A stretch of DNA of 64,000 bases from an uncultured Bacteroidales bacterium. Lineage in GTDB: Bacteria > Bacteroidota > Bacteroidia > Bacteroidales > UBA3824. The notes beneath the pieces are model-generated. The model did not search any database and had not been told where the DNA came from. It was given only the letters and a program-made list of their open reading frames with translations. Location of the stretch: positions 18,320-82,319 of the forward strand of contig CALFIU010000100.1 in NCBI GenBank assembly GCA_937877455.1. The letters are read 5' to 3'. Numbering within the stretch: position 1 is the stretch's first letter; the number at the start of each line of letters is the position of its first letter. Below are positions 1 through 64,000 of the stretch, piece by piece. Both the position numbers and the translations under genes were made by a program.

Positions 1-1241
1 CTTGCGTCCATGAAGTCAAGTTTTGTATTCACCTTTACCCACGCCTCCGAAACAGCGTCTTGGTCGGCAACTATAAATGCCGCTGCTTTGGTGAAACGAT
101 GGATGGGTGCAGTCAGTCGTACTTCGTGGACGTACACTTGTTGCTCTTCCTGCTCTTTAAGTATTATCGTACTTTTGTGGTCGGCATAACGCTCGTTGAT
201 GTCGTTGCATGTTTCATTCACTTCGTCCAAAGTAACGTAGGCGCATTGGATTCGTGTTGTGTCTGCCCCACTGAAGAATATCATATCTCCCTTTCCTGTC
301 AGGCGTTCTGCTCCTGTCTGGTCGAGAATAACACGGGAGTCTGTTCCCGTTGTTGTACGGAAAGCAATACGGGTAGGAAAGTTTGCCTTGATGTTTCCAG
401 TCACGATTGTTGCAGACGGTCGCTGTGTGGAGATAATCATGTGAATACCTACGGCACGGGCTTTCTGTGCAATGCGGCAGATGGCACGTTCCATCTGTTT
501 GCCAGAAGTCATAACGAGGTCGCCGTATTCATCAATTACGACAACGACGTATGGTAGTTTCTCTACGATAGGAATTGCATTATACTCTTTGATGTTTCGT
601 ACACCAACCGAGCTTAACAATTCGTATCGTTCATCCATGAGGTCGCAGACGGATTGAAGTTTCTGCTCTGCATCTTCCGGCTCTGTAATAACAGGTGATG
701 CAAGATAAGAAGACTCAATCTTTGAATAAAGGTTAAGTTCAACTTTCTTCGGGTCAATCAGGACAAGGCGTAATTCGTCTGGAGTCTTCTTATGCAAGAG
801 AGACATGAGAATAACATTCAGACCGACGGACTTTCCCTGTCCTGTTGCACCAGCCACAAGAAGATGCGGCATTTCTGCGAGGTCAGCCATAAAGATTTCA
901 TTGGTTACTGTCCGACCGATAGCACAAGGCAGTTCCATGACCGTGTTCTGATATTCCCATGAATTGAGAATGTCAGACATTTGCAGAACTTCCCTGTCTT
1001 TGTTCGGAACTTCAATTCCAACAGATCCGTCTTCCATCGGTGCAATGATACGTACTGAAGGAACACAGAGTGTTGCAGCAAGTTCGTCTTTGAGTCCGCG
1101 AATACGAGACACGCGAACACCGATTTGCGGACGAAACTTATAGAGCGTGACAGTTGTGCCACGAATTTCCTCAAAGTCGTAGGTTGTTATCTTGAAAGAC
1201 AACAGAACGGCTTTGATAAGTTCTTTTCTGTTTTCGTTCAT
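1..1241 (-). CDS. FtsK/SpoIIIE-family DNA translocase ATPase; the C-terminal end runs off the window
   Basis: Minus-strand ORF with ATG at 1239-1241, open to position 1. It is missing from the ORF track because it has no stop in the window. My translation contains Walker A LLVAGATGQGKS, Walker B YVVVVIDEYGDL, STQRPS, and RIAFRTTTGTDSRVILDQTGAERLTGKGDMIF, which together form the FtsK motor signature. Confidence 0.9.
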   Translation of the reverse strand, partial: MNENRKELIKAVLLSFKITTYDFEEIRGTTVTLYKFRPQIGVRVSRIRGLKDELAATLCVPSVRIIAPMEDGSVGIEVPNKDREVLQMSDILNSWEYQNTVMELPCAIGRTVTNEIFMADLAEMPHLLVAGATGQGKSVGLNVILMSLLHKKTPDELRLVLIDPKKVELNLYSKIESSYLASPVITEPEDAEQKLQSVCDLMDERYELLSSVGVRNIKEYNAIPIVEKLPYVVVVIDEYGDLVMTSGKQMERAICRIAQKARAVGIHMIISTQRPSATIVTGNIKANFPTRIAFRTTTGTDSRVILDQTGAERLTGKGDMIFFSGADTTRIQCAYVTLDEVNETCNDINERYADHKSTIILKEQEEQQVYVHEVRLTAPIHRFTKAAAFIVADQDAVSEAWVKVNTKLDFMDA

Positions 1242-1335
1242 AATTGCATTCTTTTGATTAGACAATAGAAAGAGCGGACGATGTTACTCAGTCCGCTCCA
1301 GATTGTTCTACTTTGCGTGAAAACCGCAAAGCACA

Positions 1336-1584
1336 CTACTCTTTGCACCATTCAGCACACGCAACCCCATACTTTTCAATATTGGCAATCATCATGTCGG
1401 CAACAATGAACGCTCCCTTGTAGCAAGGGTCATTCTCTTTGCCTTCGAGCCATGAAAGAGCCTTTTGCTTGAATTGTTCTGGGATTTTACCTGCGAGTGC
1501 CATTTTGTAGAAGAAACAATCCTCAACCAAACTGTTTGGTTTGATTTGCAGTTCAGGAATTTGTAATGCCTCTTCTTTTGTCAT
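1336..1584 (-). CDS. hypothetical protein
   Basis: ORF track. Same strand as its neighbours, and its start overlaps the stop of the upstream gene by 4 nt. Confidence 0.5.
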   Translation of the reverse strand: MTKEEALQIPELQIKPNSLVEDCFFYKMALAGKIPEQFKQKALSWLEGKENDPCYKGAFIVADMMIANIEKYGVACAEWCKE

Positions 1585-1943
1585 ATAACTTTCTTCATTT
1601 CTTTCTCTATCAAAGAGCGCAGGTAAGCGGTGATGTTACCTTGCTGGCAACAGAACGCATACATGTCTGAAGGTACTCTGAGCATGATGGTACGTATTTC
1701 ACCATTGAACTGCGTCTTTGTAGAGTTTGTAAACACTTGCGGGTAGCGTCTGTGTGCCTGACTTGCAGTAAGGACTTCTGCTTTCCCGTCGTACTTTGTC
1801 TCATTGTCGAGCATTGCCAGACGGCTACTGCTCTTGATGATGATTTTCTCTTCCTCTTTGAAATAGAGGATTCTCTGGTCTCTGCCAAGTTCGGAAACAT
1901 CGAAGAGTCCAGATGAAAGTTGGATAACTTTGTTTAATTCCAT
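1581..1943 (-). CDS. hypothetical protein
   Basis: ORF track. Co-directional and tightly packed with neighbours. Confidence 0.55.
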   Translation of the reverse strand: MELNKVIQLSSGLFDVSELGRDQRILYFKEEEKIIIKSSSRLAMLDNETKYDGKAEVLTASQAHRRYPQVFTNSTKTQFNGEIRTIMLRVPSDMYAFCCQQGNITAYLRSLIEKEMKKVI

Positions 1944-2016
1944 AACGTAAAGATTTGAATTTTATTGTTTGAATGGAAGTGTGATGGAATGTCTGTTCCA
2001 ACACACCTTTGAGAGA

Positions 2017-3207
2017 TTAGGCTGCTACAAGTTCAGCCACCAGGTCCTCTTCATAGACTACTTCACGATCATGTTTGTCGTGAATGCAGAAACCCTCAAC
2101 AGGCATGAGCAACATGAGGTCGGTGTTTTCATCGTCAATGATGATGCCACCACCACACTTCGGAAGATGGAAACCGCAGAACTTCTTTTGCTGAAGACGT
2201 TTGATACTGACTCTTGCACCGATTGTAATGTCAGACGGTGCGGAAAGTCTGTAAGTCTGTGTGCGGTCTTCAAAGTCGAAGTAGATGATGTCTGAGCCTT
2301 TGTAGGCTGTGATGTCAACTGCATCGTAAACACTGTAGGTCTTGACTTTTGAGAGCCATTTCTGAGCTTCTTTCACATCTTCGTCACAGAGCGCGAAGTG
2401 CTTCATGTCGGCAATGTCTGGCAGTACGCTCTTCCAATTCGGGAAACGTCCGTGCTGCTGGCTCTTTATCTTTGTGTCGCCAAGAACGGCAATCATTGTG
2501 TCGGTGCATTCCATGTAACCATGTTCGTCTGCCCCTCGCTCGTAGATTTCAAACGTGATGGCAGACTTTGCCTTTCGTGCATAGTCGCAGATACGTTTCC
2601 AGTCGTTCTTTCCAAACAATGCCTGAAACACTCTGTCTTCCTGTGCATAAGGTGTGCAGACTGTAATAGGATTGTTTGAGATAACTCCAAGTTCGTGACC
2701 ATCGGATGCAACAAAGTTGATATCGCCAGATGTTGCATTGATTTCAAGCAACACGTTATTCATAACGGGTCGCAGTTCATCGTCAGCAACAGAGTTAGCG
2801 AGCAACTTTGCATTCGCTGGGTTGTCGAGCGTGATGTCAACAGAGCCGACAAACTCACGTTCAATTTCCTCCTCATAGGTGAAGAAGATGTCGCCCTTGG
2901 CCTTTGCAAGAGATTTCCAATACTTCACCAGTTCAAACACCCTCATCGGAGGGAATGAGCAAGTGAAAGTATCAACAGTAACAGTTTGCAAACCCTCTTT
3001 TGTGTGGTCGTTGAACTTGGTGACGCAATCAATCATCGTATAGACATCGGAACGAGCTTTTGTAATGTCGTTGATTGATACAATACCTCCGTTTTCACTC
3101 ATGTACTTTCGCAGCCCTGCATGGTTTGCGATTGCATTGTCAAACACATTGTTTGCAATTTCATACATAGCCTGATAGATGGCTTGGTCTTTCTGTAAAT
3201 CGGTCAT
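2017..3207 (-). CDS. DNA polymerase III beta sliding-clamp-like protein with an unrelated N-terminal extension of about 140 aa
   Basis: Three motifs resemble bacterial DnaN landmarks: RPVMNNVLLEINA..FVASDGHELGV, GRFPNWKSVLP (compare the E. coli beta clamp GRFPDYRRVLP), and a C-terminal LMLLMPVEG. The spacing between landmarks is about one clamp domain shorter than in DnaN. Confidence 0.5.
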   Translation of the reverse strand: MTDLQKDQAIYQAMYEIANNVFDNAIANHAGLRKYMSENGGIVSINDITKARSDVYTMIDCVTKFNDHTKEGLQTVTVDTFTCSFPPMRVFELVKYWKSLAKAKGDIFFTYEEEIEREFVGSVDITLDNPANAKLLANSVADDELRPVMNNVLLEINATSGDINFVASDGHELGVISNNPITVCTPYAQEDRVFQALFGKNDWKRICDYARKAKSAITFEIYERGADEHGYMECTDTMIAVLGDTKIKSQQHGRFPNWKSVLPDIADMKHFALCDEDVKEAQKWLSKVKTYSVYDAVDITAYKGSDIIYFDFEDRTQTYRLSAPSDITIGARVSIKRLQQKKFCGFHLPKCGGGIIIDDENTDLMLLMPVEGFCIHDKHDREVVYEEDLVAELVAA

Positions 3208-3277
3208 AATTGATGAATTTTAATTTGGTTAAACTTAATCGTTTTGTTCCCGAAAACCGCTTCGGGAACAAATGCGG

Positions 3278-3676
3278 CTATGACTTATGAAGATTGTCAT
3301 GCCATACCAGACGGTCGGCTTCGTCAATGAGAATTTCAACACAGCCTTCATCGTCTGCAAAGAAATGTGTTGCACATTCTTTGGAACAAAGGCACGTTGT
3401 ACCATCAAAAAGATAACCTTGCGTGACTTCCTTTCCACATACGGCACAAGTTCTTTTGCTCTTGTGGAGTTTTGCGATGTCAACTCCTGCCGTAATTTCT
3501 CCGTCGGGTGCTGTGTAAACTGTTGCGGCAATGTAATCCCAGGAATACTCTTCGAGGGCATAATTGTCTTCGATGTAGGCTTCTTCCTCGCCATCGTACT
3601 TTGCGAGCGTTTCGTCTGAAACGTCTCCCACATAAAGCGTGTGGGTTTCGTGGTCTAAAATTGCTAATCTTTCCAT
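3278..3676 (-). CDS. hypothetical acidic protein with a C-terminal TRASH/FCS-like zinc ribbon
   Basis: ORF track, with an AATTATG start context. Contains the motif CAVCGKEVTQGYLFDGTTCLCSKEC (CxxC...CSxxC). Confidence 0.6.
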   Translation of the reverse strand: MERLAILDHETHTLYVGDVSDETLAKYDGEEEAYIEDNYALEEYSWDYIAATVYTAPDGEITAGVDIAKLHKSKRTCAVCGKEVTQGYLFDGTTCLCSKECATHFFADDEGCVEILIDEADRLVWHDNLHKS

Positions 3677-3735
3677 AATTGTAACTATTGGTTAATAGTT
3701 CTGCAAGCAGTCGCAAAACTGCTCACAGATAAAGT

Positions 3736-4443
3736 TTAGTACCACGATGTGTAGTAGTAGTCAAGATCGTCTGAAAGTTCGTCAATGATTTCGTCACATT
3801 CTTCTTTTGTGAGGTCTTCAATCTTTCGACCTTCGTTCTCATCTTCGAGATATGAGACAATATCATCTTTGTAGATACGCCATTTCTTAAACTGTTCCAT
3901 CGTGATACCCTCGCTTTCAGCAGCACATTCGTCAGAGCAAGCGTAGCCGTTGCAATTCAGATACCATCCTTCTTCCATGATTTTGCCACAATAGGTACAA
4001 ACTCTCATGGAGTCGCAGTTGAGCCAGTTGATAAGTATTTCCTCGCGGACTTTGCCAGAGCCTTCTTCAAGTGCTTTCTTGATTGCAGGAAAGATGTAGT
4101 CGAAAGATTCCTCCCCGACTTGCACTTTCACTTTAGCAACAATCTCGTTGTAGGCGTGTTTGGAAACCATCGACTCCAGCGTTTCTTTCTGTTCCTTTGG
4201 CTCTTGTATCACAATGCACCACCAACCACCATCAAGTTCCTCATCGTTGTAGTCATTCTCGAAGTCTGCAAGTGATGGAGTTTCGGACTGCCAACTATAT
4301 TTGTCGGCATCGTAGAACTTCACTTCGTCTTCTGGAAGTCTTTGCAACATATCCAGAACTTCTTGCGGTTGGTCACAGAATTGGTCAAACTCATGTCGCT
4401 CGTAGTTGAGCGAATTGTTTACTTTGTAAAATGCGATAGTCAT
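3736..4443 (-). CDS. hypothetical acidic protein with a TRASH/FCS-like zinc ribbon; paralog of the 3278-3676 motif
   Basis: ORF track, with an AATTATG start context. Contains the motif CTYCGKIMEEGWYLNCNGYACSDEC. Confidence 0.6.
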   Translation of the reverse strand: MTIAFYKVNNSLNYERHEFDQFCDQPQEVLDMLQRLPEDEVKFYDADKYSWQSETPSLADFENDYNDEELDGGWWCIVIQEPKEQKETLESMVSKHAYNEIVAKVKVQVGEESFDYIFPAIKKALEEGSGKVREEILINWLNCDSMRVCTYCGKIMEEGWYLNCNGYACSDECAAESEGITMEQFKKWRIYKDDIVSYLEDENEGRKIEDLTKEECDEIIDELSDDLDYYYTSWY

Positions 4444-4512
4444 AATTGAAAATGTTTATTGGTTAGAAAATAGTGACCATCTTCGTGGTTGTACGAAAAT
4501 GGTCTGTGAGAG

Positions 4513-5298
4513 TTAGCCCGGGTAGTCCGTCCAATCATCCCAATCTTCACCGTTTACATCTTCTTGAATGAGTGGGTTGACTTCCCAATCTTTCTTTGCT
4601 TCAGCAAGTGCTTCGTCAAAGTTGTTGGCTTCGATTTCAAATGTTCGTGAGAATGAGCCGGACACGCGAACGACAAACTTTCGTTTGGTCTTACTTTCAA
4701 CGTATGCAATGAGCTTGTCAAGGTCTTCGGATAAGAGTGAACTTTCTTCGTTGATGAACTCATCTTCACAAAAAGTGTTATGAACTGCAAGGGTGCCATC
4801 GCTTGTAAGCCCAAGACCCATCAAACAACAACCTTCTGCAATGCCACAAACATTTGCGCTTTCGTCACGTTCATCAATGTTGATTGAGAAACTTCCGTCG
4901 AAATCAATTTTCCCACCATGCTTCTTTACGATGTCTCGCAGGTGGGAAAGTTTCTTTTCCCGAATATCTTTCTTCAAGTGTTCGAGAATGTCAAGGAACG
5001 AGTCGGGGTCGTACATGAATACGCTTTCGCCTTCAATGACTTCATCTTTGGCTGTTGTGTCACGATGTACGATGAACACAACCATGCCACCGTGCCAGAC
5101 TTCAACGGCAGAACAAATCTCTGTGGTTGCTACTTCGCCTTCGATGTAGTGGACGTAGAACTTCTCACTGAAATGGTGTGCGCTATCCTCTGGGATAAGT
5201 TCACGGATTTCTTTCAGAATATCGTTCTTGATTTCCTGAAACTTGTTTGCATAATCTTTTCTTTCCATAATGTAATTGAATTTTATAGGGTTAGACAT
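4513..5298 (-). CDS. hypothetical acidic protein
   Basis: ORF track, 261 aa. The two overlapping plus-strand ORFs are antisense to it and look spurious. Confidence 0.6.
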   Translation of the reverse strand: MSNPIKFNYIMERKDYANKFQEIKNDILKEIRELIPEDSAHHFSEKFYVHYIEGEVATTEICSAVEVWHGGMVVFIVHRDTTAKDEVIEGESVFMYDPDSFLDILEHLKKDIREKKLSHLRDIVKKHGGKIDFDGSFSINIDERDESANVCGIAEGCCLMGLGLTSDGTLAVHNTFCEDEFINEESSLLSEDLDKLIAYVESKTKRKFVVRVSGSFSRTFEIEANNFDEALAEAKKDWEVNPLIQEDVNGEDWDDWTDYPG

Positions 5299-5340
5299 TT
5301 GGTTGGCAAGTACGGTGTTCGGTCGTACTTACCAGAGAGA

Positions 5341-5682
5341 TTAGGCAGCAATGCGGTCGATGTGCCATTTTGCTTCTTCCAAGACTTCATCGTAGGTTCC
5401 TTCGCGGTTGAAGTCACCATCAATCATTTCATCGTCTTGGTCGTAGATACACACTTGGAAGTTTGCATCGTCTTCCCAACTTTCATCAATGCGGATTCTG
5501 TAACCTTTGTAGTGGATAACTTCGTTACCACGAATAAGGTCAATAAGTTCTTGCACTGCTTGTTCTGCTGCCTTTACTTTGTCTTCAAGTTCGCAGGTGT
5601 CAACACCGTCTGCATACGAAACGTAAGCACTGATGTTTGATTTGATAGTATCTAAGTTAGAGGCTGCATAGTCGTTACTCAT
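5341..5682 (-). CDS. hypothetical acidic protein
   Basis: ORF track, with an AATTATG start context. Confidence 0.55.
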   Translation of the reverse strand: MSNDYAASNLDTIKSNISAYVSYADGVDTCELEDKVKAAEQAVQELIDLIRGNEVIHYKGYRIRIDESWEDDANFQVCIYDQDDEMIDGDFNREGTYDEVLEEAKWHIDRIAA

Positions 5683-5769
5683 AATTGAAAAGTTTTATCG
5701 GTTAGACAATAGCGGACAGCGCAAAGTGTTGGTTTGCGCTATCCATAGAGGGGTTAGAAAGTTTGGTGG

Positions 5770-6070
5770 TTAAAGTCTGTAGAAGTAACAGAAATCATAC
5801 GGCCAATGGCTGCTGTATTCCGCAACGGCATTGGGCTTGCAGAATGGAAGTTCCTTGCCTCTTGAAACGAGGTATTCACCTTTGAGAGTAATCCTGCCTT
5901 TGATAAGTTTTGTTCCGGCCGCATTGGATGCACTTTCAACGAAATACCTTTTTCCGTCAGTTTCGCCATACTTTTCCCATCCTTCAGGATAGCAGACATG
6001 GATGGAATACTCTTTCTTCTTTGCGCACCCCGTAATACATTCGAGAAGTTGCGCTAATTCTTTCTTTGTC
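5770..6070 (-). CDS. hypothetical protein
   Basis: This is the internal-Met version (MTKKELAQLL...) of track ORF 5770-6381. The ATG at 6068-6070 sits in a GAATTATG context, and this choice removes the overlap with 6114-6305. Confidence 0.45.
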
Positions 6071-6113
6071 ATAATTCTATCATTTTGGTAAAACTTGGTG
6101 ACTACTGGAGTTG

Positions 6114-6305
6114 CTATGCTCCAAATAGTCTTTTTAAGTTTGGGCGTGAGCGTAAGCCACGACTGATAGTGACATTGCAACATGGTGGAGGATAGACGTA
6201 GCCATATTCCCACAACTTTACGAAATGCGGTTTTTCCGCATACTGAGCCACGAAATACTTTGTTCCGTTGATCTCGTACTCTTTGTAATAGTAACCGATA
6301 GTCAT
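6114..6305 (-). CDS. hypothetical protein
   Basis: ORF track, 63 aa. It fits the gap between neighbouring genes. Confidence 0.4.
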   Translation of the reverse strand: MTIGYYYKEYEINGTKYFVAQYAEKPHFVKLWEYGYVYPPPCCNVTISRGLRSRPNLKRLFGA

Positions 6306-6307
6306 AG

Positions 6308-6721
6308 TTATGCCACTTTTCTTTCAAGCAGGGCGTTATACTCCTGCATGATTGTTTCTTGGTCGTATTCTTCATTGTCAATCATTGGCTCATAGAACTT
6401 CCATTCTTCATACCAAGGATAATCAACAATGCTCAAGTCTCTGTAAAACTCTTTGAACGCAGTGATGATAACATCGCGCTCGTCATAGTTGTTGTAGCCA
6501 TCAAAGACAAGTCCTTTCGTCCAAAAGTCAAAGTTAAAATCAATCTGGTTGATTCTCCATCCTTTGTTGTCTTCTGCAATGTTTACGGAAACATAGTCGG
6601 GTGTACCTGATTCCAATGTCACATGATGTCCGTAGTACATGAAATAGTTGTTGTTCGGGCAATCGGACTTTGTTATCTTGTCAATGAGACGTGATAACCA
6701 TTTGTGGGATTTCTTTGCCAT
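6308..6721 (-). CDS. hypothetical protein
   Basis: Track ORF 6308-6802 trimmed to MAKKSHKW..., whose ATG at 6719-6721 has an AATTATG context. Confidence 0.5.
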   Translation of the reverse strand: MAKKSHKWLSRLIDKITKSDCPNNNYFMYYGHHVTLESGTPDYVSVNIAEDNKGWRINQIDFNFDFWTKGLVFDGYNNYDERDVIITAFKEFYRDLSIVDYPWYEEWKFYEPMIDNEEYDQETIMQEYNALLERKVA

Positions 6722-6779
6722 AATTATTGAATTTAATTGGTTAGTGGCAAAGAATTGGGTTGTTACGCCCAATCCATTG

Positions 6780-7001
6780 TTAAGTTTTTGAAAGTTCTGC
6801 AATCTGATTGTTCACCTTTTCGATGCGTTCAAGCAGACGGTCTTCTTTCGTGGTGGAAAAGTTTAGTTTTGCGTGACGCATACCGTAGCCCCAACCCATA
6901 TTGTTTATACGCTCATGCTGTCTGCATTGTTCGAGGTATAAGCGGTGTTCGAGGTCGCTTTTCTTTTCCAGTAACTTCTTTAGTTTTTCTTCTTTTTTCA
7001 T
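6780..7001 (-). CDS. hypothetical protein, charged and probably coiled-coil
   Basis: ORF track, 73 aa. Confidence 0.45.
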   Translation of the reverse strand: MKKEEKLKKLLEKKSDLEHRLYLEQCRQHERINNMGWGYGMRHAKLNFSTTKEDRLLERIEKVNNQIAELSKT

Positions 7002-7063
7002 AACTGAATACTTTTGGATAATCGTACTTTCAAGAAAGATCGGTTTCTTGAAAGTCCAGAGGG

Positions 7064-7606
7064 TTAGTAATTAAAGCTCTTATCCTTTGGAAGTTCTGTG
7101 TAGAGCAAGTCGGCACTCCAGACACGATACTCGAAAGTGTCTTTGTCAATGCGAACAAAGATTGTCTGGCTTCTCTGAGGATTCCTGCTTACATCATCCA
7201 TGACACTATCACCGAAGACTTTGAGAAAGACTTTCTTTCTCTCGTCTCTTGCGTGCCAAATCTGACGTGCAACGTACTGGCGCATGAGTTTGATGGCATC
7301 TTCCAACTTAACAAAGTGATGGAAACCGTTTACCCAGCCGTGGTCGTTCACCTCGCACCTGACAAAGTAAACTCTTGTTGGTCTTGCGTCAATAGCATCT
7401 TCCAGACCTGCAAGATACTCAATCATCTGTGCAGAGGTTCTACGAGTCTTTGTTCCGCTAAATGGATATGGTTCAAGTTTATTTCCATTCACTTCACGAC
7501 AAAGATACTAGTAACCGTTTGCTTTTCGCAGGAGTAAGTTTGTACCTGCTTTCTCGTTGATTCTGTTCACCTGATTGGTGATGATTTCTTTGTTTGTTAT
7601 AGCCAT
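7064..7606 (-). CDS. hypothetical protein interrupted by one in-frame TAG at 7508-7510; the track reports only the GTG-started 7064-7492 part
   Basis: The ATG at 7604-7606 has the canonical AATTATG context and opens 32 codons. A TAG follows, and five codons later, in the same frame, comes the GTG the track uses as the start. The first in-frame ATG downstream of the TAG is about 20 codons into the track ORF (AQMIEYL), so the track ORF is GTG-started. Confidence 0.4.
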
Positions 7607-7668
7607 AATTGTAAGAATTAAAAGTTTTGGCTCCAAACTGAAGGCTTGGTTTCAGTCTGGAAAGAGAG

Positions 7669-7893
7669 TTACTTTGCTTGCAAGGCATTGTCATAGATGT
7701 ATGGCTGGCTTGAAACATTGTAAATGTAGTCACCACATCTTACGAGTTTTGCGTCTAATCCGTAATACAGATTTTTCATTCCGGCAATACTTCCACTGTA
7801 ATGAAAGTTCGGGAATCTCCATAAATCGCAAATGCCGTAATATGTTCTCGGCAAAGTTCTCACGGGATATTTCCCACGCTTCATTTTTGTCAT
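7669..7893 (-). CDS. hypothetical protein
   Basis: ORF track, 74 aa, with a CAGTTATG start context. Confidence 0.45.
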   Translation of the reverse strand: MTKMKRGKYPVRTLPRTYYGICDLWRFPNFHYSGSIAGMKNLYYGLDAKLVRCGDYIYNVSSQPYIYDNALQAK

Positions 7894-7959
7894 AACTGAA
7901 AAGTTTTGTAAATAATCGTACTTCCGTAGTCGGCAAAGACTACAGAAGTTTGCAGGAGG

Positions 7960-8313
7960 TTAGTTTTCGCGGATAATCTTCTGAATAGTGCGAATTTCTG
8001 AAGGATAGTCCTGACCAGCGCAGTAGTCACCACGAAAGCCGTAATGCTTGCAGATGATTGTGAGACGCGAAAGTATGCCGTAATTCTTGCCATTATAGCG
8101 CATGAGTTTCCATGCGTTTGACTTTCCGTTGGAATAGATAGCAGATGCAAACATTTCGTAGGCTTTCTGTCGCTCACTCTCTGGGAGCCGGAAGTTTACC
8201 CATCCGAGGCGGTCGTGGTAGAACTGACCCTTTTTGAAATCATTGAAATTGACTTCCCTTCCGTATGCTTGGGAAATCATGCCGCGTAAGGTCTTATAAT
8301 TTCTTGTCTTCAT
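7960..8313 (-). CDS. hypothetical protein
   Basis: Track ORF trimmed to MKTRNYKTL..., whose ATG at 8311-8313 has an AATTATG context. Confidence 0.5.
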   Translation of the reverse strand: MKTRNYKTLRGMISQAYGREVNFNDFKKGQFYHDRLGWVNFRLPESERQKAYEMFASAIYSNGKSNAWKLMRYNGKNYGILSRLTIICKHYGFRGDYCAGQDYPSEIRTIQKIIREN

Positions 8314-8378
8314 AATTGAAAAAGTTTTTGGTGAAACAATCGTCTGCCAGAGAGTTTCAAGGCTCTCCAGCAGAAGTG

Positions 8379-8726
8379 TCAGGCGCAACGCCTCACGATG
8401 TCATTCCAATGCTCAATACTTTCACGGCATAGCGAATAGAATTGCTTGCAATCGTCATAAGACTTTATGAAGTCCGTGTAGGATGCCCAGATAAGTTCGT
8501 CAAGATACTCTTTGTGCATTTTGTCTGTGATTGCAGGGCAGATGTCATTGTCTGGCTCAAACCATTCTGCAATATCATCGTAGTCGTAATGCACTATGAA
8601 TAGAAACTTTCTGTAACGTGTTCCTGCGTCATTGATGATGCGGCCTTGGACTTTCCAATACCAGTTGCAACACATGTCGTTTGACTGATGCCACAACAAA
8701 GTTCTTTTTGTAACTTTGATTTCCAT
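8379..8726 (-). CDS. hypothetical protein
   Basis: ORF track, 115 aa. Confidence 0.5.
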   Translation of the reverse strand: MEIKVTKRTLLWHQSNDMCCNWYWKVQGRIINDAGTRYRKFLFIVHYDYDDIAEWFEPDNDICPAITDKMHKEYLDELIWASYTDFIKSYDDCKQFYSLCRESIEHWNDIVRRCA

Positions 8727-8806
8727 AACTGATTGAATTTTGGTTAAAACAAAGAAGGCGCAGCCAAAACTAATTGACTGCGCCCATTCACACTAAATAA
8801 AGCAAA

Positions 8807-9184
8807 CTATGAATACTTTTGCATTATTTCATCGTAGCAAGCCTTCCACCTTGCAAAGTCTTCTTCCTCGGTGTACCAGACAGGCCACATCAATTTCCCG
8901 CTATTTCTAAGACGTAAGCGGACACCTGACTTTCCTTCAGCGTAACACATTGCGAAATGCTCCAAGTTTCCGAAGAAACAACAGCCGTTGTTTGTGGTTT
9001 CGGCACATGGCAGAACAGCTGTGAAGATGTCGCCTTTCAGTTCGGAATAGATGATCGTAAACTCTTTCCGGCAAACATTAGATTCGGTTTTCTCAACACC
9101 GATAATGTTCTTTTTCACAAACCACATATTAAGAAATTTCTTTCCGTGGTCGTTGGTCATTGCCATAACTTGTTGTAATTCCAT
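8807..9184 (-). CDS. hypothetical protein
   Basis: Track ORF trimmed to MELQQVMAM..., with ATG at 9182-9184. This removes the overlap with 9246-9911. Confidence 0.45.
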   Translation of the reverse strand: MELQQVMAMTNDHGKKFLNMWFVKKNIIGVEKTESNVCRKEFTIIYSELKGDIFTAVLPCAETTNNGCCFFGNLEHFAMCYAEGKSGVRLRLRNSGKLMWPVWYTEEEDFARWKACYDEIMQKYS

Positions 9185-9245
9185 AATCTTAAAGTTTTGA
9201 AGTTTATCGTACTCTCGCAGATTGTAATGTCTGCAAGAGTTTTGT

Positions 9246-9911
9246 TCAAGCGCACATTCTTTCGATGTTCTCGCGTTTCTTCGATACTTTGAAACGATAT
9301 ACCCAATGGTGGTCGGAATACTCGTTGTAGTATTCAATGCCGCGTTCTTTCATCAAACTTTCAATGTTGGCAATGTCTTTGTCGGCATGGAAGTTGTAGA
9401 AGAGCCAGACACCGATGCCGTAGGTTGTGGGATAAACTACAAAACGGTTGTTGTAGCCGCGTTCCTTGCAAAGTCTTTGCATAGCCATCGCAAACTTTCC
9501 GTATGTTCCGGCATAGACTTTCCGATCCTTCTCAACAAGTTTCTGGACGTACTCAACCGTGATTTCTTTCGACTTCACGTTTTCTTTCTTGACAAGAATT
9601 TGACCGCCATCGTGTTCCACATACAAAGTTGTGTACTCGTATGGGCTGCAATGCCTGTCAATGATTCGGTCGCAAAACTCTTTGATGTGCTTTTCGTACT
9701 CTGCAAGAGTTTCAAAGTTCCAACTCTGGTAAGAACCGTCATTCCTCGGAGGATTCAGTTCTTTGCAAGAACTCTTTGAATAGTCAAACCAATGTTTGTA
9801 CTCTTTTTCCCACTGAGCTTTCTTGAACTCTTCGTAAGTTTCTTCTGGAAACCAACGTACATTGATGCCCTGACTTTTCAGAGTCTCAATAGTTTCTTGA
9901 CTGATTCGCAT
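9246..9911 (-). CDS. hypothetical protein
   Basis: ORF track, 221 aa. Confidence 0.6.
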   Translation of the reverse strand: MRISQETIETLKSQGINVRWFPEETYEEFKKAQWEKEYKHWFDYSKSSCKELNPPRNDGSYQSWNFETLAEYEKHIKEFCDRIIDRHCSPYEYTTLYVEHDGGQILVKKENVKSKEITVEYVQKLVEKDRKVYAGTYGKFAMAMQRLCKERGYNNRFVVYPTTYGIGVWLFYNFHADKDIANIESLMKERGIEYYNEYSDHHWVYRFKVSKKRENIERMCA

Positions 9912-9976
9912 AATGAATGATTTTTTATTGGTTAGAGAATAATCGTACTTTCAGCGGTTTTCACACCGCCAAAAGT

Positions 9977-10159
9977 TCAAGAGTTTTCAAAGTTAGGCTT
10001 GTTATTGTCTGCTTTAACTTTGCCCTGCTCATAATAGTTGAACTTGTTGTCTTTCAAGTAGAAACTTGCAACAACGTCACGTCTTCCCATACCGCCTGGT
10101 ATAACTAAGCGGTTGCACCAACCTTTGTTGAATAGGCAGTCTTTGCAAATCTTATCCAT
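9977..10159 (-). CDS. small Cys-containing hypothetical protein
   Basis: Track ORF trimmed to MDKICKDCLF... Confidence 0.35.
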   Translation of the reverse strand: MDKICKDCLFNKGWCNRLVIPGGMGRRDVVASFYLKDNKFNYYEQGKVKADNNKPNFENS

Positions 10160-10210
10160 ATCATTAGAATTAAATGTCGTACTTTCGGAGGTTGTCACAC
10201 CTCCAGAAAG

Positions 10211-10645
10211 TTAGTGAGAGTTGCGCAAGCCAAGAAAGAACTGAAGTTCACGCTCAACACCTTTTGAGTTGCGGTAAATGCAGCAATTCTTCTCAGTGTC
10301 GTAAAGTTCGTTTCCTCGCTGTTCGATAGGGCAATGATAGTTTTTGTGCTGATAGACAGTTTGTTTGTCAATGGTTATTTTTACGATGCAGTGGTCAAGA
10401 ATTGCACCGCCTCCCAAACTTCGTGAAGTCGAAACAAGAAGCGGAATCTTTACCATTCCCGTACTTCTGCCAACGTAACCGATAGTGTCATAACACTCAA
10501 ACCAATCTTTGCCAGTTGTGGTGTCACCATAGAATACTCGTACTCTCTGATTTCTGTTACCACAATAGTTTGCCAAGATATTGCACACCGCGTCGGGTGT
10601 TCTCTGGTCAAAACTAATTCCGTTTACAACTTTGTAATCTTTCAT
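10211..10645 (-). CDS. hypothetical protein
   Basis: ORF track, 144 aa. Confidence 0.55.
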   Translation of the reverse strand: MKDYKVVNGISFDQRTPDAVCNILANYCGNRNQRVRVFYGDTTTGKDWFECYDTIGYVGRSTGMVKIPLLVSTSRSLGGGAILDHCIVKITIDKQTVYQHKNYHCPIEQRGNELYDTEKNCCIYRNSKGVERELQFFLGLRNSH

Positions 10646-10712
10646 AATGCCATAAATTTAGTGTGAATAATATCGTGGCAATACGAAAGACTGTTTTCGT
10701 ACCGCCTAAGAG

Positions 10713-11060
10713 TCAGAAGTGATTGAGTTCGTAGGAAACTTTGACGTAGCATCTGTGAAGGTCTGTAATGACTTCTTCGTACTCAAAAGTTTTCTTCACA
10801 TACTTCTGGTCGTACTTCTCAATGATTTTCTTTGCCAGAGCAAAACTTTCTTTCTCGATCTTTCCGTCTCTGTGCCCAGAGTAGAGGATAAACTTCGACT
10901 TCCAGTTTGTCGTGTTGTCTGACGTGTTGGAAAGTTCTACTTCATCAACTCTTTCAGCGATGCAGATTACACCGTAGAAACCGTGAAAGAAAAAGTAGTT
11001 CGGTCCCGTGAAAAGTACATTGACTTCACCACCGAAAAGTTTTGTTTTGTAAAATTCCAT
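10713..11060 (-). CDS. hypothetical protein
   Basis: Track ORF trimmed to MEFYKTKLF..., with a TAATTATG start context. Confidence 0.5.
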   Translation of the reverse strand: MEFYKTKLFGGEVNVLFTGPNYFFFHGFYGVICIAERVDEVELSNTSDNTTNWKSKFILYSGHRDGKIEKESFALAKKIIEKYDQKYVKKTFEYEEVITDLHRCYVKVSYELNHF

Positions 11061-11129
11061 AATTACTGAATTTAGAGTGTGAAACATTATCGTACTTCCA
11101 ACAGACGCAAATCTGAAGGAAGTTGGTTC

Positions 11130-11354
11130 TTACAATTCTGGAGCACCGTAGTAAAGATTTTTGTAGAGGAAACTTTCGGTGTAAGCCGTATTTGTCAAAA
11201 GACTCATATTGTGCATACGCTCATGGTTCTTTTCCCAAGTGCGCTGCCTGGCATTTATCAAAAGTTCTTCGTTCTCACGTTTGCGGTAGAACTTCATTGC
11301 AATAACTCGTACTGGATGCAGAATTATTCCTGCAAAGATTCTTAATGTTTTCAT
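11130..11354 (-). CDS. hypothetical protein
   Basis: Track ORF trimmed to MKTLRIFAG... The upstream part of the track ORF is a translation of the 18-bp tandem repeat. Confidence 0.4.
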   Translation of the reverse strand: MKTLRIFAGIILHPVRVIAMKFYRKRENEELLINARQRTWEKNHERMHNMSLLTNTAYTESFLYKNLYYGAPEL

Positions 11355-11429
11355 AATCGTACTTTGAATTTTATCGTTAAACTTTAATTGTCGTACTCTC
11401 AAGAGTTGTCGTACTCTCAAGAGCAAAGT

Positions 11430-11645
11430 TTATCGTACTTCGTAGATGTTGGTGAGCTTGATGCTTATTTTCCAGAAGTTGAACCAGAACTTTCTAATTC
11501 TCGTACTGAACTTTGGAGAATGCCACAGCACTACACCGTAAACCGTTGCGAAAGTTACGAACAGAACACTATCACAACACAATGCCATGAAACACGGAGT
11601 TAGCAGCAGGGTGCCGACAACGAATGTAAAAACTTTCTTTGCCAT
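11430..11645 (-). CDS. small hydrophobic protein, probably membrane-embedded
   Basis: ORF track. Two hydrophobic stretches: VFTFVVGTLLLTPCFMALCC and FVTFATVYGVVLW. Confidence 0.45.
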   Translation of the reverse strand: MAKKVFTFVVGTLLLTPCFMALCCDSVLFVTFATVYGVVLWHSPKFSTRIRKFWFNFWKISIKLTNIYEVR

Positions 11646-11684
11646 AATTATTTGAGTTTTGAATGAATGACCACCAAACTTTTA

Positions 11685-12149
11685 TCACAAAGTCTGGTAG
11701 GCGAAAGTCTTGCATTGTTTCCAGTCAAGTCCGAAACTTTCAAGAACTTCTTTTGAGATTCTGTGTTCTTTCATCTTTTCCTTCAGGCGCATAAACCAGT
11801 GTTCACGCTCATAGATGAAGTTTTCTTTTTGTTCTGCATCCGCAAAACCATGAGAGAGTTTCTTTTGCATTTCATCAAGGTCGTACTTTGCAAACTTGCA
11901 AATTCTTTCAACCAGAGGAATGCCAAGAAAGTAGTCCAACACAACTTTGTTACCGTACTCGGTAAGTTTGTTGCGTGCAGCGTTGGCAAAGATTTGTGGA
12001 GTTTCTTCTTTTGACTCCAGACTTTGCCAGTAGTTGTTTTCTTTCATCTTGATAAAGTTTCCAAACTCTGTGTAAGGAATCTTTTGTTCGATGGCTTCCT
12101 GCTCCCATTGCAAAGTGAGAGCGGAAGGAATTTGTCTTTGTTTATCCAT
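11685..12149 (-). CDS. hypothetical protein
   Basis: ORF track, 154 aa. Confidence 0.55.
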   Translation of the reverse strand: MDKQRQIPSALTLQWEQEAIEQKIPYTEFGNFIKMKENNYWQSLESKEETPQIFANAARNKLTEYGNKVVLDYFLGIPLVERICKFAKYDLDEMQKKLSHGFADAEQKENFIYEREHWFMRLKEKMKEHRISKEVLESFGLDWKQCKTFAYQTL

Positions 12150-12252
12150 AAGCCAAAATCTTTAATTGTTCAATACTTGATGAGCAAACAAGTTCGATCA
12201 TCTTTTCTTCGCCAAAGAGTTGGCGCAAAGTCTCTGAAATCTCAAATAACAT
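12142..12252 (-). CDS. possible 36-aa micro-ORF (MLFEISETLRQLFGEEKMIELVCSSSIEQLKILAYG)
   Basis: Found by hand; it is below the track size cutoff. Its stop overlaps the ATG of 11685-12149 (TATGGATAA), and the upstream sequence resembles other gene leaders. Confidence 0.25.
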   Translation of the reverse strand: MLFEISETLRQLFGEEKMIELVCSSSIEQLKILAYG

Positions 12253-12657
12253 GTTGACTGAATTTTATTGTAAAACATTGAAGCGGCAAAGTTGTCTTTC
12301 AAACTCCACCGCCAGATTATTCCAGACCGTCAAAGAAAAGTTTGCAAGCAAACTCCCAGACCGTCCAGAACCAAATGATAAAATTCAATTATGGACTTTT
12401 CTTAATGCCTCGTATCTTTGCGCCTTCCGTTTCGGTCGCAAACACAAATCTTTGTAAATCTGGAATAATGTTTGTTTCCTTTGCAGTCGCTTAACTCGTA
12501 AACTTTTGCAGATGTTAGCCGGACTTTCACCGCTTAACATTTCGCAAACAATAACGGGCAAAGTCTTTCACAACCTTTGCAGGAAATGAAAAACTTTGCC
12601 ACATTCCAAACTTTGTAAGTTTGTGGAGGCTTCATCATGTCAAAGAACTATTAAAAG

Positions 12658-12699
12658 TTTGCGCCTCAAGTTTCATCTTTCAGAAACTCAAGGCGCAAA
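12658..12699. terminator. strong hairpin in a non-coding region, probably an intrinsic terminator. The T-run is best on the plus strand.
   Basis: TTTGCGCCT-ca-AGTTTC ... GAAACT-ca-AGGCGCAAA gives 15 bp with a symmetric 2-nt internal loop. It is followed by ATCTTTTGTTTG on the plus strand. Confidence 0.5.
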
Positions 12700-12820
12700 A
12701 TCTTTTGTTTGTGGAATGTTACGACTCGAACGTAAAACAACCAGAAAACAAACTTTTTCTTTTGTTCTGGTAGTTTTTCCAAATATCCAAAACTTTTGCA
12801 ACACTTCAAAATAAAGCATG

Positions 12821-12859
12821 AAAAAGCGGAGGCAAATCTTAAAGACTCGCCTCCGCTTT
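12821..12859 (-). terminator. intrinsic terminator after gene 12883-13716
   Basis: Perfect 11-bp stem, AAAGCGGAGGC / GCCTCCGCTTT, followed on the minus strand by a T run. Confidence 0.7.
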
Positions 12860-12882
12860 GCGCGTTCTGGTAACTTTCAAAG

Positions 12883-13716
12883 TTACTTTGTTTCCTCAAC
12901 TTCTGCAAAAACTTTCGTTACTTGTTCCGTTACTTGTTCCAGACTGAAGCCGTTTTCCTTTGCCCTTCTTGCAACGTCTGCAACGTTTGTTAAAATACGT
13001 CTGTAGTCTGTTACTTTGTTAAGCAAAGATTTGATCGCGTTCTGTTTGCTTGCATAATATCGAATTGAAAGCAAAATGTTTGCCGTTGTTTGCTCTCTCA
13101 CTTCAACAAAAAGAGGCATTTCAAAAGTTTTGCCGTTTTCCGTTTTCTGAAGTGTTGCGGTCTGGTAACGGTCGTTTCCTTCTTTGTCTTGACATTGATT
13201 TGCACGGTAAATTAAAACTTTGCCGTTTTCGTCAATATAGCAAGACTCCTCCAGACTTGAAACGTTGCAAGCGGTTAAAACCTTTTTATATAAACTTTCG
13301 TTTTCTTGCAACTTTGCCACAACCTCCGCAAATGTAAGGTTTTGCGCTGCATTTATTTCGCTTTCGTGTGCGGCCAAAAATTCGCGCTTTGCCGTTTCAA
13401 TTGCTTTTGCTTTTGCGTCTTCTGATAAGATACCAGATGAAACAAGTGGAGAAAGACTCGCCTCCAGTGTTGAGGCATCAAATTTAACGGGACAAAAATA
13501 CTCAGACAATTCAACACTAAATAGTTGGTTTTTGTCTATTTTCTCAGCGTTCGCGGTCTGTTGTGCTTCATCTACTAAAGTAAACTTTGCCGTTGCTTTG
13601 CCCTTCGTTGTGGTTGCGTCTGGAATTTGCACGGGTGCAAGATTTTCAACAGTTGAAACACTTGAAACGTTGTTACTATTATTCGCAACATTTCCCTTCT
13701 TTGTCTTTTTTTCCAT
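12883..13716 (-). CDS. hypothetical protein; first gene of the leftward early operon
   Basis: ORF track, 277 aa, with an AATTATG start context. No recognisable motif. Confidence 0.65.
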   Translation of the reverse strand: MEKKTKKGNVANNSNNVSSVSTVENLAPVQIPDATTTKGKATAKFTLVDEAQQTANAEKIDKNQLFSVELSEYFCPVKFDASTLEASLSPLVSSGILSEDAKAKAIETAKREFLAAHESEINAAQNLTFAEVVAKLQENESLYKKVLTACNVSSLEESCYIDENGKVLIYRANQCQDKEGNDRYQTATLQKTENGKTFEMPLFVEVREQTTANILLSIRYYASKQNAIKSLLNKVTDYRRILTNVADVARRAKENGFSLEQVTEQVTKVFAEVEETK

Positions 13717-14969
13717 AATTGCTATTATTTAGAAGTGGTACAAAATTTCAAAGATAAAAACCGCTTTTGACGGTCTGAAGGTACGCTTACCTTCTTAAAT
13801 CTGATGCAAAGATAATACTATTATCTGAAACGTGCAAATAAATCTTTGATTATTTTATAAAAATCTTTGATTTGGGTGCATTTTTAACAGTTAATTAACA
13901 TTTGAGGCGCGTTTTTGCCGTTTTTCGCGCGTTTTTCGCTTTGATATTTAGATATTATTTTTTGATGAAACGATATACATATATTTATATATATAGGTGT
14001 GTTTTGTCCGTTCCTGGTCGTGTGCTGCATCATGATCTGAGCAAACGAAAACAACCAGACAACAAAAACGGATCTGAGCAAAACGGCAAATAATAGGTTT
14101 TTTATTTGGTCGTGTGTGTGCGTTCCTGAAACGTTGAAGAAGGGCAAAGATAGCATTTATTTTGCCGTTTGTCGTTTCGTCTGGTTGCGTTCCTGAAGGT
14201 GTGCGCTTTTTTGGGTGTGGTCGTTTGTCTGGTCGTTGTGTGTGTATCTGGAATTATCCAGAACGGCAAAAATAAACATAATAAAACGCTTTGTTTGCCT
14301 GAAGTGTTGCGCTGCATGTGGTTTTTGTACGTCTGGAAGGCGTTTTGTTTGCGGTTGTTGGAATTGTGCAAAGTACGATAAATAAAGCATTTGAGGCGAG
14401 TCTTTGGCGGTGTGTGTGGTCGTTTTGGTGTGTGTTTTGGCGGTGTGTTACATTATATTTATAATGTGGCATTTTTAACGCTTGCTTTTGTCGTATTTTG
14501 GCAGGGTACACCCCCTTTTAACATGATTGGGCACCCGTACTGACCTTTCGTCGGAATTTTTCATTTTTTGATTTTGATTTTTTGATTTTCGTTGCGTGAA
14601 ATTTCGTCTTTTGTTGGCATTGTGATGTTGTGGAACACCGATAAACAGTGGGATTCCGTTATTTAATGTACCAAATTGTGATTTTTGGCTTTTTTGAGTC
14701 GAAACTATGTTAAATTCATGTTAAATCATATCTGAAATGGTGTGTTGATGTACGAAAATCGTGTATGAATGTACCAAAATGAAGTATTTTTTTTTGAATA
14801 GTCAACATTTCCAATGCTGTTGTGAAACGCCTGTAAATAAAGGCTTACCTTTGCGTCGTGATGTACCAAATGAACCAAATGAACAAAAATATATATATTA
14901 GTAATTTTAATTTTTATATTTATTGTTTTATGTGTATGTATAGGTGCATTGCGAAAAAAGGCACGAAGA
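13717..14969. repeat. non-coding strand-switch region carrying several direct and inverted repeat families; candidate origin and divergent promoter region
   Basis: No credible ORF. Repeats seen:
- ATGTAC(C/G)AAA x4 at 14666, 14748, 14769, 14861
- ATGTTAAAT x2 at 14707 and 14718
- GATTTT tandem at 14570-14590
- GATCTGAGCAAA x2 at 14034 and 14071
- TTTGCCGTT / AACGGCAAA alternating at 13914, 14083, 14161, 14262
- CGTTCCTG x3
- GGTCGT(G/T)TG x4
- AT-only tracts at 13972-13997 and 14889-14935. Confidence 0.5.
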
Positions 14970-16445
14970 ATGAGCGATAAAGCAAAGCAAAATAGGGCGA
15001 AGTCGGGTCAAGAGAAGATGGCATTGATAGACGAGTTGAGCGGTGTTATTTACAAGTCGCTTGACATGAAGTTGCTGCGTGGTGCTTATCAGCAGGCTCG
15101 TTTCGGTGATCGTGTCTATGGTTATCAGGAAGTTGTGTTGAGTGCCTGTGCCGGATGCTTCAAGACGTACATGGGTGATGTCTATTACTTCAACGGCAAG
15201 ATATGGTGTCCTTTGTCTGACATTGTGTTGGAGAATGCCTTGAACAAGGCCATGGTAAAGGGTGGTGTTCCGAAGTCCGATTTGATAAATTCCCGTTCCA
15301 AGTTGATGTATAGTGCGCGTGGTGGTGCTTCGATGTCGCCATTGGAGCTGTCTGCATCTGTGATTGGGTTCAAGAATGGCGTATGGGATTTCACTGACAT
15401 AGAGAATCCTGTTTACCATTCCTTTGAAGACCGAATGCCGATTATCAGCATATTGCCATACGACTACAATCCGTCGGCAGGTTGTCCGAAATGGTTGTCG
15501 TTCCTTCAGTCGATATTGCCGAAAGGCGAGATAATGAAGTTGCAGAAGTATCTGGGCTTGGGTTGTGTTGACAGGAAGAGCATGACCCACAAGATAGAAG
15601 AGACGCTATGGCTCATCGGAAGCGGTGCAAACGGCAAGAGTACGATTTTTGACGTTGTTCGCGGTGTCTATGGTGCTGATAACATGTCATACATGGGTCT
15701 CGACACACTGATAAGTGGCTCTCCAGAGGTTCGTGCGCGTTTTGTCGGGTCGATTGTCGGCAAGATCTTCAACTATTGCAGTGAGGTACAGGCAGACGAT
15801 ATATCGAAGTATTCCGACACGTTCAAGGCATTGTGCAGTGGTGAGCCTCAGACCGTGCGGAAACTTGGTCACAATCCAGAGACCGCCTACGACATACCTT
15901 TCCTTGTCTTCAACATGAACCACAAGCCAGTGAACAAGAAGATGGATCAGGCATTGATACGTCGGTTGCTCTTCATTCCTTTCAAGACAACGGTGAGTGC
16001 CGCAGACATGAACAGGGAGTTGAGTTCTGAGCTGTCGAAGGAGTTGTCTGGCATCCGTAACTGGATGATAGAGGGCTACAAGATGCTGGTTCGTGACGGC
16101 TATCAGTTCAATTCTACCAAGGCAGGTGACGATGAAATGACCAACTACATGCTGGAGAACGGTCAGACCGTGCAAGTATTCCTGACGAAGAAGTGCTATA
16201 ACTGCAACCGCAGGTCTGGTCATTGGGAAGACAAGGTGCAGTGGGTGTCTGCGAGTGCCATCTATGAAGATTACGTGTCATTTTGCGAGAAATGGCTACA
16301 GGAGCCTTTGAACCAACGTGCCTTTGGCGGTGAAATGTCAAGGCTGGGCTGGCATGAGAGCAACGGCAACCGCAAGCGCACAGGTTCCGGCTACGTCTAT
16401 GGCATATTCAGTGAAACAAAGATAGCTTACGCATTGAAAGTATGA
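14970..16445 (+). CDS. D5/P4-type SF3 replicative helicase (phage/plasmid primase C-terminal family)
   Basis: D5_N-like YDYNPSAGCPKWLSFLQSILP...LQKYLGLG is followed by the Walker A LWLIGSGANGKSTIFDVV. The first ATG (MSDKAKQ) is at 14970; the track start at 14949 is a TTG. Confidence 0.85.
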   Translation: MSDKAKQNRAKSGQEKMALIDELSGVIYKSLDMKLLRGAYQQARFGDRVYGYQEVVLSACAGCFKTYMGDVYYFNGKIWCPLSDIVLENALNKAMVKGGVPKSDLINSRSKLMYSARGGASMSPLELSASVIGFKNGVWDFTDIENPVYHSFEDRMPIISILPYDYNPSAGCPKWLSFLQSILPKGEIMKLQKYLGLGCVDRKSMTHKIEETLWLIGSGANGKSTIFDVVRGVYGADNMSYMGLDTLISGSPEVRARFVGSIVGKIFNYCSEVQADDISKYSDTFKALCSGEPQTVRKLGHNPETAYDIPFLVFNMNHKPVNKKMDQALIRRLLFIPFKTTVSAADMNRELSSELSKELSGIRNWMIEGYKMLVRDGYQFNSTKAGDDEMTNYMLENGQTVQVFLTKKCYNCNRRSGHWEDKVQWVSASAIYEDYVSFCEKWLQEPLNQRAFGGEMSRLGWHESNGNRKRTGSGYVYGIFSETKIAYALKV

Positions 16446-16660
16446 ATTTGAAAGAGTTTATAGAAGTAACGTCCATTTATGATGGTAAAAAGGCGGCTAT
16501 CCGTGCTGCTTGCATTGATTCTGTAATTGACAATGCGGCAGAGAGAATGGATTTCGGAGTAAAGCCTCCTCACAGGACTATCATTTATTCTGGAACACAT
16601 TTCGACTGCGTAGAAACATACGAAGATATTTGCAACATGATATACCAGGCAGAATTATGA
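16442..16660 (+). CDS. hypothetical protein
   Basis: ORF track. ATGA overlap with the helicase stop. Confidence 0.5.
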   Translation: MNLKEFIEVTSIYDGKKAAIRAACIDSVIDNAAERMDFGVKPPHRTIIYSGTHFDCVETYEDICNMIYQAEL

Positions 16661-17016
16661 ATAAGACAGGAAAAGAAATGACTTATAAGGAGTTCAAGGA
16701 GTTTTTGAAGTCCTTTGAATCCCTTTTCAAGAACGAGACCGTTCCATTGGAGAAGTTTGAGAGCGACGATAACCTGCTTTCACTTTCTTTCTGCATCTGC
16801 TACAAGCGGTTGTTGGAAGACAGGTTGTATTTCTGCAAGACATGCAGTGAGTATTATCGCGCCATGTACGATAATAGTTTCTGGTTTATGAAACCTCTGG
16901 TGCTTCGCCGAGCGATGAAGTTTGAGGGCATCCACTATGAGACGTTGGGTAGGCTCATGCAGGTAAAAACTTACATGCGTATCATGTATGATTATAACTC
17001 AAAGCCAGAATTATGA
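16657..17016 (+). CDS. hypothetical protein
   Basis: Track ORF trimmed to MNKTGKEM..., whose ATG overlaps the previous stop (TTATGA). Confidence 0.5.
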   Translation: MNKTGKEMTYKEFKEFLKSFESLFKNETVPLEKFESDDNLLSLSFCICYKRLLEDRLYFCKTCSEYYRAMYDNSFWFMKPLVLRRAMKFEGIHYETLGRLMQVKTYMRIMYDYNSKPEL

Positions 17017-17222
17017 GCAAGACAATGAGAAATAGTCAGAATAGCGATGTGCAACACGTTTGCCGCGATTGCGTCCATGTCACCTTTGAGACGAAGTTTA
17101 ACACTATTTCGTTGAAAGGTGAGCCTACGCTTGGCAGATGTCCGTATTATACAGACGGAAAGTTTTGTGTATTGCTATCACAGAAAAGTTGCGAACATTT
17201 CAAAAAGAAAAGTACGATATGA
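17013..17222 (+). CDS. small Cys-rich protein, possibly zinc-binding
   Basis: ORF track. Cys pattern CRDC...C....C.....C. Confidence 0.45.
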   Translation: MSKTMRNSQNSDVQHVCRDCVHVTFETKFNTISLKGEPTLGRCPYYTDGKFCVLLSQKSCEHFKKKSTI

Positions 17223-17767
17223 ATTTACGAGAAAAGAAGATTTTGTTTGCCGATTTAGACGGCACATTGATCCAGACCGCAAGCGGTAAGACATTTGCCG
17301 AGGACTGTACTGATTTCAGAATCAGAAAAGACGTTCTGGATAAGATACGTTGGATGCCAGATCTGGAATATGTGCTTGTTGTCACCAATCAAGGTGGCAT
17401 ACCAGAGTACATTTCCAAGCAAGACTTTGAGACGAAGTTAGATGCTATTCTCTATTTCCTCAATCGGTATCTGTGTTATGACATTACTGTTGATGGAAAG
17501 CACAGTTGTCCGAAGTGGATTGCAGGAACATATTGCGCTTCGCTTGACAAGACTGATTCGATGCGCAAGCCAAACACGGGAATGTTGCAGAAACTTTTGT
17601 CGGAAGAAATCATCGGGCAAAACAAACATTTCGCAAAGTCTGAAATGCTGATGATTGGCGATGCCAGCGGCAAAGATGGTCAGTTTTCGGACTCTGACAA
17701 GAAATGTGCCGAGAACTTTGGTATTGACTATCTCGATGTCGAGGATTTTCTTGCCATTTCTTGCTAA
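17219..17767 (+). CDS. HAD-superfamily (subfamily IIIA-like) phosphatase
   Basis: Four HAD motifs: FADLDGTLI (DxDGT nucleophile), VVTNQGGI, KPNTGML and MIGDASGKDG. Start trimmed to MNLREKK. Confidence 0.8.
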   Translation: MNLREKKILFADLDGTLIQTASGKTFAEDCTDFRIRKDVLDKIRWMPDLEYVLVVTNQGGIPEYISKQDFETKLDAILYFLNRYLCYDITVDGKHSCPKWIAGTYCASLDKTDSMRKPNTGMLQKLLSEEIIGQNKHFAKSEMLMIGDASGKDGQFSDSDKKCAENFGIDYLDVEDFLAISC

Positions 17768-17819
17768 TTCTCGAAAAACTATCAAGAATATATTGTTTCA
17801 CTAAAACATTTTTACAACT

Positions 17820-18446
17820 ATGGGAAAAATTCAAGTAGGACAGAAGAGTCCAAAGACTGTTGACATGGGCGGCTTCACCATTGCGCCCAATGATGCAACT
17901 GAAACGAAGAATGGTATCAGTGCCGAGGAAAAGGCGAAACAGATTGAAGAGATTATGCGATTGCCGCAGGAGCAGATTGTTCCAGAGTTGCGCAAGCGTG
18001 GCTTCAACGAGGTTGCTGACATCACCGAGGCGCAGATGAAACAGGAACAGGAGAAAGCCAAGAAATTTGCTGAATCCCGTGCTAATCGCCTTGCAGAAAT
18101 CAAGGCACTTCCAGAAGAGGAACAGTTACCGCTGTTGCTCGAAGAGGGCTTTGAAGACGAGGCAAAAGAACTTTCCGAGAAACTTGCTGCTGTCAACGAC
18201 GAAACCGCCGACAACTCTGACACGGATAACGTGAACGATGGTGGCGAAGAAAACGCTGACACCGATGGCGATGGCCAAGGTGAAGGTGATGGCGACCACG
18301 ATGCCGATAATGGCGATGGTGGCGAGAGCCAGGTCCAGCAAGAAACAGAAACTCCTCCTGCTGAAAGTTCTGTAGAGGGCGAAACCTCCGAGAAAGAGAA
18401 CAAGGAAAAGTCTGCACCGAAACGCGGTGGCAGAAAAAGTAAGTAA
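17820..18446 (+). CDS. highly acidic low-complexity protein with a basic C-terminal tail
   Basis: ORF track. D/E/G-rich tract DTDGDGQGEGDGDHDADNGDGGES, ending in KRGGRKSK. Confidence 0.6.
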   Translation: MGKIQVGQKSPKTVDMGGFTIAPNDATETKNGISAEEKAKQIEEIMRLPQEQIVPELRKRGFNEVADITEAQMKQEQEKAKKFAESRANRLAEIKALPEEEQLPLLLEEGFEDEAKELSEKLAAVNDETADNSDTDNVNDGGEENADTDGDGQGEGDGDHDADNGDGGESQVQQETETPPAESSVEGETSEKENKEKSAPKRGGRKSK

Positions 18447-18466
18447 AACGCAAATCGTATTCGAGT

Positions 18467-18970
18467 ATGAGTAAGACAAAGAAACTCAAAAAGAAGTTCG
18501 CCGCGTTCGCAAGCCAGTTGACTCCTGATGAATGTCGGGAGCAGCTGGTTCTCGCGTACCTTCAGATGGAAAAATGTTTGCAGGTGTTGCGCGGTGAGGA
18601 CGTAGAACCCGTTGCCATGATGGATAACGGAGAAAGTTCTGACTTGGAACTTTTCTACATGTGCAAGAAAGTCCGTGAGGAACTGGGCTATCTCAATCAA
18701 GCAGAAAAGAAGTCCAAAGGAAAAAGTATCACCATCGGTGTTGACGTTGACTGTTCAGAAGCCATCAAGCACTTCAAAGATTTCAAGAAAGAGTTTGAGA
18801 AGTTGCGCGTTGATGCAAATAAGATTCCGCGTCCAGAGGTGTATGTAATGAAAGTTGACTTGAAGGAATACTTTGAGCCAATCCAAATCGACGCGAGAGC
18901 ACTTGCATTTCACAGAATGTTTATTGACCATTTTTCGTTGATTGACCAACTATCAAGAGACATACTATGA
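18467..18970 (+). CDS. hypothetical protein
   Basis: ORF track, 167 aa. Confidence 0.55.
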   Translation: MSKTKKLKKKFAAFASQLTPDECREQLVLAYLQMEKCLQVLRGEDVEPVAMMDNGESSDLELFYMCKKVREELGYLNQAEKKSKGKSITIGVDVDCSEAIKHFKDFKKEFEKLRVDANKIPRPEVYVMKVDLKEYFEPIQIDARALAFHRMFIDHFSLIDQLSRDIL

Positions 18971-19560
18971 GCGAAAAGAAAGCAAAAGTAGTTTCGATGG
19001 CATCGAAACAAACGAAAGAAGATGCTATTGTCGGTATTCCTTTTGGGCGACCAGCGAGAATGGGAAACTTCCGTCTCTGGAAGTCTTTAACCGTTGTCGG
19101 AAAGGGAAAGGCAAAAGTCAACGTTGAGTGTATCAATGTGAGCGATCTTGACGGCACATGGCTTGTGCGTATTCCTCAGACCTACGAAATGTTTGGTATG
19201 TTGACTGTTGCCTACCAATGGTCACAGAGCGAGGACATGGAAGAGCGCAGACGTGGTGAGGGTTTCATCCGTACCGCGATTTCAAACATGTTCTACGTGT
19301 CGAGTGTATGCAACGGTTTCTTCCATCACGGCGTAGAAATGGTTGCGTCAGCATACGCCAATCCCACTTTGTTGCAGGAAACCAGAGAGGGAAAGAGTTT
19401 CGTTGAAGACGCGAAAGACACCATTGAGCGTTTTCTTCTCTGGCGTAAGGAATACGAAAAGCATGTCAAGGAAAACGAGCCTACCGAGCAAGACATCCAT
19501 CAGGAAAACATTGCAGAAGAGGCTATGGAAATCCTTTCTGAAGGTGAGAGTAAAGAATAA
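18967..19560 (+). CDS. hypothetical protein
   Basis: ORF track, 197 aa. ATGA overlap with the previous gene. Confidence 0.55.
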   Translation: MSEKKAKVVSMASKQTKEDAIVGIPFGRPARMGNFRLWKSLTVVGKGKAKVNVECINVSDLDGTWLVRIPQTYEMFGMLTVAYQWSQSEDMEERRRGEGFIRTAISNMFYVSSVCNGFFHHGVEMVASAYANPTLLQETREGKSFVEDAKDTIERFLLWRKEYEKHVKENEPTEQDIHQENIAEEAMEILSEGESKE

Positions 19561-19618
19561 ACCCACCGATTTCGATGGGTTTAGGAAAGTCGCAATAATA
19601 TTGCGACATACAGAACGG

Positions 19619-19650
19619 GAAAGTGGTCAAATTCGACCACTTTTCTTATT
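19619..19650 (+). terminator. intrinsic terminator at a convergent gene junction
   Basis: Stem AAAGTGGTC / GACCACTTT followed by TTTTCTTATT. Confidence 0.6.
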
Positions 19651-19668
19651 GTGGCGATTTCGCCATAA

Positions 19669-20250
19669 TTACTCTTCTGCATCCATGGCCGCCTGAATGA
19701 TTTTGTGTGAAATGCTCATTATTCTTCCCATTTCTACGGGTCTCACCTCTTTCAGATTGTTTTCCTTCAGATATTCGTTGTATGCGTAGAGTAGCGGACA
19801 TTGGTTGCATTTCAATGGGAACACGAAGTTGATGGTGTCGGTTTCGTCTTCAGTACCTTGCTCATTCTTCGCTTTGATTTCGTTGTACTTTGCGAAGAGG
19901 TCGGCACGTTCTTTTGAGCCTACTGGCTGTTGCTTTGCAGAGCGCAGAATTTCTTTCATTACCTCTTCCGTGCTTACCAGTTCCACCTCTTCGAGCTGTA
20001 CGGGTGCTGCCACTCCATCCTTTACGCGGGAGCGTCTGGAGTCATAGAGTTTCTTGAACTTCACGCTTTCGACAATGTTGTTGCGTATGCTGTTGTTCTG
20101 TTGTACCGATAGAGCCTCGTTCTCTGGGTATGCGATGATATAAGCATCGTTTTCAGAGTAGCCGATACTCATTAAATCTGCCATGACAAGATATTGAATT
20201 GTGACGTTCAATTTCTTCGCTTCTGTTTGTTTTTGCTTAGATAATTCCAT
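19669..20250 (-). CDS. possible small terminase subunit (HTH-like N-terminus), in an unusual position downstream of the MuF gene
   Basis: N-terminal pattern KLNVTIQYLVMADLMSIGYSENDAYIIAYPE...SIRNNIVESVKFKKLY resembles TerS DNA-binding domains. No other TerS candidate lies next to TerL. The similarity is weak. Confidence 0.35.
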   Translation of the reverse strand: MELSKQKQTEAKKLNVTIQYLVMADLMSIGYSENDAYIIAYPENEALSVQQNNSIRNNIVESVKFKKLYDSRRSRVKDGVAAPVQLEEVELVSTEEVMKEILRSAKQQPVGSKERADLFAKYNEIKAKNEQGTEDETDTINFVFPLKCNQCPLLYAYNEYLKENNLKEVRPVEMGRIMSISHKIIQAAMDAEE

Positions 20251-20369
20251 AATTTAATACGATTCTGAAAAATTTTCTTTGATTTTTCTTGGTCAGTTCA
20301 GATATTCTGACTACTTTTGCAGTGCGGAATGAGTGAGGGAGGTCATGCCCCCGCATTCTGCACCTAAGT

Positions 20370-20394
20370 CCGAGCAACCAAAATGGTTGCTCGG
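20370..20394. terminator. hairpin just downstream of the MuF-fusion gene
   Basis: CCGAGCAACC aaaat GGTTGCTCGG, a perfect 10-bp stem. Confidence 0.4.
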
Positions 20395-20402
20395 AGCTCT
20401 TT

Positions 20403-21821
20403 TTATTTGTTGTCGAATATACATTGTAACAAACCATCTTTGTTGATGTAGAATATACTTGGTATGGTTGAAAGTTCGCCTTTTTTCGAGAACTTGCCGA
20501 TTGTTCTTGTCACAGCACTTTTCAATTCTTCAAGTTTGTTGTTTCTATCCCAATAGAAAATAGCGCAATCCGCTTTCCTCGCGTTTTCGATATACTTTCT
20601 AATGGTGTTTTCATTTGCAGTAGAAATATATTTCACGTCCCATGTGCGATTGTCAAAACGTATGTCCGGCTTTGCTGTACCATTGCCATTTTCTTGAAGA
20701 AACTCCACCTGTTTTGCTCCGAAATCTGCAAGTAAACGTCCGACGTGCTTTTCTGCTTGGCCACCACTCATTGCTGCTCCATTAGGCTTGACGTTAGAGA
20801 ATTGATGTTTTTTGTGATATACGTTAAAACCACCGTTGCTGGGGTTGAAGTATTCCTTTTCCCATTCTTCGCTGTAAGCATCAAACTTTGCTCTTGCTTG
20901 TGCAATCGCATCTGCATCTTCCCGCTGTGTGCGCTCATTGTTTGTTGTTTTGCCATCAATGCCGTATATAGGAATGACATAGCAACAGCAATGTCCGTGA
21001 TAAGGTGGGTAGCCATCTATGTCTTCCATTTTATGAAATCCGACCATGCTATCACACGTCTCGCATGGATAACTGCTTCCGCGTAGGACATAATAGCCAG
21101 CAGCACCATCTTCCTCATGTTCCATTGACAATTCTTTCATCCAAGCCATTTGAAGAGTGAGCTTTGCCATATTGGTGACATTCGTGCTACCATTGTTTGA
21201 TATACCAACGGCACCCTTTTGAACACCCTTATTGCGAATGTATGTCGCATTGAAATCGTCGGCATGGTCGAATGTCGCCATTATCTCTGGCATGGTGTAG
21301 ATGGAATGCAGGTGAGACTTGACCTTTGTGACGGCAGCAGCCATTGCGACATTTGCGTAACGTAACGCGGCTATTGCCGCTTCCCAATCTTTCATTGCCT
21401 TATACAGATAGCCGTCGAGAGTGTCTTGCAGGTTTCGGTTTCCGCGTCCGAGTAGTGCAATCCATGCGGCGAGGGCATTTTTTCTTCCAGACGGAGAACC
21501 GTCTGGCACAGTGGCTGTGGAGTAGTCATAGATGAGATCAAGGATTTCCTCTTCTGCGTTATCCATGACTTCTGCTATTTCAGCCATCATTTTTTCGTTG
21601 TATTGGCTGCTGATAGAGAACTTTTGCGGGTCAACGTTGTACTTATAGCAGATGGTGACGATTTCCTGTGCTGCGTTAGCAAGGCATTCGTCCACTTTCG
21701 CCTCCAGCACCCGGGCATAATCTTCACGTCGCAATATAAACTGCTTTGCAGAAGTGATGTCTTCCGATGTCGGCAGTCTATATTGCGACGTATCGAGTGA
21801 TATTTTGATTGTATTACTCAT
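20403..21821 (-). CDS. head morphogenesis protein (SPP1 gp7 / Mu F family) fused to a C-terminal PD-(D/E)xK nuclease-like domain
   Basis: MuF signature DGYPPYHGHCCCYVIP (compare PPxHxxCRC). It lies immediately after the portal, as in SPP1. The C-terminal ~140 aa carry E(KHVGRLL)...KPDIRFDNRTWDVKY, i.e. E..PD..DxK. Confidence 0.75.
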   Translation of the reverse strand: MSNTIKISLDTSQYRLPTSEDITSAKQFILRREDYARVLEAKVDECLANAAQEIVTICYKYNVDPQKFSISSQYNEKMMAEIAEVMDNAEEEILDLIYDYSTATVPDGSPSGRKNALAAWIALLGRGNRNLQDTLDGYLYKAMKDWEAAIAALRYANVAMAAAVTKVKSHLHSIYTMPEIMATFDHADDFNATYIRNKGVQKGAVGISNNGSTNVTNMAKLTLQMAWMKELSMEHEEDGAAGYYVLRGSSYPCETCDSMVGFHKMEDIDGYPPYHGHCCCYVIPIYGIDGKTTNNERTQREDADAIAQARAKFDAYSEEWEKEYFNPSNGGFNVYHKKHQFSNVKPNGAAMSGGQAEKHVGRLLADFGAKQVEFLQENGNGTAKPDIRFDNRTWDVKYISTANENTIRKYIENARKADCAIFYWDRNNKLEELKSAVTRTIGKFSKKGELSTIPSIFYINKDGLLQCIFDNK

Positions 21822-21864
21822 CTTGAACTTCTTTCCAAAGCTGGCGAACCACTTTGCACACTAC

Positions 21865-23643
21865 TTAATGGGTTGCATCCCACTTATCCCACTTCGACTT
21901 TGCCTTTCCTGTTGTTGGGTCAATCTCATTGCCGTTTTCATCCCAAGACTTCCCAGACTTGTTCTTTCTACCGCGTGCCGTTGCTACGCTACCTTTTGTG
22001 CGTTTCCTTGCCCGACCTTTCGTTGTGGTTTTATTACCATTTTCGTCGGTAGAAGTGGAAGTCGTTGTTTCCTGTGTGTAGTCGGCTTCGATTTCCGCAA
22101 GAGCCTCAGCCTGTCTGATGGAGATTTCCGACTGGATTTCAAGTTTCTGCTCTGTAAGTAGCAGTTCATGTTCTTGTTCAGCCTTCTTTTCAGCCTGTAT
22201 GCGCTCCCATTCTTGTGGTGTGCTGTACGGCAGTTTCTCTGATGCTGTCTGCTTTGAGAGGAAGCCACCCACAACTGCTGTGTTGAGGTTTGTGGTCAGC
22301 TCAGTAATGTTGAGGTGGATATACGGCTCAATGTAGTGTCGAATGTTTGTGTTGAGGAACGCCAGACGGTTTTCGCTTTCAATACCATATCCCCAAGTAA
22401 AAATGTCAATCATCTTGTCAACACAGCCGTCGTATTCCTGTGCGTCGGTCATAGCCTTCTCGTATGCGTCGGAATACATGATTTTGAGTGAAACACCAGG
22501 CGTATCGCCAGACTTCAGTTCTGGTGTCTTCACTGCGAATGACTGCTTGTAGATGTTGTCTTCGAGTTTGTCAAGTTCTGCCTTGTATGCGTTGCTTGCA
22601 TCCTGACGGTTGAGGAAACCGATTTCTCCGTCTGAAGGCAGTAGCATGATCTTGGAGGCATAGGACATATCCTTTGTAGTCACTTCCTCACTTCCCTCAC
22701 CTTTGACATACATGATAGGAAGGCCGAAGTCGTGGTTGCTGTGTGCGAGGTTAGAGAAAGCAATCTCATAGTTTTCGATTGTCTCTTCAGAGAACGTCCA
22801 GCACGGTCCGTTTTCGTCTCGCATGTATGCAACGGGTATCGTGTCGAAGCCGTGTGGCTCCATCCATTCCAGTTTGTAGCCGTCGGTTGAGAAAAGTTTG
22901 AAGATAAGTTGTTTTGCTTTCTCCAATAAGTTTTTCGGGTCGCCATCAGCCACGAAACGATAGTAGTAGGTATCATCCCATACGTCAATGTATCGTTTTG
23001 TTACACTTCCGTCTTCCGAGTAGTTGCAATACGTTCTTGCGAATGTACTGAGTTTTCCTGTGCGCAAATCGTAGTGCGGGAATAGTTTGTCACCATTGAG
23101 GAAAGACAAAACTTTCCAGCCAAACTCACCTTTGTCAAGGAATCCGACGAAAGCACCGTCACCTGTTGCTTTGACAGACTTTGCCAGTTGATACCATGCA
23201 ACCTCCATGTTTTTGTTCGCCCATCCATTTCTGAACTCATTGAACACTTCGGTAGTTTCTTCCGTCACGCTCTTGTCAGAAAGTTCAAACTGAATGTCGT
23301 TGCCGCAAAGATGTGTGAGGTGTTTAACGAGAATGATTTGTTGGAACGAGAAAGCGTAACGAGGAATCTCCTGAATATACCACTTCCCATCTTCCTCATT
23401 CTGTTGCCAAACATCTGGGAACAGTTCTTTGTCGTTGATCAGATGCCCCGCAGGGTCAAGTTCACGCAAGAAGTCTTCTTGTGTAACAATCTTCCTGTGC
23501 AGGGAGTCGTGTGTGATAGGAACTTCCGAAACATTGTTCCAGATGTAACCATGATCATAGTGACCATCGGGTAAGACGCGAGTAAAAGGCTTCTTTGTAA
23601 GAATGTCTCTTAACTGCTGTGTTTGTGTGAACTTTTCAGCCAT
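21865..23643 (-). CDS. portal protein
   Basis: 592 aa. It sits between TerL and the MuF-family gene, which is the SPP1-like order. K/R-rich C-terminal tail. The call rests on synteny and size; no motif was verified. Confidence 0.7.
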   Translation of the reverse strand: MAEKFTQTQQLRDILTKKPFTRVLPDGHYDHGYIWNNVSEVPITHDSLHRKIVTQEDFLRELDPAGHLINDKELFPDVWQQNEEDGKWYIQEIPRYAFSFQQIILVKHLTHLCGNDIQFELSDKSVTEETTEVFNEFRNGWANKNMEVAWYQLAKSVKATGDGAFVGFLDKGEFGWKVLSFLNGDKLFPHYDLRTGKLSTFARTYCNYSEDGSVTKRYIDVWDDTYYYRFVADGDPKNLLEKAKQLIFKLFSTDGYKLEWMEPHGFDTIPVAYMRDENGPCWTFSEETIENYEIAFSNLAHSNHDFGLPIMYVKGEGSEEVTTKDMSYASKIMLLPSDGEIGFLNRQDASNAYKAELDKLEDNIYKQSFAVKTPELKSGDTPGVSLKIMYSDAYEKAMTDAQEYDGCVDKMIDIFTWGYGIESENRLAFLNTNIRHYIEPYIHLNITELTTNLNTAVVGGFLSKQTASEKLPYSTPQEWERIQAEKKAEQEHELLLTEQKLEIQSEISIRQAEALAEIEADYTQETTTSTSTDENGNKTTTKGRARKRTKGSVATARGRKNKSGKSWDENGNEIDPTTGKAKSKWDKWDATH

Positions 23644-23660
23644 ATCTATTTGTGTTTATG

Positions 23661-26411
23661 TTATTGTCTTGGTGATAGTTTTCTGATAGTTCTTATGCGG
23701 CTTCTGCCACCTTTGTTTTGTAGCCATTTCGGAACGACCGCCTGTGTATGCTTTATGTCGAATATCTCTCGCATGAAGAGAGCCTCAAAGAAGTCAGGTG
23801 AATGTCCTACGACCGCCTTGTTTTTCATTTGCTCTTTGTGGATAAGACACCAACCCTTATCTTCTTTCGACATGTCCTGTTTTACGCATTTGCGTTCAAT
23901 CTGAAGAATGTCGTAAAGAGTTTTTGTTTCCTTTCCGATTTTGTATTTTCTGCGAAGAAGAGTTGGCTCAATGCTCCATCCCTCTTGCTGCGTTCTTTCT
24001 GCAAACTTATACGCGCACTGCGATTTCTTGTTATCGTACAGGTATTTGTCTTTCAAGTCAACCGCCTCTTGGTTGTTGAACTTGACAGCACTTGGAAACG
24101 CGCCTTTCAAAACCTGCCCCATACCATTCAAGTCATAAGCGAAATTCTGTTCCAAAACTCCCCATTCCTGTAGTTTTGCTTTCAGTAGGTTCACGGTAGT
24201 AAACGGGTCTCGGCGACAGACATAGACATCGGCTACATGGTGTCCTATCCAGAACCATGTCACACAGTTGTCACCACCATCACCTGCCACGTCGCAAGTT
24301 GCGCGTCGAACTTTGTCGCCCACCATCTGCGCGTTCTGAAAGATTTTGTCGAGGTGATGTGCCTGAATCATATCGTCGCCCATCTTTATGATATCCCAGT
24401 TTCCGTCAAACTCCCTTGCTCGGATTTCTGGCGGCTGGTTCAGCAGCGATGCTATATACCCCGGGTCGTTCTTCAGCAGAGCCTTGTTGTCTTTCAAACT
24501 TGCTTTGATGAAAGTTACCGACTTCACGAAGAAAGAAGTCTTTGTGTAGCCGTATTGTTCCCAATCGGGGTCCCAGGCATCATCAATGAGGTCTTTGCAT
24601 TGTTCGTAAACTTCTTCTGGAGTGTCACCCCAAATAATGTTGTCAACAGAATCGTCCGGCATATAGCAGTACCGAACAACTCCGTCACGTTCTGGAATCG
24701 CAAAACCTTTTCTTTCTGGGTGAGTTTTTCCGTCTGAATACACGGTGTCAACTTTTCCAATCCACCAATCCACAAACTTTCTCAACCATGAAAGCGGGTC
24801 TGGGTTGCAAGTTCCGAGAATGCGCGAATGCACTCCGACCGTGTTTCGGTTTGAAGTCATAAGGAACTTGAACATTTCAAACGGCATTTGCGGCAGCTCG
24901 TCGATACCGATGTACGCAAACTGTTGACCACGAAACTTTGTGTCGAAGTCAGACATTGGCATGTCGTAGATGGTAAGACCAAGTTTTGCACCCGTCTTGA
25001 AGTTCCAAGTCATATCATCTTTCGACTTGTTGTAGCGGCCAAGGTGGTTGAACCAGCGTTTACTTTCGTTGATGATATTCTCGAAATCGTCTTTGTTTTT
25101 TCGGAAGATTATGCCATTGAAATGTTTGTTGCGAATGTCGTACATCGGCTCCATGAGCATCGTCACGGTGTTGTGGTTGATGGTGTAGCCGTCGGTCATA
25201 TACAGATGGTCTCTGCCCGTGACGGTAATGCAACGGCAGTTCTGCTTTGTCTTTCCTTTCTTGATATAAAGAAGTTTCTTTGTCAATATATTCCTTTCTG
25301 AAGGAGTTGTAGGAGTCTTTGCGTTGACGTGCGCCCGTGACTTGAAATTAGTTCTTGCAAACAATTCTCCATCGTCAGGTGCGACAAACGAAACTTTCCA
25401 ATATCCTATCTTTGCAGGATCATCGTCAATCTGTGAAACTCTCGCCCAAATTCCGAGTGAGCGTGCTACTTCTGCAATATCTTCAATCAGCAGTTTATTT
25501 GGCAAGGCAAGGTACGGGTGTTTGTGCATAGAACGTCCGTTCTTGAACATGACACCACGCAGATACTCCCACCTTGCGGCTACCGATGCAGTCTTGTATT
25601 CAGGTGGAATCCTTGCAGGTTGTCTTGAACGGCTTGTAGTAATCTTTCTGCGGTTCTCATCCGTCAGTCCTCTCAGATACCAATTCCCGTCACGTCTGCT
25701 TGTTCTGACTTTGTAGCCCATTGCGCGAAACTTGTTACACAGGAAGTAATCGCTTTCAAGAGCGACACCCACTTTGTCGAAGTGCCAGAATCCAGTTCCA
25801 CTGATATAACCGAGGATGAACGGATGCAATGGCAGGTCAATAGCCGTCTTTTTCTCATTCAGTTCTACTTCGCCGCAAAGAGGAATCTCAACAAAGTCTG
25901 TCTTTCCTCTACGCAGAGAAAGCGGGTAAGGTCTGTCTATGGCATAATTATCCATGATTTCCCTTGCAGTCATTTCATGGAAGTCTTCACTGCTATTCGT
26001 CCGCGCCCAGAACCTATGATTATCCATGCAGGTTATGCTTGTTCCATCGTCGAAGTGGAAGATATAAACTGTGTTTTCCCCTTGCTCGAAGATGTTGCTC
26101 ACTTTCTGCACCCCATTATACGGCGTACAGATGAGGTCTCCGACTTCGAGATCCCCCATCTTTCTGAATCCAGACGGCGTAGCAACAGGTGTAGCATAGG
26201 TGTTTGCTTTGCCACCGCCTCTGTTGCCTCCAAAAACGATGATGTCAGCCACACAGCTCAGTCCAAACTCCTGTGCGCCTTTTTGAGCGATGAAGAAGTT
26301 AGACTCCTTTTTGCTACTCTCTCTGGCTCGCAGTTGTTCGATATATCTGTGTGAATAGATGGGCTTTCCATCTTTCGTATGTAGTCCAGTTAAACCGTTC
26401 TGTTCGCTCAT
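23661..26411 (-). CDS. terL: terminase large subunit interrupted by an intein in the Walker A loop
   Basis: Start trimmed to MSEQNG (ATG 26409-26411). The P-loop FGGNRGGGK is separated by 346 aa from TVTMLMEP. Downstream lies Walker B FAYIGIDELP and a long nuclease-half-sized C-terminus. The spliced product would read GNRGGGKT. Confidence 0.85.
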   Translation of the reverse strand: MSEQNGLTGLHTKDGKPIYSHRYIEQLRARESSKKESNFFIAQKGAQEFGLSCVADIIVFGGNRGGGKANTYATPVATPSGFRKMGDLEVGDLICTPYNGVQKVSNIFEQGENTVYIFHFDDGTSITCMDNHRFWARTNSSEDFHEMTAREIMDNYAIDRPYPLSLRRGKTDFVEIPLCGEVELNEKKTAIDLPLHPFILGYISGTGFWHFDKVGVALESDYFLCNKFRAMGYKVRTSRRDGNWYLRGLTDENRRKITTSRSRQPARIPPEYKTASVAARWEYLRGVMFKNGRSMHKHPYLALPNKLLIEDIAEVARSLGIWARVSQIDDDPAKIGYWKVSFVAPDDGELFARTNFKSRAHVNAKTPTTPSERNILTKKLLYIKKGKTKQNCRCITVTGRDHLYMTDGYTINHNTVTMLMEPMYDIRNKHFNGIIFRKNKDDFENIINESKRWFNHLGRYNKSKDDMTWNFKTGAKLGLTIYDMPMSDFDTKFRGQQFAYIGIDELPQMPFEMFKFLMTSNRNTVGVHSRILGTCNPDPLSWLRKFVDWWIGKVDTVYSDGKTHPERKGFAIPERDGVVRYCYMPDDSVDNIIWGDTPEEVYEQCKDLIDDAWDPDWEQYGYTKTSFFVKSVTFIKASLKDNKALLKNDPGYIASLLNQPPEIRAREFDGNWDIIKMGDDMIQAHHLDKIFQNAQMVGDKVRRATCDVAGDGGDNCVTWFWIGHHVADVYVCRRDPFTTVNLLKAKLQEWGVLEQNFAYDLNGMGQVLKGAFPSAVKFNNQEAVDLKDKYLYDNKKSQCAYKFAERTQQEGWSIEPTLLRRKYKIGKETKTLYDILQIERKCVKQDMSKEDKGWCLIHKEQMKNKAVVGHSPDFFEALFMREIFDIKHTQAVVPKWLQNKGGRSRIRTIRKLSPRQ
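25170..26207 (-). mobile_element. 346-aa intein with a LAGLIDADG-type homing endonuclease remnant
   Basis: Hint N-part VATPSGFRKMGDLEVGDLI...SITCMDNHRFW. LAGLIDADG-like PFILGYISGTGFW and WEYLRGVMFKNGRS. C-terminal CRCITVTGRDHLYMTDGYTINHN followed by a +1 Thr. Confidence 0.8.
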
Positions 26412-26526
26412 AAAATATTTACATTTTTGGCACAAAGGTAGTTCGCAAACGACTCTATAACATCTTTTTTGCTTGGAAAACAAAACATTTCCAAAATAAA
26501 ATATCTTTACAAGTTTGTTCTCAGTA

Positions 26527-26534
26527 TAATTTTG
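26527..26534 (+). promoter_or_regulatory. Bacteroidota-type -7 promoter box (TAnnTTTG) upstream of the head operon
   Basis: TAATTTTG lies 71 nt upstream of the ATG at 26605, in the TerL/scaffold divergent intergenic region. Confidence 0.35.
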
Positions 26535-26604
26535 CGGAAAAATCATTACAGGCACAGACAAAAAAGGTCTGTTCAACCAACACAAAAACTAAACATTTTA
26601 CGAC

Positions 26605-27435
26605 ATGGAGAAAGACATTCTCATTCAGAACTTGAAGACCAAGGTTGGAGAAGACAACGCGAAGGTCATTAGTGACAAGACATTTGACGGTATTGCCGAA
26701 AGTGTCTTACCAATGTTTGCCGACGACTCGAAGATTACCGACGAGACGTGGAAATTGCCCGTAGCCACACTGATTCAGTTTGCCGGACAGAAGCGTTTCG
26801 ACGAAAAGGCATTCACCGAGAAGTTCAAGGAAGACTACGCCAAGGAGTACGCCACCCAGCATGAGAAAGATGTTGAGGGTCGTATCAATGCGGCAGTAGC
26901 CAAGGCATTGGAAGACTACAAGAAGGAACACCCTGAGAATGGTGGTGGCAATGGTGGTAACGGTGGTACATCTACCTACGATCTTGACACGAAAGTACAG
27001 GACGCAGTGAAGAAGGCACTGGAAGGACTTACTGGCGCAGAAAGTGAGTTTGGCAAGATGACTGCTACCATGACCAGCTTTATGAAGTCACAGATTGAGC
27101 GGGAGAAAACCGCAACGCTCAACAGCGTAAAGTCCGAGCTCAAGAAGCACCTTATCGCACTGAAGGCCAACAACGAGGCATGTATTGACGATGCTTTGGA
27201 TGACATCGAATACGGTGAAAACCCGACATTCGAAGGTCTGAAACAATCGGCAGTGTCAGCCTACGAGAAACGTTACAAGCGTTACTACGCAGACGGCGGC
27301 AAGCCTTTCGGCGGCGACGGCACTGGAGGAAACAGTGGCGGCAGTGATTTCGTCAAGGAACGCATTGCGAGGTTGCAGCAAGAGGCAAAGGACAACGCCA
27401 ACTACGCCACCGAACAAGAGAAGACCTTTGTTTGA
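26605..27435 (+). CDS. probable head scaffolding protein
   Basis: First gene of the head operon, two genes upstream of the capsid gene. Charged and helical with Gly-rich linkers (GGGNGGNGG). Positional inference. Confidence 0.45.
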   Translation: MEKDILIQNLKTKVGEDNAKVISDKTFDGIAESVLPMFADDSKITDETWKLPVATLIQFAGQKRFDEKAFTEKFKEDYAKEYATQHEKDVEGRINAAVAKALEDYKKEHPENGGGNGGNGGTSTYDLDTKVQDAVKKALEGLTGAESEFGKMTATMTSFMKSQIEREKTATLNSVKSELKKHLIALKANNEACIDDALDDIEYGENPTFEGLKQSAVSAYEKRYKRYYADGGKPFGGDGTGGNSGGSDFVKERIARLQQEAKDNANYATEQEKTFV

Positions 27436-27505
27436 TTCTCGCGGGAAACCCGCGAGCACGAACAGGACTTGAAACAGAACACAAACAATTCAAACACAAA
27501 GTAAC

Positions 27506-28318
27506 ATGAGACAAGGAACTATCAACAACTACATTAAGTTCAGCAAGAGCTTTGGTGGTGTCCGCAAGTGCTACGAGGGCAAGCCGACGATTGCCGTCGG
27601 TGGTTTCATGTGCGAGCCCACTCTGATGCCCGTTGCTCCTAACGTCATGGCTGCTGGAACACTTGTCTATGCCGATGAGCAGGCTCGTACCATTGTTCCT
27701 ATCTACACTTTCAAGGTGAAGAGTGTTGACGCAAGCGAAAACAAGATCACCATTGAGAAGTTTGAGACTGGAACCATCGCCAAGGTGGGTATGAAGTTGC
27801 TCGTTGTCGGTTCTGACTTGGCCCAGGCTGTGAGCAATCTCAGCACCGTCATTGCCATTGACAGCAGCAATGCTGACTATGACGTTCTTACCGTAGATGC
27901 CGTTTCCACAGGCGGCTCGACCTCTTACACGGAGGTAACAGACACTACGGGCAAGAACCCGAAGACAGAGGGTTGGTATGAGGACAATGCAGGTGCAACC
28001 CTTACCACCGACGAGACCCCCGACAACCAGAAGACCTACTACAAGAAGGTCGTAACCTCTGGTACTGCTTTCGTTGCACAGGGTGACGTTCTTGCAGAAG
28101 CCGAGTCTGCTTCTGTGAAGAAAATCAAGGCCATCCCCAACGGTTTGACCTACTGTGACAACGTACTCGACCCCGATGCTTATGCCATCGACATCGACTA
28201 CATCTGGAACTGCATGGAGAAGCCCGTGTTGGAGCGTCGTATGCCCCCTCTCACAGCCAGTCTGAAGAAGGCTCTTCGTGACAACGAGTGCTATTTCCGT
28301 TTCTCAAACCGCAAGTAA
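27506..28318 (+). CDS. head-associated protein, possibly a decoration or auxiliary capsid protein
   Basis: ORF track, 270 aa, directly upstream of the capsid gene. Position only. Confidence 0.4.
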   Translation: MRQGTINNYIKFSKSFGGVRKCYEGKPTIAVGGFMCEPTLMPVAPNVMAAGTLVYADEQARTIVPIYTFKVKSVDASENKITIEKFETGTIAKVGMKLLVVGSDLAQAVSNLSTVIAIDSSNADYDVLTVDAVSTGGSTSYTEVTDTTGKNPKTEGWYEDNAGATLTTDETPDNQKTYYKKVVTSGTAFVAQGDVLAEAESASVKKIKAIPNGLTYCDNVLDPDAYAIDIDYIWNCMEKPVLERRMPPLTASLKKALRDNECYFRFSNRK

Positions 28319-28338
28319 ACTAAAAAGGAGATTAGATT

Positions 28339-29502
28339 ATGAGAGACATGAATCTTTATGGTATCAGCGGTCTGCATCAGTATGTGGACGCTGAGAACTT
28401 CGGTCTGATCCTCGACAACGTGAACGCCAAGTACAACCGTGCAATCTGGCGTCAGTTTGCTTCGTGGGGAGAGCCGACCGACGATCGTGAATGGAAGCAG
28501 GGTATCAAGAAGACCCCGATTCTGGTACGTGCCAGCGTGCTTGGTACGCATTCCGGCAAGCCGCAGCGCAGCACAATGGGCTGGGAGTTCTACGGTGGAA
28601 CACTGCCGCAGGTAGGTCACGGCTTCAACATCACCAAGGATGATATGATTGAGTTGCGTAAGGCTGCAAAGCTCCGCAACGTTACCTTTGGCGAGGCTCT
28701 GACAGACAGCTTCATCTACAACTCCGATGCCATGCTGGGTGGTGTTCACAACGAACTTTCCTACATGGTTATGCAAGCCATGTCAACAGGCGAAATCCAC
28801 GACGTAGCCGTTGACGGTGCTCGTTACGACTTCAAGTTCCAGATTCCCGACGAGAACTTCCTTGCACCCGAAAGCGGCAAGGAATGGTACATTTGGGACA
28901 CCACTGGTGCTACCCCTGTGCTGAAAGCCAATACCAATGCCGATGTCGTAGAGGACATCCTGACCTTCCAGAAGTATCTTACCGATACTCTCAACCTTGG
29001 TGTTGACCACTGGAAGTTGTCGAAGGATTTGCTGGATAAGATTGTCCTGCATCCCTCTGTTGTGACCGCATTCAAGGCAAGCAAGAACTACTACAACCCC
29101 TCACAGGTCAAGGTGGTTCGCACCGATGTTCTTGACTGGTTGCACAACGACATGAAGGTATGGCCGTTCCAGGAGATTGACTTCAAGTCGCGTCACGAGG
29201 AAGACGGCAAGCCCGTTGCCGATGCACCCGCATTCGACATTCACAACATGGTTGCCGCAAGCCGCGCATATCGCCCCTTCGAAATGAAGTGCATGAACAG
29301 CATTCTCATCGACCGTGTGAAGATGGGTGGTCTTGACCCCTCTACCCGCTACTCATTCGTTGAGGGTCGTATTGCCGTGCGCAACTCATGGCAGGAAGAC
29401 CCCATCCTGAATGTCATTGACTGCGAACTCTACGCTGGTCCCGTGTTCAACAACGTTCACGACTACGGTATTGCAACCGTATGGAAGGACTACGAGGGTT
29501 AA
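28339..29502 (+). CDS. major capsid protein
   Basis: 387 aa. The position between the scaffold-like gene and the head-tail connector-sized genes is typical. No motif was verified. Confidence 0.6.
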   Translation: MRDMNLYGISGLHQYVDAENFGLILDNVNAKYNRAIWRQFASWGEPTDDREWKQGIKKTPILVRASVLGTHSGKPQRSTMGWEFYGGTLPQVGHGFNITKDDMIELRKAAKLRNVTFGEALTDSFIYNSDAMLGGVHNELSYMVMQAMSTGEIHDVAVDGARYDFKFQIPDENFLAPESGKEWYIWDTTGATPVLKANTNADVVEDILTFQKYLTDTLNLGVDHWKLSKDLLDKIVLHPSVVTAFKASKNYYNPSQVKVVRTDVLDWLHNDMKVWPFQEIDFKSRHEEDGKPVADAPAFDIHNMVAASRAYRPFEMKCMNSILIDRVKMGGLDPSTRYSFVEGRIAVRNSWQEDPILNVIDCELYAGPVFNNVHDYGIATVWKDYEG

Positions 29503-29522
29503 ACTCTAACGTGACTTGACCC

Positions 29523-29936
29523 ATGGCCAACACCGAGAATCAGATCATCACCGCCGAGGAATACATCAAAAGTATTTCCCCGAATGCAGCCGTCAGTGAG
29601 AGTGCCGTCAAAGGTATTCTCATTGACGCTGGCATTGACGCTGGCACCCCTGCTACCGAATTGACGGAAAAGCAGAAAGACCTTGCACTTGCATACCTTT
29701 TGATTCGCATAGCGTTCAATCCCATCATGTCGCAGAAAGTGACAGACAAGGATGGCGATTGGGAGCATTCGGAGGGTAGTGAGCAATGGTCTCGCTCGCA
29801 GTTGATGCAATTTCTGATACTCGCCAGAGACCTCCTTGCAAAGTGGGGCATTACCGACGCTCGTATAGAGTCGCTTGCTCCCAAGTGGGGAATGAAAGGC
29901 TCTGGTTTCCATAAGATCCGCAGATACCCCAAGTAA
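29523..29936 (+). CDS. head-tail connector / head completion candidate
   Basis: ORF track. Position after the capsid gene. Confidence 0.4.
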   Translation: MANTENQIITAEEYIKSISPNAAVSESAVKGILIDAGIDAGTPATELTEKQKDLALAYLLIRIAFNPIMSQKVTDKDGDWEHSEGSEQWSRSQLMQFLILARDLLAKWGITDARIESLAPKWGMKGSGFHKIRRYPK

Positions 29937-29972
29937 CCGACGCTTGCAAACCGCGTCGCACACCAAACCGCT

Positions 29973-30416
29973 ATGACCAAAATTAACAATCCTCGTTTCC
30001 CTCATCGTTGCCGCATACTTCGCTATGCCGCAACCGAGCCGATGGAAGACCAAGCCAATGTGTCGGACTACGACCCGATGGCAGACGATCCTTTGGCAGA
30101 CGAGTTGGAAGACACCGATGGAGAAAGCCTCGACGGTGAAACCGCCGAGAACCCAACCCAAGGTGTTACCGTAATCTATGAGGGAGAATGTCGGAGTGAC
30201 AACCGTGACACTATATCGGACAATGGAGAAGTTATTGCTTCGTACATGACTCTCGCATTGCCTTTGAAACAGGATGAGTGGACGGAAGATAATATCCCGA
30301 TGGAGGGTGATAAGATTGAGTTACAGCGATTCGGTTACAAGGAATACGGATTGGTCATTGACAAACGCCCAAGCAATTTAGGAACCCACATACTCTGGAA
30401 ATATGTCCGCAACTAA
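29973..30416 (+). CDS. head-tail joining candidate
   Basis: ORF track. Position. Confidence 0.4.
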   Translation: MTKINNPRFPHRCRILRYAATEPMEDQANVSDYDPMADDPLADELEDTDGESLDGETAENPTQGVTVIYEGECRSDNRDTISDNGEVIASYMTLALPLKQDEWTEDNIPMEGDKIELQRFGYKEYGLVIDKRPSNLGTHILWKYVRN

Positions 30417-30951
30417 CGCCACCATAGTACACACAGCCTTTGCAGACTATCGAAAGAAGATACTTGATGAAGTCGAGATACGCTGTCGAAAGTTCTGTAC
30501 CGACTTATGTCAGGAGGCTATCAGAGCGCGAAAGGAAGCCGATGGAGCGCATAACTTCACAGGAAACCTAATCAACTCAATTGTTGTGTGTCTTTACAGA
30601 GAGAAGGAACCTATCAATGCGTACTATGCAGCACAGTATGTGCCGAAAGCCATTCAAGTGAAGATGCGTGCGAGAAAGCGCAAGAGTTACCGTTTCAATC
30701 CCGACTACGATGGTGACAAGAGCCATTACCTGCCAGAAGTGCAAACTAATGGTGGATGGGGAGAAGACGATGCACGAAACTTTTTCCAGCATTATGTGCC
30801 GCAAGGCAATAACTTGTTTGACATCGTTGTAGCCTATCCCGTCGAGTACGGCGAATGGGTTGAAATGAAAAGAAGTACGACTGGTATCTTGCAGACCTAC
30901 GCACATGCAGAGCAAGTTGGCGTGAGTTACTTAAAGTTGGTTAGGAAATAA
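30403..30951 (+). CDS. head-tail joining candidate
   Basis: ORF track. Overlaps the previous gene. Position. Confidence 0.4.
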   Translation: MSATNATIVHTAFADYRKKILDEVEIRCRKFCTDLCQEAIRARKEADGAHNFTGNLINSIVVCLYREKEPINAYYAAQYVPKAIQVKMRARKRKSYRFNPDYDGDKSHYLPEVQTNGGWGEDDARNFFQHYVPQGNNLFDIVVAYPVEYGEWVEMKRSTTGILQTYAHAEQVGVSYLKLVRK

Positions 30952-30986
30952 CGGCAATACAATTGCCGCTCAACAAACGAAGGAAT

Positions 30987-31400
30987 ATGGCAAAGAAATC
31001 ACTCATCTACCTTGTTTACAACGACCTTGTAAGTGCTGTGAGCGGTATCGGTAAGAAGACTTTTCTCGACCGTCCGAAGAATGGCACAGAGGAACTTGCA
31101 AACTTTGTTGTTGTTGACATACCTACGGAACTCCGTGGGCGTGTAAAGGGCGACTTCAACTTCACGGTAGATTGCTATGGTACTATTTCCGTATTCTGCA
31201 AGGCTAAGACTGACAGCACACCGAACATCACCATGCAAAGTGAGTTGACCCAGAAGGTCTTAGACGTATTCCCGATTAACAGCAAGCATATCACGGCAAG
31301 CAGTCCGTCTGTACTCATGCAGGGCGAAGACGGCTATGGTTATCACGTCACGCAGATTACTTTCAAATTGAGAACCAAACTCAACGCGAGAGAAGTTTAA
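30987..31400 (+). CDS. tail completion / terminator candidate
   Basis: Track ORF trimmed to MAKKSLIYL. Position just before the tail tube gene. Confidence 0.4.
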   Translation: MAKKSLIYLVYNDLVSAVSGIGKKTFLDRPKNGTEELANFVVVDIPTELRGRVKGDFNFTVDCYGTISVFCKAKTDSTPNITMQSELTQKVLDVFPINSKHITASSPSVLMQGEDGYGYHVTQITFKLRTKLNAREV

Positions 31401-31435
31401 TAAACACAACACAAACACTTTAACATATTACTATT

Positions 31436-32023
31436 ATGGCAGCAACTGTAACAAAGAAAATCTCGATGCAGGGCGATGTCTTTGAGGGCATCAGTTCTGT
31501 CTTTGCGCTGGCTAATGGACTTCCTGACGGTCTTGACGTTTCCGATTCCACTCTTCAGGAGTTTCCCGTTTCCGACGATTCGGGTTTCAACTTCGACACG
31601 GGTCAGCCGAGTATCGAACACTTCAAGGTGAAGGGTCTGAACACCGACTGGGTGAACACCTTTACGCCTGGTGACGGCGAAATCACTCTTGAGATTCCCT
31701 GTAACAACACGGGCATTCTTGAGCTGTGTGGTTTCAACGGCACAGCCGCAAGTGTCACTCTTCCGAGCGGTCTCGCCGCTGGTGGCACATCTGCAACGGG
31801 CAAGTCCTACCCTGTCACTCAGAAGGCAGTCTATCTTGGTCTGCTCATCCTGAACGACACCGAGGACAAACTTCTGTTCATCAAGAAGGGCAAGTTCATG
31901 GCTCAGATCATCTTCGACGGCTCGAACAAGCCTCTGTGCGTAGTCCTGACAGGTACTATTGCCGCTGGTGCAGCCACCGACGCATTTGGTATCTGTGAGA
32001 TTGCCGCCGCAGGCAATGGTTAA
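31436..32023 (+). CDS. major tail (tube) protein
   Basis: 195 aa. Followed by a strong hairpin, then the chaperone pair and the tape measure, which is the canonical siphovirus order. Confidence 0.55.
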   Translation: MAATVTKKISMQGDVFEGISSVFALANGLPDGLDVSDSTLQEFPVSDDSGFNFDTGQPSIEHFKVKGLNTDWVNTFTPGDGEITLEIPCNNTGILELCGFNGTAASVTLPSGLAAGGTSATGKSYPVTQKAVYLGLLILNDTEDKLLFIKKGKFMAQIIFDGSNKPLCVVLTGTIAAGAATDAFGICEIAAAGNG

Positions 32024-32056
32024 ATCCGTCTGAAACATTTGAGCGACCAAACTTTC

Positions 32057-32098
32057 AAGGGCAGTGGTAGTTGTTATGCTGCCACTGCCCTTTCTCAT
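32057..32098 (+). terminator. hairpin terminator/attenuator after the major tail gene
   Basis: Perfect 11-bp stem AAGGGCAGTGG / CCACTGCCCTT followed by TCTCATTC. Confidence 0.6.
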
Positions 32099-32152
32099 TC
32101 AACCTTGCAACAAAATTGCAAGGCACACTACAAACTTACAGAATAGAAGTTT

Positions 32153-32698
32153 ATGGAAGACAATAAAGAGCCAAAGATTGAACAGCCGACAATAGACGCA
32201 CAGCAAGTCTATTTGTCGCTTATCAGCAACGACGCTGAAGAAGTGCAGATACTCCGCACGAAAAAGAAATACAAGGTACGCTGGCTGAAAAACGGTCAGT
32301 TGGAACAACTTACCCGTCTTTTGCTTCACAAGAAAACTATTGACGAAGAGAAGACAACGGGCAGTGAAGTCCTTGACGAGATACTTGAAGACTCCAAACT
32401 TGCTTGCAAGGCAGCAGCCATCATACTTTTGGACGGTTTCTGGAAGATAAAACTTCGCTATTGGTTCTTGTGGCGATGGTTCTACTATGTCAAGCAGTAC
32501 GACAATATACAATTGGCTCCCATTCTCGAAGTTGGTAAAAAAAAAGTTCCGCAGATGCAGTTCTTCAAGACTATCATGTCACTGACCGAGGCAAGGGATT
32601 CGCTGATGAGGATGAGAGCGAAGGAAGTAGAAGTTACCCTTCACGAACTAAGTATGGCGCAGCCTTCTCCGACCGAAAGCAACGACAGTGGCTCGTAA
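32153..32698 (+). CDS. tail assembly chaperone (G-like)
   Basis: Position immediately upstream of the tape measure. Contains the A9 slippery run at 32537-32545. Confidence 0.6.
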   Translation: MEDNKEPKIEQPTIDAQQVYLSLISNDAEEVQILRTKKKYKVRWLKNGQLEQLTRLLLHKKTIDEEKTTGSEVLDEILEDSKLACKAAAIILLDGFWKIKLRYWFLWRWFYYVKQYDNIQLAPILEVGKKKVPQMQFFKTIMSLTEARDSLMRMRAKEVEVTLHELSMAQPSPTESNDSGS

Positions 32699-32997
32699 TG
32701 CCACGATACTTTTTCTTTGGTCTTGTCAGGGTGCAGATGTACGAATGGTATTGGGGTCATACTGCAGCACAGATAGAGTTGATAGACGTTGACCAGCCAT
32801 TGACAGTTTACGCAAAGCACGAAAGCAAGGGCGGGCTTAAACCAGGCGACAAAGGTTACAAGCCAGACAAGAAGAAACTTGAAGAGGCTGTGCGTAAATG
32901 GGAAAAGCGCAAGGCAGAGCGAGAAAAGCGCGGTTTCAGACTTGACAGGCTGCTGGCTACAGGCGAGAAAGTTCCCGCAGATGGGGAGCCGCAATAA
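32698..32997 (+). CDS. tail assembly chaperone T-like segment, in the -1 frame relative to 32153-32698
   Basis: Its reading frame is open from 32539 onward, directly after a TAA at 32536-32538. It also has its own ATG overlapping the upstream stop. Confidence 0.5.
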   Translation: MPRYFFFGLVRVQMYEWYWGHTAAQIELIDVDQPLTVYAKHESKGGLKPGDKGYKPDKKKLEEAVRKWEKRKAEREKRGFRLDRLLATGEKVPADGEPQ

Positions 32998-33049
32998 AAT
33001 TACGGCATAAAGAACGAAACAGACAACACAACACAAACACTAAATAGTT

Positions 33050-36000
33050 ATGGCATTAGATCCGTTGAAATTCCAAGTTGCCATCCAAGACGATGCAACT
33101 GGTCAATTAAGCAAGATAGAGCAAGAGTTTGAAAAGCTCAAAGACAAGACCATCAATGTCAAGGTCGAGGGTCTTCAAGACTTGCAAAATCTTTTGTCGG
33201 CGTTACAGCACAAGCAGGTTGAAACTCTTGGAAAAGATGTTGCTGCTGGCATCCATGACGCGGCAAAAGGTTTGCAGGAAGAAGCACAGAAAGCCGTCCG
33301 TGCGTCGCTTGGTCAGTTGGCACAAGACCTTGTTGCAGTCAAGACAGCCATTCAGCACGACAACTTTACCGCCTTCAGTACGCGCATTGAAAAGTGTGCG
33401 CAAGCCGTGAACACACTCGATGCCGCCTTCAAGCAGTTCCATGTCACCATTGGCAGTGATGCTGGCATGAGAAACTTTATGACTGGCTTGGGTGAGGTGA
33501 TACGGAATGTGCGGACAACAATGGGTCAGTTGAACGGCTTTGGTCAGGAGAAATCTACTCCAGAAAGTATCTATGTGCGCAACGTTCAGAAAATGCAAGA
33601 CGCCCTTTACCGCATACAGGAAGCCCGGGCAAAAGTCGGTGTAGCCATCAAGAACGGTGAGGATGTCGGTTTCAACACCAACGGCATGAAGATTTACCTG
33701 CAACTCTTGGACTCTTACGAGAAAAAGTTACAGGCTATCAAGAGCAATCCTTTGATGATGCACGAAAACGGTTGGCAGCGAGAGGCTTTCGGAACAACTT
33801 TCAAGCACCTACTTTCCAATGCCGGAGATTTCCAGAGACAAGTTGACGGCTTTGTTCAGAAACAGAACACTCTTGAAGCCAACCAGCGTCGTTTCAATGT
33901 TGCACTTGAAGAAAGCGAGAAACTTTTGAAGCGTCTTGATGGAGCCAGCACCAAAGGTTTCTCCCTTGGCGTAGATACGTCAAAGACAGAAAGGGCACTG
34001 AATGATATTCAGCAGTTCATTGACAAACTTCTGATGTTTGACAGCAAGAACCTTGGAAACAATCATGCCGTCAATGAGCTCATTGCAGAATACACCCGTC
34101 TCAAATCTTCTTTGTCTGGAGTAGCGCGTGAGCAGGAGAAACTTAATGCCACAACAGAGAAATCCAACCAGAAAGCCGTTGACAACGCCACCAAACAGGC
34201 AAAGAAAGACAACGAACAATGGGCTGAAAGTATGCGTCGTGCAGGTGTCGAAGCCACGAAACTTGAAATCCAGATACGGAAACTGCAAGATGCAGAGAAC
34301 AGAGGAAAACTTGCACATGTTGACACGACCAATCTTTCAGCGAGGATAGCCGAACTGCAAAGTTACGTCACCATTCTACGTTCTATCGAGAGCGGTTCCA
34401 AGTTGCATGGTCACACCAGCGACTTTATCAATAGCGTTCCTGTTCAAAACTCTATCCGCTTGGCTAATGAGGAAGCCAGTGCTGTAAGACAGGCTACAGC
34501 AGAGAAAGAAAAGGCAGCGAGGGCTTCGCAACAACTTTCAGCAGAGGAACAACGGCTTGCACAGGCATTGAACCAAACAACGGAAAGTGCCAAAGGTCAG
34601 TCGCAGGTGTTGAGCGACTTGAAGTCGATGGCTACGCAGTATCTTGGAGTATGGGGCGGTCAGCAGTTCCTCCACAATATCATTGAGATTGGTGGTCAGT
34701 TGGAAATGCAGAGACTTTCCATCGGTGCTATTCTTCAGAATACGGCACAGGCAAACGAACTCTTTGATAAAATCAAAGGTCTGGCTTTGCAATCGCCCTT
34801 TGGTGTTGTACAACTCGACCAAATGACCAAGCAACTCACGGCTTACGGTTTCAAGTATAACGAATTGTATGACATGACCAAACGACTTGCAGACATATCC
34901 GCTGCGACGGGTACTGATGTGAGCCGTCTTGCATTGGCATTGGGTCACGTCAGAAGTGAGGCGGCATTGTCCGGCTACACCTTGCGACAATTCTCCATGG
35001 CCAACGTCCCGCTGTTGCAGAAGTTGTCGGAGAAACTTGGTAAGACCACCAAGGAAATCCGCGAAATGGTCAAGAAGAAAGAAGTTGGCTATGATGATGT
35101 GATTGGTGTACTGAAGGACTTGACCAACGAGGGCGGCATGTTCTACAATATGCAGGAAGTAATATCAGAAAGTGTCAAGGCGAAGTTCAAGAACGTCAAA
35201 GACGCAATGAATATTATGTACGGCGAAATGGCGGAGGGCGCACCTGGCGAAGCATTGAAAGAAGTTGCAAACGTCTTGATGGAGCTGACGCAAAACTGGA
35301 AAGATGTTGCTACTGTCATGGGAACTGTAGCGGCTTTGTGGGGTGTCAACAGGGCTGCTACATTGATATATACAAAAGTATTGGGAACAGCCAATGCGAC
35401 TACTCTTTCTTCCATTGCCGCATTCAGGGCAAAGGAAGCGGAACAACTGCGTTCTGCATCCCTGTATCGAACCCTTACGTCGGCAGAGAAAAGTCAGATT
35501 GCCACTTCTAAACTATTGACTACGCAAGAGCGTATCAGGATGGCTTTGCATATTCCATTGACTGCCAACCAGCGGTTGCGTATTCAGCAGGCAAGGCAGC
35601 AGCATGTCATGGATTTGGCTCTTGCATTGTCAGAAAAGAAACTCACAGCAGAGGATATAGCGAGACAGGTTGCGCTTGGAAAAATCACAAACGCAGAAGC
35701 CGCACAGATTATTGCGCTTTCAGACTTGACCAATGCACAGAAGTTGGCTGCACTTGAAGCCGTCAATAACACAAGGGTATTAGGATTCTGGGGTAAGGCG
35801 GGTTATGCCGCTGCATTAGGTATCAGAGCACTTGGAACTGCATTGAAGTCACTTATCTTCAATCCTGCAATGCTTGCGATGGCTGGTATAACAGCCGTCA
35901 TGGAGTTGTGGCAGAGGAACAAACAAGAACTGGAACGTGCTGGCGAGATTGCTGACAGCATTCGTGAGCGTTCCAATTCCGCGATGCAAGCAACAAAGGC

Positions 36001-39000
36001 AGTCATGCAAAGTTCGCAGATGGAGTTTGAAGACGCTAATGGTAACAAAGTTTCTCCAAGTCAACTTGACTTCCAGAGTATAGCCAACATCAAAGCCTCT
36101 TTGAAAGTTGAATTTAACAAAGAAGACGCTCAACAACAAATAGACGAATGGCTGGACTATATTCGTCAGTATTCTGCAACTCCGAATGAAACAATCAACA
36201 ATGCACTCTTTGACGGCGACAAGATGCGAGAAATTGAAGACCAATGGAAACGAGTTGCAGCGGCTATGGGTGAAGTCGTATTAGCCAAATATGGCTTGCA
36301 TGATGTTGGCGATATGTTTGAGAATGCGACCAATGCCACTAATGGCGGTTGGTTCAATGATGATGTTGTAGAGAACATCAACGACTACGAAAAAGCCGTC
36401 AAGAACTACAATAAAGCCTTTGCTGATATGTATAGGGAGCATGGTCGTGGTGTTGATAAGATTGTCAAGGCTGTTGAGAAATCCGATTCTGCTTTTGCTA
36501 CCGCTGTTAGCGGGATGAATACTTACGGGGAAAAGTTCAAGTTTCTTATTGAGAATATGAAGGACTTTTCTGGAGCGTATAGCACGGCCCGGGCGGCTGT
36601 TCAATATGATGGAGATAATAAAATATACGATTTCCTTTACGATTCCCAATACGGGAACTTCAGCGAAAAAGCCGATAAGAATTGGGCTAAATCCAATATG
36701 GATGAAGACTTAGAAGTTTTCTTTACCCATATCGAAGCTGAACTGAACAACAAAGGTCAAAAGATTGGTCAGCTTACACAAGCGCAACAACAAGACCTAT
36801 TGCTTGGATTTACAGACTTCCTCAGCAAAACAAAGGTTACGACGAAAGAAACTCTTGACTACCTTAAACAGCGTTTTGCCGAAAGATTCCAACTTCAATT
36901 AGACGCAAAAGATGAAAAATTCCAAGTGAAAGTTAATGAAGTCTTACGTATTCTCAAAGAACTTTCAGAAAGTGATTGGAATGTTGACATTAACTTCGCG
37001 TCAAACGTGAACGATGTCATTGCGGAAGCGAGGAAACAGTACAAGGCTGCAAAAGAGTTTTTCGAGAACGCAGAGCCTGTACTTGTAAAGTTTGGCATTG
37101 ACATGAAGATGGGCGACGTCCTGACTGAAGAGCAAATACAGGATGCGCTTGCGAAAGCCCCAGAAAATGCAAGGGGTTTCTTGGAGCAAGTTCTACGGGG
37201 AGCAAACGAAGCATCAAGATTATTCAACCAAGCAACAACGGCAAGCAACAACGGCGGTTTCTCTCTTGAAGACAAGAAAAAGGGTAATGGCTCCAGCACA
37301 AAGTCTTACAAGGATGAGTTTGCGAAACGTTGGGATGAACGTATTCGCATTATGAAGGAAGCCTACTCATGGTATGACAAATGGGAAAAGAAAGTTGGCA
37401 ATGATGAAGCCATTGCCGAGACAAATGCGAAGTACGCAGACATCTTCAATGAGTGGCGCACCGACAAACTTTTGCCGATGGACTTTGACGTGAATGAAAT
37501 TGCCGACTACACCAAGTATGTAGAGAAGATTCGTGACGATGCCCTCAAACGCTATCAGGCACAGAAGAATGACAAGGGCAAGAACAACGGACAGGCGTCG
37601 TTGCGTGTATATCGTCAAGCCGTTGCGTTGCTGAATGACGTGAAGTTTGACGGATTCACCAGGGCCGCAGAAGAGTTCAAGAGTATCATTGACCAGACGA
37701 TTACCGACCTCAACGAGCGTTGGGAAATGTTCAATACGGTACGCAGTGCCACTGGCAATGTGGCATTGGCATCGAGGGTTGCAGGTTTCGGAACGTCCGA
37801 AGAAGGCGCGAGAACATCTGCCGACGCTATGCGCAATGAGTTGTTAAGCCAGTTGCGCAGTGCTGGTGGTGAAGACCTTATAGGTCGGATACCACTTGAC
37901 ATACATCTTGACGAAGAGGGCTTGCGGTCGAAGTTGGAGTCTGCAATTCCCCAAACCGACAATGCTGAAAAGTATAAGGAGAAGATAGACGGACTGATTA
38001 AGGCTTATCAGGAATGGCAGAAGTTACAACGGAAAGTTGTTAAGGATGATATATCTGTTTTTGCTAATCTGATTGGTGCTGTTGTCTCATACGACGCAAA
38101 GATAGAAAAGATGAAAGACGAACTTCAGCAGAAGAAAGATAGCACCAATGCCCTTTTGTCTGCTGGCACTATCACGCAAGAAGACGCAGACAGAGCAAAT
38201 CAGATAGCACAGGCTCAGTTTGATTGGGAAAGTATGAAGATGAGCGCAGACTATGCCAACATCTACAACCATGCCGTAGCCATGTCGAGGGAAGAGTTTA
38301 ACAAAGCCGCAGATGCCATAGAGAATATGCTGGAAGAGTTGCGTCGCCTTGAACTCATATCTCCAGACGATTTCGTTTCAGAGAAAGGAAAGTTGGATAA
38401 GGCTCGCAATGAGTGGAGCACGACGGGATTCCTTGGTGAGCGTGGTGCAGTCGGTCAGTTTATCAGTGGTGGCTACGACGGACTGATGAACTACTATGCA
38501 CAGCGCAGGGATGCAGCATTACAGAAAGAGAAAAATGCAAAGCCAGGCAGTGACGAACAAAAGAAGTATCAAGAAGAAGCCGACCACTACGGCAAACTTT
38601 TCCAGAAGATGTCGAAACTTTCGGATTCGGCAAAGAACTTGATAACTGCATTCAACACATTGCAGAGCGGGCTTGACCTCGTTTCCAATATGTTCGATTC
38701 CTTGGGAATGGAGGGAGCCGCTAACGCCGCTGGTGATGCCGCTGGCGTTCTTGGCGGTGCTATGCAAGGAGCATCTGCTTTGAGCGCACTCGGTCCGTGG
38801 GGTATGGCTGCTGGTGCTGGACTTGGACTAATCAGCGGTCTGGCGCAAGTCCTTGACAAGGCACTTGAACGTCAGATTGAGAAACTGCGTGAAGACGTGC
38901 AGAAGATTGAGGCAAACACAAAACTCATCCAACAAGCCAGAGAGAGAACTTTGGGCTTTGACCAGGGCGACTTGCGCAGGAGTTACGCACAGGACTATGC

Positions 39001-40006
39001 GCCGGACGAGAAACTAAAGAAATTGCTTTCAAATACATTTTTAAGAAATACATATTTGGGTCAAGGATTCAGTTCCAAGGCTCAGAAGGACATGTACGAG
39101 TATTACAGCCAGAACTCATCGGGTACAGGGTATCAGCAGGAGTACCAGAACCTTCTTGACCAGCGGAAAGACTACATGGATATTCTTGAAAAGCAAGAGT
39201 CAAAGAAGAAAAAGTCGCAGTCCGACATCGAAGAGACGAAGGCAAAGATAGCCGAACTTGACGACCAGATACGCTATTTCACTCAAGACTTGGCAAAAGA
39301 ACTTTTTGACATCGACATAAAGGGTTGGGCAGATCAACTTTCAGATGCTCTTGCCTCTGCTTTTGAGAATGGCGAAAGTATGGCGAAAGCCTACAAGGAA
39401 ACCGTGACAAGCATCTTGCAGCAGGTAATGAACAAGATGATGCAGTTGTCCATTCTCGAACCGATGTTCCAGAGTTTGCAAGACAAGCTCTTTGGCAATG
39501 CCGAAAAGAATATCTCTGGAGTCTTCGACCCCAACGACCCGAAGGGCAGCATGAGTAAGGTGACAGCCATGATAACCGACTTCTTTGGCAAGGGCGGAGA
39601 AGGTGAGAAAACTATCACAGCCGCAACCGAGTTTATGACTGCTTTCCAGAGAGGTCTTGAAAACGCAGGACTTTCGGTTTTGAATGAGTCTGCCAACGCA
39701 CTGACAAGCAGCGTACAGGGAACGAGCGAGGAAACTTCAGACCTTCTTGCTGGGTATATCAATGCACTCCGGCAAGATGTGGCGGTGAACAGAATTTTGC
39801 TGACGCAGTTCGTCACACAACTTTGGCCAGAGTACGTTGAGTCCTTTGCCAATCATGTCAGGACAGTTGCCAATATAGACGTAAACGTTCAGTTGATGAT
39901 GGAAATGATGCGCGATGGTGGAGGTGCTTTCTTCGCAGAACTTTCGGCTATGCGGTCAAGGCTCGACAATGTTGTTGACGGCATTGAAAGTTTGTCTGTG
40001 AGGTAA
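33050..40006 (+). CDS. tail tape measure protein (2318 aa)
   Basis: Position after the chaperone pair, long helical low-complexity sequence, and a TMP-core-like segment (LQSPFGVVQLDQMTKQLTAYGF, GTDVSRLALALGHV). Confidence 0.85.
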   Translation: MALDPLKFQVAIQDDATGQLSKIEQEFEKLKDKTINVKVEGLQDLQNLLSALQHKQVETLGKDVAAGIHDAAKGLQEEAQKAVRASLGQLAQDLVAVKTAIQHDNFTAFSTRIEKCAQAVNTLDAAFKQFHVTIGSDAGMRNFMTGLGEVIRNVRTTMGQLNGFGQEKSTPESIYVRNVQKMQDALYRIQEARAKVGVAIKNGEDVGFNTNGMKIYLQLLDSYEKKLQAIKSNPLMMHENGWQREAFGTTFKHLLSNAGDFQRQVDGFVQKQNTLEANQRRFNVALEESEKLLKRLDGASTKGFSLGVDTSKTERALNDIQQFIDKLLMFDSKNLGNNHAVNELIAEYTRLKSSLSGVAREQEKLNATTEKSNQKAVDNATKQAKKDNEQWAESMRRAGVEATKLEIQIRKLQDAENRGKLAHVDTTNLSARIAELQSYVTILRSIESGSKLHGHTSDFINSVPVQNSIRLANEEASAVRQATAEKEKAARASQQLSAEEQRLAQALNQTTESAKGQSQVLSDLKSMATQYLGVWGGQQFLHNIIEIGGQLEMQRLSIGAILQNTAQANELFDKIKGLALQSPFGVVQLDQMTKQLTAYGFKYNELYDMTKRLADISAATGTDVSRLALALGHVRSEAALSGYTLRQFSMANVPLLQKLSEKLGKTTKEIREMVKKKEVGYDDVIGVLKDLTNEGGMFYNMQEVISESVKAKFKNVKDAMNIMYGEMAEGAPGEALKEVANVLMELTQNWKDVATVMGTVAALWGVNRAATLIYTKVLGTANATTLSSIAAFRAKEAEQLRSASLYRTLTSAEKSQIATSKLLTTQERIRMALHIPLTANQRLRIQQARQQHVMDLALALSEKKLTAEDIARQVALGKITNAEAAQIIALSDLTNAQKLAALEAVNNTRVLGFWGKAGYAAALGIRALGTALKSLIFNPAMLAMAGITAVMELWQRNKQELERAGEIADSIRERSNSAMQATKAVMQSSQMEFEDANGNKVSPSQLDFQSIANIKASLKVEFNKEDAQQQIDEWLDYIRQYSATPNETINNALFDGDKMREIEDQWKRVAAAMGEVVLAKYGLHDVGDMFENATNATNGGWFNDDVVENINDYEKAVKNYNKAFADMYREHGRGVDKIVKAVEKSDSAFATAVSGMNTYGEKFKFLIENMKDFSGAYSTARAAVQYDGDNKIYDFLYDSQYGNFSEKADKNWAKSNMDEDLEVFFTHIEAELNNKGQKIGQLTQAQQQDLLLGFTDFLSKTKVTTKETLDYLKQRFAERFQLQLDAKDEKFQVKVNEVLRILKELSESDWNVDINFASNVNDVIAEARKQYKAAKEFFENAEPVLVKFGIDMKMGDVLTEEQIQDALAKAPENARGFLEQVLRGANEASRLFNQATTASNNGGFSLEDKKKGNGSSTKSYKDEFAKRWDERIRIMKEAYSWYDKWEKKVGNDEAIAETNAKYADIFNEWRTDKLLPMDFDVNEIADYTKYVEKIRDDALKRYQAQKNDKGKNNGQASLRVYRQAVALLNDVKFDGFTRAAEEFKSIIDQTITDLNERWEMFNTVRSATGNVALASRVAGFGTSEEGARTSADAMRNELLSQLRSAGGEDLIGRIPLDIHLDEEGLRSKLESAIPQTDNAEKYKEKIDGLIKAYQEWQKLQRKVVKDDISVFANLIGAVVSYDAKIEKMKDELQQKKDSTNALLSAGTITQEDADRANQIAQAQFDWESMKMSADYANIYNHAVAMSREEFNKAADAIENMLEELRRLELISPDDFVSEKGKLDKARNEWSTTGFLGERGAVGQFISGGYDGLMNYYAQRRDAALQKEKNAKPGSDEQKKYQEEADHYGKLFQKMSKLSDSAKNLITAFNTLQSGLDLVSNMFDSLGMEGAANAAGDAAGVLGGAMQGASALSALGPWGMAAGAGLGLISGLAQVLDKALERQIEKLREDVQKIEANTKLIQQARERTLGFDQGDLRRSYAQDYAPDEKLKKLLSNTFLRNTYLGQGFSSKAQKDMYEYYSQNSSGTGYQQEYQNLLDQRKDYMDILEKQESKKKKSQSDIEETKAKIAELDDQIRYFTQDLAKELFDIDIKGWADQLSDALASAFENGESMAKAYKETVTSILQQVMNKMMQLSILEPMFQSLQDKLFGNAEKNISGVFDPNDPKGSMSKVTAMITDFFGKGGEGEKTITAATEFMTAFQRGLENAGLSVLNESANALTSSVQGTSEETSDLLAGYINALRQDVAVNRILLTQFVTQLWPEYVESFANHVRTVANIDVNVQLMMEMMRDGGGAFFAELSAMRSRLDNVVDGIESLSVR

Positions 40007-40048
40007 TGCGGTTGCAATAGTATTGCAACATACAGGACTCAAGGATGC

Positions 40049-40085
40049 AAAAAGGCGGTTATCCATCACGGACTACCGCCTTTTT
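40049..40085. terminator. bidirectional intrinsic terminator between the tape measure gene (+) and gene 40163-40672 (-)
   Basis: AAAAAGGCGGT ... ACCGCCTTTTT, with an A run upstream and a T run downstream. Confidence 0.7.
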
Positions 40086-40162
40086 GCGTGATAAACAAAA
40101 ACTGCTTACCTAAACAATTAAAAAATGAGTGTGTAGTGTTTTCTTTTGTGTTTGTGTTGTGG

Positions 40163-40672
40163 TTATTTCAAGTAGTTATATTCCTCGCGGACTTTGATGT
40201 TTGACGGCGCAGCGATATGTACGTTTGTTGAATGTTTTACGAGAACGACCTTTGCATTGTCATATTGTTCTGCCGTGACGCTTGCATTTTCGTAGAGGTG
40301 TACGATAACAAAACTTGAGTTTCGTGCTATCACCTTTGCAGAAGAGTTGTCGCGGATATGGATATTGCCGTAACTATGACCGTTGTAGCGAAATGTTACG
40401 TCTGAAGTACCGAGTACCAGACTTTCCTTCGGATTGACAACGCTGTATTTGTCATTGACGAAGACATTGCTCTTTCGCCGAAAGTCAAGGTCGAAATGTT
40501 TTAAGATGAAGTCATTTGACGGATAGTGGTACTGAAGGCAGAAATCCAAACCCTTATACATTCGCTCCACCATCTTTTCGCGGCTCCAGTCTTTGCCCCA
40601 AAGTTTCTGCCAATCTCCGCACAATCCGAGTGCTACTGCTTGGTCTTTTAGGTCTTTATTTAATGTGTTCAT
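40163..40672 (-). CDS. hypothetical protein; an antisense-oriented moron inside the tail operon
   Basis: ORF track, 169 aa. Own TAATTTTG box at 40689-40696 (minus strand) 17 nt upstream of the ATG, and its own terminator. Confidence 0.65.
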   Translation of the reverse strand: MNTLNKDLKDQAVALGLCGDWQKLWGKDWSREKMVERMYKGLDFCLQYHYPSNDFILKHFDLDFRRKSNVFVNDKYSVVNPKESLVLGTSDVTFRYNGHSYGNIHIRDNSSAKVIARNSSFVIVHLYENASVTAEQYDNAKVVLVKHSTNVHIAAPSNIKVREEYNYLK

Positions 40673-40688
40673 ACCGAAAACTTTTGTG

Positions 40689-40696
40689 CAAAATTA
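40689..40696 (-). promoter_or_regulatory. TAnnTTTG -7 box for the antisense moron
   Basis: The minus strand reads TAATTTTG. Confidence 0.4.
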
Positions 40697-40794
40697 CATT
40701 GCTTTTATCTGAATATCTAAACTTTTGCGGTCAAATTTCAGATAACGTTATTGGATTTCCAACAGAAGGTCAAGTGATTGCCTGTTTTGTGGGG

Positions 40795-40802
40795 TATCTT
40801 TG
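40795..40802 (+). promoter_or_regulatory. TAnnTTTG -7 box that would restart the tail operon
   Basis: TATCTTTG lies 17 nt upstream of the ATG at 40819. Confidence 0.4.
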
Positions 40803-40818
40803 CAAAAAATCTTTACAA

Positions 40819-41373
40819 ATGGTCACATACAACACATACGTTCAACAGATAAGTTTCGACGGCACGACCTACACAAAAGGTAGCGTTGTTGACATGCTTT
40901 CCAAGTTCAAAATAGTCAGTCAGGAGTTTCCTTTTAGGAAGAATCCGAAACCCAAAGATTTGCCTACGCGAGATTGGGCTGGTGAAGACGGTCTTGATGT
41001 CTATATCCCCGGCCAACTTCCTGTCAAGCACTATGACATGGAAGTTTCTTTCCTTTATGTAGGCACGGAGGCAAACATTCGTACCGACCTCAACAACTTC
41101 ATTGATTTCCTCTATGGCAGGGTGAAGGGCAATAACTCTGACACCGTACAGAGCGGTCGCCTTGCAATCTATAATGAACTTACGGGCATTGGACGCAAGG
41201 ACATTGTTGTTGCAGAGGTGGAAAATGAAATCTTCTACCTCACAGACAGCGACACCGATGCCGTAGCGAAATTCAAAATCAAGTTCACGGTGTATGATCC
41301 TACAACAGAGGTAACTCCCACCTACGGAACATACGACGGTCAACAACGTTGCACAGCACTAAACTTTGAATAA
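40819..41373 (+). CDS. distal tail protein (Dit-like)
   Basis: Track ORF 40516-41373 trimmed to MVTYNTYVQQISFDG. The longer form would overlap the antisense gene. Position between TMP and Tal. Confidence 0.55.
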   Translation: MVTYNTYVQQISFDGTTYTKGSVVDMLSKFKIVSQEFPFRKNPKPKDLPTRDWAGEDGLDVYIPGQLPVKHYDMEVSFLYVGTEANIRTDLNNFIDFLYGRVKGNNSDTVQSGRLAIYNELTGIGRKDIVVAEVENEIFYLTDSDTDAVAKFKIKFTVYDPTTEVTPTYGTYDGQQRCTALNFE

Positions 41374-41375
41374 CT

Positions 41376-44300
41376 ATGGAAAGGGTAGAGTTAAATATAT
41401 ATTATCGTGATGGCAACGAAACGAAATTGCGTTGCACTGTGAACAAATGGAAATTCCAGGACACGATGATGGGCGAACAGTTCATCACGCTCAATATCAC
41501 GTCCGAGGTTCCCATTGACTTTGCCGTAGGTGATTTCTGCACCTTCAGAGGTGAGACCTTTACGTTGAATTATGTGCCGAGTGTCACACAGAAAGCACGG
41601 ACGAATGAGAGGCAGGACTCTTACACCTACGAGAATGTGAAGTTTGAGTCATTCCAAGAAGAGTTGACGCGATGCCTTATGCTCGACATCACTCCGACAA
41701 CAGGCGACTATGTTGCGGCATTGGGTACGAACTACACTGGCAGTAGCAAGTTTCAGTTGTTCTGTGGTGAGACATCAGCCAACGGCAGTACGCTTACGGC
41801 AGTGTGCGCATTGGCAGCAAAGATGCAAGCCAACCTCGACCGTATGTTTCCGACGAATGGCTGGAAGATATTTGTTGACACAACATCCACCTACCTCAAC
41901 AGTGCTGGCAATGCCGTACTTGTGACGCATACGGAAGACAAAGTATTGACGTTTGACAATACTACCGTTGCTCAGGCTCTCACAGAGGTTCATAACACCT
42001 TTGACCTCGACTATTGCATCAGGGGGCGCAGTATCTACATCGGCTACAACTTAAAGAACCTGACGAGCGACAACGACAATGAGACCTTTGCCTTCGGTTA
42101 CGGCAAGGGCTATCCTACCCGTGATAGCCAGAACAAGGCATTGTTCCAGATCAAGCGCATTGCCAACTCACAGCAAAAGGTCGTTACCCGTCTGCGTGCT
42201 TTGGGTTCTACCAAGAACATGCCATATCGGTACTATAACAGCAAGTATAATCTTTCGCAGTCGCTATTCCCAACCAACCTGCAACTTCCAGACACCTTTG
42301 CATCGCCCGCGACGAAGGCCGCAAACAATGCTTTGCGTGACAATACTCTACGAGCCGTCAAGGGCGATACCAACGACGCATACATTGACAAGAACGACGA
42401 TGCCGAACATTGCGCTGAAGGCATAAGGGAAGACAGCGCACGATGGGATGGCACGAATAGCGATTTGCCAGAAATCTATCCCACCATCGAAGAAGCCACC
42501 TACGGCGAGTTGCGTAGTGCATTGGTTCAAGACCAAGACGGGAACACTGGTCAAAGCTCGTTCCCGAACTATGGCAGTTCCGAGCGCATTGACAAGATGC
42601 TTGCTATTGGCTATAAGGATGGCAATACTTTGGTTGACGATGCCAACAAAGGTGACGGCATACTGCCAGAGAGCGGCATTTCTTCAAGGGGCATACCAAG
42701 AAGTGCAGACATCGGACTGACAAGCCTCAGTTACAACACCCGTAATTACGGTGATTTCAGTAGTCGTGGCGGTGTGTATGCCGGACCCGAAAAGACGCTG
42801 TTCACCATACAAGGTGTTTCTGCTGGAAAGTATGCGATGGCTCCAACCATCGGTGCAGTGCTGTATGGTTTCAGCATATCGTGTTATCGTGACGGTGTGA
42901 GTGCAGACGTAGGCTATATCATCACCATCAAGCAGAAGAATTTGCAGACAGGGGCAACGACGACAATTGCCACCTACACCTCCGACTACCAAAGTATCTC
43001 GCGTGGCGATGGCATCTTGGAAATGGAACTGCCAGAAATTCCAGATGTCAAGAACGGTGCAAACGCTAAAGTTTCAGAAGTAAGAGTTACGGCATTGTCA
43101 GACATCACCGTAACTTTCACGCCTGTCATGCGTAATATCAACGTTCCAAGCGGTTTCACGGATAATTTCTCGCTTTCTTACAAAGTTGGAAACTCCCGTC
43201 TTGATCATACCGTTACCTACGACCCAGAGTATAACTGGATTCCGTTGGACGATACAGACAGCGTGTCAGAAACATTCCATGTCTTCATTCAGGACATGGG
43301 ATTTGACCTTCAAGCCTGTTGGACTGGCGAGACTCCTGTTGTCGCCATGAAGAGCGGACGCTGTGTAGGCAGAGAGTTTGAGATTGGCGAGAACATTGAG
43401 AAAGTCACTCACAACGGGAAGAAAGGCTACATGCTCACGTTGAAAAGAGCAACCGACAATACTCTCAACACATATTATCCGAGTGCCACCGACCCGATTG
43501 CGGCAGGAGATTACTTTGTCCTTTTGAACATCAGTATGCCCGATGTCTATGTGAAGATGGCAGAGGTCAGACTTCTACGAGCCGCCACCGAGTATCTGGC
43601 AGACAATTGTGAAACTCAGTTCACCTACCAGCCGAGTATCGACGATATATATTTGCAGCGCAACTATGACAACATGGTTAAGGCTGGAACGCCACAAAGC
43701 AGCATCTTCTGGCGTTTATACGCAGGACTGAAGTTTACGTTCAGAGGTATTCCGGCGAGCGAAGACAGCCCAGCACCTTTGGCAGACATCACCATTGAGC
43801 AGGTGACGATCAGCATGGGTGAAGGTCTGACACCGAAAGTTGAGTTGAAACTAAACGACGATGTGCAGCAGAGTACCATCCAGAAACTCACGACGAGCGT
43901 TGACAGGATTTACAACGGAAGCATCTTCAGCAGCGGTAGCGGCAGTGGTGCAAGTGGTGGTGCAATGTCAGCAGCACTGTTAAGCATCTTGCAGAGCGAG
44001 GGAGAAAAACTTTTCCTCTCGAAGAAACATGACGATGTAGCAGAGGGAAAGATAACATTCAATGATGTCGTTACCCACAACGAAACTTTGAAAGCAAAGA
44101 AAGGTCTGAAAGTCGGAAACTTCAACTCCAGACTATTAGGTAGCGGTGCTTTGATTGACGAAGAAGGAAACGCAGAGTTTGAGAGCATTTACAGCCGCAA
44201 CTTCATTTCCACTCCAGAGTTTCGCTTCAATAGGATTGCAGTTACCGATGGTGAACAATGGTGTACCAATGGCTATGGAACCATCAAAGAAGTTGAGATT

Positions 44301-47300
44301 ATTGACGAAACCACTGGCTACATCACTCTGAAACTTGAAGAAAACGACTATGCAAGTATTGCTGAAGGTGATATTTGCCGAGGTATCTACAATGACATCG
44401 CCCATGAATACGAGACAGCAAGTCTTGACGATGATACAAGTCTCTATGCAGGTGAGAACGAAAGCAATATAGAGGGATTTGGTTTCAGTTCAAAAGAAGG
44501 TTTCTTTACGTCGTACTTCTGGGTTCGCCAGATGATTACCAACCAAAAGGGCGAGTGCAAGTTCCTCTATGAGTTGCGCAACACCAACACGCCTCATCCG
44601 TGCGAGTTTATGAAGTTTGCGCAATACGGCTCTTTCACAAACTCCGAGCGCAGAAGTTCATCGTATGCTACGAGCATCGGACACTATTATGAAATGGTGC
44701 TGGACGGTGTTTCGACATGGAAGATAAAGTCTGCCAATGTCGTTTACCGCAAGGGCTATCTTGGCAACATGACCGTCACTTTGAGGAACGGACATGAAGC
44801 AGAGTTGCAAGGCTATGGTTTATATGTTCAGGACAATGTATATTTCGGCAATGCCGTCGTACAGCTTGACCCCGAAACCATTGCCGACCTACAGGATGCG
44901 CTCAACTCATATACCGTAGATTTCTCTGGCTATGTCGATGTTATCACGGTGGATGATGTCGGCAATGTGATTGGCGGTCTCTATGCCATCAGTGGGGAAT
45001 CCCCTAACGAATACCGCAGTTACCGCATACATTCTGCAATCACTGTAAGAAAGAGCGGTGAACTGTTGACCATTGCCGCAGACAATGCCGATGCAGGAAA
45101 TGGCACATATAAAATCTATGCACAGGCTCATGGTTGCAGTTTCGTTATCGAAAACTCCACCATCTACATCACAGGCATTGACAATATAAAGGATGGCGTG
45201 GCTGGTAGTGCCGACGATGCCAACTTCGACTTCGCTGCTATGCGGGCCATGGATAGTTGCAGCGTTGACATTATCATTGACTGCGAGGGTAAGGGAAGTA
45301 TCATCAAGAACTTCCCGATCACCATCAAGCATGATGCACAGCCATTCGTAGGCGCAGACATCAGCAATGAGTTTAGTTCCGTGTCCTGGAACACGAAGAC
45401 CCAGCAGTATATTGGACTGCCAATCGTATTCGACATGAAGATGTGGCACAACAACGAGCCGTTGGATATAGCAAGCGTAAACGATATTTCTGTTGCTCCA
45501 TCCATAACAGGAATGACCGTCAACAAGAGTATTGTTACGAATGCCAATGGTACAAAAGTTGCGAGAATCAGCATCACATCACTACCGTCAGACCTTTCTC
45601 TTGTTACGGATCTTAATGTGACGTGTGTCGCAACCTATTCTGGTGTTCAGTATGAGCGGACATTGGTACATACCATCAACAAAACGACAGATACGAATGT
45701 GTATCAGTTGCTACCTTCGGTCAGTGAGGTTGGCGTTGTGTATAACGACAACAAGCAGAAGGTAGTGAACACCAACAAGGTCTATTGCACCGTTCGCTGT
45801 GACTCCACCGACGATAAGCACTACACAGTTGCTACATCGGACTATCCGACACACGGGCTTTTCATAACGAGCCAGACCTTTACACTCAATGCAAGTAACG
45901 TAGAGGTCGGTGGCACAGAGACCGCATATAGTTCTTTGAATGGCGTGACGGTCAGCAACGACCTTACCCGTATTAGGTTCAAACTCTACAAATTGAGAGA
46001 CACCACATTGGCAACACTTGAGGCGTTGCTTGCTGCAAGTAATGTCATTGAGGTTCTTGATACAGAAGACGTGCCTGTTATCTTGGATGGATTGGATGGC
46101 GACAACAGCATCTTTGTCAGTCTTGACAATCAGAATGATGCCGTGATGTGTATTGAAGACGGAACCGTTATCGCCAGCACTTTGCCGACCGCAAAGGCAA
46201 GGCTCATGGACGGCGAAGACACCGTAGGCAGGAGCGTATTGGGTACGACCTTGGCCGCAAACAAACAGACACTTGGTAATTGGTCGTTGGTTTGTCACGG
46301 CTGTACGGCAGAATTTGTTGGATGGGTTGCGGATTCAGACTCAAACGATTGGGTTCAGATACGGGTGACAGGCGTTACAGACGATGTGGCGAGTGTTGAC
46401 GTAAACTGCGAGTACACCAAGCATGGAGTGGCAGGCAACTACGTGAGCATATTGAGCGTGAAGAAAATTTACGGTTTGGATAAGTATGAACTTACATTCA
46501 ATCCACCAATTGTTTCTTACAATCCCAACACCGATACCTATACCCCAGAATCATTCATGGTGTATGTGTGGAAGACCACCCAAGATGAAGACCGCCACCT
46601 TATGACCTCACTGCCCGGGAATACCGCAAATGCGGTTAGTGAGACAGACGGATCTATACGTCTTCAGTATTCCGTAAACAAAGGTGTCTCGTGGACTACG
46701 CTGTATGGCTACGCAAGTGGTAAGAGTATAGGAAAGACATTGTTTGACATTGACGGCGTTGAGTCTGTTGATTTCCGCATTCAGAAGTACGTTGCAGGAG
46801 AGAGCGGTGGCGAGTGGGTATTGCTCGACGAGGAGGGAGTGGAGATTGTCGGTGATGGTGAGAATACCGTGCAACTGACTATTGACAATGGCAATGACAC
46901 CGTAATGTGCATAGAGGACGGAACGGTGATAGCCAGCACTCTCCCAATCGCCCAAGTCTATCTGTACGATGGCAATGACTTAATGAACAGCGACCTTGCT
47001 GCGTCTGCATGGCAGGCATTGGAATGTGTCGGCTGTACGGCAGAATGGGTCAGCGGCTATCAGTCAGATGGTGGCAAGCGATTCCGTGTCACAGCAGTAA
47101 CAGCCGATGTTGCAAAGGTAACGGCGAAAGTCAGTTACAAGGGCAATCTCTATTCCGTTGTTCACAACATCAAGAAGTTGTACGGTCTTGACAAGTACGA
47201 GATTATTACAGACCCCGTTTCGATTGCCTACAATCCGAACACAGGCACACACACACCGAGTTCGTTCAATGTCTATGTCTATCTGACAACACAGGAAGAA

Positions 47301-50300
47301 GACAGGCATTTGATGGCTACATTACCTTCACACCAATCAGCAACCGATGGTGATGTCAGACTTCAATACTCAACAGACAATGGCAGCAATTGGAATACCC
47401 TCACAGGTTACTCCAGTGGCAAGACTATCAGCAGTTCAAGTTACAACTCTGTTGTTAGCGGTGCTGTTTTGCTCCGCATTCAGAAGTACGTTGCAGGAGA
47501 GAGCGGTGGCGAGTGGGTATTGCTCGACGAGGAGGGAGTGGAGATTACCCGTAACGGTCAGGACGGCAAAGGTGTTGAATACATCTTTATCACGAAGAAT
47601 GATTGGGATGGAACTGATGCAAACAAACCGACCATTAACGATGTGGCAAGCGAACGTCAGGTAGATAACTATTGCCCTTACACCGACGCACAACACACCG
47701 ACCAATGGACGGATGAGCCAACAGGAATAGGTATCAACCAGAAGTATGAGTTTTATGCACAGCGAAAGAAAGTCAACGGTGTCTGGCAAGCCTTCGGTGA
47801 CGTGAAACTTTGGGATAGGTATGCCTTGGATGGTGTAACCCCTTACCTCATTGACCTTTCCAATGAGCAAAGTTTCATAAATTGCGACGAAGACGGAAGT
47901 GTTTTGTCTGGAGCGACGTATGAGACGAGCAATTTGATGATATTCAAAGGCAATAGTTACGCCTTTACTGACTTCAACATACAGATTACGCCTACCAATA
48001 TCAAGTGCAACGGCAATAGTTCCGCTTTCGCACTTACAGAAAATCAGAAGACAACGGCGCAAAGTGATGGTTATTTTACTTTGACACCGAGCAATATCAG
48101 CGCAAACTCTGCCACGATTACCGTTCGTGCCATATTGAAGACCAATTCAAATATTGTCTTGGTTGCGGTGTATAAGGTGAACAAGAACATTGCAGGGCAG
48201 AATAGCGTTATCTATTCCCTGATACCAAGTCTGAATGTCATTCACAAGGACAATACAGGAACATTCCTCGACACATCTTTGGCTATTCAAGTGAAGAAAA
48301 CCGTTGGCACAACAACTTCAATCTTGAGTACCTATAAGGCAATAGCCGATGAAGGGCTGACTATTGACTACCAGAATTACGTTGGAACAACCGATGTCGT
48401 AACAAGCGGTGCTACCAGCACAAGTGCTGTCTCTGTGCTTGCATCAAACTTTGTCGGCGGAACTAATGGCAATTACGGCTTGCTGCGATTGAAAAACTCT
48501 GGAGGCACTATTGTTGACACGGAAAGAATCAATGTCGTTCTGGATGGTGATGATGGTGTGACATACGAAATCAGAACCACAGTTGACAGCGTGACCATTC
48601 CAGAAGATGCAACGACAGCGGTTCTTGCAACTATTGGAACTTTCTACAGAAAGATAGGTGGTAATGACCCGGCACTCTATTCGTGCTACGGAACTGTATT
48701 CCGCAGATACGGAACAAATTATGTGCGCATCGGTGCTTCGACGGCAAAAGGCACGCAGTATCAAATATATAGTCAAACTGTAAGTTCAGATTCCTCAAAT
48801 GCGAATTATGCCGATGCTATTGTATTCTTTATGACAGAAGAGGCATTGGGCGGTTCTGCATACGCAAACGCAGCACCTACATCTTACCTCGCAAAGAAAG
48901 AAATCTTGGTGAAGAAGTACGGCGATACAGGTCCCGAAGGCGACGATGCGATCAATTACTATCTTACAAGTAGCATCAACAGCATTATCCGAGACCAATA
49001 CGGGAACTATGCTGGAACGGCGAGACCTGTTATAACAGCATGGAAGAAAGTTGGTGACAATGCAGCAGTGCGTTTGAATGACATCACAACACCTTCTGTT
49101 GCAGAAGGCTTTACCATCAATGCCTACGAAATGGATGGTTCTACGGTAGCATACACCAATACAAGCACTACTGGTTTATTGACTTGCGCAGAGCCATATT
49201 CATACGTTGACAGGTTTGAGGTTGAGTTGGTGAAAGGCGGCAAGACATACGCTACAATGTCAATCCCTATTATCACGGAACGGCAGGGAGAAGCTGGTTC
49301 GGATGGTGTCTTCCCCCGTGATTGCGGTATGTTTGATGCGGGTATTGCCACGAACCAGACATACGGCTATGCAGGTTACATCTACAGGAAGGTAGGTGAT
49401 GTAGTGATTCGCGACATGGTGCGCTATGAGATAGGCGGTGTGATGTATGGCTTTATGGTGAAGACCAAATCGCAGAGTGATTTGATTACAGCTGCTCCGA
49501 CATCTGTAAGTGGTGATAGTAATTGGGAGTGTACGGGTATTGTCAGGACAATTATTGCCAACACTATCTTTGGAACCAATGCGAACATCGGTGGTTTCAT
49601 GGCATCTAACCAACGCCTTGTTTCCTCAAATGTCGCTTATCGAGTAGTTTATAAAGGTAGTTACAGTTCATCGACTGAATACGGAGAAGTGGTTTCATCC
49701 AACATCTATCAACGTCAGATGGTGCTTGATAACGGCGAATATTGGGTTGTGCGCGGCGGTGTAACATCATTCGTTAATCAGTCTCCATCTGAAAGCAGTG
49801 CTTATTGGAGAAAAGCTACAACCAAAGAAAATGCTGTTGAAAAGACACTGAATAGTTATGTCGATATATTGTCGTTCAGTATCGACGGAATCCTAAATGA
49901 GATTGAAATGATTGCAAACGATGACTCCACTTGGATTGTTGACAAGAATGGTGTTCAGACACTTGGATTCATCGACGGCAAACGTGTCGTGTTTGACCCT
50001 GTTTCCAAAGAGATAAACATTTACAACGACTTAGGTGTTTTGGCAACTACTTTGACAGGAGACACTTACGATGATTTAGGTGCGATTTTCGGAAACAGCA
50101 CTGGAAACTTATCACTCAACAGTTATAAGTCTGGAAGCGCACAAGTATCGAATGGCGGCTCACGAGCAATCGACAATCAAGAATACGCAACGCTGACAAT
50201 GAGTACATTTTCCACCGCGTCAGCATGTCGTCTTACATTCAATGGTACATTGTCAGCAACTGGCTCCAGAACGCAAAAGAGTATTAGCGGTAACAGTGAT

Positions 50301-51164
50301 GCGCAAACTCTTAATCCTCATATTGCGCCAATAGTGACTATAGATAATGGTAGTGGCTACTACTATATTATCAATTGGGCGCAGGTTATTTTGCGTATCG
50401 TGTCGTATAAAGACAGCACGAAAACGACCTACATCAAAGCAACGACCGTCGCTTCTGCATCTTCATCGAATAGTACATCGGGATATGGAACTAAGAATGT
50501 GACGATGAGCAATAAATCTGTTGATTTGCCCGCAGGCTACCATGAAGTGCAAGTTTACTACTATGGGGTAGTGTATGCTGGTCAGGATTACACAACATCT
50601 GTAAGTTTACAATGGAATGTCACAAACGCCGTGTATGTATCGGATATTTACCTTTCCCGTTTGTTTGCCAACGGACTTGCATACGGCTCATCGCAAAACA
50701 ACTTCTTTGCGTTGATGAATATTGCGAGCAAGATAGTCATGCAAGCAGTTACGACGGACAGCAGTTTGAACAAACATGGGTTCTCATTGGACGCAGATGG
50801 TTTCAAGGTACAGAGAAAGAATGTCATAGGAAAAGTTTTCCCGACGATTTTCTACGGCATGGTAAGTTGGACTGCAAAGGAAACTTTCAGCATTACAAAG
50901 TATTATTCGTTTGACGGCTACACGCCAACACTTTCGAGAATTAACGAAGGCCGCGATGGAAAGATGAGACTGACATTCCCTGCTTCTTGGAGTAGCCTTA
51001 ATCTTGGTTTTTCAACGGCGATTATCAACCTCGTTGGCTACAACGATTCTGTCAGGAATGTTCACGTTACGAGTTTCACGAGCACGCAAATCACCGTTGA
51101 GGGCAATGATGATACGAGTAATAACTACACAAGTTTTGCAATAGAAATCAAATACATTGGCTAA
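41376..51164 (+). CDS. giant tail-associated (Tal-like) hub / fibre protein, 3262 aa
   Basis: Position after Dit. The N-terminus is typical of siphovirus Tal in length and placement. Contains an internal ~233-aa tandem duplication with a 74-bp identical core. Confidence 0.7.
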   Translation: MERVELNIYYRDGNETKLRCTVNKWKFQDTMMGEQFITLNITSEVPIDFAVGDFCTFRGETFTLNYVPSVTQKARTNERQDSYTYENVKFESFQEELTRCLMLDITPTTGDYVAALGTNYTGSSKFQLFCGETSANGSTLTAVCALAAKMQANLDRMFPTNGWKIFVDTTSTYLNSAGNAVLVTHTEDKVLTFDNTTVAQALTEVHNTFDLDYCIRGRSIYIGYNLKNLTSDNDNETFAFGYGKGYPTRDSQNKALFQIKRIANSQQKVVTRLRALGSTKNMPYRYYNSKYNLSQSLFPTNLQLPDTFASPATKAANNALRDNTLRAVKGDTNDAYIDKNDDAEHCAEGIREDSARWDGTNSDLPEIYPTIEEATYGELRSALVQDQDGNTGQSSFPNYGSSERIDKMLAIGYKDGNTLVDDANKGDGILPESGISSRGIPRSADIGLTSLSYNTRNYGDFSSRGGVYAGPEKTLFTIQGVSAGKYAMAPTIGAVLYGFSISCYRDGVSADVGYIITIKQKNLQTGATTTIATYTSDYQSISRGDGILEMELPEIPDVKNGANAKVSEVRVTALSDITVTFTPVMRNINVPSGFTDNFSLSYKVGNSRLDHTVTYDPEYNWIPLDDTDSVSETFHVFIQDMGFDLQACWTGETPVVAMKSGRCVGREFEIGENIEKVTHNGKKGYMLTLKRATDNTLNTYYPSATDPIAAGDYFVLLNISMPDVYVKMAEVRLLRAATEYLADNCETQFTYQPSIDDIYLQRNYDNMVKAGTPQSSIFWRLYAGLKFTFRGIPASEDSPAPLADITIEQVTISMGEGLTPKVELKLNDDVQQSTIQKLTTSVDRIYNGSIFSSGSGSGASGGAMSAALLSILQSEGEKLFLSKKHDDVAEGKITFNDVVTHNETLKAKKGLKVGNFNSRLLGSGALIDEEGNAEFESIYSRNFISTPEFRFNRIAVTDGEQWCTNGYGTIKEVEIIDETTGYITLKLEENDYASIAEGDICRGIYNDIAHEYETASLDDDTSLYAGENESNIEGFGFSSKEGFFTSYFWVRQMITNQKGECKFLYELRNTNTPHPCEFMKFAQYGSFTNSERRSSSYATSIGHYYEMVLDGVSTWKIKSANVVYRKGYLGNMTVTLRNGHEAELQGYGLYVQDNVYFGNAVVQLDPETIADLQDALNSYTVDFSGYVDVITVDDVGNVIGGLYAISGESPNEYRSYRIHSAITVRKSGELLTIAADNADAGNGTYKIYAQAHGCSFVIENSTIYITGIDNIKDGVAGSADDANFDFAAMRAMDSCSVDIIIDCEGKGSIIKNFPITIKHDAQPFVGADISNEFSSVSWNTKTQQYIGLPIVFDMKMWHNNEPLDIASVNDISVAPSITGMTVNKSIVTNANGTKVARISITSLPSDLSLVTDLNVTCVATYSGVQYERTLVHTINKTTDTNVYQLLPSVSEVGVVYNDNKQKVVNTNKVYCTVRCDSTDDKHYTVATSDYPTHGLFITSQTFTLNASNVEVGGTETAYSSLNGVTVSNDLTRIRFKLYKLRDTTLATLEALLAASNVIEVLDTEDVPVILDGLDGDNSIFVSLDNQNDAVMCIEDGTVIASTLPTAKARLMDGEDTVGRSVLGTTLAANKQTLGNWSLVCHGCTAEFVGWVADSDSNDWVQIRVTGVTDDVASVDVNCEYTKHGVAGNYVSILSVKKIYGLDKYELTFNPPIVSYNPNTDTYTPESFMVYVWKTTQDEDRHLMTSLPGNTANAVSETDGSIRLQYSVNKGVSWTTLYGYASGKSIGKTLFDIDGVESVDFRIQKYVAGESGGEWVLLDEEGVEIVGDGENTVQLTIDNGNDTVMCIEDGTVIASTLPIAQVYLYDGNDLMNSDLAASAWQALECVGCTAEWVSGYQSDGGKRFRVTAVTADVAKVTAKVSYKGNLYSVVHNIKKLYGLDKYEIITDPVSIAYNPNTGTHTPSSFNVYVYLTTQEEDRHLMATLPSHQSATDGDVRLQYSTDNGSNWNTLTGYSSGKTISSSSYNSVVSGAVLLRIQKYVAGESGGEWVLLDEEGVEITRNGQDGKGVEYIFITKNDWDGTDANKPTINDVASERQVDNYCPYTDAQHTDQWTDEPTGIGINQKYEFYAQRKKVNGVWQAFGDVKLWDRYALDGVTPYLIDLSNEQSFINCDEDGSVLSGATYETSNLMIFKGNSYAFTDFNIQITPTNIKCNGNSSAFALTENQKTTAQSDGYFTLTPSNISANSATITVRAILKTNSNIVLVAVYKVNKNIAGQNSVIYSLIPSLNVIHKDNTGTFLDTSLAIQVKKTVGTTTSILSTYKAIADEGLTIDYQNYVGTTDVVTSGATSTSAVSVLASNFVGGTNGNYGLLRLKNSGGTIVDTERINVVLDGDDGVTYEIRTTVDSVTIPEDATTAVLATIGTFYRKIGGNDPALYSCYGTVFRRYGTNYVRIGASTAKGTQYQIYSQTVSSDSSNANYADAIVFFMTEEALGGSAYANAAPTSYLAKKEILVKKYGDTGPEGDDAINYYLTSSINSIIRDQYGNYAGTARPVITAWKKVGDNAAVRLNDITTPSVAEGFTINAYEMDGSTVAYTNTSTTGLLTCAEPYSYVDRFEVELVKGGKTYATMSIPIITERQGEAGSDGVFPRDCGMFDAGIATNQTYGYAGYIYRKVGDVVIRDMVRYEIGGVMYGFMVKTKSQSDLITAAPTSVSGDSNWECTGIVRTIIANTIFGTNANIGGFMASNQRLVSSNVAYRVVYKGSYSSSTEYGEVVSSNIYQRQMVLDNGEYWVVRGGVTSFVNQSPSESSAYWRKATTKENAVEKTLNSYVDILSFSIDGILNEIEMIANDDSTWIVDKNGVQTLGFIDGKRVVFDPVSKEINIYNDLGVLATTLTGDTYDDLGAIFGNSTGNLSLNSYKSGSAQVSNGGSRAIDNQEYATLTMSTFSTASACRLTFNGTLSATGSRTQKSISGNSDAQTLNPHIAPIVTIDNGSGYYYIINWAQVILRIVSYKDSTKTTYIKATTVASASSSNSTSGYGTKNVTMSNKSVDLPAGYHEVQVYYYGVVYAGQDYTTSVSLQWNVTNAVYVSDIYLSRLFANGLAYGSSQNNFFALMNIASKIVMQAVTTDSSLNKHGFSLDADGFKVQRKNVIGKVFPTIFYGMVSWTAKETFSITKYYSFDGYTPTLSRINEGRDGKMRLTFPASWSSLNLGFSTAIINLVGYNDSVRNVHVTSFTSTQITVEGNDDTSNNYTSFAIEIKYIG
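46774..46847 (+). repeat. 74-bp exact direct repeat, copy 1; copy 2 is at 47473-47546
   Basis: TCCGCATTCAGAAGTACGTTGCAGGAGAGAGCGGTGGCGAGTGGGTATTGCTCGACGAGGAGGGAGTGGAGATT occurs twice, 699 nt (233 codons) apart and in frame. Confidence 0.9.
47473..47546 (+). repeat. 74-bp exact direct repeat, copy 2
   Basis: Identical to 46774-46847. Confidence 0.9.
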
Positions 51165-51166
51165 TT

Positions 51167-51553
51167 ATGAAAAAGATTAAATCACTAACAGAGAAACGGT
51201 TGATAATACCTGCGAAACTCAATGGGAAAGACGCAAACTTTCTCATTGACACAGGTGCTACCGTAGGACTCATATCAGACAGTATCAGGAAAAAGTACGG
51301 TCTGATAGTCGGTCGAAAGTTCCCCGGGTCTCTCGTCGGTGCGGGTGGAAGTTTCAGTGCCTACTACTGCAACACCCCTGCCACACTTGAGGACAAAACT
51401 CTTACACAGTTTCTTCTTGCAGACATCAGTCCTGTAACGGAAAGTATCAAGAAAGAAACAGGAATAGAAATTCATGGCATTATCTCGCTTCCGCAGATGG
51501 AGTTTGTCGGAATGCAGATTGACGCAAACGATCACCTCATAATCTTGGAGTAA
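51167..51553 (+). CDS. retropepsin-like (clan AA) aspartic protease, single domain
   Basis: NGKDANFLIDTGATVGLIS contains the D-T-G-A active-site motif. GAGGSF is flap-like. A late IHGIISLPQM corresponds to the GILG.dfl motif. At 128 aa it is the size of a monomer that must dimerise. Confidence 0.75.
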   Translation: MKKIKSLTEKRLIIPAKLNGKDANFLIDTGATVGLISDSIRKKYGLIVGRKFPGSLVGAGGSFSAYYCNTPATLEDKTLTQFLLADISPVTESIKKETGIEIHGIISLPQMEFVGMQIDANDHLIILE

Positions 51554-51554
51554 T

Positions 51555-52067
51555 ATGGCATTAACACAGGCAGAAGTTTTAGAATTGTTCCAACAGGTCG
51601 CCGCAATCAACAACAGCGACCAGTTGTTGATGATCAAGGCAAACCAGAACGGAAGTGTCAGTGCCGCAAAGATTACGGCAGAACTTCTACGCGCCTACCT
51701 CAACGCTGGCTTTGCCATTACGATAGACTCTGAAGGCTATCTTTGCATTGGTGGCGTAAGGACAGAAACGATGGCAGGTAGCAGTCAGATGGTGGCTCAA
51801 ACCGATACAACAGTCAGTATTCAGCCCAATGTTCTGAATGTCTGGGGTAATGTATCTTCTCTTGCTATCAGTCTTGTCGCAGGTGCGCAGGGTGGCGTGA
51901 ACGAGTATATGCTGGAGTTTACCGTTGCGTCCGACAACTTCACTCTTTCGCTCCCATCGAGTGTAAGATGGAGTGAAGAGCCGGAATGGGTGAACGGCAA
52001 TACCTATCAAGTAAGTATCGAGAACAACCTTGCACTTTACGCGGGATGGGAGGCCGCAAGCACATGA
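51555..52067 (+). CDS. hypothetical tail-associated protein
   Basis: ORF track, 170 aa, between the protease and the second fibre gene. Confidence 0.5.
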   Translation: MALTQAEVLELFQQVAAINNSDQLLMIKANQNGSVSAAKITAELLRAYLNAGFAITIDSEGYLCIGGVRTETMAGSSQMVAQTDTTVSIQPNVLNVWGNVSSLAISLVAGAQGGVNEYMLEFTVASDNFTLSLPSSVRWSEEPEWVNGNTYQVSIENNLALYAGWEAAST

Positions 52068-52201
52068 GTACATTCCGACGGCGAATAATGATGGCAATGA
52101 AAGAAGCCATTGAAAACATTAGAGCATGGTTTCGCAGTGATGGTTGGTATCGTAGCGAGCCTTGGTAGTAACACAAGAACACAAATACAAAATAAAGATT
52201 T

Positions 52202-55200
52202 ATGGCAAAGAAAGTAACGATTGACCAAGAGATTACAAGTCTCGACCAGCCTTGGGGCGGCACATACCAGAACGGGCAAGAGTGGGGCTTGAAGAAAGAA
52301 CGGGTCGAAGAGTTTCTGAAGGCGAAACTATCAGCCCATGAAACAAGTATCGCTGGCAAAGTTGCTGGCGTTATTGTGAACAACACAGAAGTTACGAAAG
52401 ACGCAAACGGCAAGGTGAATATCATTGTTCCTTCGGTTACAGCAGACGTTACCAATCCGAGTAACGCCAATGCCGCACAAGCAGGTGCAGTTGCAACGGA
52501 GATCAATGCTATCAACTCCAACCTCATTGCCGACATTCAGTTGGGCGAGACAAGTCAAGACGGCTCAATGATAGAACTAAACTTCTTCAATGCCGCAGGT
52601 GACAAACTTGACGATTTGACAGTTCTGATACCAGCAGCGCAAGAAGTCGGTGAAATCATCCAGCCTGTAATCACAACTGAACTTCTTTCAGCATCCCGTA
52701 TCAAACTTGGTGACAGCATCAGTCTCAGATGGGGCTATGACTGCCTACGAAAGTTTGAGGGTGTGAGTGAGCGCGTAAACTATCCGGCACAGACCGTAGC
52801 CGTGACAGTTAAGATAGGTACTACCACAGTCTATACTGAGACCTATGCACAAGTAGCCGTTGGAACAACAAACACTCTCACGCTTAGTCCTGAAATCATC
52901 AACCAGGCAGGTACGGTCAGCATCAGTGTCGTTGCTACTACGCCTATTGACGAAGAAATAAAGACAAGTCGCGGCTCAAAGAGTGTAACCGTCATAACGA
53001 TGGATCTTGCTACTACCTTTGACCCTGCGAGTCAGTTGGCGTTGAGCAACGGATATACCGACGGACAGACAATAGCCATCCCATATACCTATACCGTTCC
53101 AACGGGAACTACATTGAGAGTGTGGGTAGATGGTGTGTTGGACGCAACAGACAGCATCAGCGGCACAGGGCGAAACTACGTCTATCTGACAGCGAGCAAC
53201 CTAAGTGCCGGACGGCATAACGTACAGTTGATAGCCGAGAGTGCAGGTTTGTTGAGCAATGCCGTGAGCGTAGATGTACTGAAGGCAGGTGGCACAGCGG
53301 ACTATCTTGGTATTCGCATGAAGACCGATGTCAGTCAGTTGTCGAGTATGCCACTTCCATACGCCTACGGAGTTACAGCATTACCGTTGTCCGTTGCTCA
53401 GTTTGAGGAATTGACCATTGACATTGCAGCGTGGAACAACGACACATTGGCGAGTACGATTTTCATAAGCGTTGATGGTGTTGTGACCCAGACATTGACG
53501 GCAGACAGAACGTTGCAAACCATAAGCCAGCGTTTTGACACAGCGGGAAATCACACGATGGTTATAGCCTTGAACAACGACAATATTACAGCATACAGGA
53601 CATTCGGCGTTACCGTCAATGCCGCATCGGGTGTAACTGAGAGCGAAGCCGTAGGTTATCGCACAAAGTTGACTGCTACAGGGCGCAATAACGGCGAAGC
53701 CAACCCTGCTGATTGGGGTGGTATCACCACGTTCACGGGTGTTGACTGGCGAACCAACGGCTGGAACAGGGGTAGTGACGGCGTAGATACGCTGTTGCTT
53801 ACCAATGGCGCAAGGGCAAACATTGATGTCAAGCCATTCGTGCTTGATGCCAGTGACGGCGACTACTCCATCCAGAACGGAGGTATGACTCTTGAAATGG
53901 AAGTGATGGTCAGTCAGGTCATGGAGCGCGGTGCAACAGTTCTGAGCTGTCTTTGTGACAACGACGGCAACGGCTATCCGATGGGTGTCAAGATTACGAC
54001 CGAGGAGGCAGGTCTCTATTTTGGCGGTGTTGAGGAAATCACCACTGCTGAAGACCTTGTTGATGAGAACGGCAATTACATTGACTACAATGGAAACATT
54101 GTTGATGAAGCGAACAAAGTAAAGTTGAAGATTACCCGTCCTCATGGCGTTTCGATGAACATTGCCATTGACCGATGGGTTCACCTTTCATTTGTTGTTC
54201 AACCCGTGACGAATGGATATGGTCTGGCAATGCTCTTCATCAATGGTGTGTTGAGCCGTGCTAACCGCTATACAGGTTCGTTGAGACAGAACACACCTGT
54301 AGGAATCACCATTGATTCGGACAAAGCAGACGTAAGAATACGGTCGTTGCGTTACTACCGCACACCATTGAGTGCTGACGAAGTTATTGGCAACTGGATT
54401 ATCGACCGTCCAACGGCAGCTTTGATTCAGAGTGCGCACACCAACAATGCCGTCGGCGACATCAACAACACTACGGACAGTGATGGCAACATTGCCATAG
54501 ACCATGACACGTTGCTTAGTCGCGGTCGTGGTATTCTTACCATTATCCGAAGCGACGATAGCGGTTATGGACTTTCCGACCTCTTCACCTGTACGGACAA
54601 AAAGCAAAACTTCAAAGCGGACCTGGTGAAATGGGAGCCTCCACTTGATGCAAGCGGCAACCCCATCGGTGAGGGTTTTGAAGCAAGAAACGTCCGTGTC
54701 AGAATCCAAGGTACATCTTCTGTGAAGTACCCATACAAGAACTTCCGTATCTACCTCACTACACAGCAAGGTTCTGTTGCAAAAGTTCTTATCATCGGTG
54801 GCGTAGATGTAACTGAAACCGCAAAGGGCTATGCAATGCGCGGCAGCGGTAACAGCATTGAGCAAGCCGTTATCTGTGCGAAAACAGACTTTGTGGATTC
54901 TTCTTTGGTAATGAACACTGGTGGCGCACACCTGTTTAACGACATCATGCACGCTCTGCATCTTGATACGCCACCACAGGCTTACGATGCAAGAGTGAGA
55001 CAGGCTATTGACGGTCTTCCCTGCGACATCTATGCCGGAACCAATGAAAACGGCACTTTGCGATATTGCGGTCAGTTTGTCCTTAACAACGAGAAGTCGA
55101 AGTCTGGTAAGATCTTCGGCATGGAGGGCGTAAAAGACGGCAACGGAAATGAGGTTGATTTCCGCAGATACGAGAACCAAGGAACGGACGAAGAGCCAAA

Positions 55201-58200
55201 CATGGTTCTTGTAGGACCCGATACCAAGCCGTTTGCATTGGAGGCTTTGACAAACTCGTCGCCCATGACACTCTTCCAAAGTGCTGGTTCTGCCAACAGT
55301 CAGGCATTAGCAAACCAACTTGCGGCTGAATTTGACAATGGATTTGAGTTCAACCATCCAGAAGACGCTAAATGGGCGACAATCGGCACGGGTTCTTACT
55401 CTGATTGGGGCGGTGCGCAGACAGCCATCAAACGACTCTTTGGCTGGATCTATGACTGTGTGCCGTCTGCCATGCGCACTAACCCAGATTACGGCACAAC
55501 GGCTGGTTGGAGCGACGAGAGCAAAGCAAAATGGGTGTCGAGCAAGTTCAAGAGCGAGGCAAGCGACTATTTCAACGTCAACCACCTGTTGACCTATTAT
55601 CTTTTCACGGATTATTGGGCAAGCGTTGACCAGAGAGCCAAGAACATTTTGTGGCGTACATGGGATGGACTGATATGGTGGGCTACTTTCTACGACGGCG
55701 ACACAGCCATGTCAATCCGTAACGATGCCTTCATGGCTTATCTCTACAACGTCACCCGCGACACTTACGACACGGAACGCTCTAAGTACGCCTTCGAGGG
55801 TCACAATAGTTGGCTCTGGTGTCTCGTTCTCGCAAACTTCGAGGATGAGCTGAAGACTTGCGCCGCAAACTTGCGCAATCAGTTGACCACACAAGTCATG
55901 CTCAATGAGTTCAACACTGTCATGCAGGGCAACTGGAGTGAAAGGCAGTACAACAAAAGTGGTAAACTGAAGTACATCGACACCATTAACACGATGAACT
56001 ATGTCTATACTTTGACTGGTAATCGTGAGTTGCACCGCACACAGTTCTTGACCGACCGTGCAAGACTTTTAGATGCAAGGTATGGTGCAGGAAACTATAA
56101 CGGCGACGTAATCACGTTCACCGTCGTGCGCAATGCAAGCGATACGCCGTCGCACCTGACATTGAAGAGTGGCGACCTCTACTATTTCGGTTACAAACTT
56201 AACGGAATATGGTTGCAGGGACCATCGAGGGCTGCTGCTGGAGAAAGTTTGACGCTGAACTTCACCGATACGCTTGCGACCAACGACCCGCTTATGTTGG
56301 GTGGTGCAAGTTGTATCATCGAGCTTGACTTTACAGAGTTGGGCAGTCAGTTGAACGGTACGGTCAACCTCTCGCTATGCACAATGCTGTCAAAGTTAGT
56401 CATGCCTGCAACGAAAGGCGTAGCCAATGCCCCCCTAACGCTTGGCGACATAGCAAAGTTAGAGTATGTTGACATTACAGGACAAACAGCGGTTCATACT
56501 GGCACAACAGGCGTTTTCGACCTGTCAAAGCACACACGACTCACGATTTTGCTTGCAGGTGGAACAAGTTTGACGCAAATTAAACTTCCAGAAGGTTCAC
56601 CTCTTGATACTTTGGTCATGCCGTCTTCACTTCAAACTCTGACGTTGCGCTATCTGCCAAAGCTCAGACATAGCGGACTTACCTTGCAGGGAACAGCGAA
56701 CATCACTGCATTAAACTTTGCAGAATGTCCGTACCTGTCATGGCAGACGCTTATGACGATGTGTCCGAACATTGACCATGTGCGCATCGAGGGTATGTCC
56801 GGGCGTGTCCGCTCTTCAATGATACGGCCTTTCATGTCAGGCTATCGTGGTTTGACCGCACAAGGAACAGAGCAGACATATCCAGCACTTATCGGAAAAG
56901 TCCAACTCATAGACGTTGTGGACGATTTCGAGACGATGAGAAGTTTCTTTGCTCAGTGTGGACTCGAACTGGAGGCAGCACCATACTCTCAGTACATCTT
57001 CGACGATTCTGAAACTGATCCGTGTAACATCACGAATGAGGACAATCAGACTGGTTACGACTACTACGACGCTGAAAACGGCGAGACAACGGCACACTAC
57101 AATAACAATAGTTCATTGCTCAACCAGCATCCGTTGAACTATGTCGGTAGCGGTCATGTGAAACTTATCCGTGACAAGAGCCAGTTGTGTAGCGGTCGTG
57201 TCAACAACTCCACACACAAGATGAGAGTAACAAAGTTGTCGAAAAACAGCCTTACAGAGACAGCCGACGGAAACTCTTTCAATCCCACCGATCCAAACGG
57301 TGAAGGATATGACGTGTTCATGTATCTGCCACACTATTGGTACAAAGGTGTCAATGACTATAAGAACGCAAGAAAACATTTCTTCTGTTCTGCCAACACA
57401 CAATGTCCTGCAAGTACGGCAGCGAACACCATCCGTTACCAACTGTCAAACATCTTGTATGTCGCAGGAAAGGCTATCACCAACGAACTCTATTCTTCTG
57501 GTGTTTCTGTTGACGACCTTCTCACGACTGCCACAGAACTTTCAACGTACAGAGTTTCGGTAGAAGGAATGAAGCAGGTGAGATTCCCAGGAATCAATCA
57601 CAGTTACTTCTCACACGTCTTTGAAGACGAGAACGGCAACATCTTGTCAATCAACAATCTCTTGATGGCAGATGCAAGCGGCAACCCAGCAGACTTTATG
57701 AACGACGAGGGCGACTATGACTTCAGAACCGTTCCAGAGGGTGCAAAGTATTTCTATTTCTGTTGCAGAAACGCATCAGCCGCAAAGTCTGGTGTCGAAG
57801 TCATTGTCACTGACTCTTCAGAAGTTGAAGCCATTGAGCCGGATTGGGTGGAGCATAAGCCAGAGCTTATCGGTGTCTATCAGGGATATGCCGCTGGCAT
57901 CACCACTGGTGGAACACCCACAAGCGGACTTCGCTCTATCAGTGGAGAGACCGTATCGAGAGGTAGCGGAACATCTACACAGGTCGCTGCATGGACTTAC
58001 GACTCGGACGGCAATCCTACGGCACTCAATACCAGTACCAGAATCAACGGTACTGCACAGGACTTCTTCAACCTTGCAAGTGTGCGCACTGCACAGACGG
58101 AGGTACAGAACGGAGAATACAGCACCGTACCCTACGAGACCTCAAAAGACATGGCGAACCTGCTTATGGCATGGTTTGGTACACGCGACATTGAGACCAT

Positions 58201-58762
58201 CGTCGGACGTGGTTCAAGTGCTGGTGAAACGACTGGTGTCAGAAACAGCATTGCTTTCGGCGACTCCGATTATCCTGCACAGAACCAGCATAACAAGATG
58301 TGGGGTCTGGAATGTTGGACGGCTTCAACCTACGAATGGATGGATAAGGGCTGTCTCAACACGCCTACGTTTGCCGCCTTCAAGAAAAACAAACGTAACG
58401 CACCGACTGGAAGTAGCATTGATTACTACTACAATATCGTGCAACAGGACGGTAACGAGCGTAGGGTGAAGGTTGCTACCGCTAATCAGGCATCCAATGT
58501 CGCCCGTGTCCGTTTCGGCAGATATTGTGACATTGTTGTAAGTTCATACGCTGGTGACAGCAACTATGCAACAGGATATGCCGCATATCAATCATCAAAT
58601 GGTTCTACTGGTCGCGTCCTTGGTCGCTCGAGCTACAATGCGCTTGCGAGCGCGGGGGTCGCTTTCTCGTACACGAATAGCGCCTCCTCGAACTCGTACA
58701 CGAACGTCGGCGGTCGGCTCTGCTTCTTCGGAGAGATTGAGAACGAAGAAGACCTACTCTGA
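52202..58762 (+). CDS. 2186-aa tail fibre / receptor-binding protein; DGR target 1
   Basis: Domains read by eye, in order:
- ConA/LamG-like (WVHLSFVV...VRIRSLRYYRTPLSADEV)
- CotH-like (IQGTSSVKYPYKNFRIYL, AKTDFVDSSLVMNTGGAHLFNDIM, NILWRTWDGLIWWATFYDGDTAMSIRN)
- LRR-like tract
- C-terminal lectin-fold-type VR (GRVLGRSSYNALASAGVAFSYTNSASSNSYTNVGGRLCFFG). Confidence 0.85.
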   Translation: MAKKVTIDQEITSLDQPWGGTYQNGQEWGLKKERVEEFLKAKLSAHETSIAGKVAGVIVNNTEVTKDANGKVNIIVPSVTADVTNPSNANAAQAGAVATEINAINSNLIADIQLGETSQDGSMIELNFFNAAGDKLDDLTVLIPAAQEVGEIIQPVITTELLSASRIKLGDSISLRWGYDCLRKFEGVSERVNYPAQTVAVTVKIGTTTVYTETYAQVAVGTTNTLTLSPEIINQAGTVSISVVATTPIDEEIKTSRGSKSVTVITMDLATTFDPASQLALSNGYTDGQTIAIPYTYTVPTGTTLRVWVDGVLDATDSISGTGRNYVYLTASNLSAGRHNVQLIAESAGLLSNAVSVDVLKAGGTADYLGIRMKTDVSQLSSMPLPYAYGVTALPLSVAQFEELTIDIAAWNNDTLASTIFISVDGVVTQTLTADRTLQTISQRFDTAGNHTMVIALNNDNITAYRTFGVTVNAASGVTESEAVGYRTKLTATGRNNGEANPADWGGITTFTGVDWRTNGWNRGSDGVDTLLLTNGARANIDVKPFVLDASDGDYSIQNGGMTLEMEVMVSQVMERGATVLSCLCDNDGNGYPMGVKITTEEAGLYFGGVEEITTAEDLVDENGNYIDYNGNIVDEANKVKLKITRPHGVSMNIAIDRWVHLSFVVQPVTNGYGLAMLFINGVLSRANRYTGSLRQNTPVGITIDSDKADVRIRSLRYYRTPLSADEVIGNWIIDRPTAALIQSAHTNNAVGDINNTTDSDGNIAIDHDTLLSRGRGILTIIRSDDSGYGLSDLFTCTDKKQNFKADLVKWEPPLDASGNPIGEGFEARNVRVRIQGTSSVKYPYKNFRIYLTTQQGSVAKVLIIGGVDVTETAKGYAMRGSGNSIEQAVICAKTDFVDSSLVMNTGGAHLFNDIMHALHLDTPPQAYDARVRQAIDGLPCDIYAGTNENGTLRYCGQFVLNNEKSKSGKIFGMEGVKDGNGNEVDFRRYENQGTDEEPNMVLVGPDTKPFALEALTNSSPMTLFQSAGSANSQALANQLAAEFDNGFEFNHPEDAKWATIGTGSYSDWGGAQTAIKRLFGWIYDCVPSAMRTNPDYGTTAGWSDESKAKWVSSKFKSEASDYFNVNHLLTYYLFTDYWASVDQRAKNILWRTWDGLIWWATFYDGDTAMSIRNDAFMAYLYNVTRDTYDTERSKYAFEGHNSWLWCLVLANFEDELKTCAANLRNQLTTQVMLNEFNTVMQGNWSERQYNKSGKLKYIDTINTMNYVYTLTGNRELHRTQFLTDRARLLDARYGAGNYNGDVITFTVVRNASDTPSHLTLKSGDLYYFGYKLNGIWLQGPSRAAAGESLTLNFTDTLATNDPLMLGGASCIIELDFTELGSQLNGTVNLSLCTMLSKLVMPATKGVANAPLTLGDIAKLEYVDITGQTAVHTGTTGVFDLSKHTRLTILLAGGTSLTQIKLPEGSPLDTLVMPSSLQTLTLRYLPKLRHSGLTLQGTANITALNFAECPYLSWQTLMTMCPNIDHVRIEGMSGRVRSSMIRPFMSGYRGLTAQGTEQTYPALIGKVQLIDVVDDFETMRSFFAQCGLELEAAPYSQYIFDDSETDPCNITNEDNQTGYDYYDAENGETTAHYNNNSSLLNQHPLNYVGSGHVKLIRDKSQLCSGRVNNSTHKMRVTKLSKNSLTETADGNSFNPTDPNGEGYDVFMYLPHYWYKGVNDYKNARKHFFCSANTQCPASTAANTIRYQLSNILYVAGKAITNELYSSGVSVDDLLTTATELSTYRVSVEGMKQVRFPGINHSYFSHVFEDENGNILSINNLLMADASGNPADFMNDEGDYDFRTVPEGAKYFYFCCRNASAAKSGVEVIVTDSSEVEAIEPDWVEHKPELIGVYQGYAAGITTGGTPTSGLRSISGETVSRGSGTSTQVAAWTYDSDGNPTALNTSTRINGTAQDFFNLASVRTAQTEVQNGEYSTVPYETSKDMANLLMAWFGTRDIETIVGRGSSAGETTGVRNSIAFGDSDYPAQNQHNKMWGLECWTASTYEWMDKGCLNTPTFAAFKKNKRNAPTGSSIDYYYNIVQQDGNERRVKVATANQASNVARVRFGRYCDIVVSSYAGDSNYATGYAAYQSSNGSTGRVLGRSSYNALASAGVAFSYTNSASSNSYTNVGGRLCFFGEIENEEDLL
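58609..58730 (+). repeat. DGR variable repeat 1 (VR1)
   Basis: 122 nt aligned without gaps to the TR. 14 mismatches, all at TR adenines. Confidence 0.9.
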
Positions 58763-58872
58763 AAAGCGTAGAGCGGAGGCGGCTTGAAAAAGTCGCCCCT
58801 GCAAAACGACAAACGAACAAACGTAAAACGAAATAAGAAAAACGTAATGAGAAAAAAGGTAGAAAATCCCAT

Positions 58873-58994
58873 TGGTCGCGTCCTTGGTCGCTCGAACAAC
58901 AATGCGAATGCGAACGCGGGGGTCGCTTACTCGAACACGAATAACGCCTCCTCGAACTCGAACACGAACAACGGCGGTCGGCTCTGCTAAATCG
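58873..58994 (+). repeat. DGR template repeat (TR)
   Basis: Non-coding copy between the target gene and the RT. 27 adenines lie in the core, grouped as 12 AAY codons plus TAC and 2 ACG. The flanks are adenine-free. Confidence 0.9.
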
Positions 58995-59260
58995 AAACTC
59001 TGCTTCTGGGATAATGCTCACGGGTTGGGCGACATTCAGAAGATAATCGTTGCTACGGCGAACACTTACGGGATAAGTGATGGCTGACAACGAGGGATTT
59101 GAGCCTCGGCAACAGCAATACTTTCCAACCCGCAAAGAATTGGAAAGAATTGGAAAGCCGGAACATCACAGGGTGTGGTCGATTATGGTCAAGTAGTTTC
59201 TGCAAAGATGTCGAAAGCCCTATGACCACAAGAAACGAAGAAGAAAATAAATATCGACAA

Positions 59261-60571
59261 ATGTCAAAGAGATATGGCTTCCTGATACCGAGAATAGTTG
59301 AACGCTCTAACATGGATAGGGCGTTTGATGAGGTCGTAGATCAACTTCCAGAGCCTCGCAGAACCCACTATCGCAAAAGGCGAGAAGAGATTCTTGAGCG
59401 TACTACGAAGGCGATTTCCGACGGAAGTTTCCGTGTCAACCACTATCGAGAAATGTGGGTTACGGACGGTTCCAAGATACGCAAAGTGCAAAGTCCGTGC
59501 GTAGAACACAGAATCGGTTGTAATGCCATCATGCGCATTGTGGAAGATGTGCTGTACCCAAGTGTCATTAAAACTTCTGCCGCAAGTATTCCTGGACGCG
59601 GTATGCACAGGCTGTTTGTAAAGATGCGGCATGATATTGAGAATGACCGTGAGGGTACGGCATACTTCTACAAGTGCGATATCAGAAAGTTCTTTGAAAG
59701 CATTGACCAAGACCTGATGTGGGAATTTGTCAAGGATAAAATCAAAGATCCGATACTTTTGCCGATACTCCACAACTTTGTGACGATGATGGAGAAAGGA
59801 CTCTCCATCGGTTTGCGCTCGTCACAATGTTATGGTAATATCTTCCTTAGCGGCATTGACCATTACTTCAAGGACGTTCTTGGTGTAAGGTACTACTACC
59901 GCTATTGTGACGATATTGTAATTCTTGCATCGAGTAAGCGCAAACTTTGGCTGCTCCGTGACATCATGCACGAACAGGCTGCTGAGCTTAAACTTGAAGT
60001 CAAGCCGAATGAATGTGTCAGACCCATTGAGGAGGGTATAGACTTTCTCGGCTTTGTATATGACGGAAAGAAAGGAAAACTGCGCAAGCGCACCAAGCAG
60101 AAGGCCGCAAGGAAACTTCACAAGGTCAAGAGCCGTAAACGCAGACAGCAGATCATAGGAAGTCTGAAAGGCATGGCGAAATGGGGTGACTGCAAACACT
60201 TGTATAAAACTTTAACAGGTAAGAATATGGAATCATTTAGCGAAAAAGTTAAGCAGATGAAAAAAAACGGTGTTGAATACACTGGTAAGGATGGTAAGCG
60301 TATGCTGACGGGTCAAGAGGTATCTCTGAGGACGTTGGTTAATATGCACATAGTAGTTCTGGACTTTGAGCCAGACGTTCCCACAAAGAACGGCAATCGT
60401 TATGTCGTTCAATTCCAGAGAGACGATGGCACTATTGGTAAGTATCTTACGAATGATTCTGAACAAAAGTTCTGGTTGGATGAGTTTCGTAAGGCGAACA
60501 ACATTCCGTTTGAGTGCAAGATTACACCTCAGTATTTCGGACAGGGCAAGGTACGTTATCAATTCACTTAA
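59261..60571 (+). CDS. DGR reverse transcriptase with a C-terminal extension of about 114 aa
   Basis: YYYRYCDDIVIL (YxDD), the DGR-type motif SIGLRSSQ ([ILV]GxxxSQ), and an N-terminus MSKRYGFLIPRI typical of DGR RTs. The track start at 59099 is a TTG inside the spacer. An alternative ATG lies at 59222. Confidence 0.9.
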   Translation: MSKRYGFLIPRIVERSNMDRAFDEVVDQLPEPRRTHYRKRREEILERTTKAISDGSFRVNHYREMWVTDGSKIRKVQSPCVEHRIGCNAIMRIVEDVLYPSVIKTSAASIPGRGMHRLFVKMRHDIENDREGTAYFYKCDIRKFFESIDQDLMWEFVKDKIKDPILLPILHNFVTMMEKGLSIGLRSSQCYGNIFLSGIDHYFKDVLGVRYYYRYCDDIVILASSKRKLWLLRDIMHEQAAELKLEVKPNECVRPIEEGIDFLGFVYDGKKGKLRKRTKQKAARKLHKVKSRKRRQQIIGSLKGMAKWGDCKHLYKTLTGKNMESFSEKVKQMKKNGVEYTGKDGKRMLTGQEVSLRTLVNMHIVVLDFEPDVPTKNGNRYVVQFQRDDGTIGKYLTNDSEQKFWLDEFRKANNIPFECKITPQYFGQGKVRYQFT

Positions 60572-60584
60572 AACACTGTGCGTT

Positions 60585-61085
60585 ATGGAAAAAGTTTATG
60601 GTACTGAAGAAAGGCATGACAGCCTTATCATTCACAAGACAAAGAGAGCCGTCTTAATCTATGGCTATGGTGAAGAGAACGGCATGGGGTATGATTTCCG
60701 ACATACTTTTGACCATGAGCCTACGGCAATGGAAGTGTTGGAGGTTATCACAAACCATGTGAACGAACTTACGGATCAAAAGATTCTGTCCGGCTATCAG
60801 TGGAATGGCTACAATGTGTGGCTATCGACTGAAAATCAGTTCAACTTCAAGGCAGCATACGATGTTGCGGTACAGACAGGAGGAGCAACGCTACCAATCA
60901 AGTTCAAACTCGGAGAGACTGAAGGCGAACCGAACTACTTTGTCTTTGAAGACATGGCTACATTCACAGACTTCTACACAAATGCTCTCGCCTACATCAT
61001 AGAAGTTCTTAATGTAGGCTGGGTCGAAAAGGACTCCGCGAAAGAATGGGTGCAAACATTAGGACTTAAAAACGGCGAAGCATGA
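60585..61085 (+). CDS. hypothetical protein
   Basis: Track ORF trimmed to MEKVYGTEERHD (ATG 60585). Acidic, and not Avd-like in composition. Confidence 0.55.
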   Translation: MEKVYGTEERHDSLIIHKTKRAVLIYGYGEENGMGYDFRHTFDHEPTAMEVLEVITNHVNELTDQKILSGYQWNGYNVWLSTENQFNFKAAYDVAVQTGGATLPIKFKLGETEGEPNYFVFEDMATFTDFYTNALAYIIEVLNVGWVEKDSAKEWVQTLGLKNGEA

Positions 61086-61241
61086 AAACTTATCATACAC
61101 CGAACATTGCCTATATGAGCATAGGAAGTGACCCGCTACTTGATAGTATGTCGGGGCTTCCATTGCGAGGTGACAGCATTACAGACCCGACATTTGAATG
61201 TTCTGGTGACAACGATTCTCAACTTAGTAACTCTGTTTGGA

Positions 61242-61721
61242 ATGACGATTATGAATAGCCTTGTATTTATAGCAATGTTTGCCATTGTCGCCTATGTTGT
61301 GGCCATGGTAATAAAAAATAAGGAAATACCCGAAAGCATTTCTTCGACGGTGTTCAATCTTGACAAGAAATGGAAGTGGGTGTTTTCCGCTGTGATGTGG
61401 ATAGTTGGCTTTCTCCTTATGCCACCTCTGATGGAAAAGGTGTCTGATTCGACACGGTTCATTGCTTTCTTCATGGTTGCAGGAATACTTTTCGTCGGAG
61501 CATCGCCCTTGGTTGCAAAGGAAAAGAACACTCTTCACTATGTGTGCGCTGCCGTTGCAGGAATAGCATCACAGTTGTTGGTAGCCCTTAACCAACCGCT
61601 GTTGCTACTGATATGGTTCTTGTATATCGGCTATACTCTCGCAGCAAAGGATGGCAGTAGAAACTTTTTCTGGGTGGAAGTTTCGTGTATGCTGTCTGTC
61701 TTTGTTTATTGTTTAACGTAA
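61242..61721 (+). CDS. multi-pass membrane protein, part of the lysis-cassette neighbourhood
   Basis: Track ORF trimmed to MTIMNSLVF. Four to five hydrophobic segments. Confidence 0.55.
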   Translation: MTIMNSLVFIAMFAIVAYVVAMVIKNKEIPESISSTVFNLDKKWKWVFSAVMWIVGFLLMPPLMEKVSDSTRFIAFFMVAGILFVGASPLVAKEKNTLHYVCAAVAGIASQLLVALNQPLLLLIWFLYIGYTLAAKDGSRNFFWVEVSCMLSVFVYCLT

Positions 61722-61737
61722 AAACTTTTTTAATGGT

Positions 61738-62277
61738 ATGAAATTAGACAACACTATCACACAGACAACTTCTGGTCTCTTCACTCCTGTAGCCATCGGG
61801 TTCATCCAGAATAGCATTCAGATGATGATACCCTGGCTTATTGTTATGTTTGTCGTTATCCTCACAGACCTCATATCTGGCATAAGGAAGTCCATCAAAC
61901 TCGGTGTGGAAGTTTCGCCATCTACAGCCTTTAGGGAAACTATGGGTAAGATGGTGACTTACTTCAGTTGGGTTATCATGGTGTGCCTTTTAGATGTTGC
62001 GATGGGTGGAGAAACCACCGCCGCAAAATGGGGTTGCTTGCTTGTCATAGCGATTGAGGGTGGAAGCATAGTCAGCAATATACTAAAGCCATACGGTGTG
62101 GAGATTTCTCTGAAAGGGATTTTGCGTGTAATCTTCATGCGTTCGCCTCTGAATGCGTCGCAGGAAGAGGCTGAACAGGTCATACGAGACAAGAAGATTG
62201 AGCAAATTCGTAAGAAAGAACATGAAAAGTGGAACCACAAAAGCAAAAAAGGACATGGTACTAAAGAAAGGAAGTAG
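61738..62277 (+). CDS. holin (phage_holin_4-like)
   Basis: TM segments. ILTDLISGIRKS and VIAIEGGSIVSNILKPYG resemble the D..TG and E..SI.EN holin motifs. It lies directly upstream of the endolysin. Confidence 0.65.
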   Translation: MKLDNTITQTTSGLFTPVAIGFIQNSIQMMIPWLIVMFVVILTDLISGIRKSIKLGVEVSPSTAFRETMGKMVTYFSWVIMVCLLDVAMGGETTAAKWGCLLVIAIEGGSIVSNILKPYGVEISLKGILRVIFMRSPLNASQEEAEQVIRDKKIEQIRKKEHEKWNHKSKKGHGTKERK

Positions 62278-62938
62278 AGGCGATGAGGTCAGGGCTTTGC
62301 AACAAGCCCTGCACCTCTATGTTGATGGTATATTCGGTATTCTAACCGAGGAAGCCGTCAAGGAATATCAGAAGGCGCATGGTCTTGTTGCCGATGGAAT
62401 AGTTGGCGATAAGACGTGGGCGAAACTCTTTCCATCTGGAAAGACATCTGTCACGTTGCAAAAAAGCAAGAGGGTGATCAATGAGATTATCATACATTGT
62501 ACTGCTACTCCAGAAGGTCAGGATATGACTGTTGAACAGATTACGGCAAGTCACAAGAAACGTGGTTTTACCACTATCGGCTATCACTACGTTATCTATC
62601 GTGACGGATCTATCCATAAGGGTAGGGATGTCAATGTCAGTGGAGCCCATTGCACAAATCACAATACTCACTCAATCGGAGTAAGTTATGTTGGCGGTCT
62701 TGAGAATATCCCAGGTGTCGCCTACAACAAACTTCCGATAAAGGACACTCGCACAGCAAAGCAAAAAGCGGCTTTGCTGAAACTATTGAAAGACTTGAAG
62801 GTTCTTTATCCGAAAGCAAAGATTATCGGACATCGTGATACTTCGCCAGACAAGAACGGAAACGGAATCATAGAGCCTTTTGAGTGGATAAAGGGTTGTC
62901 CTTGTTTCGACGCAAAGACGGAGTACAAAAACATCTGA
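62222..62938 (+). CDS. endolysin: N-acetylmuramoyl-L-alanine amidase (Amidase_2/PGRP) with an N-terminal PG_binding_1 domain
   Basis: GSRGDEVRALQQAL...VDGIFGILTEEAVKEYQKAHGLVADGIVGDKTWAKL, then IIIHCTAT...IGYHYVIYRDGSIHKGRD...GAHCTNHNTHSIGVSYVGG. An alternative start is at 62255. Confidence 0.9.
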   Translation: MKSGTTKAKKDMVLKKGSRGDEVRALQQALHLYVDGIFGILTEEAVKEYQKAHGLVADGIVGDKTWAKLFPSGKTSVTLQKSKRVINEIIIHCTATPEGQDMTVEQITASHKKRGFTTIGYHYVIYRDGSIHKGRDVNVSGAHCTNHNTHSIGVSYVGGLENIPGVAYNKLPIKDTRTAKQKAALLKLLKDLKVLYPKAKIIGHRDTSPDKNGNGIIEPFEWIKGCPCFDAKTEYKNI

Positions 62939-62941
62939 GTT

Positions 62942-63502
62942 ATGGAAAAGAAAATCTTATCTTACATCGTTCTTTCGCTGCTTATCTTGCTTGGCGTTTC
63001 TTTGTTCTGGAACTACAAGCAGTACAGAGATATGAACGATCGTCCGAAAGTTGTGAGAGATAGCGTAACCGTTATTCAGTACGTAGAGAAGAAAGACTCT
63101 ATGCCCAATGCGAAGACGGAAACTGTTGTCGGTAGTATAAAAGTTCCGATACCAAAGAAGAAAAAAGATTTGGAACTTCCACCTACCGTTCAAGATTCTT
63201 TGCCAAATCTTTCACATACCGTTCCTAACGAAGAAATGGAAGATAGTCTTGAATTGGAGATTACGCAGAAAGTCTATTCTGATAGTACATATACGGCTTA
63301 TGTAAGCGGTTATAGACCGAACTTGGATAGTATCTTTGTAAGGCAGAAAGTTATTACAAATACGATTCACGAAACAATAACCATCGAAAAAAAGAAGTTC
63401 CGGCGATGGAATGTCGGAATCATTGGCGGTTATGGGTATGGCTTTCAATCAAAGACTTTTGAACCGTTTATCGGTGTTGGCGTGTCCGTAAGTCTGTTTT
63501 AA
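62942..63502 (+). CDS. membrane-anchored protein after the endolysin; possible spanin-like lysis accessory
   Basis: N-terminal TM helix ILSYIVLSLLILLGVSLFW. Gly/aromatic-rich C-terminal tail. Position only. Confidence 0.35.
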   Translation: MEKKILSYIVLSLLILLGVSLFWNYKQYRDMNDRPKVVRDSVTVIQYVEKKDSMPNAKTETVVGSIKVPIPKKKKDLELPPTVQDSLPNLSHTVPNEEMEDSLELEITQKVYSDSTYTAYVSGYRPNLDSIFVRQKVITNTIHETITIEKKKFRRWNVGIIGGYGYGFQSKTFEPFIGVGVSVSLF

Positions 63503-63517
63503 TCTTATTTGCAGAGA

Positions 63518-63558
63518 AAATCCTCCGACGGTGTAATTGTTTGACCGTCAGAGGATTT
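63518..63558. terminator. hairpin terminator between convergent genes
   Basis: AAATCCTCCGACGG ... CCGTCAGAGGATTT, 13 of 14 bp paired, followed by CTTTCTTC. Confidence 0.6.
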
Positions 63559-63610
63559 CTTTCTTCGCGGGAAATCAAGGGAAATTATAGGGGAATTTCC
63601 CCTATTTGAT

Positions 63611-64000
63611 TCAGTCTTCTTCTTTGAGGAAAGCAAAGAACTGACCCCACAATTTTGCGAAACGCTCTCCGCACTGCGCAGCCAGCTCTCGCGTTTTGAA
63701 GCAGAGCCGACCGCCGCTGCACGCGCTCGAGAACGAGGAGGCGTAATACGCGTACGAGCAAGCGACCCCCGCGTACGCATTCGCAACGTAGTACGAGCGA
63801 CCAAGGACGCGACTTCTTTCTTCTTCATCCATCCTGTCTATCTCTTCTTTGGTATAGAGCAAGAACCAAGGATAGTAGCGGTATTCGTCTTCTGTGAATA
63901 ACGGGAACTGGTCAAGTTCATCAACCGTCAGTTCGTTGTATGCAGCACAGACGATACGCAGTTTCATCATGGCTTGCACATCAAGAGGCAGTTCGCCGAT
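63611..64000 (-). CDS. DGR target 2; the 5' end may run off the window
   Basis: The frame is open to position 64000. In-window starts are GTG 63979 and ATG 63970. The C-terminal region RVLGRSYYVANAYAGVACSYAYYASSFSSACSGGRLCF is encoded by VR2. Confidence 0.7.
   Translation of the reverse strand: MGELPLDVQAMMKLRIVCAAYNELTVDELDQFPLFTEDEYRYYPWFLLYTKEEIDRMDEEERSRVLGRSYYVANAYAGVACSYAYYASSFSSACSGGRLCFKTRELAAQCGERFAKLWGQFFAFLKEED
63698..63813 (-). repeat. DGR variable repeat 2 (VR2)
   Basis: The reverse complement aligns without gaps to TR 58875-58990. 19 mismatches (17 in the core), all at TR adenines. Confidence 0.9.

Follow-up and report, generated by a model that had tools for sequence, protein, structure and literature searches.

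The MuF protein of phage SPP1 is a DNA-binding protein located at the portal. MuF proteins that carry toxin domains are a proposed route by which phages could bring enzymes into a cell with their DNA; to our knowledge this route has barely been tested, and we know of only the Apk2 alarmone synthetases and Bxa as characterized examples. In the survey of Jamet 2017, which lists cd13442 among the MuF toxin domains, these toxins are overwhelmingly from Firmicutes and 89% are followed by a small putative immunity open reading frame (ORF) (PMC5576092). Bacteroidales MuF toxins were described by Alexei 2024, with an immunity gene in all of them (PMC11699363), and Iyer 2017 described MuF-anchored injected effectors together with the domain LPD3 (PMC5512222). 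A nuclease toxin of interest here is CdiA-CT(II) of Burkholderia pseudomallei 1026b (Bp1026b; PDB 4G6V), a Mg-dependent nuclease of the tRNA-Ala acceptor stem; it gives its type to PF18451, a tRNase family of the PD-(D/E)XK clan that is known also from CdiA and SitA3 toxins (PMC9990079).

Here we analyse a MuF gene in a stretch of 64,000 nucleotides from an uncultured Bacteroidales bacterium, hereafter the window. We consider it likely that its 472-aa product is a MuF polymorphic toxin, in which a head-associated MuF protein bears a Bp1026b-type PD-(D/E)xK nuclease cassette and serves as an entry effector with no linked immunity gene. The locus resembles the MuF toxins of the Jamet survey in that MuF is N-terminal and the C-terminal toxin domain is common to other polymorphic toxin families, in that its gene follows the portal gene within the packaging module, and in its occurrence in a temperate phage or prophage of gut or rumen origin. 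It differs from them in its host lineage, which is Bacteroidales (Prevotella-type), in a LoVEphage-like MuF that does not match PF04233 and in having no adjacent ORF in any cargo type. [quoted passage not shown]

Compared with CdiA-CT(II) of Bp1026b, the domain has in common the match to the PF18451 profile, a similarly spaced E/D/D/K constellation and secondary-structure elements that follow one another in the same order. By contrast, there is no detectable pairwise or profile-to-PDB similarity and no significant Foldseek match; the domain here has an extra N-terminal helix–hairpin subdomain with a GG/His motif, its predicted delivery is by MuF and the capsid rather than by CdiA/CdiB, and no CdiI-like partner was found. 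As in the model of Iyer 2017 (PMC5512222), a MuF protein carries an enzymatic domain predicted to be co-injected with DNA, a sister phage has the polyvalent-protein domain LPD3 in the same slot, and an immunity gene is not expected. Unlike the polyvalent proteins of that study, the protein here has a single cargo, of a nuclease type known from interbacterial toxins. The architecture, including MuF fused to a nuclease domain of the cd13442 / CdiA-CT(Bp1026b) kind, is already published (PMC5576092); what is new here is a cassette organization that is free of neighbouring immunity genes across a phage clade.

The MuF gene and its prophage setting

The 472-aa protein is encoded on the minus strand at 20403–21821, and the interval flagged in an earlier note on this DNA (20403–20924) comprises the final 173 codons and the stop codon of this ORF. 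The product is a MuF minor head protein, as that note had proposed with its comparison to gp7. In support of this assignment, tblastn matched residues 15–288 to the 'minor head protein / minor capsid protein 2' of LoVEphage (Bacteroides) (E = 1e-28), and the protein matched PHROG 115, 'minor head protein' (E = 1.2e-7). Pfam gave no direct PF04233 match in the MuF part, which can nevertheless be aligned with PF04233-bearing homologues through its C-x-C motif, in which C278 and C280 are invariant. The MuF (minor head, SPP1 gp7-like) core spans residues 1–290 (20952–21821, minus strand) and ends in a Cys/His motif, PPYHGHCCCYVIP (residues 272–284; 20970–21008, minus strand), with the cargo junction directly 3′ of it. 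The peptide strings quoted in the earlier note are all present in the protein: PPYHGHCCCYVIP from residue 272, GQAEKHVGRLL from 354 and GTAKPDIRFDNRTWDVKYIS from 381.

The genomic position supports the same identity. On the minus strand the genes run from the large terminase (TerL) to the portal, MuF and a 193-aa gene, which places MuF in the canonical slot after the portal gene. TerL, the first gene of the packaging operon, is intein-interrupted (23661–26585, minus strand; Terminase_6N with a trace of Hint_2), and the SPP1 gp6-like portal gene (21865–23643, minus strand; PF05133, E = 1.2e-39) lies immediately upstream of the MuF gene.

The window covers positions 18320–82319 of a 96.9-kb contig with a GC content of about 45%, in an assembly of 4.5 Mb with 37% GC. 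At its end the contig carries a tyrosine integrase (PF00589 with Arm-DNA-bind_5, Bacteroidetes-type) that adjoins a bacterial AI-2E transporter gene; it is an integrated temperate phage. Related phages were found on contigs of about 100–106 kb and within contigs of 195–358 kb. Among the genes of the contig outside the window are those for four DNA methyltransferases in tandem, for radical-SAM enzymes and for a divergent PurA/PurZ-like enzyme that scores far under both the PurA and the PurZ cut-offs. No phage tRNAs able to compensate for a tRNase were found in the window.

Family, fold and active site of the C-terminal domain

Behind the MuF core, the cargo comprises an N-terminal subdomain (about residues 305–350; 20772–20909, minus strand) and a PD-(D/E)xK nuclease core of the CdiA_C or Bp1026b type (about residues 353–472; 20406–20765, minus strand). 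The earlier note had read a PD-(D/E)xK module from the letters, and a profile search took this further by assigning the isolated domain to PF18451 (CdiA_C) at 27.9 bits (gathering score, 26.6); the full-length protein, at 26.0 bits, was slightly under the gathering score. The alignment spans residues 384–462. The profile was matched by 17 of 19 diverse homologues (best E = 7.7e-7), and precomputed PF18451 assignments are present on many homologues. Judged from these sequence matches, membership of the family appears borderline but consistent.

An AlphaFold2 (AF2) model of the domain, built with 23 input sequences, has a pLDDT of 95.3 and a pTM of 0.89. In domain numbering, the N-terminal subdomain consists of a helix (2–16) and a β-hairpin (strands 21–26 and 33–37) at pLDDT 97–98, and carries a GG-x7-H-x-F motif in which G330, G331, H339 and F341 are invariant and H336 is nearly so. 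The core follows with helix 54–69, strands 72–75, 88–90 and 93–99, helix 105–117 and strand 120–124, an order that agrees with the one tabulated for Bp1026b (PMC9086364). E357 maps to the first core helix, D386 to the start of strand 2 and D395-V-K397 to strand 3, so that the domain has the acidic residue on helix 1, the D at strand 2 and the D-x-K on strand 3 that mark the PD-(D/E)xK nuclease superfamily, all of them conserved. In an alignment of 25 homologues whose MuF parts are 27–37% identical, nine residues are invariant: E357, E373, E377, D386, D390, D395, K397, R408 and K416. The E / PD / DxK arrangement that the earlier note had pointed out is genuine rather than a chance motif. The predicted catalytic codons lie on the minus strand at 20751–20753 (E357), 20664–20666 (D386), 20637–20639 (D395), 20631–20633 (K397) and 20574–20576 (K416).

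The spacing of E357, D386, D395 and K416 (29, 9 and 21 residues) resembles that of the Bp1026b active site, in which E187, D214, D223 and K242 are 27, 9 and 19 residues apart (PMC9086364). On the strength of this spacing, and not of an alignment, the two active sites may correspond; the canonical D395-x-K397 is also retained. Foldseek against BFVD, a collection of predicted viral structures, returned matches at E = 3e-6 to 4e-4, among them proteins named 'CDI toxin-like' and 'tRNA nuclease CdiA C-terminal domain-containing', a mycobacteriophage protease–MuF fusion and several MuF minor capsid proteins. Against the PDB, the same model had nothing significant and nothing at E < 0.1, the top match being the PD-(D/E)xK-like YaeQ at E = 0.13, and searches of PDB sequences with phmmer and a family profile found nothing relevant, 4G6V included. 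As Foldseek gave no significant match in the PDB, the fold is assigned from topology together with the profile and viral structure matches; and because both PDB searches came back empty, the link to Bp1026b consists of one near-threshold HMM match, topology and residue spacing. The earlier note had tied its reading to a restriction-endonuclease fold in profile or structure searches and to conservation of the putative catalytic residues in homologues. The residues proved invariant, and the fold was recovered by profile and by viral structures, the PDB Foldseek search itself being without a significant match. The data support a domain of the CdiA-CT (Bp1026b) type, of which the characterized member is a tRNase, and not a restriction-type DNase.

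Compared with its closest relative (L035), the domain has a dN/dS of 0.03, against 0.10 for the MuF core, which shows that it is strongly constrained. Among 1.84 billion representative proteins, searched exhaustively, 82 clusters matched the domain at E ≤ 1e-3. Two of these (P0114 and P0116) were rejected as Calx-beta and FG-GAP repeat proteins, leaving 80 true clusters, in which the domain is nearly always C-terminal and mostly on MuF; in a single case (P0072) it is placed behind a glutamine-deamidase toxin domain. All 33 genomic loci that we found are from Bacteroidales (Prevotella, Alloprevotella, Tannerella, Duncaniella and termite-gut lineages). The domain also occurs on unrelated MuF backbones and, at several of the 33 loci, as stand-alone frames of about 170 aa with no MuF upstream.

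Cargo exchange and the search for an immunity gene

Protein alignment shows that the MuF orthologues are 67–80% identical up to CCCY(V/R)(I/V)P and have no similarity beyond it; after this motif they either end, at 289 aa, or run into unrelated C-termini. At loci L040–L042 a 289-aa MuF ends right after CCCYRIPIY, and at L043–L045 a 430-aa MuF has a terminal LPD3, with the synteny of TerL (913 aa), portal (593 aa), MuF and the 193-aa gene kept in both groups. To take a census of the cargo, we used the 120 closest MuF orthologues, which are 62–99% identical over residues 1–290. Short forms of 282–298 aa account for 40 of the 120, and a further 61 fall into one linked cluster, made up of the type found in the window (type a) and a related type b (456–463 aa) that has the same NGG...H..H motif and different core residues. 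The rest carry LPD3, a weakly PF18451-positive type D, which shares the NGG...H..H motif of the N-terminal subdomain with type b, or one of three unannotated C-termini. Besides the short form, MuF cores with 62–99% identity bear at least six C-terminal types. In the relatives P0245–P0249, different cargo is borne by MuF cores 94–99% identical to that of the window, which argues for recent exchange; some type b relatives are truncated (P0245, 427 aa; P0248, 437 aa).

The other edge of the variable region lies in the stretch between MuF and the next gene. This gap is 3 nt long after a short MuF and 115–329 nt in the other cargo classes; in the window it is 152 nt, with a predicted folding energy of −49.9 kcal/mol (RNAfold) and two strong hairpins. 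The first (20368–20397, minus strand) begins 6 nt past the MuF stop codon, has an uninterrupted stem of 12 bp (about 15 pairs when extended), is terminator-like without a U-tract and is kept in L035. The second (20319–20364, minus strand) is specific to the type a cassette, being present in the window and in L035 and absent from other cargo types. An Rfam search of the structured gap found no match. A 26-nt element, CTGCAAAAGTAnnnnnnnTATCTGAA (20297–20322, minus strand), is conserved upstream of the 192- or 193-aa gene in five of six cargo types and forms the 3′ boundary of the variable cassette; it is missing from the short-MuF class with its 3-nt gap. In this clade, the MuF C-terminus is a recombining cassette that runs from the Cys/His motif to a conserved element before the next core gene.

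That next gene (19669–20250, minus strand) encodes a 193-aa helical protein with more than 326 homologues at 74–93% identity. It lies behind short MuF, LPD3–MuF and every nuclease-type MuF, that is, in all cargo classes. Since it accompanies MuF with every kind of cargo, it cannot be a dedicated immunity gene, and we rejected it as cargo-specific immunity. The earlier note had called it TerS-like rather than an immunity gene: the second half of that statement stands, and the first found no confirmation in either profiles or fold searches. Pfam and NCBIfam gave no match to the protein, and its PHROG match is weak and to a family of unknown function. The AF2 model is all-helical (pLDDT 76), and in a fold search of the PDB its best matches were sigma factors at E of about 1, with TerS appearing only at E = 8.4. 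It is thus an unconfirmed TerS candidate, by elimination.

The earlier note had also seen no obvious immunity gene at this locus, and the comparison of cargo types bears this out and shows it to hold throughout the phage clade. In none of the six cargo types does a called ORF separate MuF from the 193-aa gene. Apart from hairpins, the 152-nt gap holds only frame shadows of at most 66 aa; ORFs of 66 and 37 aa in or over the gap were rejected as immunity genes, being shadows of the coding region and the hairpins. In a comparison with sister phages that covered about 15 kb per phage, no gene tracked the toxin among the seven in about 5 kb downstream (to the primase gene) or in the scaffold-like gene beyond TerL, and each of these eight neighbours has a homologue in a toxin-less sister phage. 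Small ORFs common to this contig and to unrelated phages with the same domain were sought, and there were none. Two other candidates, from downstream of the domain in unrelated phages, were rejected: a conserved 'family' from five loci, which is a translated repeat element of termite-gut Bacteroidia genomes, and an opposite-strand ORF of 76–82 aa (L016, L027 and L037), which has no homologue in this genome.

Possible action of the nuclease and its meaning

If the 472-aa protein behaves like SPP1 gp7 and other MuF fusions, each head would contain a few copies of it, and these would enter the next cell together with the ejected DNA. The MuF module (about residues 1–290) would serve as the capsid- and portal-associated minor head protein, and the injected region (about residues 305–472) would act as a metal-dependent nuclease that cuts nucleic acid in the new cell. 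The family assignment suggests tRNA as the most likely substrate. Such an effector would probably be tolerated in the doomed producer cell and would act at entry, in host takeover, in counter-defence or in killing non-productive targets. We favour an entry-phase effector that the producer tolerates because no cargo class has linked immunity and LPD3 occupies the same slot in a sister phage.

Several other explanations have to be set against this one. The protein might belong to a classical toxin–immunity pair whose cognate immunity gene lies elsewhere in the prophage of about 95 kb, for instance in the lysogeny or moron region. All characterized PD-(D/E)xK CdiA-CT toxins depend on a CdiI to block their active site (PMC9086364), immunity proteins accompany the Bacteroidales MuF toxins studied so far (PMC11699363) and lysogens of a temperate phage would meet their own virions; moreover, our comparison of cargo types spanned no more than about 5 kb downstream (to the primase gene) and the scaffold-like gene beyond TerL. 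Set against this, the gap lacks an ORF in six cargo types, the tested neighbours all have homologues in a toxin-less sister phage and no small ORF of the contig recurs in unrelated phages with the same domain, and we regard a distant immunity gene as rather unlikely, though a serious alternative. We are similarly doubtful that the domain is a DNase that destroys the DNA of the host or of competitors at entry, the phage's own DNA being shielded by modification. A role of this kind is possible because strand 3 keeps the canonical D-x-K and because genes for DNA modification abound on the contig. The four methyltransferases, the radical-SAM enzymes and the PurA/PurZ-like enzyme outside the window also speak for it. 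The PD-(D/E)xK clan, furthermore, consists mostly of DNases, and the CdiA-CT toxins TA271 and YPIII are DNases (PMC9086364). However, the only family whose profile the domain matches is PF18451, a tRNase family, the E-D-D-K spacing is like that of Bp1026b and the PurA-like protein falls far short of the PurA and PurZ cut-offs.

Two further readings would deny the domain an effector role. It might be a housekeeping nuclease of the head or of packaging, or a nucleic-acid-binding module in morphogenesis, as the position of SPP1 MuF at the portal, its binding of DNA and the lack of an immunity gene here would allow. Yet the domain is dispensable, one-third of the 120 closest orthologues being short and others having unrelated domains, and it recurs fused to unrelated MuF proteins and in frames of its own; we find a housekeeping role very improbable. 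Still harder to credit is a catalytically dead remnant that persists as structural decoration, a reading prompted by the truncated type b relatives: the candidate catalytic residues are all invariant, and the dN/dS of the domain is below that of the MuF core.

The preferred reading of an immunity-unlinked entry effector can be widened, as a tentative proposal that we would not yet expect to hold, to the clade as a whole, a widespread group of Prevotella-type phages of about 100 kb. The MuF C-terminus would then be a hot-swappable slot for injected effectors free of immunity genes (several PD-(D/E)xK nuclease types, LPD3 and unknown domains), forming a weapon of entry that benefits the phage and not an interbacterial toxin. 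Such cargo could act in counter-defence or in selective cleavage of host RNA or DNA, and self-protection might rest on timing, on a latent state of the fused form or on the structured 3′ region of the cassette.

The family assignment made here is routine, and the part worth following up is the immunity-free organization of the cassette across the clade. The locus provides a natural comparative series of near-identical phages that differ mainly in what MuF carries, which is nothing, LPD3 or one of several nuclease types. This series is well suited to asking what a phage gains from a virion-delivered nuclease and how a producer cell that has no antidote can survive. If the immunity-free reading is true, MuF 'toxins' would split into immunity-linked and immunity-free classes with different biology.

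Variants of the MuF–nuclease arrangement

In the MuF-nuclease protein, the cargo (a C-terminal PD-(D/E)xK domain and putative tRNase) begins just after the Cys/His motif of the MuF minor head protein core. P0036, a homologue of 702 aa, carries an insertion of about 150 aa (columns ~375–520 of alignment A1) that lies exactly between the HPQ and C-x-C of the MuF motif. The ends of this insertion are intein-like (CYSDDTKVL ... FWGSN|C), which suggests that an intein interrupts this MuF gene. Two Prevotella/Alloprevotella MAG contigs (L001 and L010) show a different spacing, with the MuF N-terminal and nuclease-domain matches lying 2.2–2.6 kb apart on the same strand. Either sequence has been inserted there, or MuF and the nuclease are separate genes.

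Among orthologues with a related cargo class (type b), P0260 (462 aa) has a complete cargo. P0245 (427 aa) and P0248 (437 aa) have MuF cores 94–99% identical to that of the window and a shortened type-b cargo, which may reflect cargo decay or an assembly error. The nuclease domain also occurs alone: termite-gut Bacteroidia MAGs (L004–L024) contain several frames of ~165–200 aa per genome that encode only this domain, some of them without an ATG. A repeated DNA element is found 3′ of these stand-alone frames, and its translation (MEKVKVDTIKYPLYLDRLSL...) recurs within loci. The frames may be orphan cassettes or remnants of decayed prophages.

A conserved element at the cassette edge

A conserved element, CTGCAAAAGTAnnnnnnnTATCTGAA, lies at window 20297–20322, upstream of the 193-aa gene that follows MuF in every cargo class. 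The Bacteroides −7 box has the consensus TAnnTTTG, and TACTTTTG, which is contained in the reverse complement of the element, agrees with it. In this orientation TACTTTTG faces back into the cargo gene at its 3′ end. The element may be an antisense promoter, or it may simply be the recombination boundary.

Accessory genes of the phage and its relatives

Just downstream of a 2186-aa tail protein (52202–58762), an RT-3 RNA motif (59045–59229; Rfam RF03068, 71.5 bits) runs into the 5′ end of a 490-aa reverse transcriptase ORF (59099–60571; RVT_1, E 1e-13). The region 59045–60571 looks like a diversity-generating retroelement targeting a tail or receptor-binding gene. The early region of the toxin-less sister phage L040 encodes a 164-aa Tad2-like/Sequestin protein, an anti-Thoeris type sponge (10074–10568), which is absent at the corresponding place in the window phage.

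The window also encodes a 209-aa HAD-family polynucleotide/DNA 3′-phosphatase (17138–17767, + strand; PF08645 PNK3P, E 1e-23; TIGR01664), which sister phages keep as well; the phage encodes both this end-healing enzyme and a putative tRNase. Beyond the window, a divergent adenylosuccinate-synthase-like protein of 409 aa (contig C100, 84619–85848, − strand) reaches 86 bits with the PurA profile, whose cut-off is 402, and 26 bits with PurZ, whose cut-off is 300. Radical-SAM and PAPS-reductase-like genes lie near it, and four tandem DNA methyltransferases are found at C100 10.5–13.4 kb. Taken together, the PurA/PurZ-like protein, its neighbours and the methyltransferases may be a sign of DNA base modification.

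Follow-up and report, generated by a model that had tools for sequence, protein, structure and literature searches.

The interrupted terminase gene

In the stretch of Bacteroidales DNA analysed here (the window, 64,000 nucleotides), a gene for the large terminase subunit (TerL) extends from 23661 to 26411 on the minus strand, on which all of its features given below are located. Its open reading frame and translation yield a precursor of 916 amino acids and a stop codon. The longest reading frame opens with a TTG at 26585; the ATG at 26411 is backed as the start by homologues and by the independent gene call of a TerL of identical size (916 aa) on an ENA contig. A portal gene (SPP1_portal, 21865-23643) follows directly downstream. 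No near-identical DNA was found in the phage collection.

The precursor reads ...IIVFGGNRGGGK / ANTYATPVATPSGF...(346 aa)...DGYTINHN / TVTMLMEP..., where the slashes mark the junctions of an insert. The N-terminal flanking segment or N-extein (residues 1-68, 26208-26411) ends with the first half of the Walker A motif, GGNRGGGK, each residue of which was kept in 112-119 of 119 relatives. It is followed by the insert of 346 residues (Ala1 to His345-Asn346, TerL residues 69-414, 25170-26207) and by the C-extein of 502 residues (23664-25169), which begins with Thr+1, completes Walker A and contains the remainder of the ATPase domain and the nuclease domain (PHROG terminase families and Pfam Terminase_6N). 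The insertion point lies in the Walker A loop, between its Lys and its Thr. Lys/Thr has been called a "classic" site of P-loop insertion, and phage TerL proteins frequently contain class 3 inteins (Kelley et al., 2016, PMC5050341; Gosselin et al., 2025, preprint).

The original prediction, made from the sequence of the window, had placed an intein at 25170-26207, and these coordinates proved exact to the base on translation and on inspection of codons in the raw sequence (Ala1, gca, 26205-26207; Cys326, tgc, 25230-25232; Asn346, aac, 25170-25172; Thr+1, acc, 25167-25169). Deletion of the insert in silico rebuilt the Walker A motif GNRGGGKT, also as anticipated, with the predicted junction peptide GGGK-TVTMLMEPMYDIR. 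The spliced sequence aligned without a gap at the junction to the intein-less TerL of Bacteroides phage LoVEphage (GGCRGGSKTFTLLME), with 48% identity over 538 aa, and its Pfam Terminase_6N score rose from 47 to 59 bits, the match now spanning the rebuilt P-loop to profile position 2. The comparison with an intein-less allele, which had been proposed as a check, sets the junctions at K/A and N/T. This excludes other boundaries, including any that would provide a canonical Cys1. A search with a profile of the present intein group detected neither a second TerL nor a further intein-like open reading frame within the window.

Fold and conserved blocks of the insert

The insert shows the organization of an intein with a homing-endonuclease domain. 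The N-terminal half of the HINT splicing domain (intein residues 1-111, 25875-26207) contains block A (Ala1-Asn2, 26202-26207) and block B (residues 55-69, G..CMDNH64-R-F66-W67, 26001-26045). A LAGLIDADG domain (residues 112-300, 25308-25874) separates it from the C-terminal half (residues 301-346, 25170-25307), in which block F (C324-R-C326-I-T-V...H334, 25194-25241, with the CRCITV motif at residues 324-329) and block G (Y-T-I-N344-H345-N346, 25170-25190) were recognized. Blocks A, B, F and G, the His of B:10, the terminal His-Asn and Thr+1 expected of a HINT-fold intein are all present.

The AlphaFold (AF2) model of the intein was confident (pLDDT 92.1, pTM 0.91). Its top Foldseek matches were the homing-endonuclease inteins TliVMA, PI-SceI and PI-PfuI, and the endonuclease domain resembled I-DmoI and PI-SceI also in its fold. 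Sequence matches in the PDB were gp41-1, MsmDnaBi1 and MchDnaB1. Alignment to intein profiles, which the original prediction had suggested as a check, left the insert below the cut-offs: the curated Pfam profiles Hint_2 (18 bits) and Intein_splicing (17 bits) matched below threshold, and the NCBIfam intein models did not match the insert at all. Taken together, the boundaries, the AF2 fold and the Foldseek matches identify the insert as a real intein at the Lys/Thr site of Walker A, and its splicing is predicted from boundaries, fold and conservation.

Splice-site residues

Residue 1 of the intein is Ala in 119 of 119 relatives, and therefore offers no Cys, Ser or Thr nucleophile. Cys326, His334, Asn344, His345 and Asn346 were invariant (120/120), Thr+1 was present in 120 of 120 relatives, and His64 (B:10) did not vary among about 120. 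The presence of Ala1, of a Cys in block F as in class 3 inteins, and of a terminal HN followed by Thr had all been noted in the original prediction and were borne out across the clade. In alignments with canonical class 3 inteins, Cys326 falls on the Cys of F:4, which in the prototypes is the branch point (PMC2807308, PMC5222942, PMC7664689), and it is the proposed first nucleophile and branch point also here. The neighbouring Cys324 is kept in 116 of 120 relatives and is Phe in the other four; it is unlikely to be the nucleophile because Cys326 never changes.

With regard to the class 3 signature triplet (Trp B:12, Cys F:4, Thr G:5), only one of the three residues is present, namely Cys F:4. 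Position B:12 is Phe66 and position G:5 is Asn344, each in 120 of 120 relatives. A Trp does occur next to Phe66, at B:13, but this residue, Trp67, is variable (Trp in 93 of 120). A HMMER alignment paired it with Trp67 of 6BS8 by opening a gap. Gap-free block B alignments to 19 class 3 inteins, on which the placement of Phe66 at B:12 rests, exclude Trp67 as the class 3 Trp. The splice-site chemistry, already described as non-canonical in the original prediction, is in consequence non-canonical even for class 3, on account of Phe66 and Asn344, which that prediction had missed.

In the survey by Hoffmann et al. (2020), Phe was found at B:12 in 8 of 1702 class 3 inteins, the residues listed for G:5 were T, V, S and C, without Asn, and the triplet FCN was absent. 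Ser or Thr is typical at position +1 of class 3 inteins and Cys is rare; exchange of Trp B:12 for Ala blocked splicing in the three class 3 inteins examined (PMC5222942), and the AceL intein did not tolerate aromatic residues at the B:12 position (PMC7891396). The occurrence of Phe at B:12 and Asn at G:5 despite these data implies that the active-site context must have co-evolved. Since both residues are invariant across the clade, they suggest a working variant of the active site rather than a broken one. The insert would then be a class 3 intein with an altered triplet, Phe-Cys-Asn (FCN) in place of Trp-Cys-Thr (WCT).

Relatedness to other inteins

A tblastn search with the intein returned 424 phage records containing inteins. 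Nine of the matches with highest coverage were inspected, and all nine were canonical class 3 inteins (Ala1, H-x-W, xCIxV, VTHN), inserted after the P-loop Lys of helicase, TerL, PhoH or RNA polymerase genes. An Alice-type helicase intein has likewise been classed as class 3 (bioRxiv 10.1101/2025.01.02.630785). Judged by sequence, the intein of the window probably belongs to the class 3 lineage, itself reportedly monophyletic.

Canonical class 3 inteins at the same site of TerL are found in related Bacteroidales phages, namely in Parabacteroides phage PF672P1 (PF672P1_00065), in the IMG/VR loci L069 and L075, and in the metagenomic sequences P0137, P0149 and P0150. They share with the window intein the P-loop Lys/Ser or Lys/Thr site, the TerL family, the combination of a HINT with a LAGLIDADG domain, a block F that reads CRCI and contains Cys F:4, the terminal HN and a Ser or Thr at +1, and their residue 1, Ala or Gly, is no nucleophile either. 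Identity to the window intein is only 27-29%. Unlike the latter, they carry Trp B:12 and Thr G:5 (WCT), and most of them have intact GDG/DTDG endonuclease motifs. Their distribution is patchy: the intein is present in L069 but missing from L070 and L073, whose exteins are the same.

The prototype class 3 inteins of mycobacteriophage Bethlehem DnaB, M. smegmatis DnaBi1 (6BS8) and M. chimaera DnaB1 (6RIX/6RIY) have Ala1, His B:10, Cys F:4, HN, Ser/Thr+1 and the insertion after the P-loop Lys in common with the window intein, which matches 6BS8 and 6RIX by sequence and fold. They differ in the WCT triplet and the helicase host gene, and two of them, DnaBi1 and MchDnaB1, belong to the mini-inteins. 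Mycobacteriophage terminases also carry inteins in their ATPase domain, namely TerL1-a/b, in the P-loop, and the class 3 inteins TerL1-c/d/e (PMC5050341; Gosselin et al., 2025). These differ in that they interrupt another TerL family in actinobacteriophages and have a highly conserved WCT; they are mostly mobile, with active endonucleases.

The class 3 triplet is not absolute. The AceL NrdHF split intein (MCT triplet, 6ZGQ) is a class 3 intein that functions without the signature Trp, having Met at B:12, and rare FCV and FCS variants of class 3 have Phe at B:12 and no Thr at G:5 (Hoffmann et al., 2020). AceL differs from the window intein in being split and in lacking both assisting His residues and an endonuclease. 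The best PDB sequence match was gp41-1 (6QAZ, E = 5e-7), which has Phe at B:12 like the window intein; it differs as a class 1 intein with Cys1 and Asp F:4 and as a naturally split mini-intein.

Distribution and inheritance

The best 120 TerL homologues had lengths of 900-942 aa, apart from two listed proteins of only 427 and 803 aa. One cultured Prevotella genome carries a copy, and Prevotella sp. oral taxon 376 F0043 is among the hosts of this phage group. The insert was found in every complete IMG/VR locus with a C-extein of at least 60% identity, and the intein is fixed throughout this clade of Prevotella-type phages. Intein and extein identities were correlated (Spearman 0.80), and of 7021 pairs only 3 had an intein whose similarity clearly exceeded that of the extein. 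This divergence in step indicates old vertical inheritance.

The endonuclease domain

Alignment to intact GDG/DTDG motifs showed that both catalytic acids of the LAGLIDADG domain are replaced, as the original prediction had stated: motif 1 (ISGTG, 25788-25823) has Thr138 and motif 2 (FKNG, 25533-25568) has Asn223 in place of the catalytic Asp. The fold of such an endonuclease is present according to AF2 and Foldseek, but the residues of an active one are not. None of 120 relatives had acidic residues at both catalytic positions; Asp was retained in motif 1 of ten. Among relatives the residue varies between T, S, K, D and N at one position and between N, K, S, A, G and C at the other.

The intein nevertheless has a size of 342-354 aa throughout the clade. 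In five independent close pairs, analysed by a simple counting method, omega of the endonuclease domain was 0.038 (CI 0.024-0.054), compared to 0.030 for the C-extein. These values supersede an earlier estimate of 0.29 for the domain, which was obtained from distant pairs with dS near saturation. At deeper divergence, the domain evolves about 2-3 times faster than the exteins. The earlier description of the endonuclease as decayed is thus right with respect to the active site and wrong with respect to the domain, which is intact, conserved in length and under selection as strong as that on TerL. It is predicted from its sequence to be catalytically dead, yet it retains its full size, is modelled with confidence and experiences strong purifying selection.

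Lacking a pair of catalytic acids, the LAGLIDADG domain would no longer cut DNA, and the intein would for this reason no longer home. A hidden endonuclease gene in another strand or frame, as in some actinophage inteins, was considered and rejected: the antisense reading frames 25324-25716 and 25782-26354 had no Pfam match, and already in a relative of 99% identity they were no longer open. Persistence of the intein may be explained by its position, as any deletion that removes it from the essential P-loop would have to be exact. The simplest view of why the domain is kept is that misfolding of the insert would leave an essential protein unspliced.

Proposed splicing route and alternatives

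Our preferred reading, to which we assign a probability of about 0.8, is that of a full-length intein from the class 3 lineage, fixed at the TerL Lys/Thr site and passed on by vertical inheritance, with a dead endonuclease and with the following putative chemistry. The 916-aa precursor would neither bind nor hydrolyse ATP, because its P-loop is split by 346 residues. After translation, the HINT halves would fold together, and the thiol of Cys326 (F:4), aided by His64 (B:10), would attack the Lys68-Ala1 bond, so that the N-extein becomes a thioester branch on the intein. Transfer of the N-extein to the hydroxyl of Thr+1, cyclization of Asn346 with the help of His345 and His334, which would release the intein, and an O-to-N shift would then yield a mature TerL of 570 aa with the motif GNRGGGKT, for which a mass of 64 kDa is expected as against 105 kDa for the precursor. 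The split P-loop also supports the original proposal that TerL function depends on splicing.

A different route to the same product would be similar to that of class 2 inteins, with Thr+1 (or water or another residue) attacking the Lys68-Ala1 bond directly and Cys326 merely supporting, as Asp F:4 does in class 1 and 2 inteins. Ala1 by itself cannot tell class 2 from class 3 (PMC5222942), and only one residue of the class 3 triplet is present. However, the known class 2 inteins are all KlbA orthologues with Cys+1 and Ser G:6 (PMC4031507), while the window intein has Thr+1 and His at G:6, and attack of a hydroxyl on an unactivated amide is chemically unfavourable. Together with the invariance of Cys326 (120/120) and the clear homology to canonical class 3 inteins, including those at the same site, this makes the direct route improbable. 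Still less credible is an insert that no longer splices and has become either a permanent TerL domain or the marker of a dead terminase gene. The sub-threshold scores of the curated intein models and the predicted nature of splicing would agree with it, but a Walker A motif split by 346 residues cannot function, the gene is kept intact (omega about 0.03) in over 100 genomes of phages, some of which are contigs of roughly 104-110 kb, and no second TerL was found in the window. Moreover, the residues for every splicing step are invariant, which is unexpected in a non-splicing domain, and alleles without the intein exist. The original prediction had named a non-splicing 346-residue domain in relatives as evidence against itself, and the relatives do not show one.

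The endonuclease might also still home, by means of non-canonical catalytic residues or of nicking at a single site, which would explain the purifying selection. Apart from this selection and the conserved domain length, the Asp kept in motif 1 of ten relatives and an uneven synonymous divergence along the gene, suggestive of recombination near the intein, speak for such activity. The free variation at both catalytic positions is, however, the opposite of what a working active site would show, there is no empty allele in the clade to invade, and between two relatives the intein hardly ever exceeds its host gene in similarity. We therefore regard continued homing as unlikely, too, and favour a spliced class 3-lineage intein with a dead endonuclease.

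A more speculative extension, which we consider somewhat less remote than these alternatives but still doubtful, is that the dead LAGLIDADG domain was co-opted for a new role, that TerL splicing is conditional, or both. Selection on the domain as strong as that on TerL, in a clade where homing is impossible, suggests that the excised 40-kDa intein or the precursor may have a function, which could be sequence-specific DNA binding or timing of the start of packaging. Cys326 lies in a Cys-Arg-Cys motif, with three more conserved cysteines alongside, and by analogy it could serve as a switch, responsive to redox state or metal, by which maturation of TerL is held back, here in a phage of a strict anaerobe. 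A switch of this type has been demonstrated in M. smegmatis for DnaBi1, a class 3 intein.

Implications

The intein is a known type of element in altered form, with FCN as its triplet; it is not a new kind of element. The family provides more than 100 natural sequences with a rebuilt class 3 active site, always FCN and presumably kept working through selection on an essential gene, and may be of use for studies of mechanism and for engineering inteins that accept Thr+1. It also offers an example of the late intein life cycle, being fixed, with a dead endonuclease, unlosable in the P-loop, and with the dead domain maintained rather than eroding. This adds point to the long-standing question of why endonuclease domains survive in fixed inteins. 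As standard profile libraries miss the intein, TerL would be mis-sized and misaligned in virome studies that use it as a marker, and the group affected is that of the abundant Prevotella/Bacteroidales phages.

The insert interrupts the TerL Walker A motif

The insert lies within one long minus-strand reading frame (23661-26411), whose product, translated from an ATG at 26411, has 916 residues. This start is backed by homologues and by an independent gene call on an ENA contig; a TTG start at 26585, taken from a mechanical ORF list, lacked homologue support and was discarded. In the translated TerL precursor, ...ADIIVFGGNRGGGK is followed by 346 residues, ANTYATPVATPSGF... to ...DGYTINHN, and then by TVTMLMEPMYDIRNKHF.... 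The insert (numbered 1-346) occupies 25170-26207 on the minus strand, exactly where it had been predicted, and the codons of Ala1, Cys324, Cys326, Asn344, His345, Asn346 and the first C-extein residue, Thr+1, were checked in the raw bases.

In the closest annotated relative, TerL of the Bacteroides phage LoVEphage, the two halves adjoin directly (ADITICGGCRGGSKTFTLLMETLKDIKNKNF). The proposed comparison with intein-less alleles was made with this protein: the window protein spliced in silico aligned with it at 48% identity over 538 residues, without a gap at the junction. Removing the insert moves the start of the Pfam Terminase_6N match from profile position 11 to position 2 and adds 12 bits to its score. 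Judged from these alignments, the 346 residues are an insertion into TerL at the Lys-Thr bond of Walker A, a position described as the "classic" P-loop intein site (PMC5050341). The observation of an intein splitting the Walker A loop was confirmed, and its interpretation is supported.

An intein that carries a homing-endonuclease domain

An AlphaFold2 model of the insert, computed with 87 family sequences as input, reached a mean pLDDT of 92.1 and a pTM of 0.91. Foldseek searches of the PDB matched the full-length model to the endonuclease-bearing inteins TliVMA, PI-SceI, PhoVMA and PI-PfuI (E = 1e-13 to 1e-9), its HINT part to mini-inteins including the class 3 inteins MsmDnaBi1 and MchDnaB1, and its middle domain to I-DmoI. 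By sequence, the best PDB matches were gp41-1, MsmDnaBi1 (6BS8) and MchDnaB1. A tblastn query of 50,697 phage records with the insert matched 424 of them. The matches fall within various genes, among them those for helicase, terminase, PhoH and RNA polymerase, and their full-length identity is about 25-28%. The insert is therefore an intein with a homing-endonuclease domain. The suggested alignment to intein profiles, run with curated models, gave Pfam matches that were all sub-threshold (18 bits for Hint_2, 17 for Intein_splicing and 13 for Hom_end), and no NCBIfam intein model matched the insert. These low scores are probably the reason why every database record of the window's TerL intein family is without an intein annotation.

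The intein has the class 3 arrangement

Residues were counted per position in the best 120 TerL homologues (72-98% extein identity). Ala1, Asn2, His64 (block B:10), Phe66, Cys326, His334, Asn344, His345, Asn346 and Thr+1 were invariant. Cys324, the other cysteine of the CRCITV motif, is replaced by Phe in four relatives while Cys326 never varies, which points to Cys326 as the essential cysteine. It falls at block F:4, since C-I-T-V corresponds to D-L-t-V. An Ala1 without a nucleophile, a cysteine at F:4 and Thr+1 together make up what is, by its residues, a class 3 arrangement, in keeping with the original prediction. In class 3 inteins, the F:4 cysteine attacks the N-terminal junction and holds the N-extein as a thioester branch, which then passes to the +1 residue (PMC2807308; PMC4031507; PMC5222942).

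Relatives support the assignment. Nine of the highest-coverage phage-record tblastn matches were extracted and aligned. In all nine, Ala1 immediately follows a P-loop Lys, block B has H-x-W, block F has x-C-I-x-V, the terminus is V-T-H-N, and both endonuclease motifs (GDG and DTDG) are intact. A 2025 survey explicitly assigns one of the aligned groups, the Alice-type helicase intein, to class 3 (bioRxiv 10.1101/2025.01.02.630785). Canonical class 3 inteins sharing the C-R-C-I block are also inserted at exactly this TerL site in related phages of Bacteroidales, namely Parabacteroides phage PF672P1, the IMG/VR loci L069 and L075, and the metagenomic proteins P0137, P0149 and P0150.

Cys27, Cys60, Cys111, Cys324 and Cys326 (minus-strand codons at 26127-26129, 26028-26030, 25875-25877, 25236-25238 and 25230-25232, respectively) are each kept in 115-120 of the 120 relatives, and a Cys-Arg-Cys motif surrounds the predicted catalytic Cys326. 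A redox-sensitive catalytic cysteine is known in a class 3 intein (PMC6195587). We infer the splicing chemistry of the window intein from its sequence.

An altered class 3 triplet

The hallmark of class 3 inteins is Trp at B:12, Cys at F:4 and Thr at G:5 (WCT). In the window intein, gap-free alignments place Phe66 at B:12, and G:5 is Asn344; both are invariant in the clade. The adjoining Trp is at B:13 and varies among relatives (W 93, L 16, F 6, Y 3, N 2). Phe66 and Asn344 recur in P0135, a more distant TerL (C-extein 49% identity) with Thr at B:13. Among 1702 surveyed class 3 inteins (WCT 1685, FCV 7, WCS 3, NCT 3, and one each of MCT, WCC, HCT and FCS), neither the Phe-Cys-Asn triplet (FCN) nor any Asn at G:5 occurs (PMC7891396, Table S1). 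Changes of Thr G:5 are mild, and splicing is blocked in the three inteins in which replacement of Trp B:12 by Ala was tested (PMC5222942; PMC7891396); the AceL intein functions with Met at B:12, where aromatic residues are not tolerated (PMC7891396). In a family whose survival depends on splicing, the invariance of Phe and Asn argues that the pair is a real and co-adapted form of the class 3 site. Asn344 may stand in, as hydrogen-bond partner of His64, for the Thr of the Cys-His-Thr triad described in MchDnaB1.

The endonuclease domain has lost its active site but is not eroding

In alignments with intact relatives, both LAGLIDADG-like motifs fall on the LAGLIDADG helices, and Thr138 and Asn223 replace the catalytic Asp, as predicted. 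Among relatives the two positions are freely variable (T 70, S 18, K 10, D 10 and N 7 at 138; N 52, K 20, S 12, A 8, G 7 and C 6 at 223). No family sequence has an acid at both positions, so every member has lost the canonical active site. The further description of the endonuclease as decayed holds for the active site but not for the domain as a whole, which is not eroding: intein length is conserved across the clade (342-354 residues, mode 346), the model is confident, and omega is low. Across five independent pairs of close relatives (dS about 0.4-0.5), the endonuclease domain had an omega of 0.038 (95% CI 0.024-0.054); the splicing domain and the C-extein had 0.033 and 0.030, respectively. 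Over longer distances the endonuclease domain changes faster, with a mean pairwise identity of 0.53 (splicing domain 0.67, C-extein 0.78). An omega of 0.29 obtained for it from distant pairs was set aside as inflated by saturated dS. No conserved overlapping ORF was found as a source of constraint, and the reason for which the domain is kept is a matter of inference.

Fixation in the clade and polymorphism in a sister group

Apart from two shorter listed proteins (427 and 803 residues), the best 120 TerL homologues are all 900-942 residues long. The insert was present in every one of the 80 IMG/VR loci examined that had at least 60% C-extein identity and enough upstream sequence; several are on contigs of about 104-110 kb. 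Clustering at 50% reduced the entire clade to one representative. Intein and extein identities are correlated (Spearman 0.80), and intein similarity exceeded extein similarity by more than 0.03 in only 3 of 7021 pairs; these sequence comparisons indicate vertical descent without recent homing.

In a LoVEphage-like sister group, the same site is polymorphic. L069 has a canonical WCT class 3 intein, apparently active, with intact GDG and DTDG, while L070 and L073, with nearly the same exteins, are empty. L075 has more divergent exteins and a related intein. This pattern looks like ongoing homing. Taken with fixation and vertical descent in the window clade, the polymorphic sister site fits the known intein life cycle of invasion, fixation and loss of endonuclease activity, in which the window clade is at the late, fixed stage.

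Other TerL relatives have mini-inteins, or have inteins inserted two residues further upstream, at a second site; the P-loop of this TerL family is an intein hot spot. The second site, seen in P0138-P0142 (TerL relatives at 40-50% identity), reads GGxRGG / P...THN / SKS; its inteins have Pro1 and CCCI or CACI in block F, and include a full-size intein (P0139, 369 residues) and mini-inteins (P0138, 173; P0142, 139).

Synonymous divergence is very uneven along TerL in close pairs such as L005/L012 and L034/L038 (for example, intein N part 0.83 and C-extein 0.15; N-extein 1.2 and C-extein 0.34), a pattern suggestive of recombination with breakpoints within the intein or close to it. In two database proteins, P0006 and P0007, the N-terminal intein part is fused to something unrelated, which in P0007 is an HD-domain protein; assembly chimerism or a frameshift is the probable cause.

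Genomic neighbourhood and hosts

TerL is directly followed by a portal gene (Pfam SPP1_portal, 21865-23643), with which it forms a minus-strand pair. The short intergenic region between this pair and the plus-strand genes (26412-26604) is probably a divergent promoter. A plus-strand ORF of 387 residues (28339-29502) has a weak, sub-threshold major-capsid match (Phage_cap_E), and downstream of the head genes three giant plus-strand ORFs follow in a row (33044-40003, 41370-51161 and 52196-58759; 2320, 3264 and 2188 residues), whose products might be tail or other virion proteins, or polymerase-like.

A TerL of 881 residues bearing the FCN intein (L085, 2303-4948) was found in Prevotella sp. oral taxon 376 strain F0043, at about 2.00 Mb on a 2.07-Mb scaffold; this copy may belong to a prophage, or to a phage that was co-assembled with the bacterium. 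A red-deer Bacteroidaceae MAG contains another copy, and one partial homologue is labelled Prevotella corporis. The hosts of this phage group are therefore Prevotella/Bacteroidales.

Mycobacteriophages are documented to have class 3 inteins in the P-loop of TerL (PMC5050341; bioRxiv 10.1101/2025.01.02.630785), and TerL inteins have been reported in gut crAss-like phages; the window element belongs to this known kind. F0043 offers a cultured strain carrying the intein-bearing TerL. What is new is the invariant FCN triplet, the fixation of the intein across a large, unannotated phage clade, and an endonuclease domain that is catalytically dead yet maintained.

Follow-up and report, generated by a model that had tools for sequence, protein, structure and literature searches.

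The window, by which we mean the whole 64,000-nucleotide stretch of DNA analysed, carries what is in all likelihood an intact and recently active diversity-generating retroelement (DGR) of the Hankyphage lineage, residing in a large siphovirus-like phage of ruminant-gut Bacteroidaceae/Prevotella. This DGR rewrites the tips of two proteins, not one. A preliminary description of the locus had called a DGR with a variable repeat (VR1), a template repeat (TR) as well as a reverse transcriptase (RT) at the 3' end of a 2186-aa tail-module gene, a call that is upheld by adenine-specific mismatches, a Brt-like RT and natural variation; the span it assigned, 58609-60571, covers VR1, TR and RT but misses the second target, VR2, which lies beyond those coordinates. 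The features are as follows.

52202-58762, plus strand: target gene 1, encoding 2186 aa; among the large tail-module genes it is the last.
58609-58724, plus strand: VR1, a 116-nt variable repeat with 11 differences from TR, all at TR adenines.
58778-58797, plus strand: hairpin/cruciform, GGCGGCTT-GAAA-AAGTCGCC, 54 nt past VR1 and directly after the stop codon.
58873-58988, plus strand: TR, the 116-nt template repeat, ungapped against VR1.
59045-59229, plus strand: RT-3 RNA (Rfam RF03068), scoring 71.5 bits where the gathering threshold is 40.5, full model matched.
59261-60571, plus strand: DGR reverse transcriptase, 436 aa (RVT_1, 1.3e-13; phrog_1423, 2.8e-89).
60585-61085, plus strand: acidic 166-aa ORF of the DUF4376 family, directly after the RT (phrog_19239, 9e-41).
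63611-64000, minus strand: target gene 2, coding for a small protein that has VR2 close to its C-terminus, the window end leaving 129 of ~198 aa.
63700-63813, minus strand: VR2, 114 nt, inverted, with 17/17 differences from TR at TR adenines.

The inverted VR2, the RT-3 RNA, the GAAA-loop hairpin past the VR1 stop codon and an SSB-like OB domain predicted on the RT had all gone unremarked in the preliminary description.

The ungapped direct repeat that had been claimed at 58609-58730 and 58873-58994 is present, and a recount returns exactly the 14 mismatches per 122 nt, all at TR adenines, that had been given for it. Three of these, at 58989-58991, where TR AAA faces VR1 TCT, are a fixed boundary difference in all relatives examined and are therefore not counted as adenine mutagenesis, which leaves 11 mutagenic differences and not 14. 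When mismatches were classed by pairwise alignment, a check that had been proposed at the outset, 11/11 core differences fell at TR adenines, that is, on 27 of 114 positions (Fisher p = 2e-8). These 27 adenines lie at 58895-58971, at codon positions 1 and 2 only, and within the core they are limited, as had been stated, to 12 AAY codons, one TAC and two ACG; the mutable span of VR1 is 58631-58707, both flanks are free of adenine, and the TR is closed in the VR frame by TAA at 58989-58991. The codon changes cited previously (AAC>AGC, AAC>TAC, AAT>CTT, TAC>TTC and AAC>GTC) all hold and are read in frame with ORF 52202-58762. The arithmetic of 15^12 = 1.3e14 variants is right too, and rises to 8.3e15 if TAC and both ACG codons, each with 4 outcomes, are counted in.

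At the 3' end, TR and VR have in common an adenine-free GC-rich segment, GGCGGTCGGCTCTGCT (58709-58724 in VR1), after which all 7 of the TRs under comparison continue with AAATC and all VRs observed with TC. Thus the boundary reads CTGCT-AAATC in the TR (7/7 TRs examined), CTGCT-TCTTCGG in every VR1 examined (an initial 7, then more) and CTGCT-TCAAAA in all VR2. We infer that GGCGGTCGGCTCTGCT has an IMH-like role at the VR1 3' end and that the TR/VR difference downstream of it is functional. The hairpin beyond VR1 has a stem of 8 bp, including one G·T pair, and a GAAA loop, with no T-run after it; it was folded in the window and in the related loci L004-L007, and an alignment fold of 9 relatives gave 10 pairs, 4 of them with compensatory changes. 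Its stem and loop fit the published consensus (a GC-rich stem of 7-10 bp and a 4-nt GRNA loop, 4-34 nt from the VR; PMC3240598), but its distance of 54 nt falls outside that range, and a strict search recovered perfect GC-rich 4-loop hairpins in only 13/67 wider relatives. The hairpin is a candidate target-recognition element, or homing signal.

Confinement of polymorphism to TR-adenine sites, a population check that had also been suggested, was examined between related genomes. Six VR alleles, drawn from the window, contig JAEEGL012842104.1, L094 and L002, vary at 27/27 TR-adenine positions as against 5/87 others (p = 1.8e-21), the phages having near-identical TRs and being compared between related genomes, not within one population. 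The TR in JAEEGL012842104.1 is identical at 119/120 positions, in a surrounding 3.5 kb that is 92.6% identical, and TR position 58978, a T in the window and a G in that contig, is matched by the corresponding base in both VRs of each phage. Among 14 orthologs of the VR1 protein, entropy reaches 2.33 bits at AAY-encoded residues compared with 0.26 at other VR residues, and across 68 related loci 908/991 TR/VR mismatches are at TR adenines.

Diversity of this kind might also be left behind by a fossil, a DGR that was once active and no longer works in the window genome. A close relative (loci L086 and L087) does look decayed, with the RT split over three frames and 3 of 19 core TR/VR mismatches not at adenines. 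In the window, however, the RT ORF is intact and its catalytic and signature motifs are all kept; TR has zero non-adenine differences from both VRs over 114-116 nt, although the flanks have diverged by 7-13% from relatives; and both VRs have received the 58978 polymorphism after the lineage parted from JAEEGL012842104.1. We consider a fossil element very improbable, and favour a recently active one.

The RT starts at 59261, not at the TTG of the ORF at 59099, and from that start (MSKRYG, against MGKRHR) it is colinear with Brt residues 1-316 (E = 3e-26). Its core (59261-60226) retains the two motifs previously read from this ORF, YCDD and IGLRSSQ, found as RYCDDIV and SIGLRSSQ, together with equivalents of Brt Arg74 and Ile181; [I/V/L]GxxxSQ has been defined as the DGR RT signature (PMC7826257). 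The ORF is unbroken in all viral-contig relatives. The best PDB match is 8ub7 (BPP-1 Brt), at E = 4e-22 versus 8e-9 for a group II intron RT. An ordinary duplication that merely lies beside an unrelated RT (of a group II intron, a retron or a defence system), its adenine bias coincidental, would find some comfort in sub-threshold NCBIfam matches to group II intron, Drt3a and retron RT models, which are expected for any RT of the superfamily and are all far below cut-offs. It is refuted by the 13 orders of magnitude by which Brt leads the structural-database matches, by the DGR-specific IGxxxSQ motif, by mismatch statistics of p = 2e-8 to 2e-21, and by RNA searches, which found no group II intron RNA in 57000-64000 and no intron or retron RNA family, with RT-3 RNA in the DGR position instead; we give this explanation practically no credence.

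In the window and in 25/25 related loci, among them Hankyphage (146.6 bits), RT-3 is placed between TR and RT. Since it fills the TR-to-RT spacer, it is presumed to form the 3' part of the DGR RNA, where it may serve as a priming or RT-binding spacer. Fused to the RT core is a C-terminal extension of ~114 aa (60227-60568), whose model (pLDDT 83) has the topology β1-β2-β3-α-β4-β5 and for which Foldseek returned other phage RT C-termini (TM 0.74), phage SSBs, PrgE and RPA70N. The extension is therefore predicted to be an SSB-like OB fold and may assume a nucleic-acid-binding role in the absence of Avd. No Pfam or NCBIfam match to the accessory families Avd, HRDC, MSL or CH1 was obtained in the ORFs from 51167 to 63502. 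An accessory protein is not obligatory, as it is found in about 71% of DGRs, the other 29% being without an accessory gene (PMC5758913). The ORF after the RT is present in 14/14 loci inspected, Hankyphage included, with a pI of 4.5-5.1, and DUF4376 was found in 11/13 of its orthologs. As a candidate for Avd this acidic ORF was rejected, having no similarity to Avd; it is a constant neighbour of the RT.

VR1 encodes residues 2136-2175 of the 2186 in target 1. Upstream lie a tape measure gene (33050-40006) and a gene for a 3262-aa protein (41376-51164), and downstream the lysis genes. Residues 1011-2181 are matched by phrog_14959, and the 686 aa at the C-terminus share 27-34% identity with the targets in Bacteroides phages BS-TP4, BKO1-TP3 and BT-TP2; the Hankyphage target aligns over residues 6-410 only of this 686-aa query. 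The label "fibre" applied to the gene earlier thus stands on gene order and on homology to the Hankyphage target, by which the protein is a putative receptor-binding fibre. A C-type lectin fold was not found in the VR1 domain by PDB profile match, by hhalign against Mtd or by Pfam match at E up to 10, and the AF2 model of the domain was unusable (pLDDT 34).

VR2 is situated 4.7 kb downstream of TR, in a gene beyond the lysis cassette and on the strand opposite to target 1. The frame of this gene is open to position 64000 and matches phrog_11581 positions 80-194 of 200; complete 198-aa orthologs occur in L002 (10269-10865) and L084, and 26 aa separate VR2 from the C-terminus of the ~198-aa protein. 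Were VR1 the sole live target, VR2 would be either a leftover copy or a paralogous repeat whose diversification has ceased, and there are features of VR2 that fit: it is 4.7 kb away on the opposite strand, its gene is truncated in the window, and folds of the downstream sequence revealed no GC-rich GRNA-loop hairpin like that after VR1, an AT-rich palindrome (63587-63605) alone being present past the VR2 stop codon. Against this, VR2 departs from the TR at 17 positions, each of them a TR adenine; VR2 alleles from the window, L092, L094 and L002 differ almost only at TR-A positions and follow the T/G polymorphism of the TR; L002 and L084 retain an intact ~198-aa ORF; an inverted second VR is conserved in the equivalent relative place in L004, L005, L006 and L096; and homing in BPP-1 tolerates an inverted VR (VRInv construct, PMC3240598). 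A single live target is accordingly very improbable, and we regard both VRs as substrates of the element.

In the mechanism that we propose, an RNA comprising TR (58873-58988) and the structured RT-3 spacer (59045-59229) would be bound by the RT (59261-60571), whose cDNA copy of TR would carry misincorporated bases opposite the 27 adenines of the template. This cDNA would then replace the homologous stretch in two genes, VR1 at the C-terminus of the 2186-aa protein and VR2 in the ~198-aa protein on the opposite strand. Directionality would come from the fixed difference right after the GC-rich adenine-free 3' block (CTGCT-AAATC in TR, CTGCT-TC in VR), and at VR1 the downstream GC-rich GAAA-loop hairpin probably contributes. 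The rewriting of 12 AAY codons, with 15 possible residues apiece, and of 3 further codons, with 4 apiece, around constant scaffold residues would allow each VR some 8e15 different peptides at most. A broader proposal, which we put forward tentatively and hold to be somewhat less probable than its converse, is that mutagenic retrohoming across the Hankyphage-type lineage is Avd-independent, with the orphan Rfam family RT-3 acting as the DGR spacer RNA and both positioning and priming the RT, the OB domain providing the nucleic-acid binding for which BPP-1 has the Avd pentamer, and two oppositely oriented targets served. The second target would on that reading be a free-standing diversified protein of ~198 aa adjoining the lysis genes.

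Tail-protein diversification by phage DGRs is a familiar phenomenon, and activity has been demonstrated for the nearest lineage. With the window, the range of the Hankyphage-type cassette widens beyond Mu-like Bacteroides prophages of 43 kb and takes in phages of ruminant-gut Bacteroidaceae/Prevotella that are much larger, in which a two-target layout is conserved. The window also offers leads on how an Avd-less DGR works, as RT-3 is always found between TR and RT, the RT always has the predicted SSB-like OB domain and the DUF4376 ORF always comes next. The small second target, in turn, is a compact natural scaffold with about 8e15 possible variants.

Bordetella phage BPP-1 (mtd-avd-TR-brt), which had been cited as an example, is the mechanistic archetype of DGRs; the closest model is the Hankyphage lineage, with its lack of Avd, its RT-3 RNA and its extended RT. 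The window element resembles BPP-1 in its adenine-specific transfer from TR to VR into the C-terminus of a tail protein, its colinear RT, its adenine-free GC-rich 3' block with a fixed TR/VR difference after it, and, as a candidate counterpart, its GAAA-loop hairpin downstream of VR1. It differs in having no Avd, two targets rather than one, no detectable similarity to Mtd, RT-3 where BPP-1 has RT-10 (PMC5737381) as the structured RNA between TR and RT, and on its RT an OB-like domain of ~114 aa that Brt does not have. Among DGRs surveyed by Wu et al. 2018 (PMC5758913), two targets occur in 13% and RT C-terminal extensions of up to ~150 aa in ~20%, most of them without a recognisable motif, whereas the extension in the window is predicted to be an SSB-like OB fold. 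Avd-less, with two targets and an extended RT, the window element is like their Architecture A and Lineage 3/3A, which is restricted to Bacteroides relatives and lacks avd, and its RT probably belongs to Lineage 3A.

The DGR of Hankyphage (Bacteroides phage p00, BK010646) was described by Benler et al. 2018 (PMC6199706), and its activity has been shown experimentally (PMC12135933). In both phages a target gene of >2000 aa with a 116-nt C-terminal VR is followed, in order, by a 116-nt TR, RT-3, a ~435-aa RT bearing the same C-terminal extension, and a DUF4376 ORF. Homology extends to the two target proteins, the hosts are Bacteroidales, and the RTs are 43% identical over 97% of their length. 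Hankyphage, in contrast, is Mu-like and transposable, measures 43 kb and has a single VR annotated, while the window phage exceeds 64 kb (related contigs are 80-105 kb), has a different TR sequence and an extra inverted target, and gives no match at the megablast level. Hankyphage also has a small ORF between VR and TR, and an Avd-like nature has been suggested for a small RT-proximal ORF; the 148-nt VR1-TR gap of the window is without any ORF of this kind. From the loci studied, we define the Hankyphage-type lineage by RT-3 between TR and RT, a ~435-aa RT with a C-terminal extension and then a DUF4376 ORF, all of which the window element has. The Hankyphage-type DGR has already been described, and the element in the window is a further member of it, ordinary as a DGR.

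The element is a diversity-generating retroelement (DGR), as the preliminary description of the interval 58609-60571 had it: its repeats differ in an adenine-specific manner, its 436-aa reverse transcriptase (RT) carries DGR motifs and is nearest to Brt, the RT of Bordetella phage BPP-1, and its variable repeats (VRs) show natural variation. Its parts are as follows.

58609-58724: VR1, the variable repeat of target gene 1
58778-58797: hairpin GGCGGCTT-GAAA-AAGTCGCC, a little past the stop codon of target gene 1
58873-58988: template repeat (TR)
59045-59229: RT-3 RNA (Rfam RF03068)
60585-61085, plus strand: acidic DUF4376-family ORF
63700-63813, inverted: VR2, the variable repeat of target gene 2

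A repeat search of the window recovered the ungapped direct repeat formed by VR1 and the TR. The reported count of 14 mismatches in 122 nt (58609-58730 against 58873-58994), all at adenines of the downstream copy, was exact, but only 11 of these are mutagenic. The mismatches at TR 58989-58991 (AAA in the TR, TCT in VR1), previously put down to mutagenesis, instead mark a fixed boundary between donor and recipient, since the sequence at this point is constant among the repeats of each kind that were compared: CTGCT-AAATC in seven of seven TRs (the window and the related loci L004-L009), CTGCT-TCTTCGG in every VR1 examined and CTGCT-TCAAAA in all VR2 copies. This difference is analogous to the distinction between IMH* and IMH, the donor and recipient boundary elements of BPP-1 (PMC5758913). 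The homologous core that remains is 116 nt long, and all 11 of its mutagenic differences fall on TR adenines (27 of 114 positions; Fisher p = 2e-8), from which we conclude that the repeat pattern is real and non-random. Within this core the 27 adenines occupy codon positions 1 or 2 exclusively and are confined, as had been stated, to 12 AAY codons, one TAC and two ACG codons; the codon changes quoted from TR to VR1 were all right on rechecking, and the flanks are free of adenine on both sides. VR1 itself is in frame with ORF 52202-58762 and, at the end of that ORF, makes up residues 2136-2175 of its 2186. The A-rich spacer between VR1 and the TR, together with the entire TR, is also spanned in the VR frame by a 68-aa ORF with a TTG start (58784-58990, plus strand), which is probably non-coding; it stops at the TAA closing the TR, a triplet that is conserved in all relatives and sits exactly at the boundary of homology.

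The same repeat search revealed a third, inverted copy, VR2. It shows 17 differences from the TR, every one of them at a TR adenine, and lies inside a minus-strand frame whose end is at 63611 and which stays open as far as position 64000. There are thus two targets, and the element extends in part outside the coordinates first assigned to it. Complete orthologues of the VR2 gene encode 198 aa (in the related loci L002, 10269-10865, and L084). The plus-strand DUF6808 gene (62942-63502) converges on the VR2 gene, and the 108-nt gap between them holds a perfect AT-rich palindrome, ATAGGGGAAATTCCCCTAT, at 63587-63605, which is probably a bidirectional terminator and is kept in a weaker form in L002. 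In L002, a tandem pair of paralogous genes, each of about 115 aa (9053-9412 and 9409-9753), with direct repeats of 74 nt and 66 nt at the gene starts and ends, stands just upstream of the VR2-gene orthologue, in a region beyond the window's end. In L004, the minus-strand VR2 (about 14358-14449) has an internal stretch of about 30 nt duplicated in frame, so that a GCCTCCTCG...ACG block recurs, and is thus longer than the TR of that locus.

Evidence that both targets have been diversified comes from relatives. Searching IMG/VR identified 328 RT relatives, the closest being 72-82% identical. A TR/VR pair was detectable in 68 related loci; of their 991 mismatches, 908 fall at TR adenines, and nine of these loci have a second VR. 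Across 14 orthologues, the VR1 domain is conserved apart from the residues encoded by AAY codons, which have an entropy of 2.33 bits, against 0.26 for the other VR residues and 0.81 for the 100 residues upstream (p = 6e-8). A metagenome scan with the adenine-free 5' anchor yielded a close relative, JAEEGL012842104.1 (92.6% identical over 57809-61280, with 119 of 120 TR positions identical), together with further VR2 alleles; four loci from the 20-mer anchor scans (L003, L089, L091 and L093) were discarded as chance matches. Rumen or gut datasets of red deer, roe deer and sheep were the source of JAEEGL012842104.1 and CAJODY010000001.1. When six VR alleles of one shared TR were compared between genomes, 27 of 27 TR-adenine positions were variable, versus 5 of 87 others (p = 1.8e-21). 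At 58978, the sole polymorphic TR position (T or G), VR1 and VR2 of each phage both carry the base of their own TR, as repeated copying from the TR into both targets predicts. From this variation, which is between genomes and not within a population, we infer that the DGR is currently active in the window genome.

The ORF adjoining the TR contains the YCDD and IGLRSSQ motifs that had been read in it, the latter an instance of the DGR signature [I/V/L]GxxxSQ; RVT_1 and phrog_1423, a family of phage RTs, both match it. Of all solved structures, 8ub7 scores best against it (E = 4e-22) and was confirmed to be Brt; a group II intron RT reaches E = 8e-9. NCBIfam models for group II, retron and DRT enzymes matched the RT only far under threshold, and an Rfam scan of the DGR region detected no intron RNA. 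Aligned pairwise, the RT and Brt run colinear through residues 1-316 of each (E = 3e-26). The alignment opens with MSKRYG opposite MGKRHR, and the true start of the RT is therefore put at the ATG at 59261 and not at the ORF's TTG at 59099. Brt Arg74 and Ile181, the two residues that have been shown to favour misincorporation at adenines (PMC7826257), also have equivalents in the RT.

Unlike Brt, the RT continues at its C-terminus for about 114 further residues. All nine database homologues of this segment are 114-aa proteins, which would make it a separate gene. We reject this reading because one such contig (L084) begins 23 nt upstream of the 114-aa ORF, the RTs of L086 and L087 are frameshifted, and the ORF is unbroken in the window and in Hankyphage (Bacteroides phage p00), as it is in the 10 further relatives on viral contigs that were inspected; the 114-aa "proteins" are artefacts of truncated contigs or frameshifted RTs. 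L086 (5037-6345) and L087 (656-1943) represent one relative, recovered in identical form from two independent datasets (Logan SRR9008937 and JGI 3300028914). Its RT is broken into pieces of 160, 157 and 114 aa in three reading frames, and three of 19 TR/VR core mismatches are not at adenines, which gives it the look of a DGR from the same clade in decay. A confident AlphaFold model of the C-terminal domain (pLDDT 83) has the topology β1-β2-β3-α-β4-β5. The best Foldseek matches of this model are C-terminal parts of other phage RTs (TM 0.74), followed by numerous single-stranded DNA-binding proteins of phages (TM 0.45-0.56); among solved structures, PrgE, RPA70N and other OB folds match weakly (best E = 8e-3). 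With moderate confidence, we take the modelled domain to be SSB-like with an OB fold, and the searchable literature contained nothing relevant on OB folds in DGR RTs.

In the stretch separating the TR from the RT lies the RT-3 RNA (71.5 bits against a gathering score of 40.5), 57 nt past the TR and 32 nt ahead of the RT start. Of the 25 related loci scanned, all 25 have a member of this family in the same place, among them Hankyphage (146.6 bits). RT-1 to RT-19 were reported by Weinberg et al. as motifs associated with RTs; these authors located RT-10 in the BPP-1 spacer from TR to RT, and that other motifs act in other DGRs was no more than speculation on their part (PMC5737381). We found no paper in the searchable literature that ties RT-3 to DGRs.

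Homing in BPP-1 requires a hairpin with a GC-rich stem of 7-10 bp and a GRNA loop (PMC3240598). The hairpin downstream of VR1 fits this stem and loop consensus, but stands 54 nt from the VR, compared with 4-34 nt in the consensus (PMC3240598). Relatives retain a GC-rich stem and a 4-nt loop (GAAA, GCAA, CGAA or GCAT) while their stem sequences differ, with compensatory changes in four of ten pairs. These came from an alignment fold, used because a search restricted to perfect pairs misses the window's hairpin, which has a G·T pair; by the perfect-pair search, the hairpin is not a general feature of the wider family. After VR2 there is no GC-rich hairpin, only the AT-rich palindrome.

Profile searches found no Avd family match, the BPP-1 accessory, among the ORFs from 51167 to 63502. 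The 166-aa ORF after the RT was considered as an Avd and rejected, being a DUF4376 protein that is acidic (pI 4.5-5.1 with its orthologues, versus 9.55 for Avd) and has an hhalign probability of 0.5% against Avd. Its acidic orthologues (158-168 aa; related loci L001, L004-L012, L025, L028, L084 and L086) always come directly after the RT gene, from Hankyphage to the window phage, a constant linkage that suggests a possible role either as a DGR accessory or in fibre assembly. A sub-threshold Rfam match within this ORF to the Caulobacter sRNA CC0196 (60943-60986, plus strand; 24.6 bits versus 35) is regarded as chance.

The window also encodes a primase, portal, large terminase, major head protein, 2318-aa tape measure and 3262-aa tail-module protein, followed by target gene 1, a holin, an amidase endolysin and the DUF6808 protein; it contains no tRNAs. 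The tail-module gene order and homology to the targets of Hankyphage, BS-TP4 and BKO1-TP3 make it plausible that the 2186-aa protein is, as proposed, a tail fibre, an identity that stays putative. No C-type lectin fold was matched in the VR1 domain by a PDB profile search, by hhalign against Mtd (the BPP-1 tail protein) or by a relaxed Pfam scan, and an AF2 model of the domain (259 aa, 14-sequence alignment) was unusable at pLDDT 34. Between the 3262-aa and 2186-aa genes, a 128-aa ORF (51167-51553, plus strand) matches retroviral-type aspartyl proteases (PF13650, 5.5e-9; PF13975, 4.9e-7). The large terminase ORF (23661-26585, minus strand) is unusually long at 974 aa, with its main terminase match at residues 473-750 and matches to DnaC-like helicase-loader and helicase P-loop families (PHROGs) at residues ~54-350. 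A 182-kb contig from a red-deer gut Bacteroidaceae MAG, whose RT is 86% identical, is the closest genomic relative; others are in ruminant Bacteroidaceae and Prevotellaceae MAGs and in the chromosome of Prevotella lacticifex JCM 34664. A megablast of 58000-61000 against GenBank phages gave no match.

It is possible, though we give it rather less than an even chance, that this lineage works without Avd, with RT-3 as the spacer RNA and the OB-like domain fused to the RT standing in for Avd, and that the small second target has its own biology. Among catalogued DGRs, 13% have two targets, 29% lack an accessory and about 20% have an RT with a C-terminal extension, and a lineage without avd, confined to relatives of Bacteroides, has already been catalogued (PMC5758913). 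The Hankyphage DGR, first described in 2018 (PMC6199706) and since demonstrated by experiment to diversify its target (PMC12135933), has the same cassette order and parts; as a DGR, the element thus belongs to an already known type, the Hankyphage-like cassette.

What the first reader, a model, noticed from the sequence alone, without database searches (positions are those of the whole stretch)
63611..64000. Second DGR target on the opposite strand about 4.7 kb from the TR, beyond the lysis cassette
The reverse complement of 63698-63813 matches the same TR. There are 19 mismatches, all at TR adenines, and 17 of the 27 core adenines are changed.

VR1 and VR2 share the reading frame relative to the TR, but their protein contexts differ. 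VR2 sits in a small or partial ORF and has about 30 extra C-terminal residues. The homology starts exactly at RVLGRS and ends at GGRLCF.

A single TR/RT therefore appears to diversify both a giant tail fibre and an unrelated inverted gene. Holin, endolysin and two membrane protein genes lie between the RT and that second gene. The function of the second target is unknown.
Basis: partly seen in the sequence, partly recalled or inferred. Interest (0 to 1): 0.8.

Follow-up and report, generated by a model that had tools for sequence, protein, structure and literature searches.

The report
Second, active DGR target in phage
A gut-type phage uses one mutagenic reverse-transcriptase cassette to keep rewriting two genes, its giant tail fibre and a small gene on the opposite strand in its early-gene block; this layout is real and active, but it has already been described in related Bacteroides phages.

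Summary
The reverse complement of 63700-63813 matches the template repeat (TR, 58875-58988) over 114 nt. There are 17 mismatches, all at TR adenines (17 of 27; p about 1e-13), in the same reading frame as VR1 (58611-58724).

VR2 is not a fossil. A 97%-identical phage contig (L072) differs from the window at only 26 positions across 58500-64000: 11 in VR1 and 11 in VR2, all at TR-adenine sites, and 4 elsewhere. The TR is identical.

The ORF is cut by the window end. It is intact in L072, where it encodes 199 aa (P0001). P0001 is identical to the window's 129 visible residues except at 8 adenine-bearing VR codons.

The protein belongs to a very large unnamed family (PHROG 11581, no Pfam). In four phage lineages its gene sits among early, recombination or counter-defence genes.

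It is homologous (37-39% identity) to the distal second target of LoVEphage/Quimbyvirus. There, one TR, a tail-fibre VR1 and an opposite-strand non-structural VR2 were published in 2021 and again in 2025. This is therefore a new member of a known kind.

Still open: the fold was not recognisably C-type lectin here, and the function is unknown. My inference is an intracellular hypervariable binder.

The parts
63611..64000 (-). The 3' 390 nt (129 codons plus stop) of the second DGR target gene. The full gene is 199 aa in the near-identical contig L072; its N-terminal 70 codons lie beyond the window edge.
   Evidence: Open frame to the window edge. Intact 199-aa orthologue P0001, identical outside the adenine-bearing VR codons. 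PHROG 11581, E=1.9e-33.
63700..63813 (-). VR2, the second variable repeat. The 114-nt core is given; it becomes 63698-63813 if the two further adenine-site mismatches are included.
   Evidence: 17 of 17 mismatches to the TR fall at adenines. 11 of 11 differences to L072 fall at TR-adenine sites. Hypervariable at AAY codons in 120 homologues.
63700..63716 (-). A-free GC-rich 3' end of VR2 (CGGCGGTCGGCTCTGCT), identical in TR, VR1 and VR2. It is IMH-like; the VR-specific TTC follows it.
   Evidence: The same pattern appears in the L007-type and LoVEphage lineages.
58875..58988 (+). Template repeat (TR) with 27 adenines, arranged mostly as AAY codons.
   Evidence: Identical in L072.
58611..58724 (+). 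VR1, at the C-terminus of the giant tail-fibre-like protein.
   Evidence: 11 of 11 mismatches at TR adenines. 11 adenine-site differences to L072.
52202..58762 (+). First target gene: a 2186-aa tail-fibre-like protein (its C-terminus matches phrog_14959).
59261..60571 (+). DGR reverse transcriptase. The ORF is open from 59099; the 436-aa gene call in L072 implies a start near 59261. It contains IGLRSSQ and YCDD.
   Evidence: RVT_1, E=1.3e-13. phrog_1423, E=2.8e-89. 41% identity to the Hankyphage p00 DGR RT; matches also include Bordetella phages.
60579..61085 (+). 168-aa ORF directly after the RT, of unknown function (phrog_19239). It is not recognisably Avd.
61738..63502 (+). Lysis cassette separating the RT from VR2: holin (61738-62277), amidase endolysin with a PG-binding domain (about 62255-62938) and a DUF6808 membrane protein (62942-63502).
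   Evidence: The same genes are called in L072.
63518..63605 (.). Two terminator-like hairpins in the 108-nt convergent intergenic spacer: 63518-63558 with 15-nt arms, and the palindrome at 63587-63605 just after the VR2-gene stop.

Best explanation
Shown: VR2 is a genuine and currently active second variable repeat of this phage's single diversity-generating retroelement.

Established DGR mechanism, inferred to apply here: the TR (58875-58988) is transcribed, and the adjacent error-prone RT copies it into cDNA with random misincorporation opposite adenines. The cDNA then replaces either VR1 (the 3' end of the 2186-aa tail-fibre gene) or VR2 (codons about 133-170 of a 199-aa gene on the opposite strand, 4.7 kb away). 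Homing is guided by the shared A-free GC-rich 3' end plus a VR-specific flank.

All TR adenines sit at codon positions 1 and 2 of AAY, TAC or ACG codons in the frame shared by both targets. Mutagenesis therefore randomises about 15 residues in each protein and can never create a stop codon.

The two VRs are rewritten independently, with different positions and bases changed.

The second target is the last gene of the minus-strand early (non-structural) operon. It belongs to a very large unnamed family of small proteins from Bacteroidota phages (PHROG 11581) and is homologous to the distal second target of LoVEphage/Quimbyvirus.

Inferred, not shown: because family members in four phage lineages sit among early, recombination, replication or counter-defence genes and lack a signal peptide, the protein is most likely a cytoplasmic hypervariable binding protein used in phage-host conflict, not a virion receptor-binding protein.
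For: TR/VR2 anatomy and the adenine-only mismatches.

Activity:
- Window against L072: 11 VR1 and 11 VR2 differences, all at TR adenines, against 4 elsewhere in 5.3 kb, with the TR identical.
- P0001 equals the window protein at all 114 non-adenine codons and differs at 8 of the 15 adenine-bearing codons.
- Entropy is 2.85 bits at AAY codons against 0.34 and 0.50 elsewhere.
- In the L007 lineage, L007 and L015 have 0 differences in the 400 nt upstream and 100 nt downstream of VR2, but 15 in VR2 and 20 in VR1.

Concerted evolution: at the 23-29 non-adenine positions where the TRs of three lineages differ, every VR2 follows its own TR, 100% of the time.

Independence: only 2 of the 11+11 inter-genome sites coincide, and only 4 positions are shared within the genome.

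RT.

Intact 199-aa ORF and operon context.

Same remote inverted layout in relatives:
- IMG/VR relatives L002, L007, L015, L021, L022, L028 and L035.
- LoVEphage, with TR and VR2 15.3 kb apart.

Homology to the LoVEphage protein QVQ57199.

Early-gene context in LoVEphage, phage Versailles and Elizabethkingia prophages.

Published precedent: PMC8008677 and PMC12629997.
Against: - No Avd-like accessory gene was found. However, 29% of DGRs lack one (PMC5758913).
- No significant hairpin follows VR2 (z = +0.83), whereas VR1 is followed by an 8-bp stem.
- The C-type lectin fold expected of DGR targets was not recovered. In the AF2 model the VR has pLDDT below 50, and Foldseek finds no PDB match.
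- The functional inference rests only on gene neighbourhood. In this particular phage the gene lies at the very boundary with the late/lysis operon.
- One record annotates a homologue as 'tail protein'. This probably reflects the VR segment alone.
- No read-level data were available, so within-population variation was not seen directly.
Confidence: 0.88

Rival explanations
1. The VR2 protein is a virion component: a small Mtd-like receptor-binding or fibre-decorating protein that happens to be encoded outside the structural module. In that case both DGR targets would serve host recognition.
For: - VR2 carries the same approximately 38-residue variable segment as the tail fibre.
- In this phage the gene lies only 108 nt from the end of the late/lysis operon.
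- A homologue in phage Versailles is annotated 'tail protein'.
- Small single-domain second targets of other two-target phage DGRs have been proposed to act like Mtd (PMC10743442).
Against: - The gene is on the opposite strand, as the last gene of an operon that includes RNase T, a PurA-like enzyme, a PP-binding protein and a radical SAM protein.
- In LoVEphage, Versailles and Elizabethkingia prophages the homologue is embedded among recombination, replication or methyltransferase genes, far from tail genes.
- Outside the VR there is no similarity to the tail-fibre domain.
- The 'tail protein' label comes from HHpred against PHROGs, where the only cross-match between the two PHROGs is the VR segment.
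Confidence: 0.22
2. VR2 is a fossil or accidental target: a one-off mis-homing or old duplication that is no longer diversified.
For: - The homology to the TR starts and ends exactly at the TR boundaries.
- No hairpin follows VR2.
- The scaffold is unrelated to that of VR1.
Against: - VR2 differs at 11 adenine sites between genomes that differ at 4 sites in the surrounding 5.3 kb.
- Adenine-site hypervariability is seen across 120 homologues.
- VR2 tracks its own lineage's TR at every non-adenine difference in three lineages.
- The arrangement is conserved in many phages.
Confidence: 0.03
3. The VR1/VR2/TR similarity reflects ordinary duplication, recombination or gene conversion between coding repeats, without reverse transcription.
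For: There are three copies of a 114-nt repeat within 5.3 kb.
Against: - 28 of 28 mismatches to the TR are at TR adenines (p about 1e-13 for VR2).
- The TR copy is invariant between genomes while both VRs change.
- An RT gene sits 270 nt downstream of the TR.
Confidence: 0.02

Closest known systems
Quimbyvirus / Bacteroides phage LoVEphage dual-target DGR (Benler et al. 2021, PMC8008677; second distal VRs also in Nature 2025, PMC12629997)
   Same: - One TR and RT.
- VR1 at the 3' end of a tail-fibre gene immediately upstream of the TR.
- VR2 in a protein of about 195 aa on the opposite strand, beyond the lysis cassette, in the non-structural module.
- The second-target proteins are homologous: 37-39% identity over residues 50-192, E down to 1e-16.
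- The portal proteins are 41.5% identical.
- The VR ends in the same way, with an A-free GC-rich stretch followed by a VR-specific TT where the TR has A.
   Different: - TR-VR2 distance is 4.7 kb here, against 15.3 kb.
- The RT is a single intact ORF here, whereas Quimbyvirus is reported to need two frameshifts.
- The genome is at least 112 kb (L072 contig) against 71-75 kb.
- The tail fibre is 2186 aa against about 440 aa.
- VR2's neighbours are PurA-like, PP-binding and radical SAM genes rather than methyltransferases and RtcB.
- There is no nucleotide-level similarity.
Bordetella phage BPP-1 DGR (mtd-avd-TR-brt), the experimentally defined prototype
   Same: - Adenine-specific TR-to-VR information transfer.
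- The VR lies in the 3' part of the target.
- A GC-rich 3' element is shared by TR and VR.
- AAY codon design.
- RT downstream of the TR.
   Different: - Two targets in opposite orientation.
- No Avd detected.
- No hairpin after VR2.
- 29 conserved residues follow VR2.
- The second scaffold is not recognisably a C-type lectin.
Hankyphage (Bacteroides phage p00) DGR
   Same: It has the closest annotated RT, at 41% identity over 95% of the protein. Both are DGRs of Bacteroidota gut phages that target tail proteins.
   Different: I found no report of a second distal target in the papers read. It is a different phage type, about 42 kb in size.
Two-target phage DGRs with tentaclins (nd4/nd12 phages; Baykov et al. 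2023, PMC10743442)
   Same: One TR serves two proteins of different topology that share only the variable segment (compare).
   Different: Those targets (tentaclin and DUF6273) are different families, were modelled as C-type lectin domains, and are proposed receptor binders.
Non-adjacent or multiple DGR targets in general (Treponema, Legionella; Wu et al. 2018, PMC5758913)
   Same: 45 of 372 DGRs have non-adjacent targets, and phage-associated ones keep them within the prophage. Architecture A (TR-RT with no accessory gene) makes up 29% of DGRs.
   Different: Those are mostly cellular surface or lipoprotein targets with recognised C-type lectin/FGE domains.

Membership tests
Diversity-generating retroelement (DGR) | Reverse transcriptase of the DGR type encoded next to the TR | tested here: met
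   RVT_1, E=1.3e-13. phrog_1423 'reverse transcriptase', E=2.8e-89. 41% identity to the Hankyphage DGR RT, and matches to Bordetella phages. The sequence shows IGLRSSQ and YCDD. That IGxxxSQ is DGR-typical comes from my own knowledge and was not checked here.
Diversity-generating retroelement (DGR) | TR/VR pair whose differences are confined to TR adenines | tested here: met
   VR2: 17 of 17 mismatches at adenines. VR1: 11 of 11. p = 1.1e-13 and 2e-8 respectively.
Diversity-generating retroelement (DGR) | VR lies in-frame in the 3' part of an ORF, with the adenines at codon positions 1 and 2 | tested here: met
   Both VRs are in phase. TR adenines are at position 1 (14) and position 2 (13), with none at position 3. 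The ORF is intact in L072.
Diversity-generating retroelement (DGR) | IMH-like 3' element in the VR that differs from the IMH* of the TR | tested here: met
   The sequence-level element is present: a 17-nt A-free GC-rich end is identical in TR, VR1 and VR2, and both VRs then read TTC where the TR reads AAA. The pattern repeats in two other lineages. Whether it functions could not be tested.
Diversity-generating retroelement (DGR) | GC-rich inverted repeat (cruciform) downstream of the VR | tested here: not met
   VR1 is followed by an 8-bp stem (z = -1.15). VR2's downstream region folds no better than shuffles (z = +0.83). The feature is not universal among DGRs.
Diversity-generating retroelement (DGR) | Accessory protein (Avd, HRDC or similar) | tested here: not met
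   No Avd or four-helix-bundle hit in Pfam or NCBIfam for ORFs around the cassette. This fits Architecture A (TR-RT with no accessory gene, 29% of DGRs; PMC5758913).
Diversity-generating retroelement (DGR) | Variation at the VR between or within populations, restricted to adenine sites, with an invariant TR | tested here: met
   These compare genomes; read-level variation was not testable.
Quimbyvirus/LoVEphage-type dual-target DGR | Second VR distal to the RT cassette, on the opposite strand, in the non-structural module | tested here: met
   The LoVEphage layout was verified, and its published description was read.
Quimbyvirus/LoVEphage-type dual-target DGR | Second target protein homologous to the LoVEphage 194-aa protein (QVQ57199) | tested here: met
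   tblastn: 37-39% identity, 72% coverage, E from 1e-16 to 4e-12. Shared motifs are shown in alignment A2.
Quimbyvirus/LoVEphage-type dual-target DGR | Phage belongs to the same genus or family (Quimbyviridae) | tested here: inconclusive
   The portal is 41.5% identical to LoVEphage's and is the best annotated hit. However, there is no DNA similarity and the genome is much larger. It is a distant relative at most; no TerL phylogeny was made.
Quimbyvirus/LoVEphage-type dual-target DGR | RT split over three frames (programmed frameshifts) | tested here: not met
   A single 436-490-aa ORF.
C-type lectin-fold DGR target | Variable segment displayed on a C-type lectin/FGE-like fold | tested here: inconclusive
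   - No Pfam hit even at E<=10.
- No PDB sequence hit with the family profile.
- AF2 with a 117-sequence alignment: pLDDT 78, but the VR (140-166) is below 50.
- Foldseek against PDB: best E = 1.5.
- BFVD returns only uncharacterised gut-phage proteins.
- Benler et al. state that the Quimbyvirus homologue contains a C-type lectin domain. I could not reproduce that.
C-type lectin-fold DGR target | VR at the extreme C-terminus of the domain | tested here: not met
   29 residues follow the VR. They form a confidently predicted, family-wide conserved helix, consensus TRELAEYAGxQF.
PHROG 11581 (unknown function) | Significant full-length match to the profile | tested here: met
   E=1.9e-33, residues 48-195 against profile positions 42-194 of 200.

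The most novel reading that the evidence does not exclude
The second target may not be a C-type lectin at all. It may represent a third DGR-compatible scaffold: a helical core whose variable segment is bracketed by YRYYPWF and GSRLCFK, followed by a conserved C-terminal helix.

More than 10,000 Bacteroidota phage and prophage proteins would then use this scaffold as an early-expressed, cytoplasmic, antibody-like binder, for example against host defence or takeover targets.

Because VR1 and VR2 are conserved in convergent orientation in three lineages, the pair would also be a natural test of the 2026 finding that DGR homing favours targets co-directional with replication (PMC12875486). Either forks converge between the two targets, or the two targets are tuned to different rates.
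Probability: 0.2. Interest if true: 0.75.

Novelty: new member of a known kind. Interest (0 to 1): 0.4.

Why it matters
This is a clean natural example of one template diversifying two unrelated proteins. It has unusually direct comparative proof that both targets are live.

It also links the published distal second VR of Quimbyvirus/LoVEphage to a huge unnamed protein family that is a DGR target across Bacteroidota phages. In Flavobacteriia prophages this family is the primary target, with its own adjacent TR and RT, and its gene consistently sits among early genes.

That points to a use of phage DGRs beyond receptor switching, probably intracellular phage-host conflict.

Cultivable relatives exist (BI-TP1, PV4-TP1) in which this can be tested. 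The conserved inverted orientation of the two targets bears on the newly reported dependence of retrohoming on replication direction.

Tried and rejected
- Megablast of 61000-64000 against GenBank phages found no match.
- An exact 36-mer from 63900-63940 found no match in IMG/VR. The contig was instead extended through protein-level relatives.
- Pfam, NCBIfam and PADLOC gave nothing for the VR2 protein.
- A profile search against PDB sequences found only noise, E >= 0.69. A PDB sequence search with the tail-fibre C-terminus found nothing.
- Two AF2 runs were made. The first used 77 sequences and gave pLDDT 71.6. The second added the short Flavobacteriia subfamily, giving 117 sequences and pLDDT 78.0. 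The VR stayed below 50 in both. Foldseek against PDB gave no hit either time.
- Hairpin search downstream of VR2: not significant.
- GC skew as a proxy for replication direction. Cumulative skew peaks at about 63.6 kb, exactly between the two targets, but this coincides with the switch of coding strand. It therefore cannot be attributed to replication.
- I asked whether the PurA-like gene in the VR2 operon of L072 is a PurZ (a marker of Z-genome phages). PDB hits are generic PurA at E = 7e-19, so this is unresolved.
- The alternative-frame ORFs over the VR (63505-63828, 107 aa; 63585-63761, 58 aa) were rejected as artefacts of GC-rich repeat sequence. Family conservation and the codon placement of the adenines support only the 199-aa frame.

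Full report
**1. The observation**

The repeat finder returns a direct pair, 58609-58724 / 58873-58988, which is VR1 and the TR. It also returns two inverted pairs that link both of these to 63698/63700-63813.

Aligned in register, the 114-nt core of the reverse complement of 63700-63813 differs from the TR at 17 positions. All 17 are TR adenines: 17 of the 27 core adenines, substituted by T x10 and G x7. The chance that 17 random mismatches all fall on the 27 adenines of 114 positions is 1.1e-13.

VR1 has 11 mismatches, also all at adenines. Only 4 positions are changed in both VRs.

Both VRs are read in the same phase relative to the TR. In that phase the TR adenines occupy codon positions 1 (14 adenines) and 2 (13 adenines) and never position 3. 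The TR encodes RVLGRS NNNANAN AGVAYSNTNNASSNSNTNN GGRLC, and mutagenesis of its AAY, TAC and ACG codons cannot create a stop codon.

No third copy exists in the window, or in the 10 kb beyond it in a near-identical contig.

**2. The ORF**

The frame 63611-64000(-) is open to the edge of the window.

A protein search returned 358 relatives, each 195-218 aa long. The best is P0001 (199 aa), encoded on a 111.8-kb ENA contig (L072) that is 97% identical to the window over 57.8-64 kb.

P0001 is identical to the window's 129 residues at all 114 codons that lack a TR adenine. It differs at 8 of the 15 adenine-bearing codons. The gene is therefore intact, and the window simply lacks its first 70 codons.

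It is the last gene of a long minus-strand operon that includes DUF8224, RNase T, a PurA-like enzyme, a PP-binding protein and a radical SAM protein. That operon converges on the plus-strand lysis cassette. Two terminator-like hairpins lie in the 108-nt spacer between them.

**3. Is VR2 live?**

Between window 58500-64000 and L072 there are 26 differences: 11 in VR1, 11 in VR2 and 4 elsewhere. The TR is identical. All 22 VR differences map to TR adenines, and only 2 of the 22 fall at the same TR position in both VRs.

Across 120 close homologues, Shannon entropy is 2.85 bits at the 12 codons that are AAY in the TR. It is 0.34 at the other VR codons and 0.50 outside the VR.

A second lineage behaves the same way (IMG/VR loci L007, L015, L021, L028, L035; about 49% protein identity). 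L007 and L015 have no differences in the 400 nt upstream or the 100 nt downstream of VR2. They have 15 differences in VR2, 20 in VR1 and 1 in the TR.

The TRs of the window lineage, the L007 lineage and LoVEphage differ from one another at 23-29 non-adenine positions. At every one of these positions each VR2 carries the base of its own TR. This is what repeated copying from the cognate TR predicts. The fossil-target reading is therefore rejected.

**4. Homing signals**

The last 17 nt of the repeat (CGGCGGTCGGCTCTGCT) contain no adenine and are identical in TR, VR1 and VR2. Both VRs then read TTC where the TR reads AAA. The L007 lineage (GCC|TTCTC against GCC|AACTA) and LoVEphage (GCC|TTGC against GCC|ATAC) show the same arrangement. 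This is the sequence pattern of an IMH/IMH* pair; whether it functions could not be tested.

VR1 is followed by an 8-bp stem. VR2 has no hairpin better than shuffled controls.

No Avd-like gene was found. This corresponds to the accessory-free TR-RT architecture that makes up 29% of surveyed DGRs (PMC5758913).

The RT matches RVT_1 and phrog_1423, contains IGLRSSQ and YCDD, and is 41% identical to the Hankyphage DGR RT.

**5. What the second target is**

The protein has no Pfam, NCBIfam or PADLOC match. It does match PHROG 11581, of unknown function (E=1.9e-33).

Profile searches recover more than 4,400 proteins of 170-260 aa, mostly from gut metagenomes. They also recover more than 6,800 proteins of about 150 aa, many from Flavobacteriia genomes such as Elizabethkingia, Chryseobacterium, Myroides and Apibacter. 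All are labelled hypothetical.

The family shares this set of motifs: ERIKTFEDA ... AYxKLxxIxxALNEGWxPxF/W ... YRYYPWF ... [variable segment] ... GSRLCFKTRELAEYAGxQF.

In 71 IMG/VR loci, two arrangements appear:
- The closer relatives show the remote inverted layout, with the TR 5-10 kb away or beyond the fetched flank.
- The distant short relatives are tandem targets with an adenine-mismatched TR immediately downstream.

Gene context is consistently non-structural:
- Methyltransferases and RtcB in LoVEphage.
- SbcC, a recombination protein, NinB and a replisome organiser in phage Versailles.
- YqaJ, the RT, YopX and NinG in Elizabethkingia prophages.

A profile-profile comparison of this family with the tail-fibre C-terminal domains aligns only the 42 residues of the variable segment. 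The two scaffolds are therefore unrelated outside what the TR supplies.

**6. Fold**

AF2 with 117 diverse family members gives pLDDT 78 and pTM 0.67. The model has the following parts:
- A confident helical core at residues 49-101.
- Short strands at YRYYPWF and RLCFK.
- A confident C-terminal helix pair at 174-193.
- The variable segment (140-166), which stays below pLDDT 50.

Foldseek finds nothing in the PDB (best E = 1.5). In BFVD it finds only uncharacterised gut-phage proteins.

The conserved 29-residue helix after the VR is atypical for such targets.

**7. Comparison with what is known**

tblastn against GenBank phages finds the protein at 37-39% identity in LoVEphage, BI-TP1 and PV4-TP1. 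The portal protein's best annotated relatives are the same phages, at 41.5% identity.

In LoVEphage I verified the same anatomy:
- VR2 lies in a 194-aa hypothetical protein on one strand.
- The TR and VR1 lie 15.3 kb away on the other strand. VR1 is in a 'tail collar fiber' gene, next to an RT.

Benler et al. [quoted passage not shown] The Nature 2025 temperate-phage study cites that work for LoVEphage. It reports four prophage species with a second distal VR near counter-defence genes. Two-target phage DGRs with unrelated scaffolds are also described by Baykov et al. 2023.

The finding is thus a new member of a known kind, in a larger and only distantly related phage. Here the RT is intact and the spacing is shorter.

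**8. Mechanism and open points**

The DGR part is well supported. One TR/RT rewrites two targets independently (confidence about 0.9).

The functional part is inference from neighbourhood. I read the protein as an early, cytoplasmic, hypervariable binder involved in phage-host conflict. The main rival is a virion-associated receptor binder (about 0.2).

A recent reconstitution study found that retrohoming is 7.6- to 44-fold more efficient when the target is co-directional with replication (PMC12875486). Here the two targets are convergent, and they are conserved that way in three lineages.

The cumulative GC skew peaks exactly between them, at about 63.6 kb. This coincides with the switch of coding strand, so it cannot be read as a replication terminus.

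**9. Verdict**

Novelty is modest, and I score interest at 0.4.

Two things remain worth following:
- The uncharacterised, very large family of non-structural DGR targets, whose fold is unresolved.
- The inverted-pair geometry of the two targets.

Noticed in passing
window 63503-63610: The 108-nt spacer between the convergent lysis operon and the VR2 gene holds two terminator-like hairpins. One has 15-nt arms at 63518-63532 / 63544-63558 and is followed by a T-rich run. The other is a perfect 9-nt palindrome, ATAGGGGAA/TTCCCCTAT, at 63587-63605, immediately after the VR2-gene stop.
   Followed up: partly
window 33050-40006, 41376-51164, 52202-58762 (+): Three giant ORFs (2318, 3262 and 2186 aa) lie close together on the + strand, with only one listed ORF of at least 250 aa (40516-41373, 285 aa) among them. 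They fill about 23 kb of the structural module, and only the last carries a VR. The first two were not analysed.
   Followed up: no
window 23661-26585 (-): A 974-aa ORF combines a large-terminase region (residues 473-750, phrog_979) with an N-terminal DnaC/helicase-like P-loop region (54-250, phrog_50). This is an unusually long or fused TerL.
   Followed up: no
L072 6896-9419 (about 2.7-5 kb beyond the window's right edge in window orientation): The operon that ends in the VR2 gene encodes a divergent adenylosuccinate-synthetase-like protein (388 aa; best PDB PurA hit E=7e-19), a PP-binding carrier protein and a radical SAM enzyme. This may be a nucleotide or DNA modification pathway. Whether the PurA-like enzyme is a PurZ was not resolved.
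   Followed up: partly
window 60579-61085 (+) and RT residues 395-490: The DGR has no recognisable Avd. The RT carries a C-terminal extension matching phrog_19665, and it is followed by a 168-aa ORF (phrog_19239, E=9.6e-41). Both are of unknown function and are candidates for a substitute accessory factor.
   Followed up: partly
L077 10001-12013 (Elizabethkingia bruuniana CP067018) and IMG/VR loci L048-L071: Short (about 150 aa) members of the same family are the primary DGR targets in Flavobacteriia prophages and environmental viral contigs. They often occur as 2-3 tandem paralogues, with the TR and a 317-aa RT immediately downstream. These cassettes sit in the early region rather than near tail genes.
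   Followed up: partly
L078 6872-7453 (Bacteroides phage Versailles ON453897, WAK79127.1): A family member located between NinB and replisome-organiser genes is annotated 'tail protein' (HHpred against PHROGs). This is probably a mis-annotation driven by the variable segment it shares with tail-fibre PHROG 14959.
   Followed up: no
window 58725-58760 (+): Immediately after VR1 there is an 8-bp inverted repeat, CTTCTTCG...CGAAGAAG, with a 13-nt loop, inside the last codons of the tail-fibre gene. It resembles the post-VR hairpin of BPP-1 but is not statistically distinguishable from shuffled sequence (z = -1.15).
   Followed up: partly
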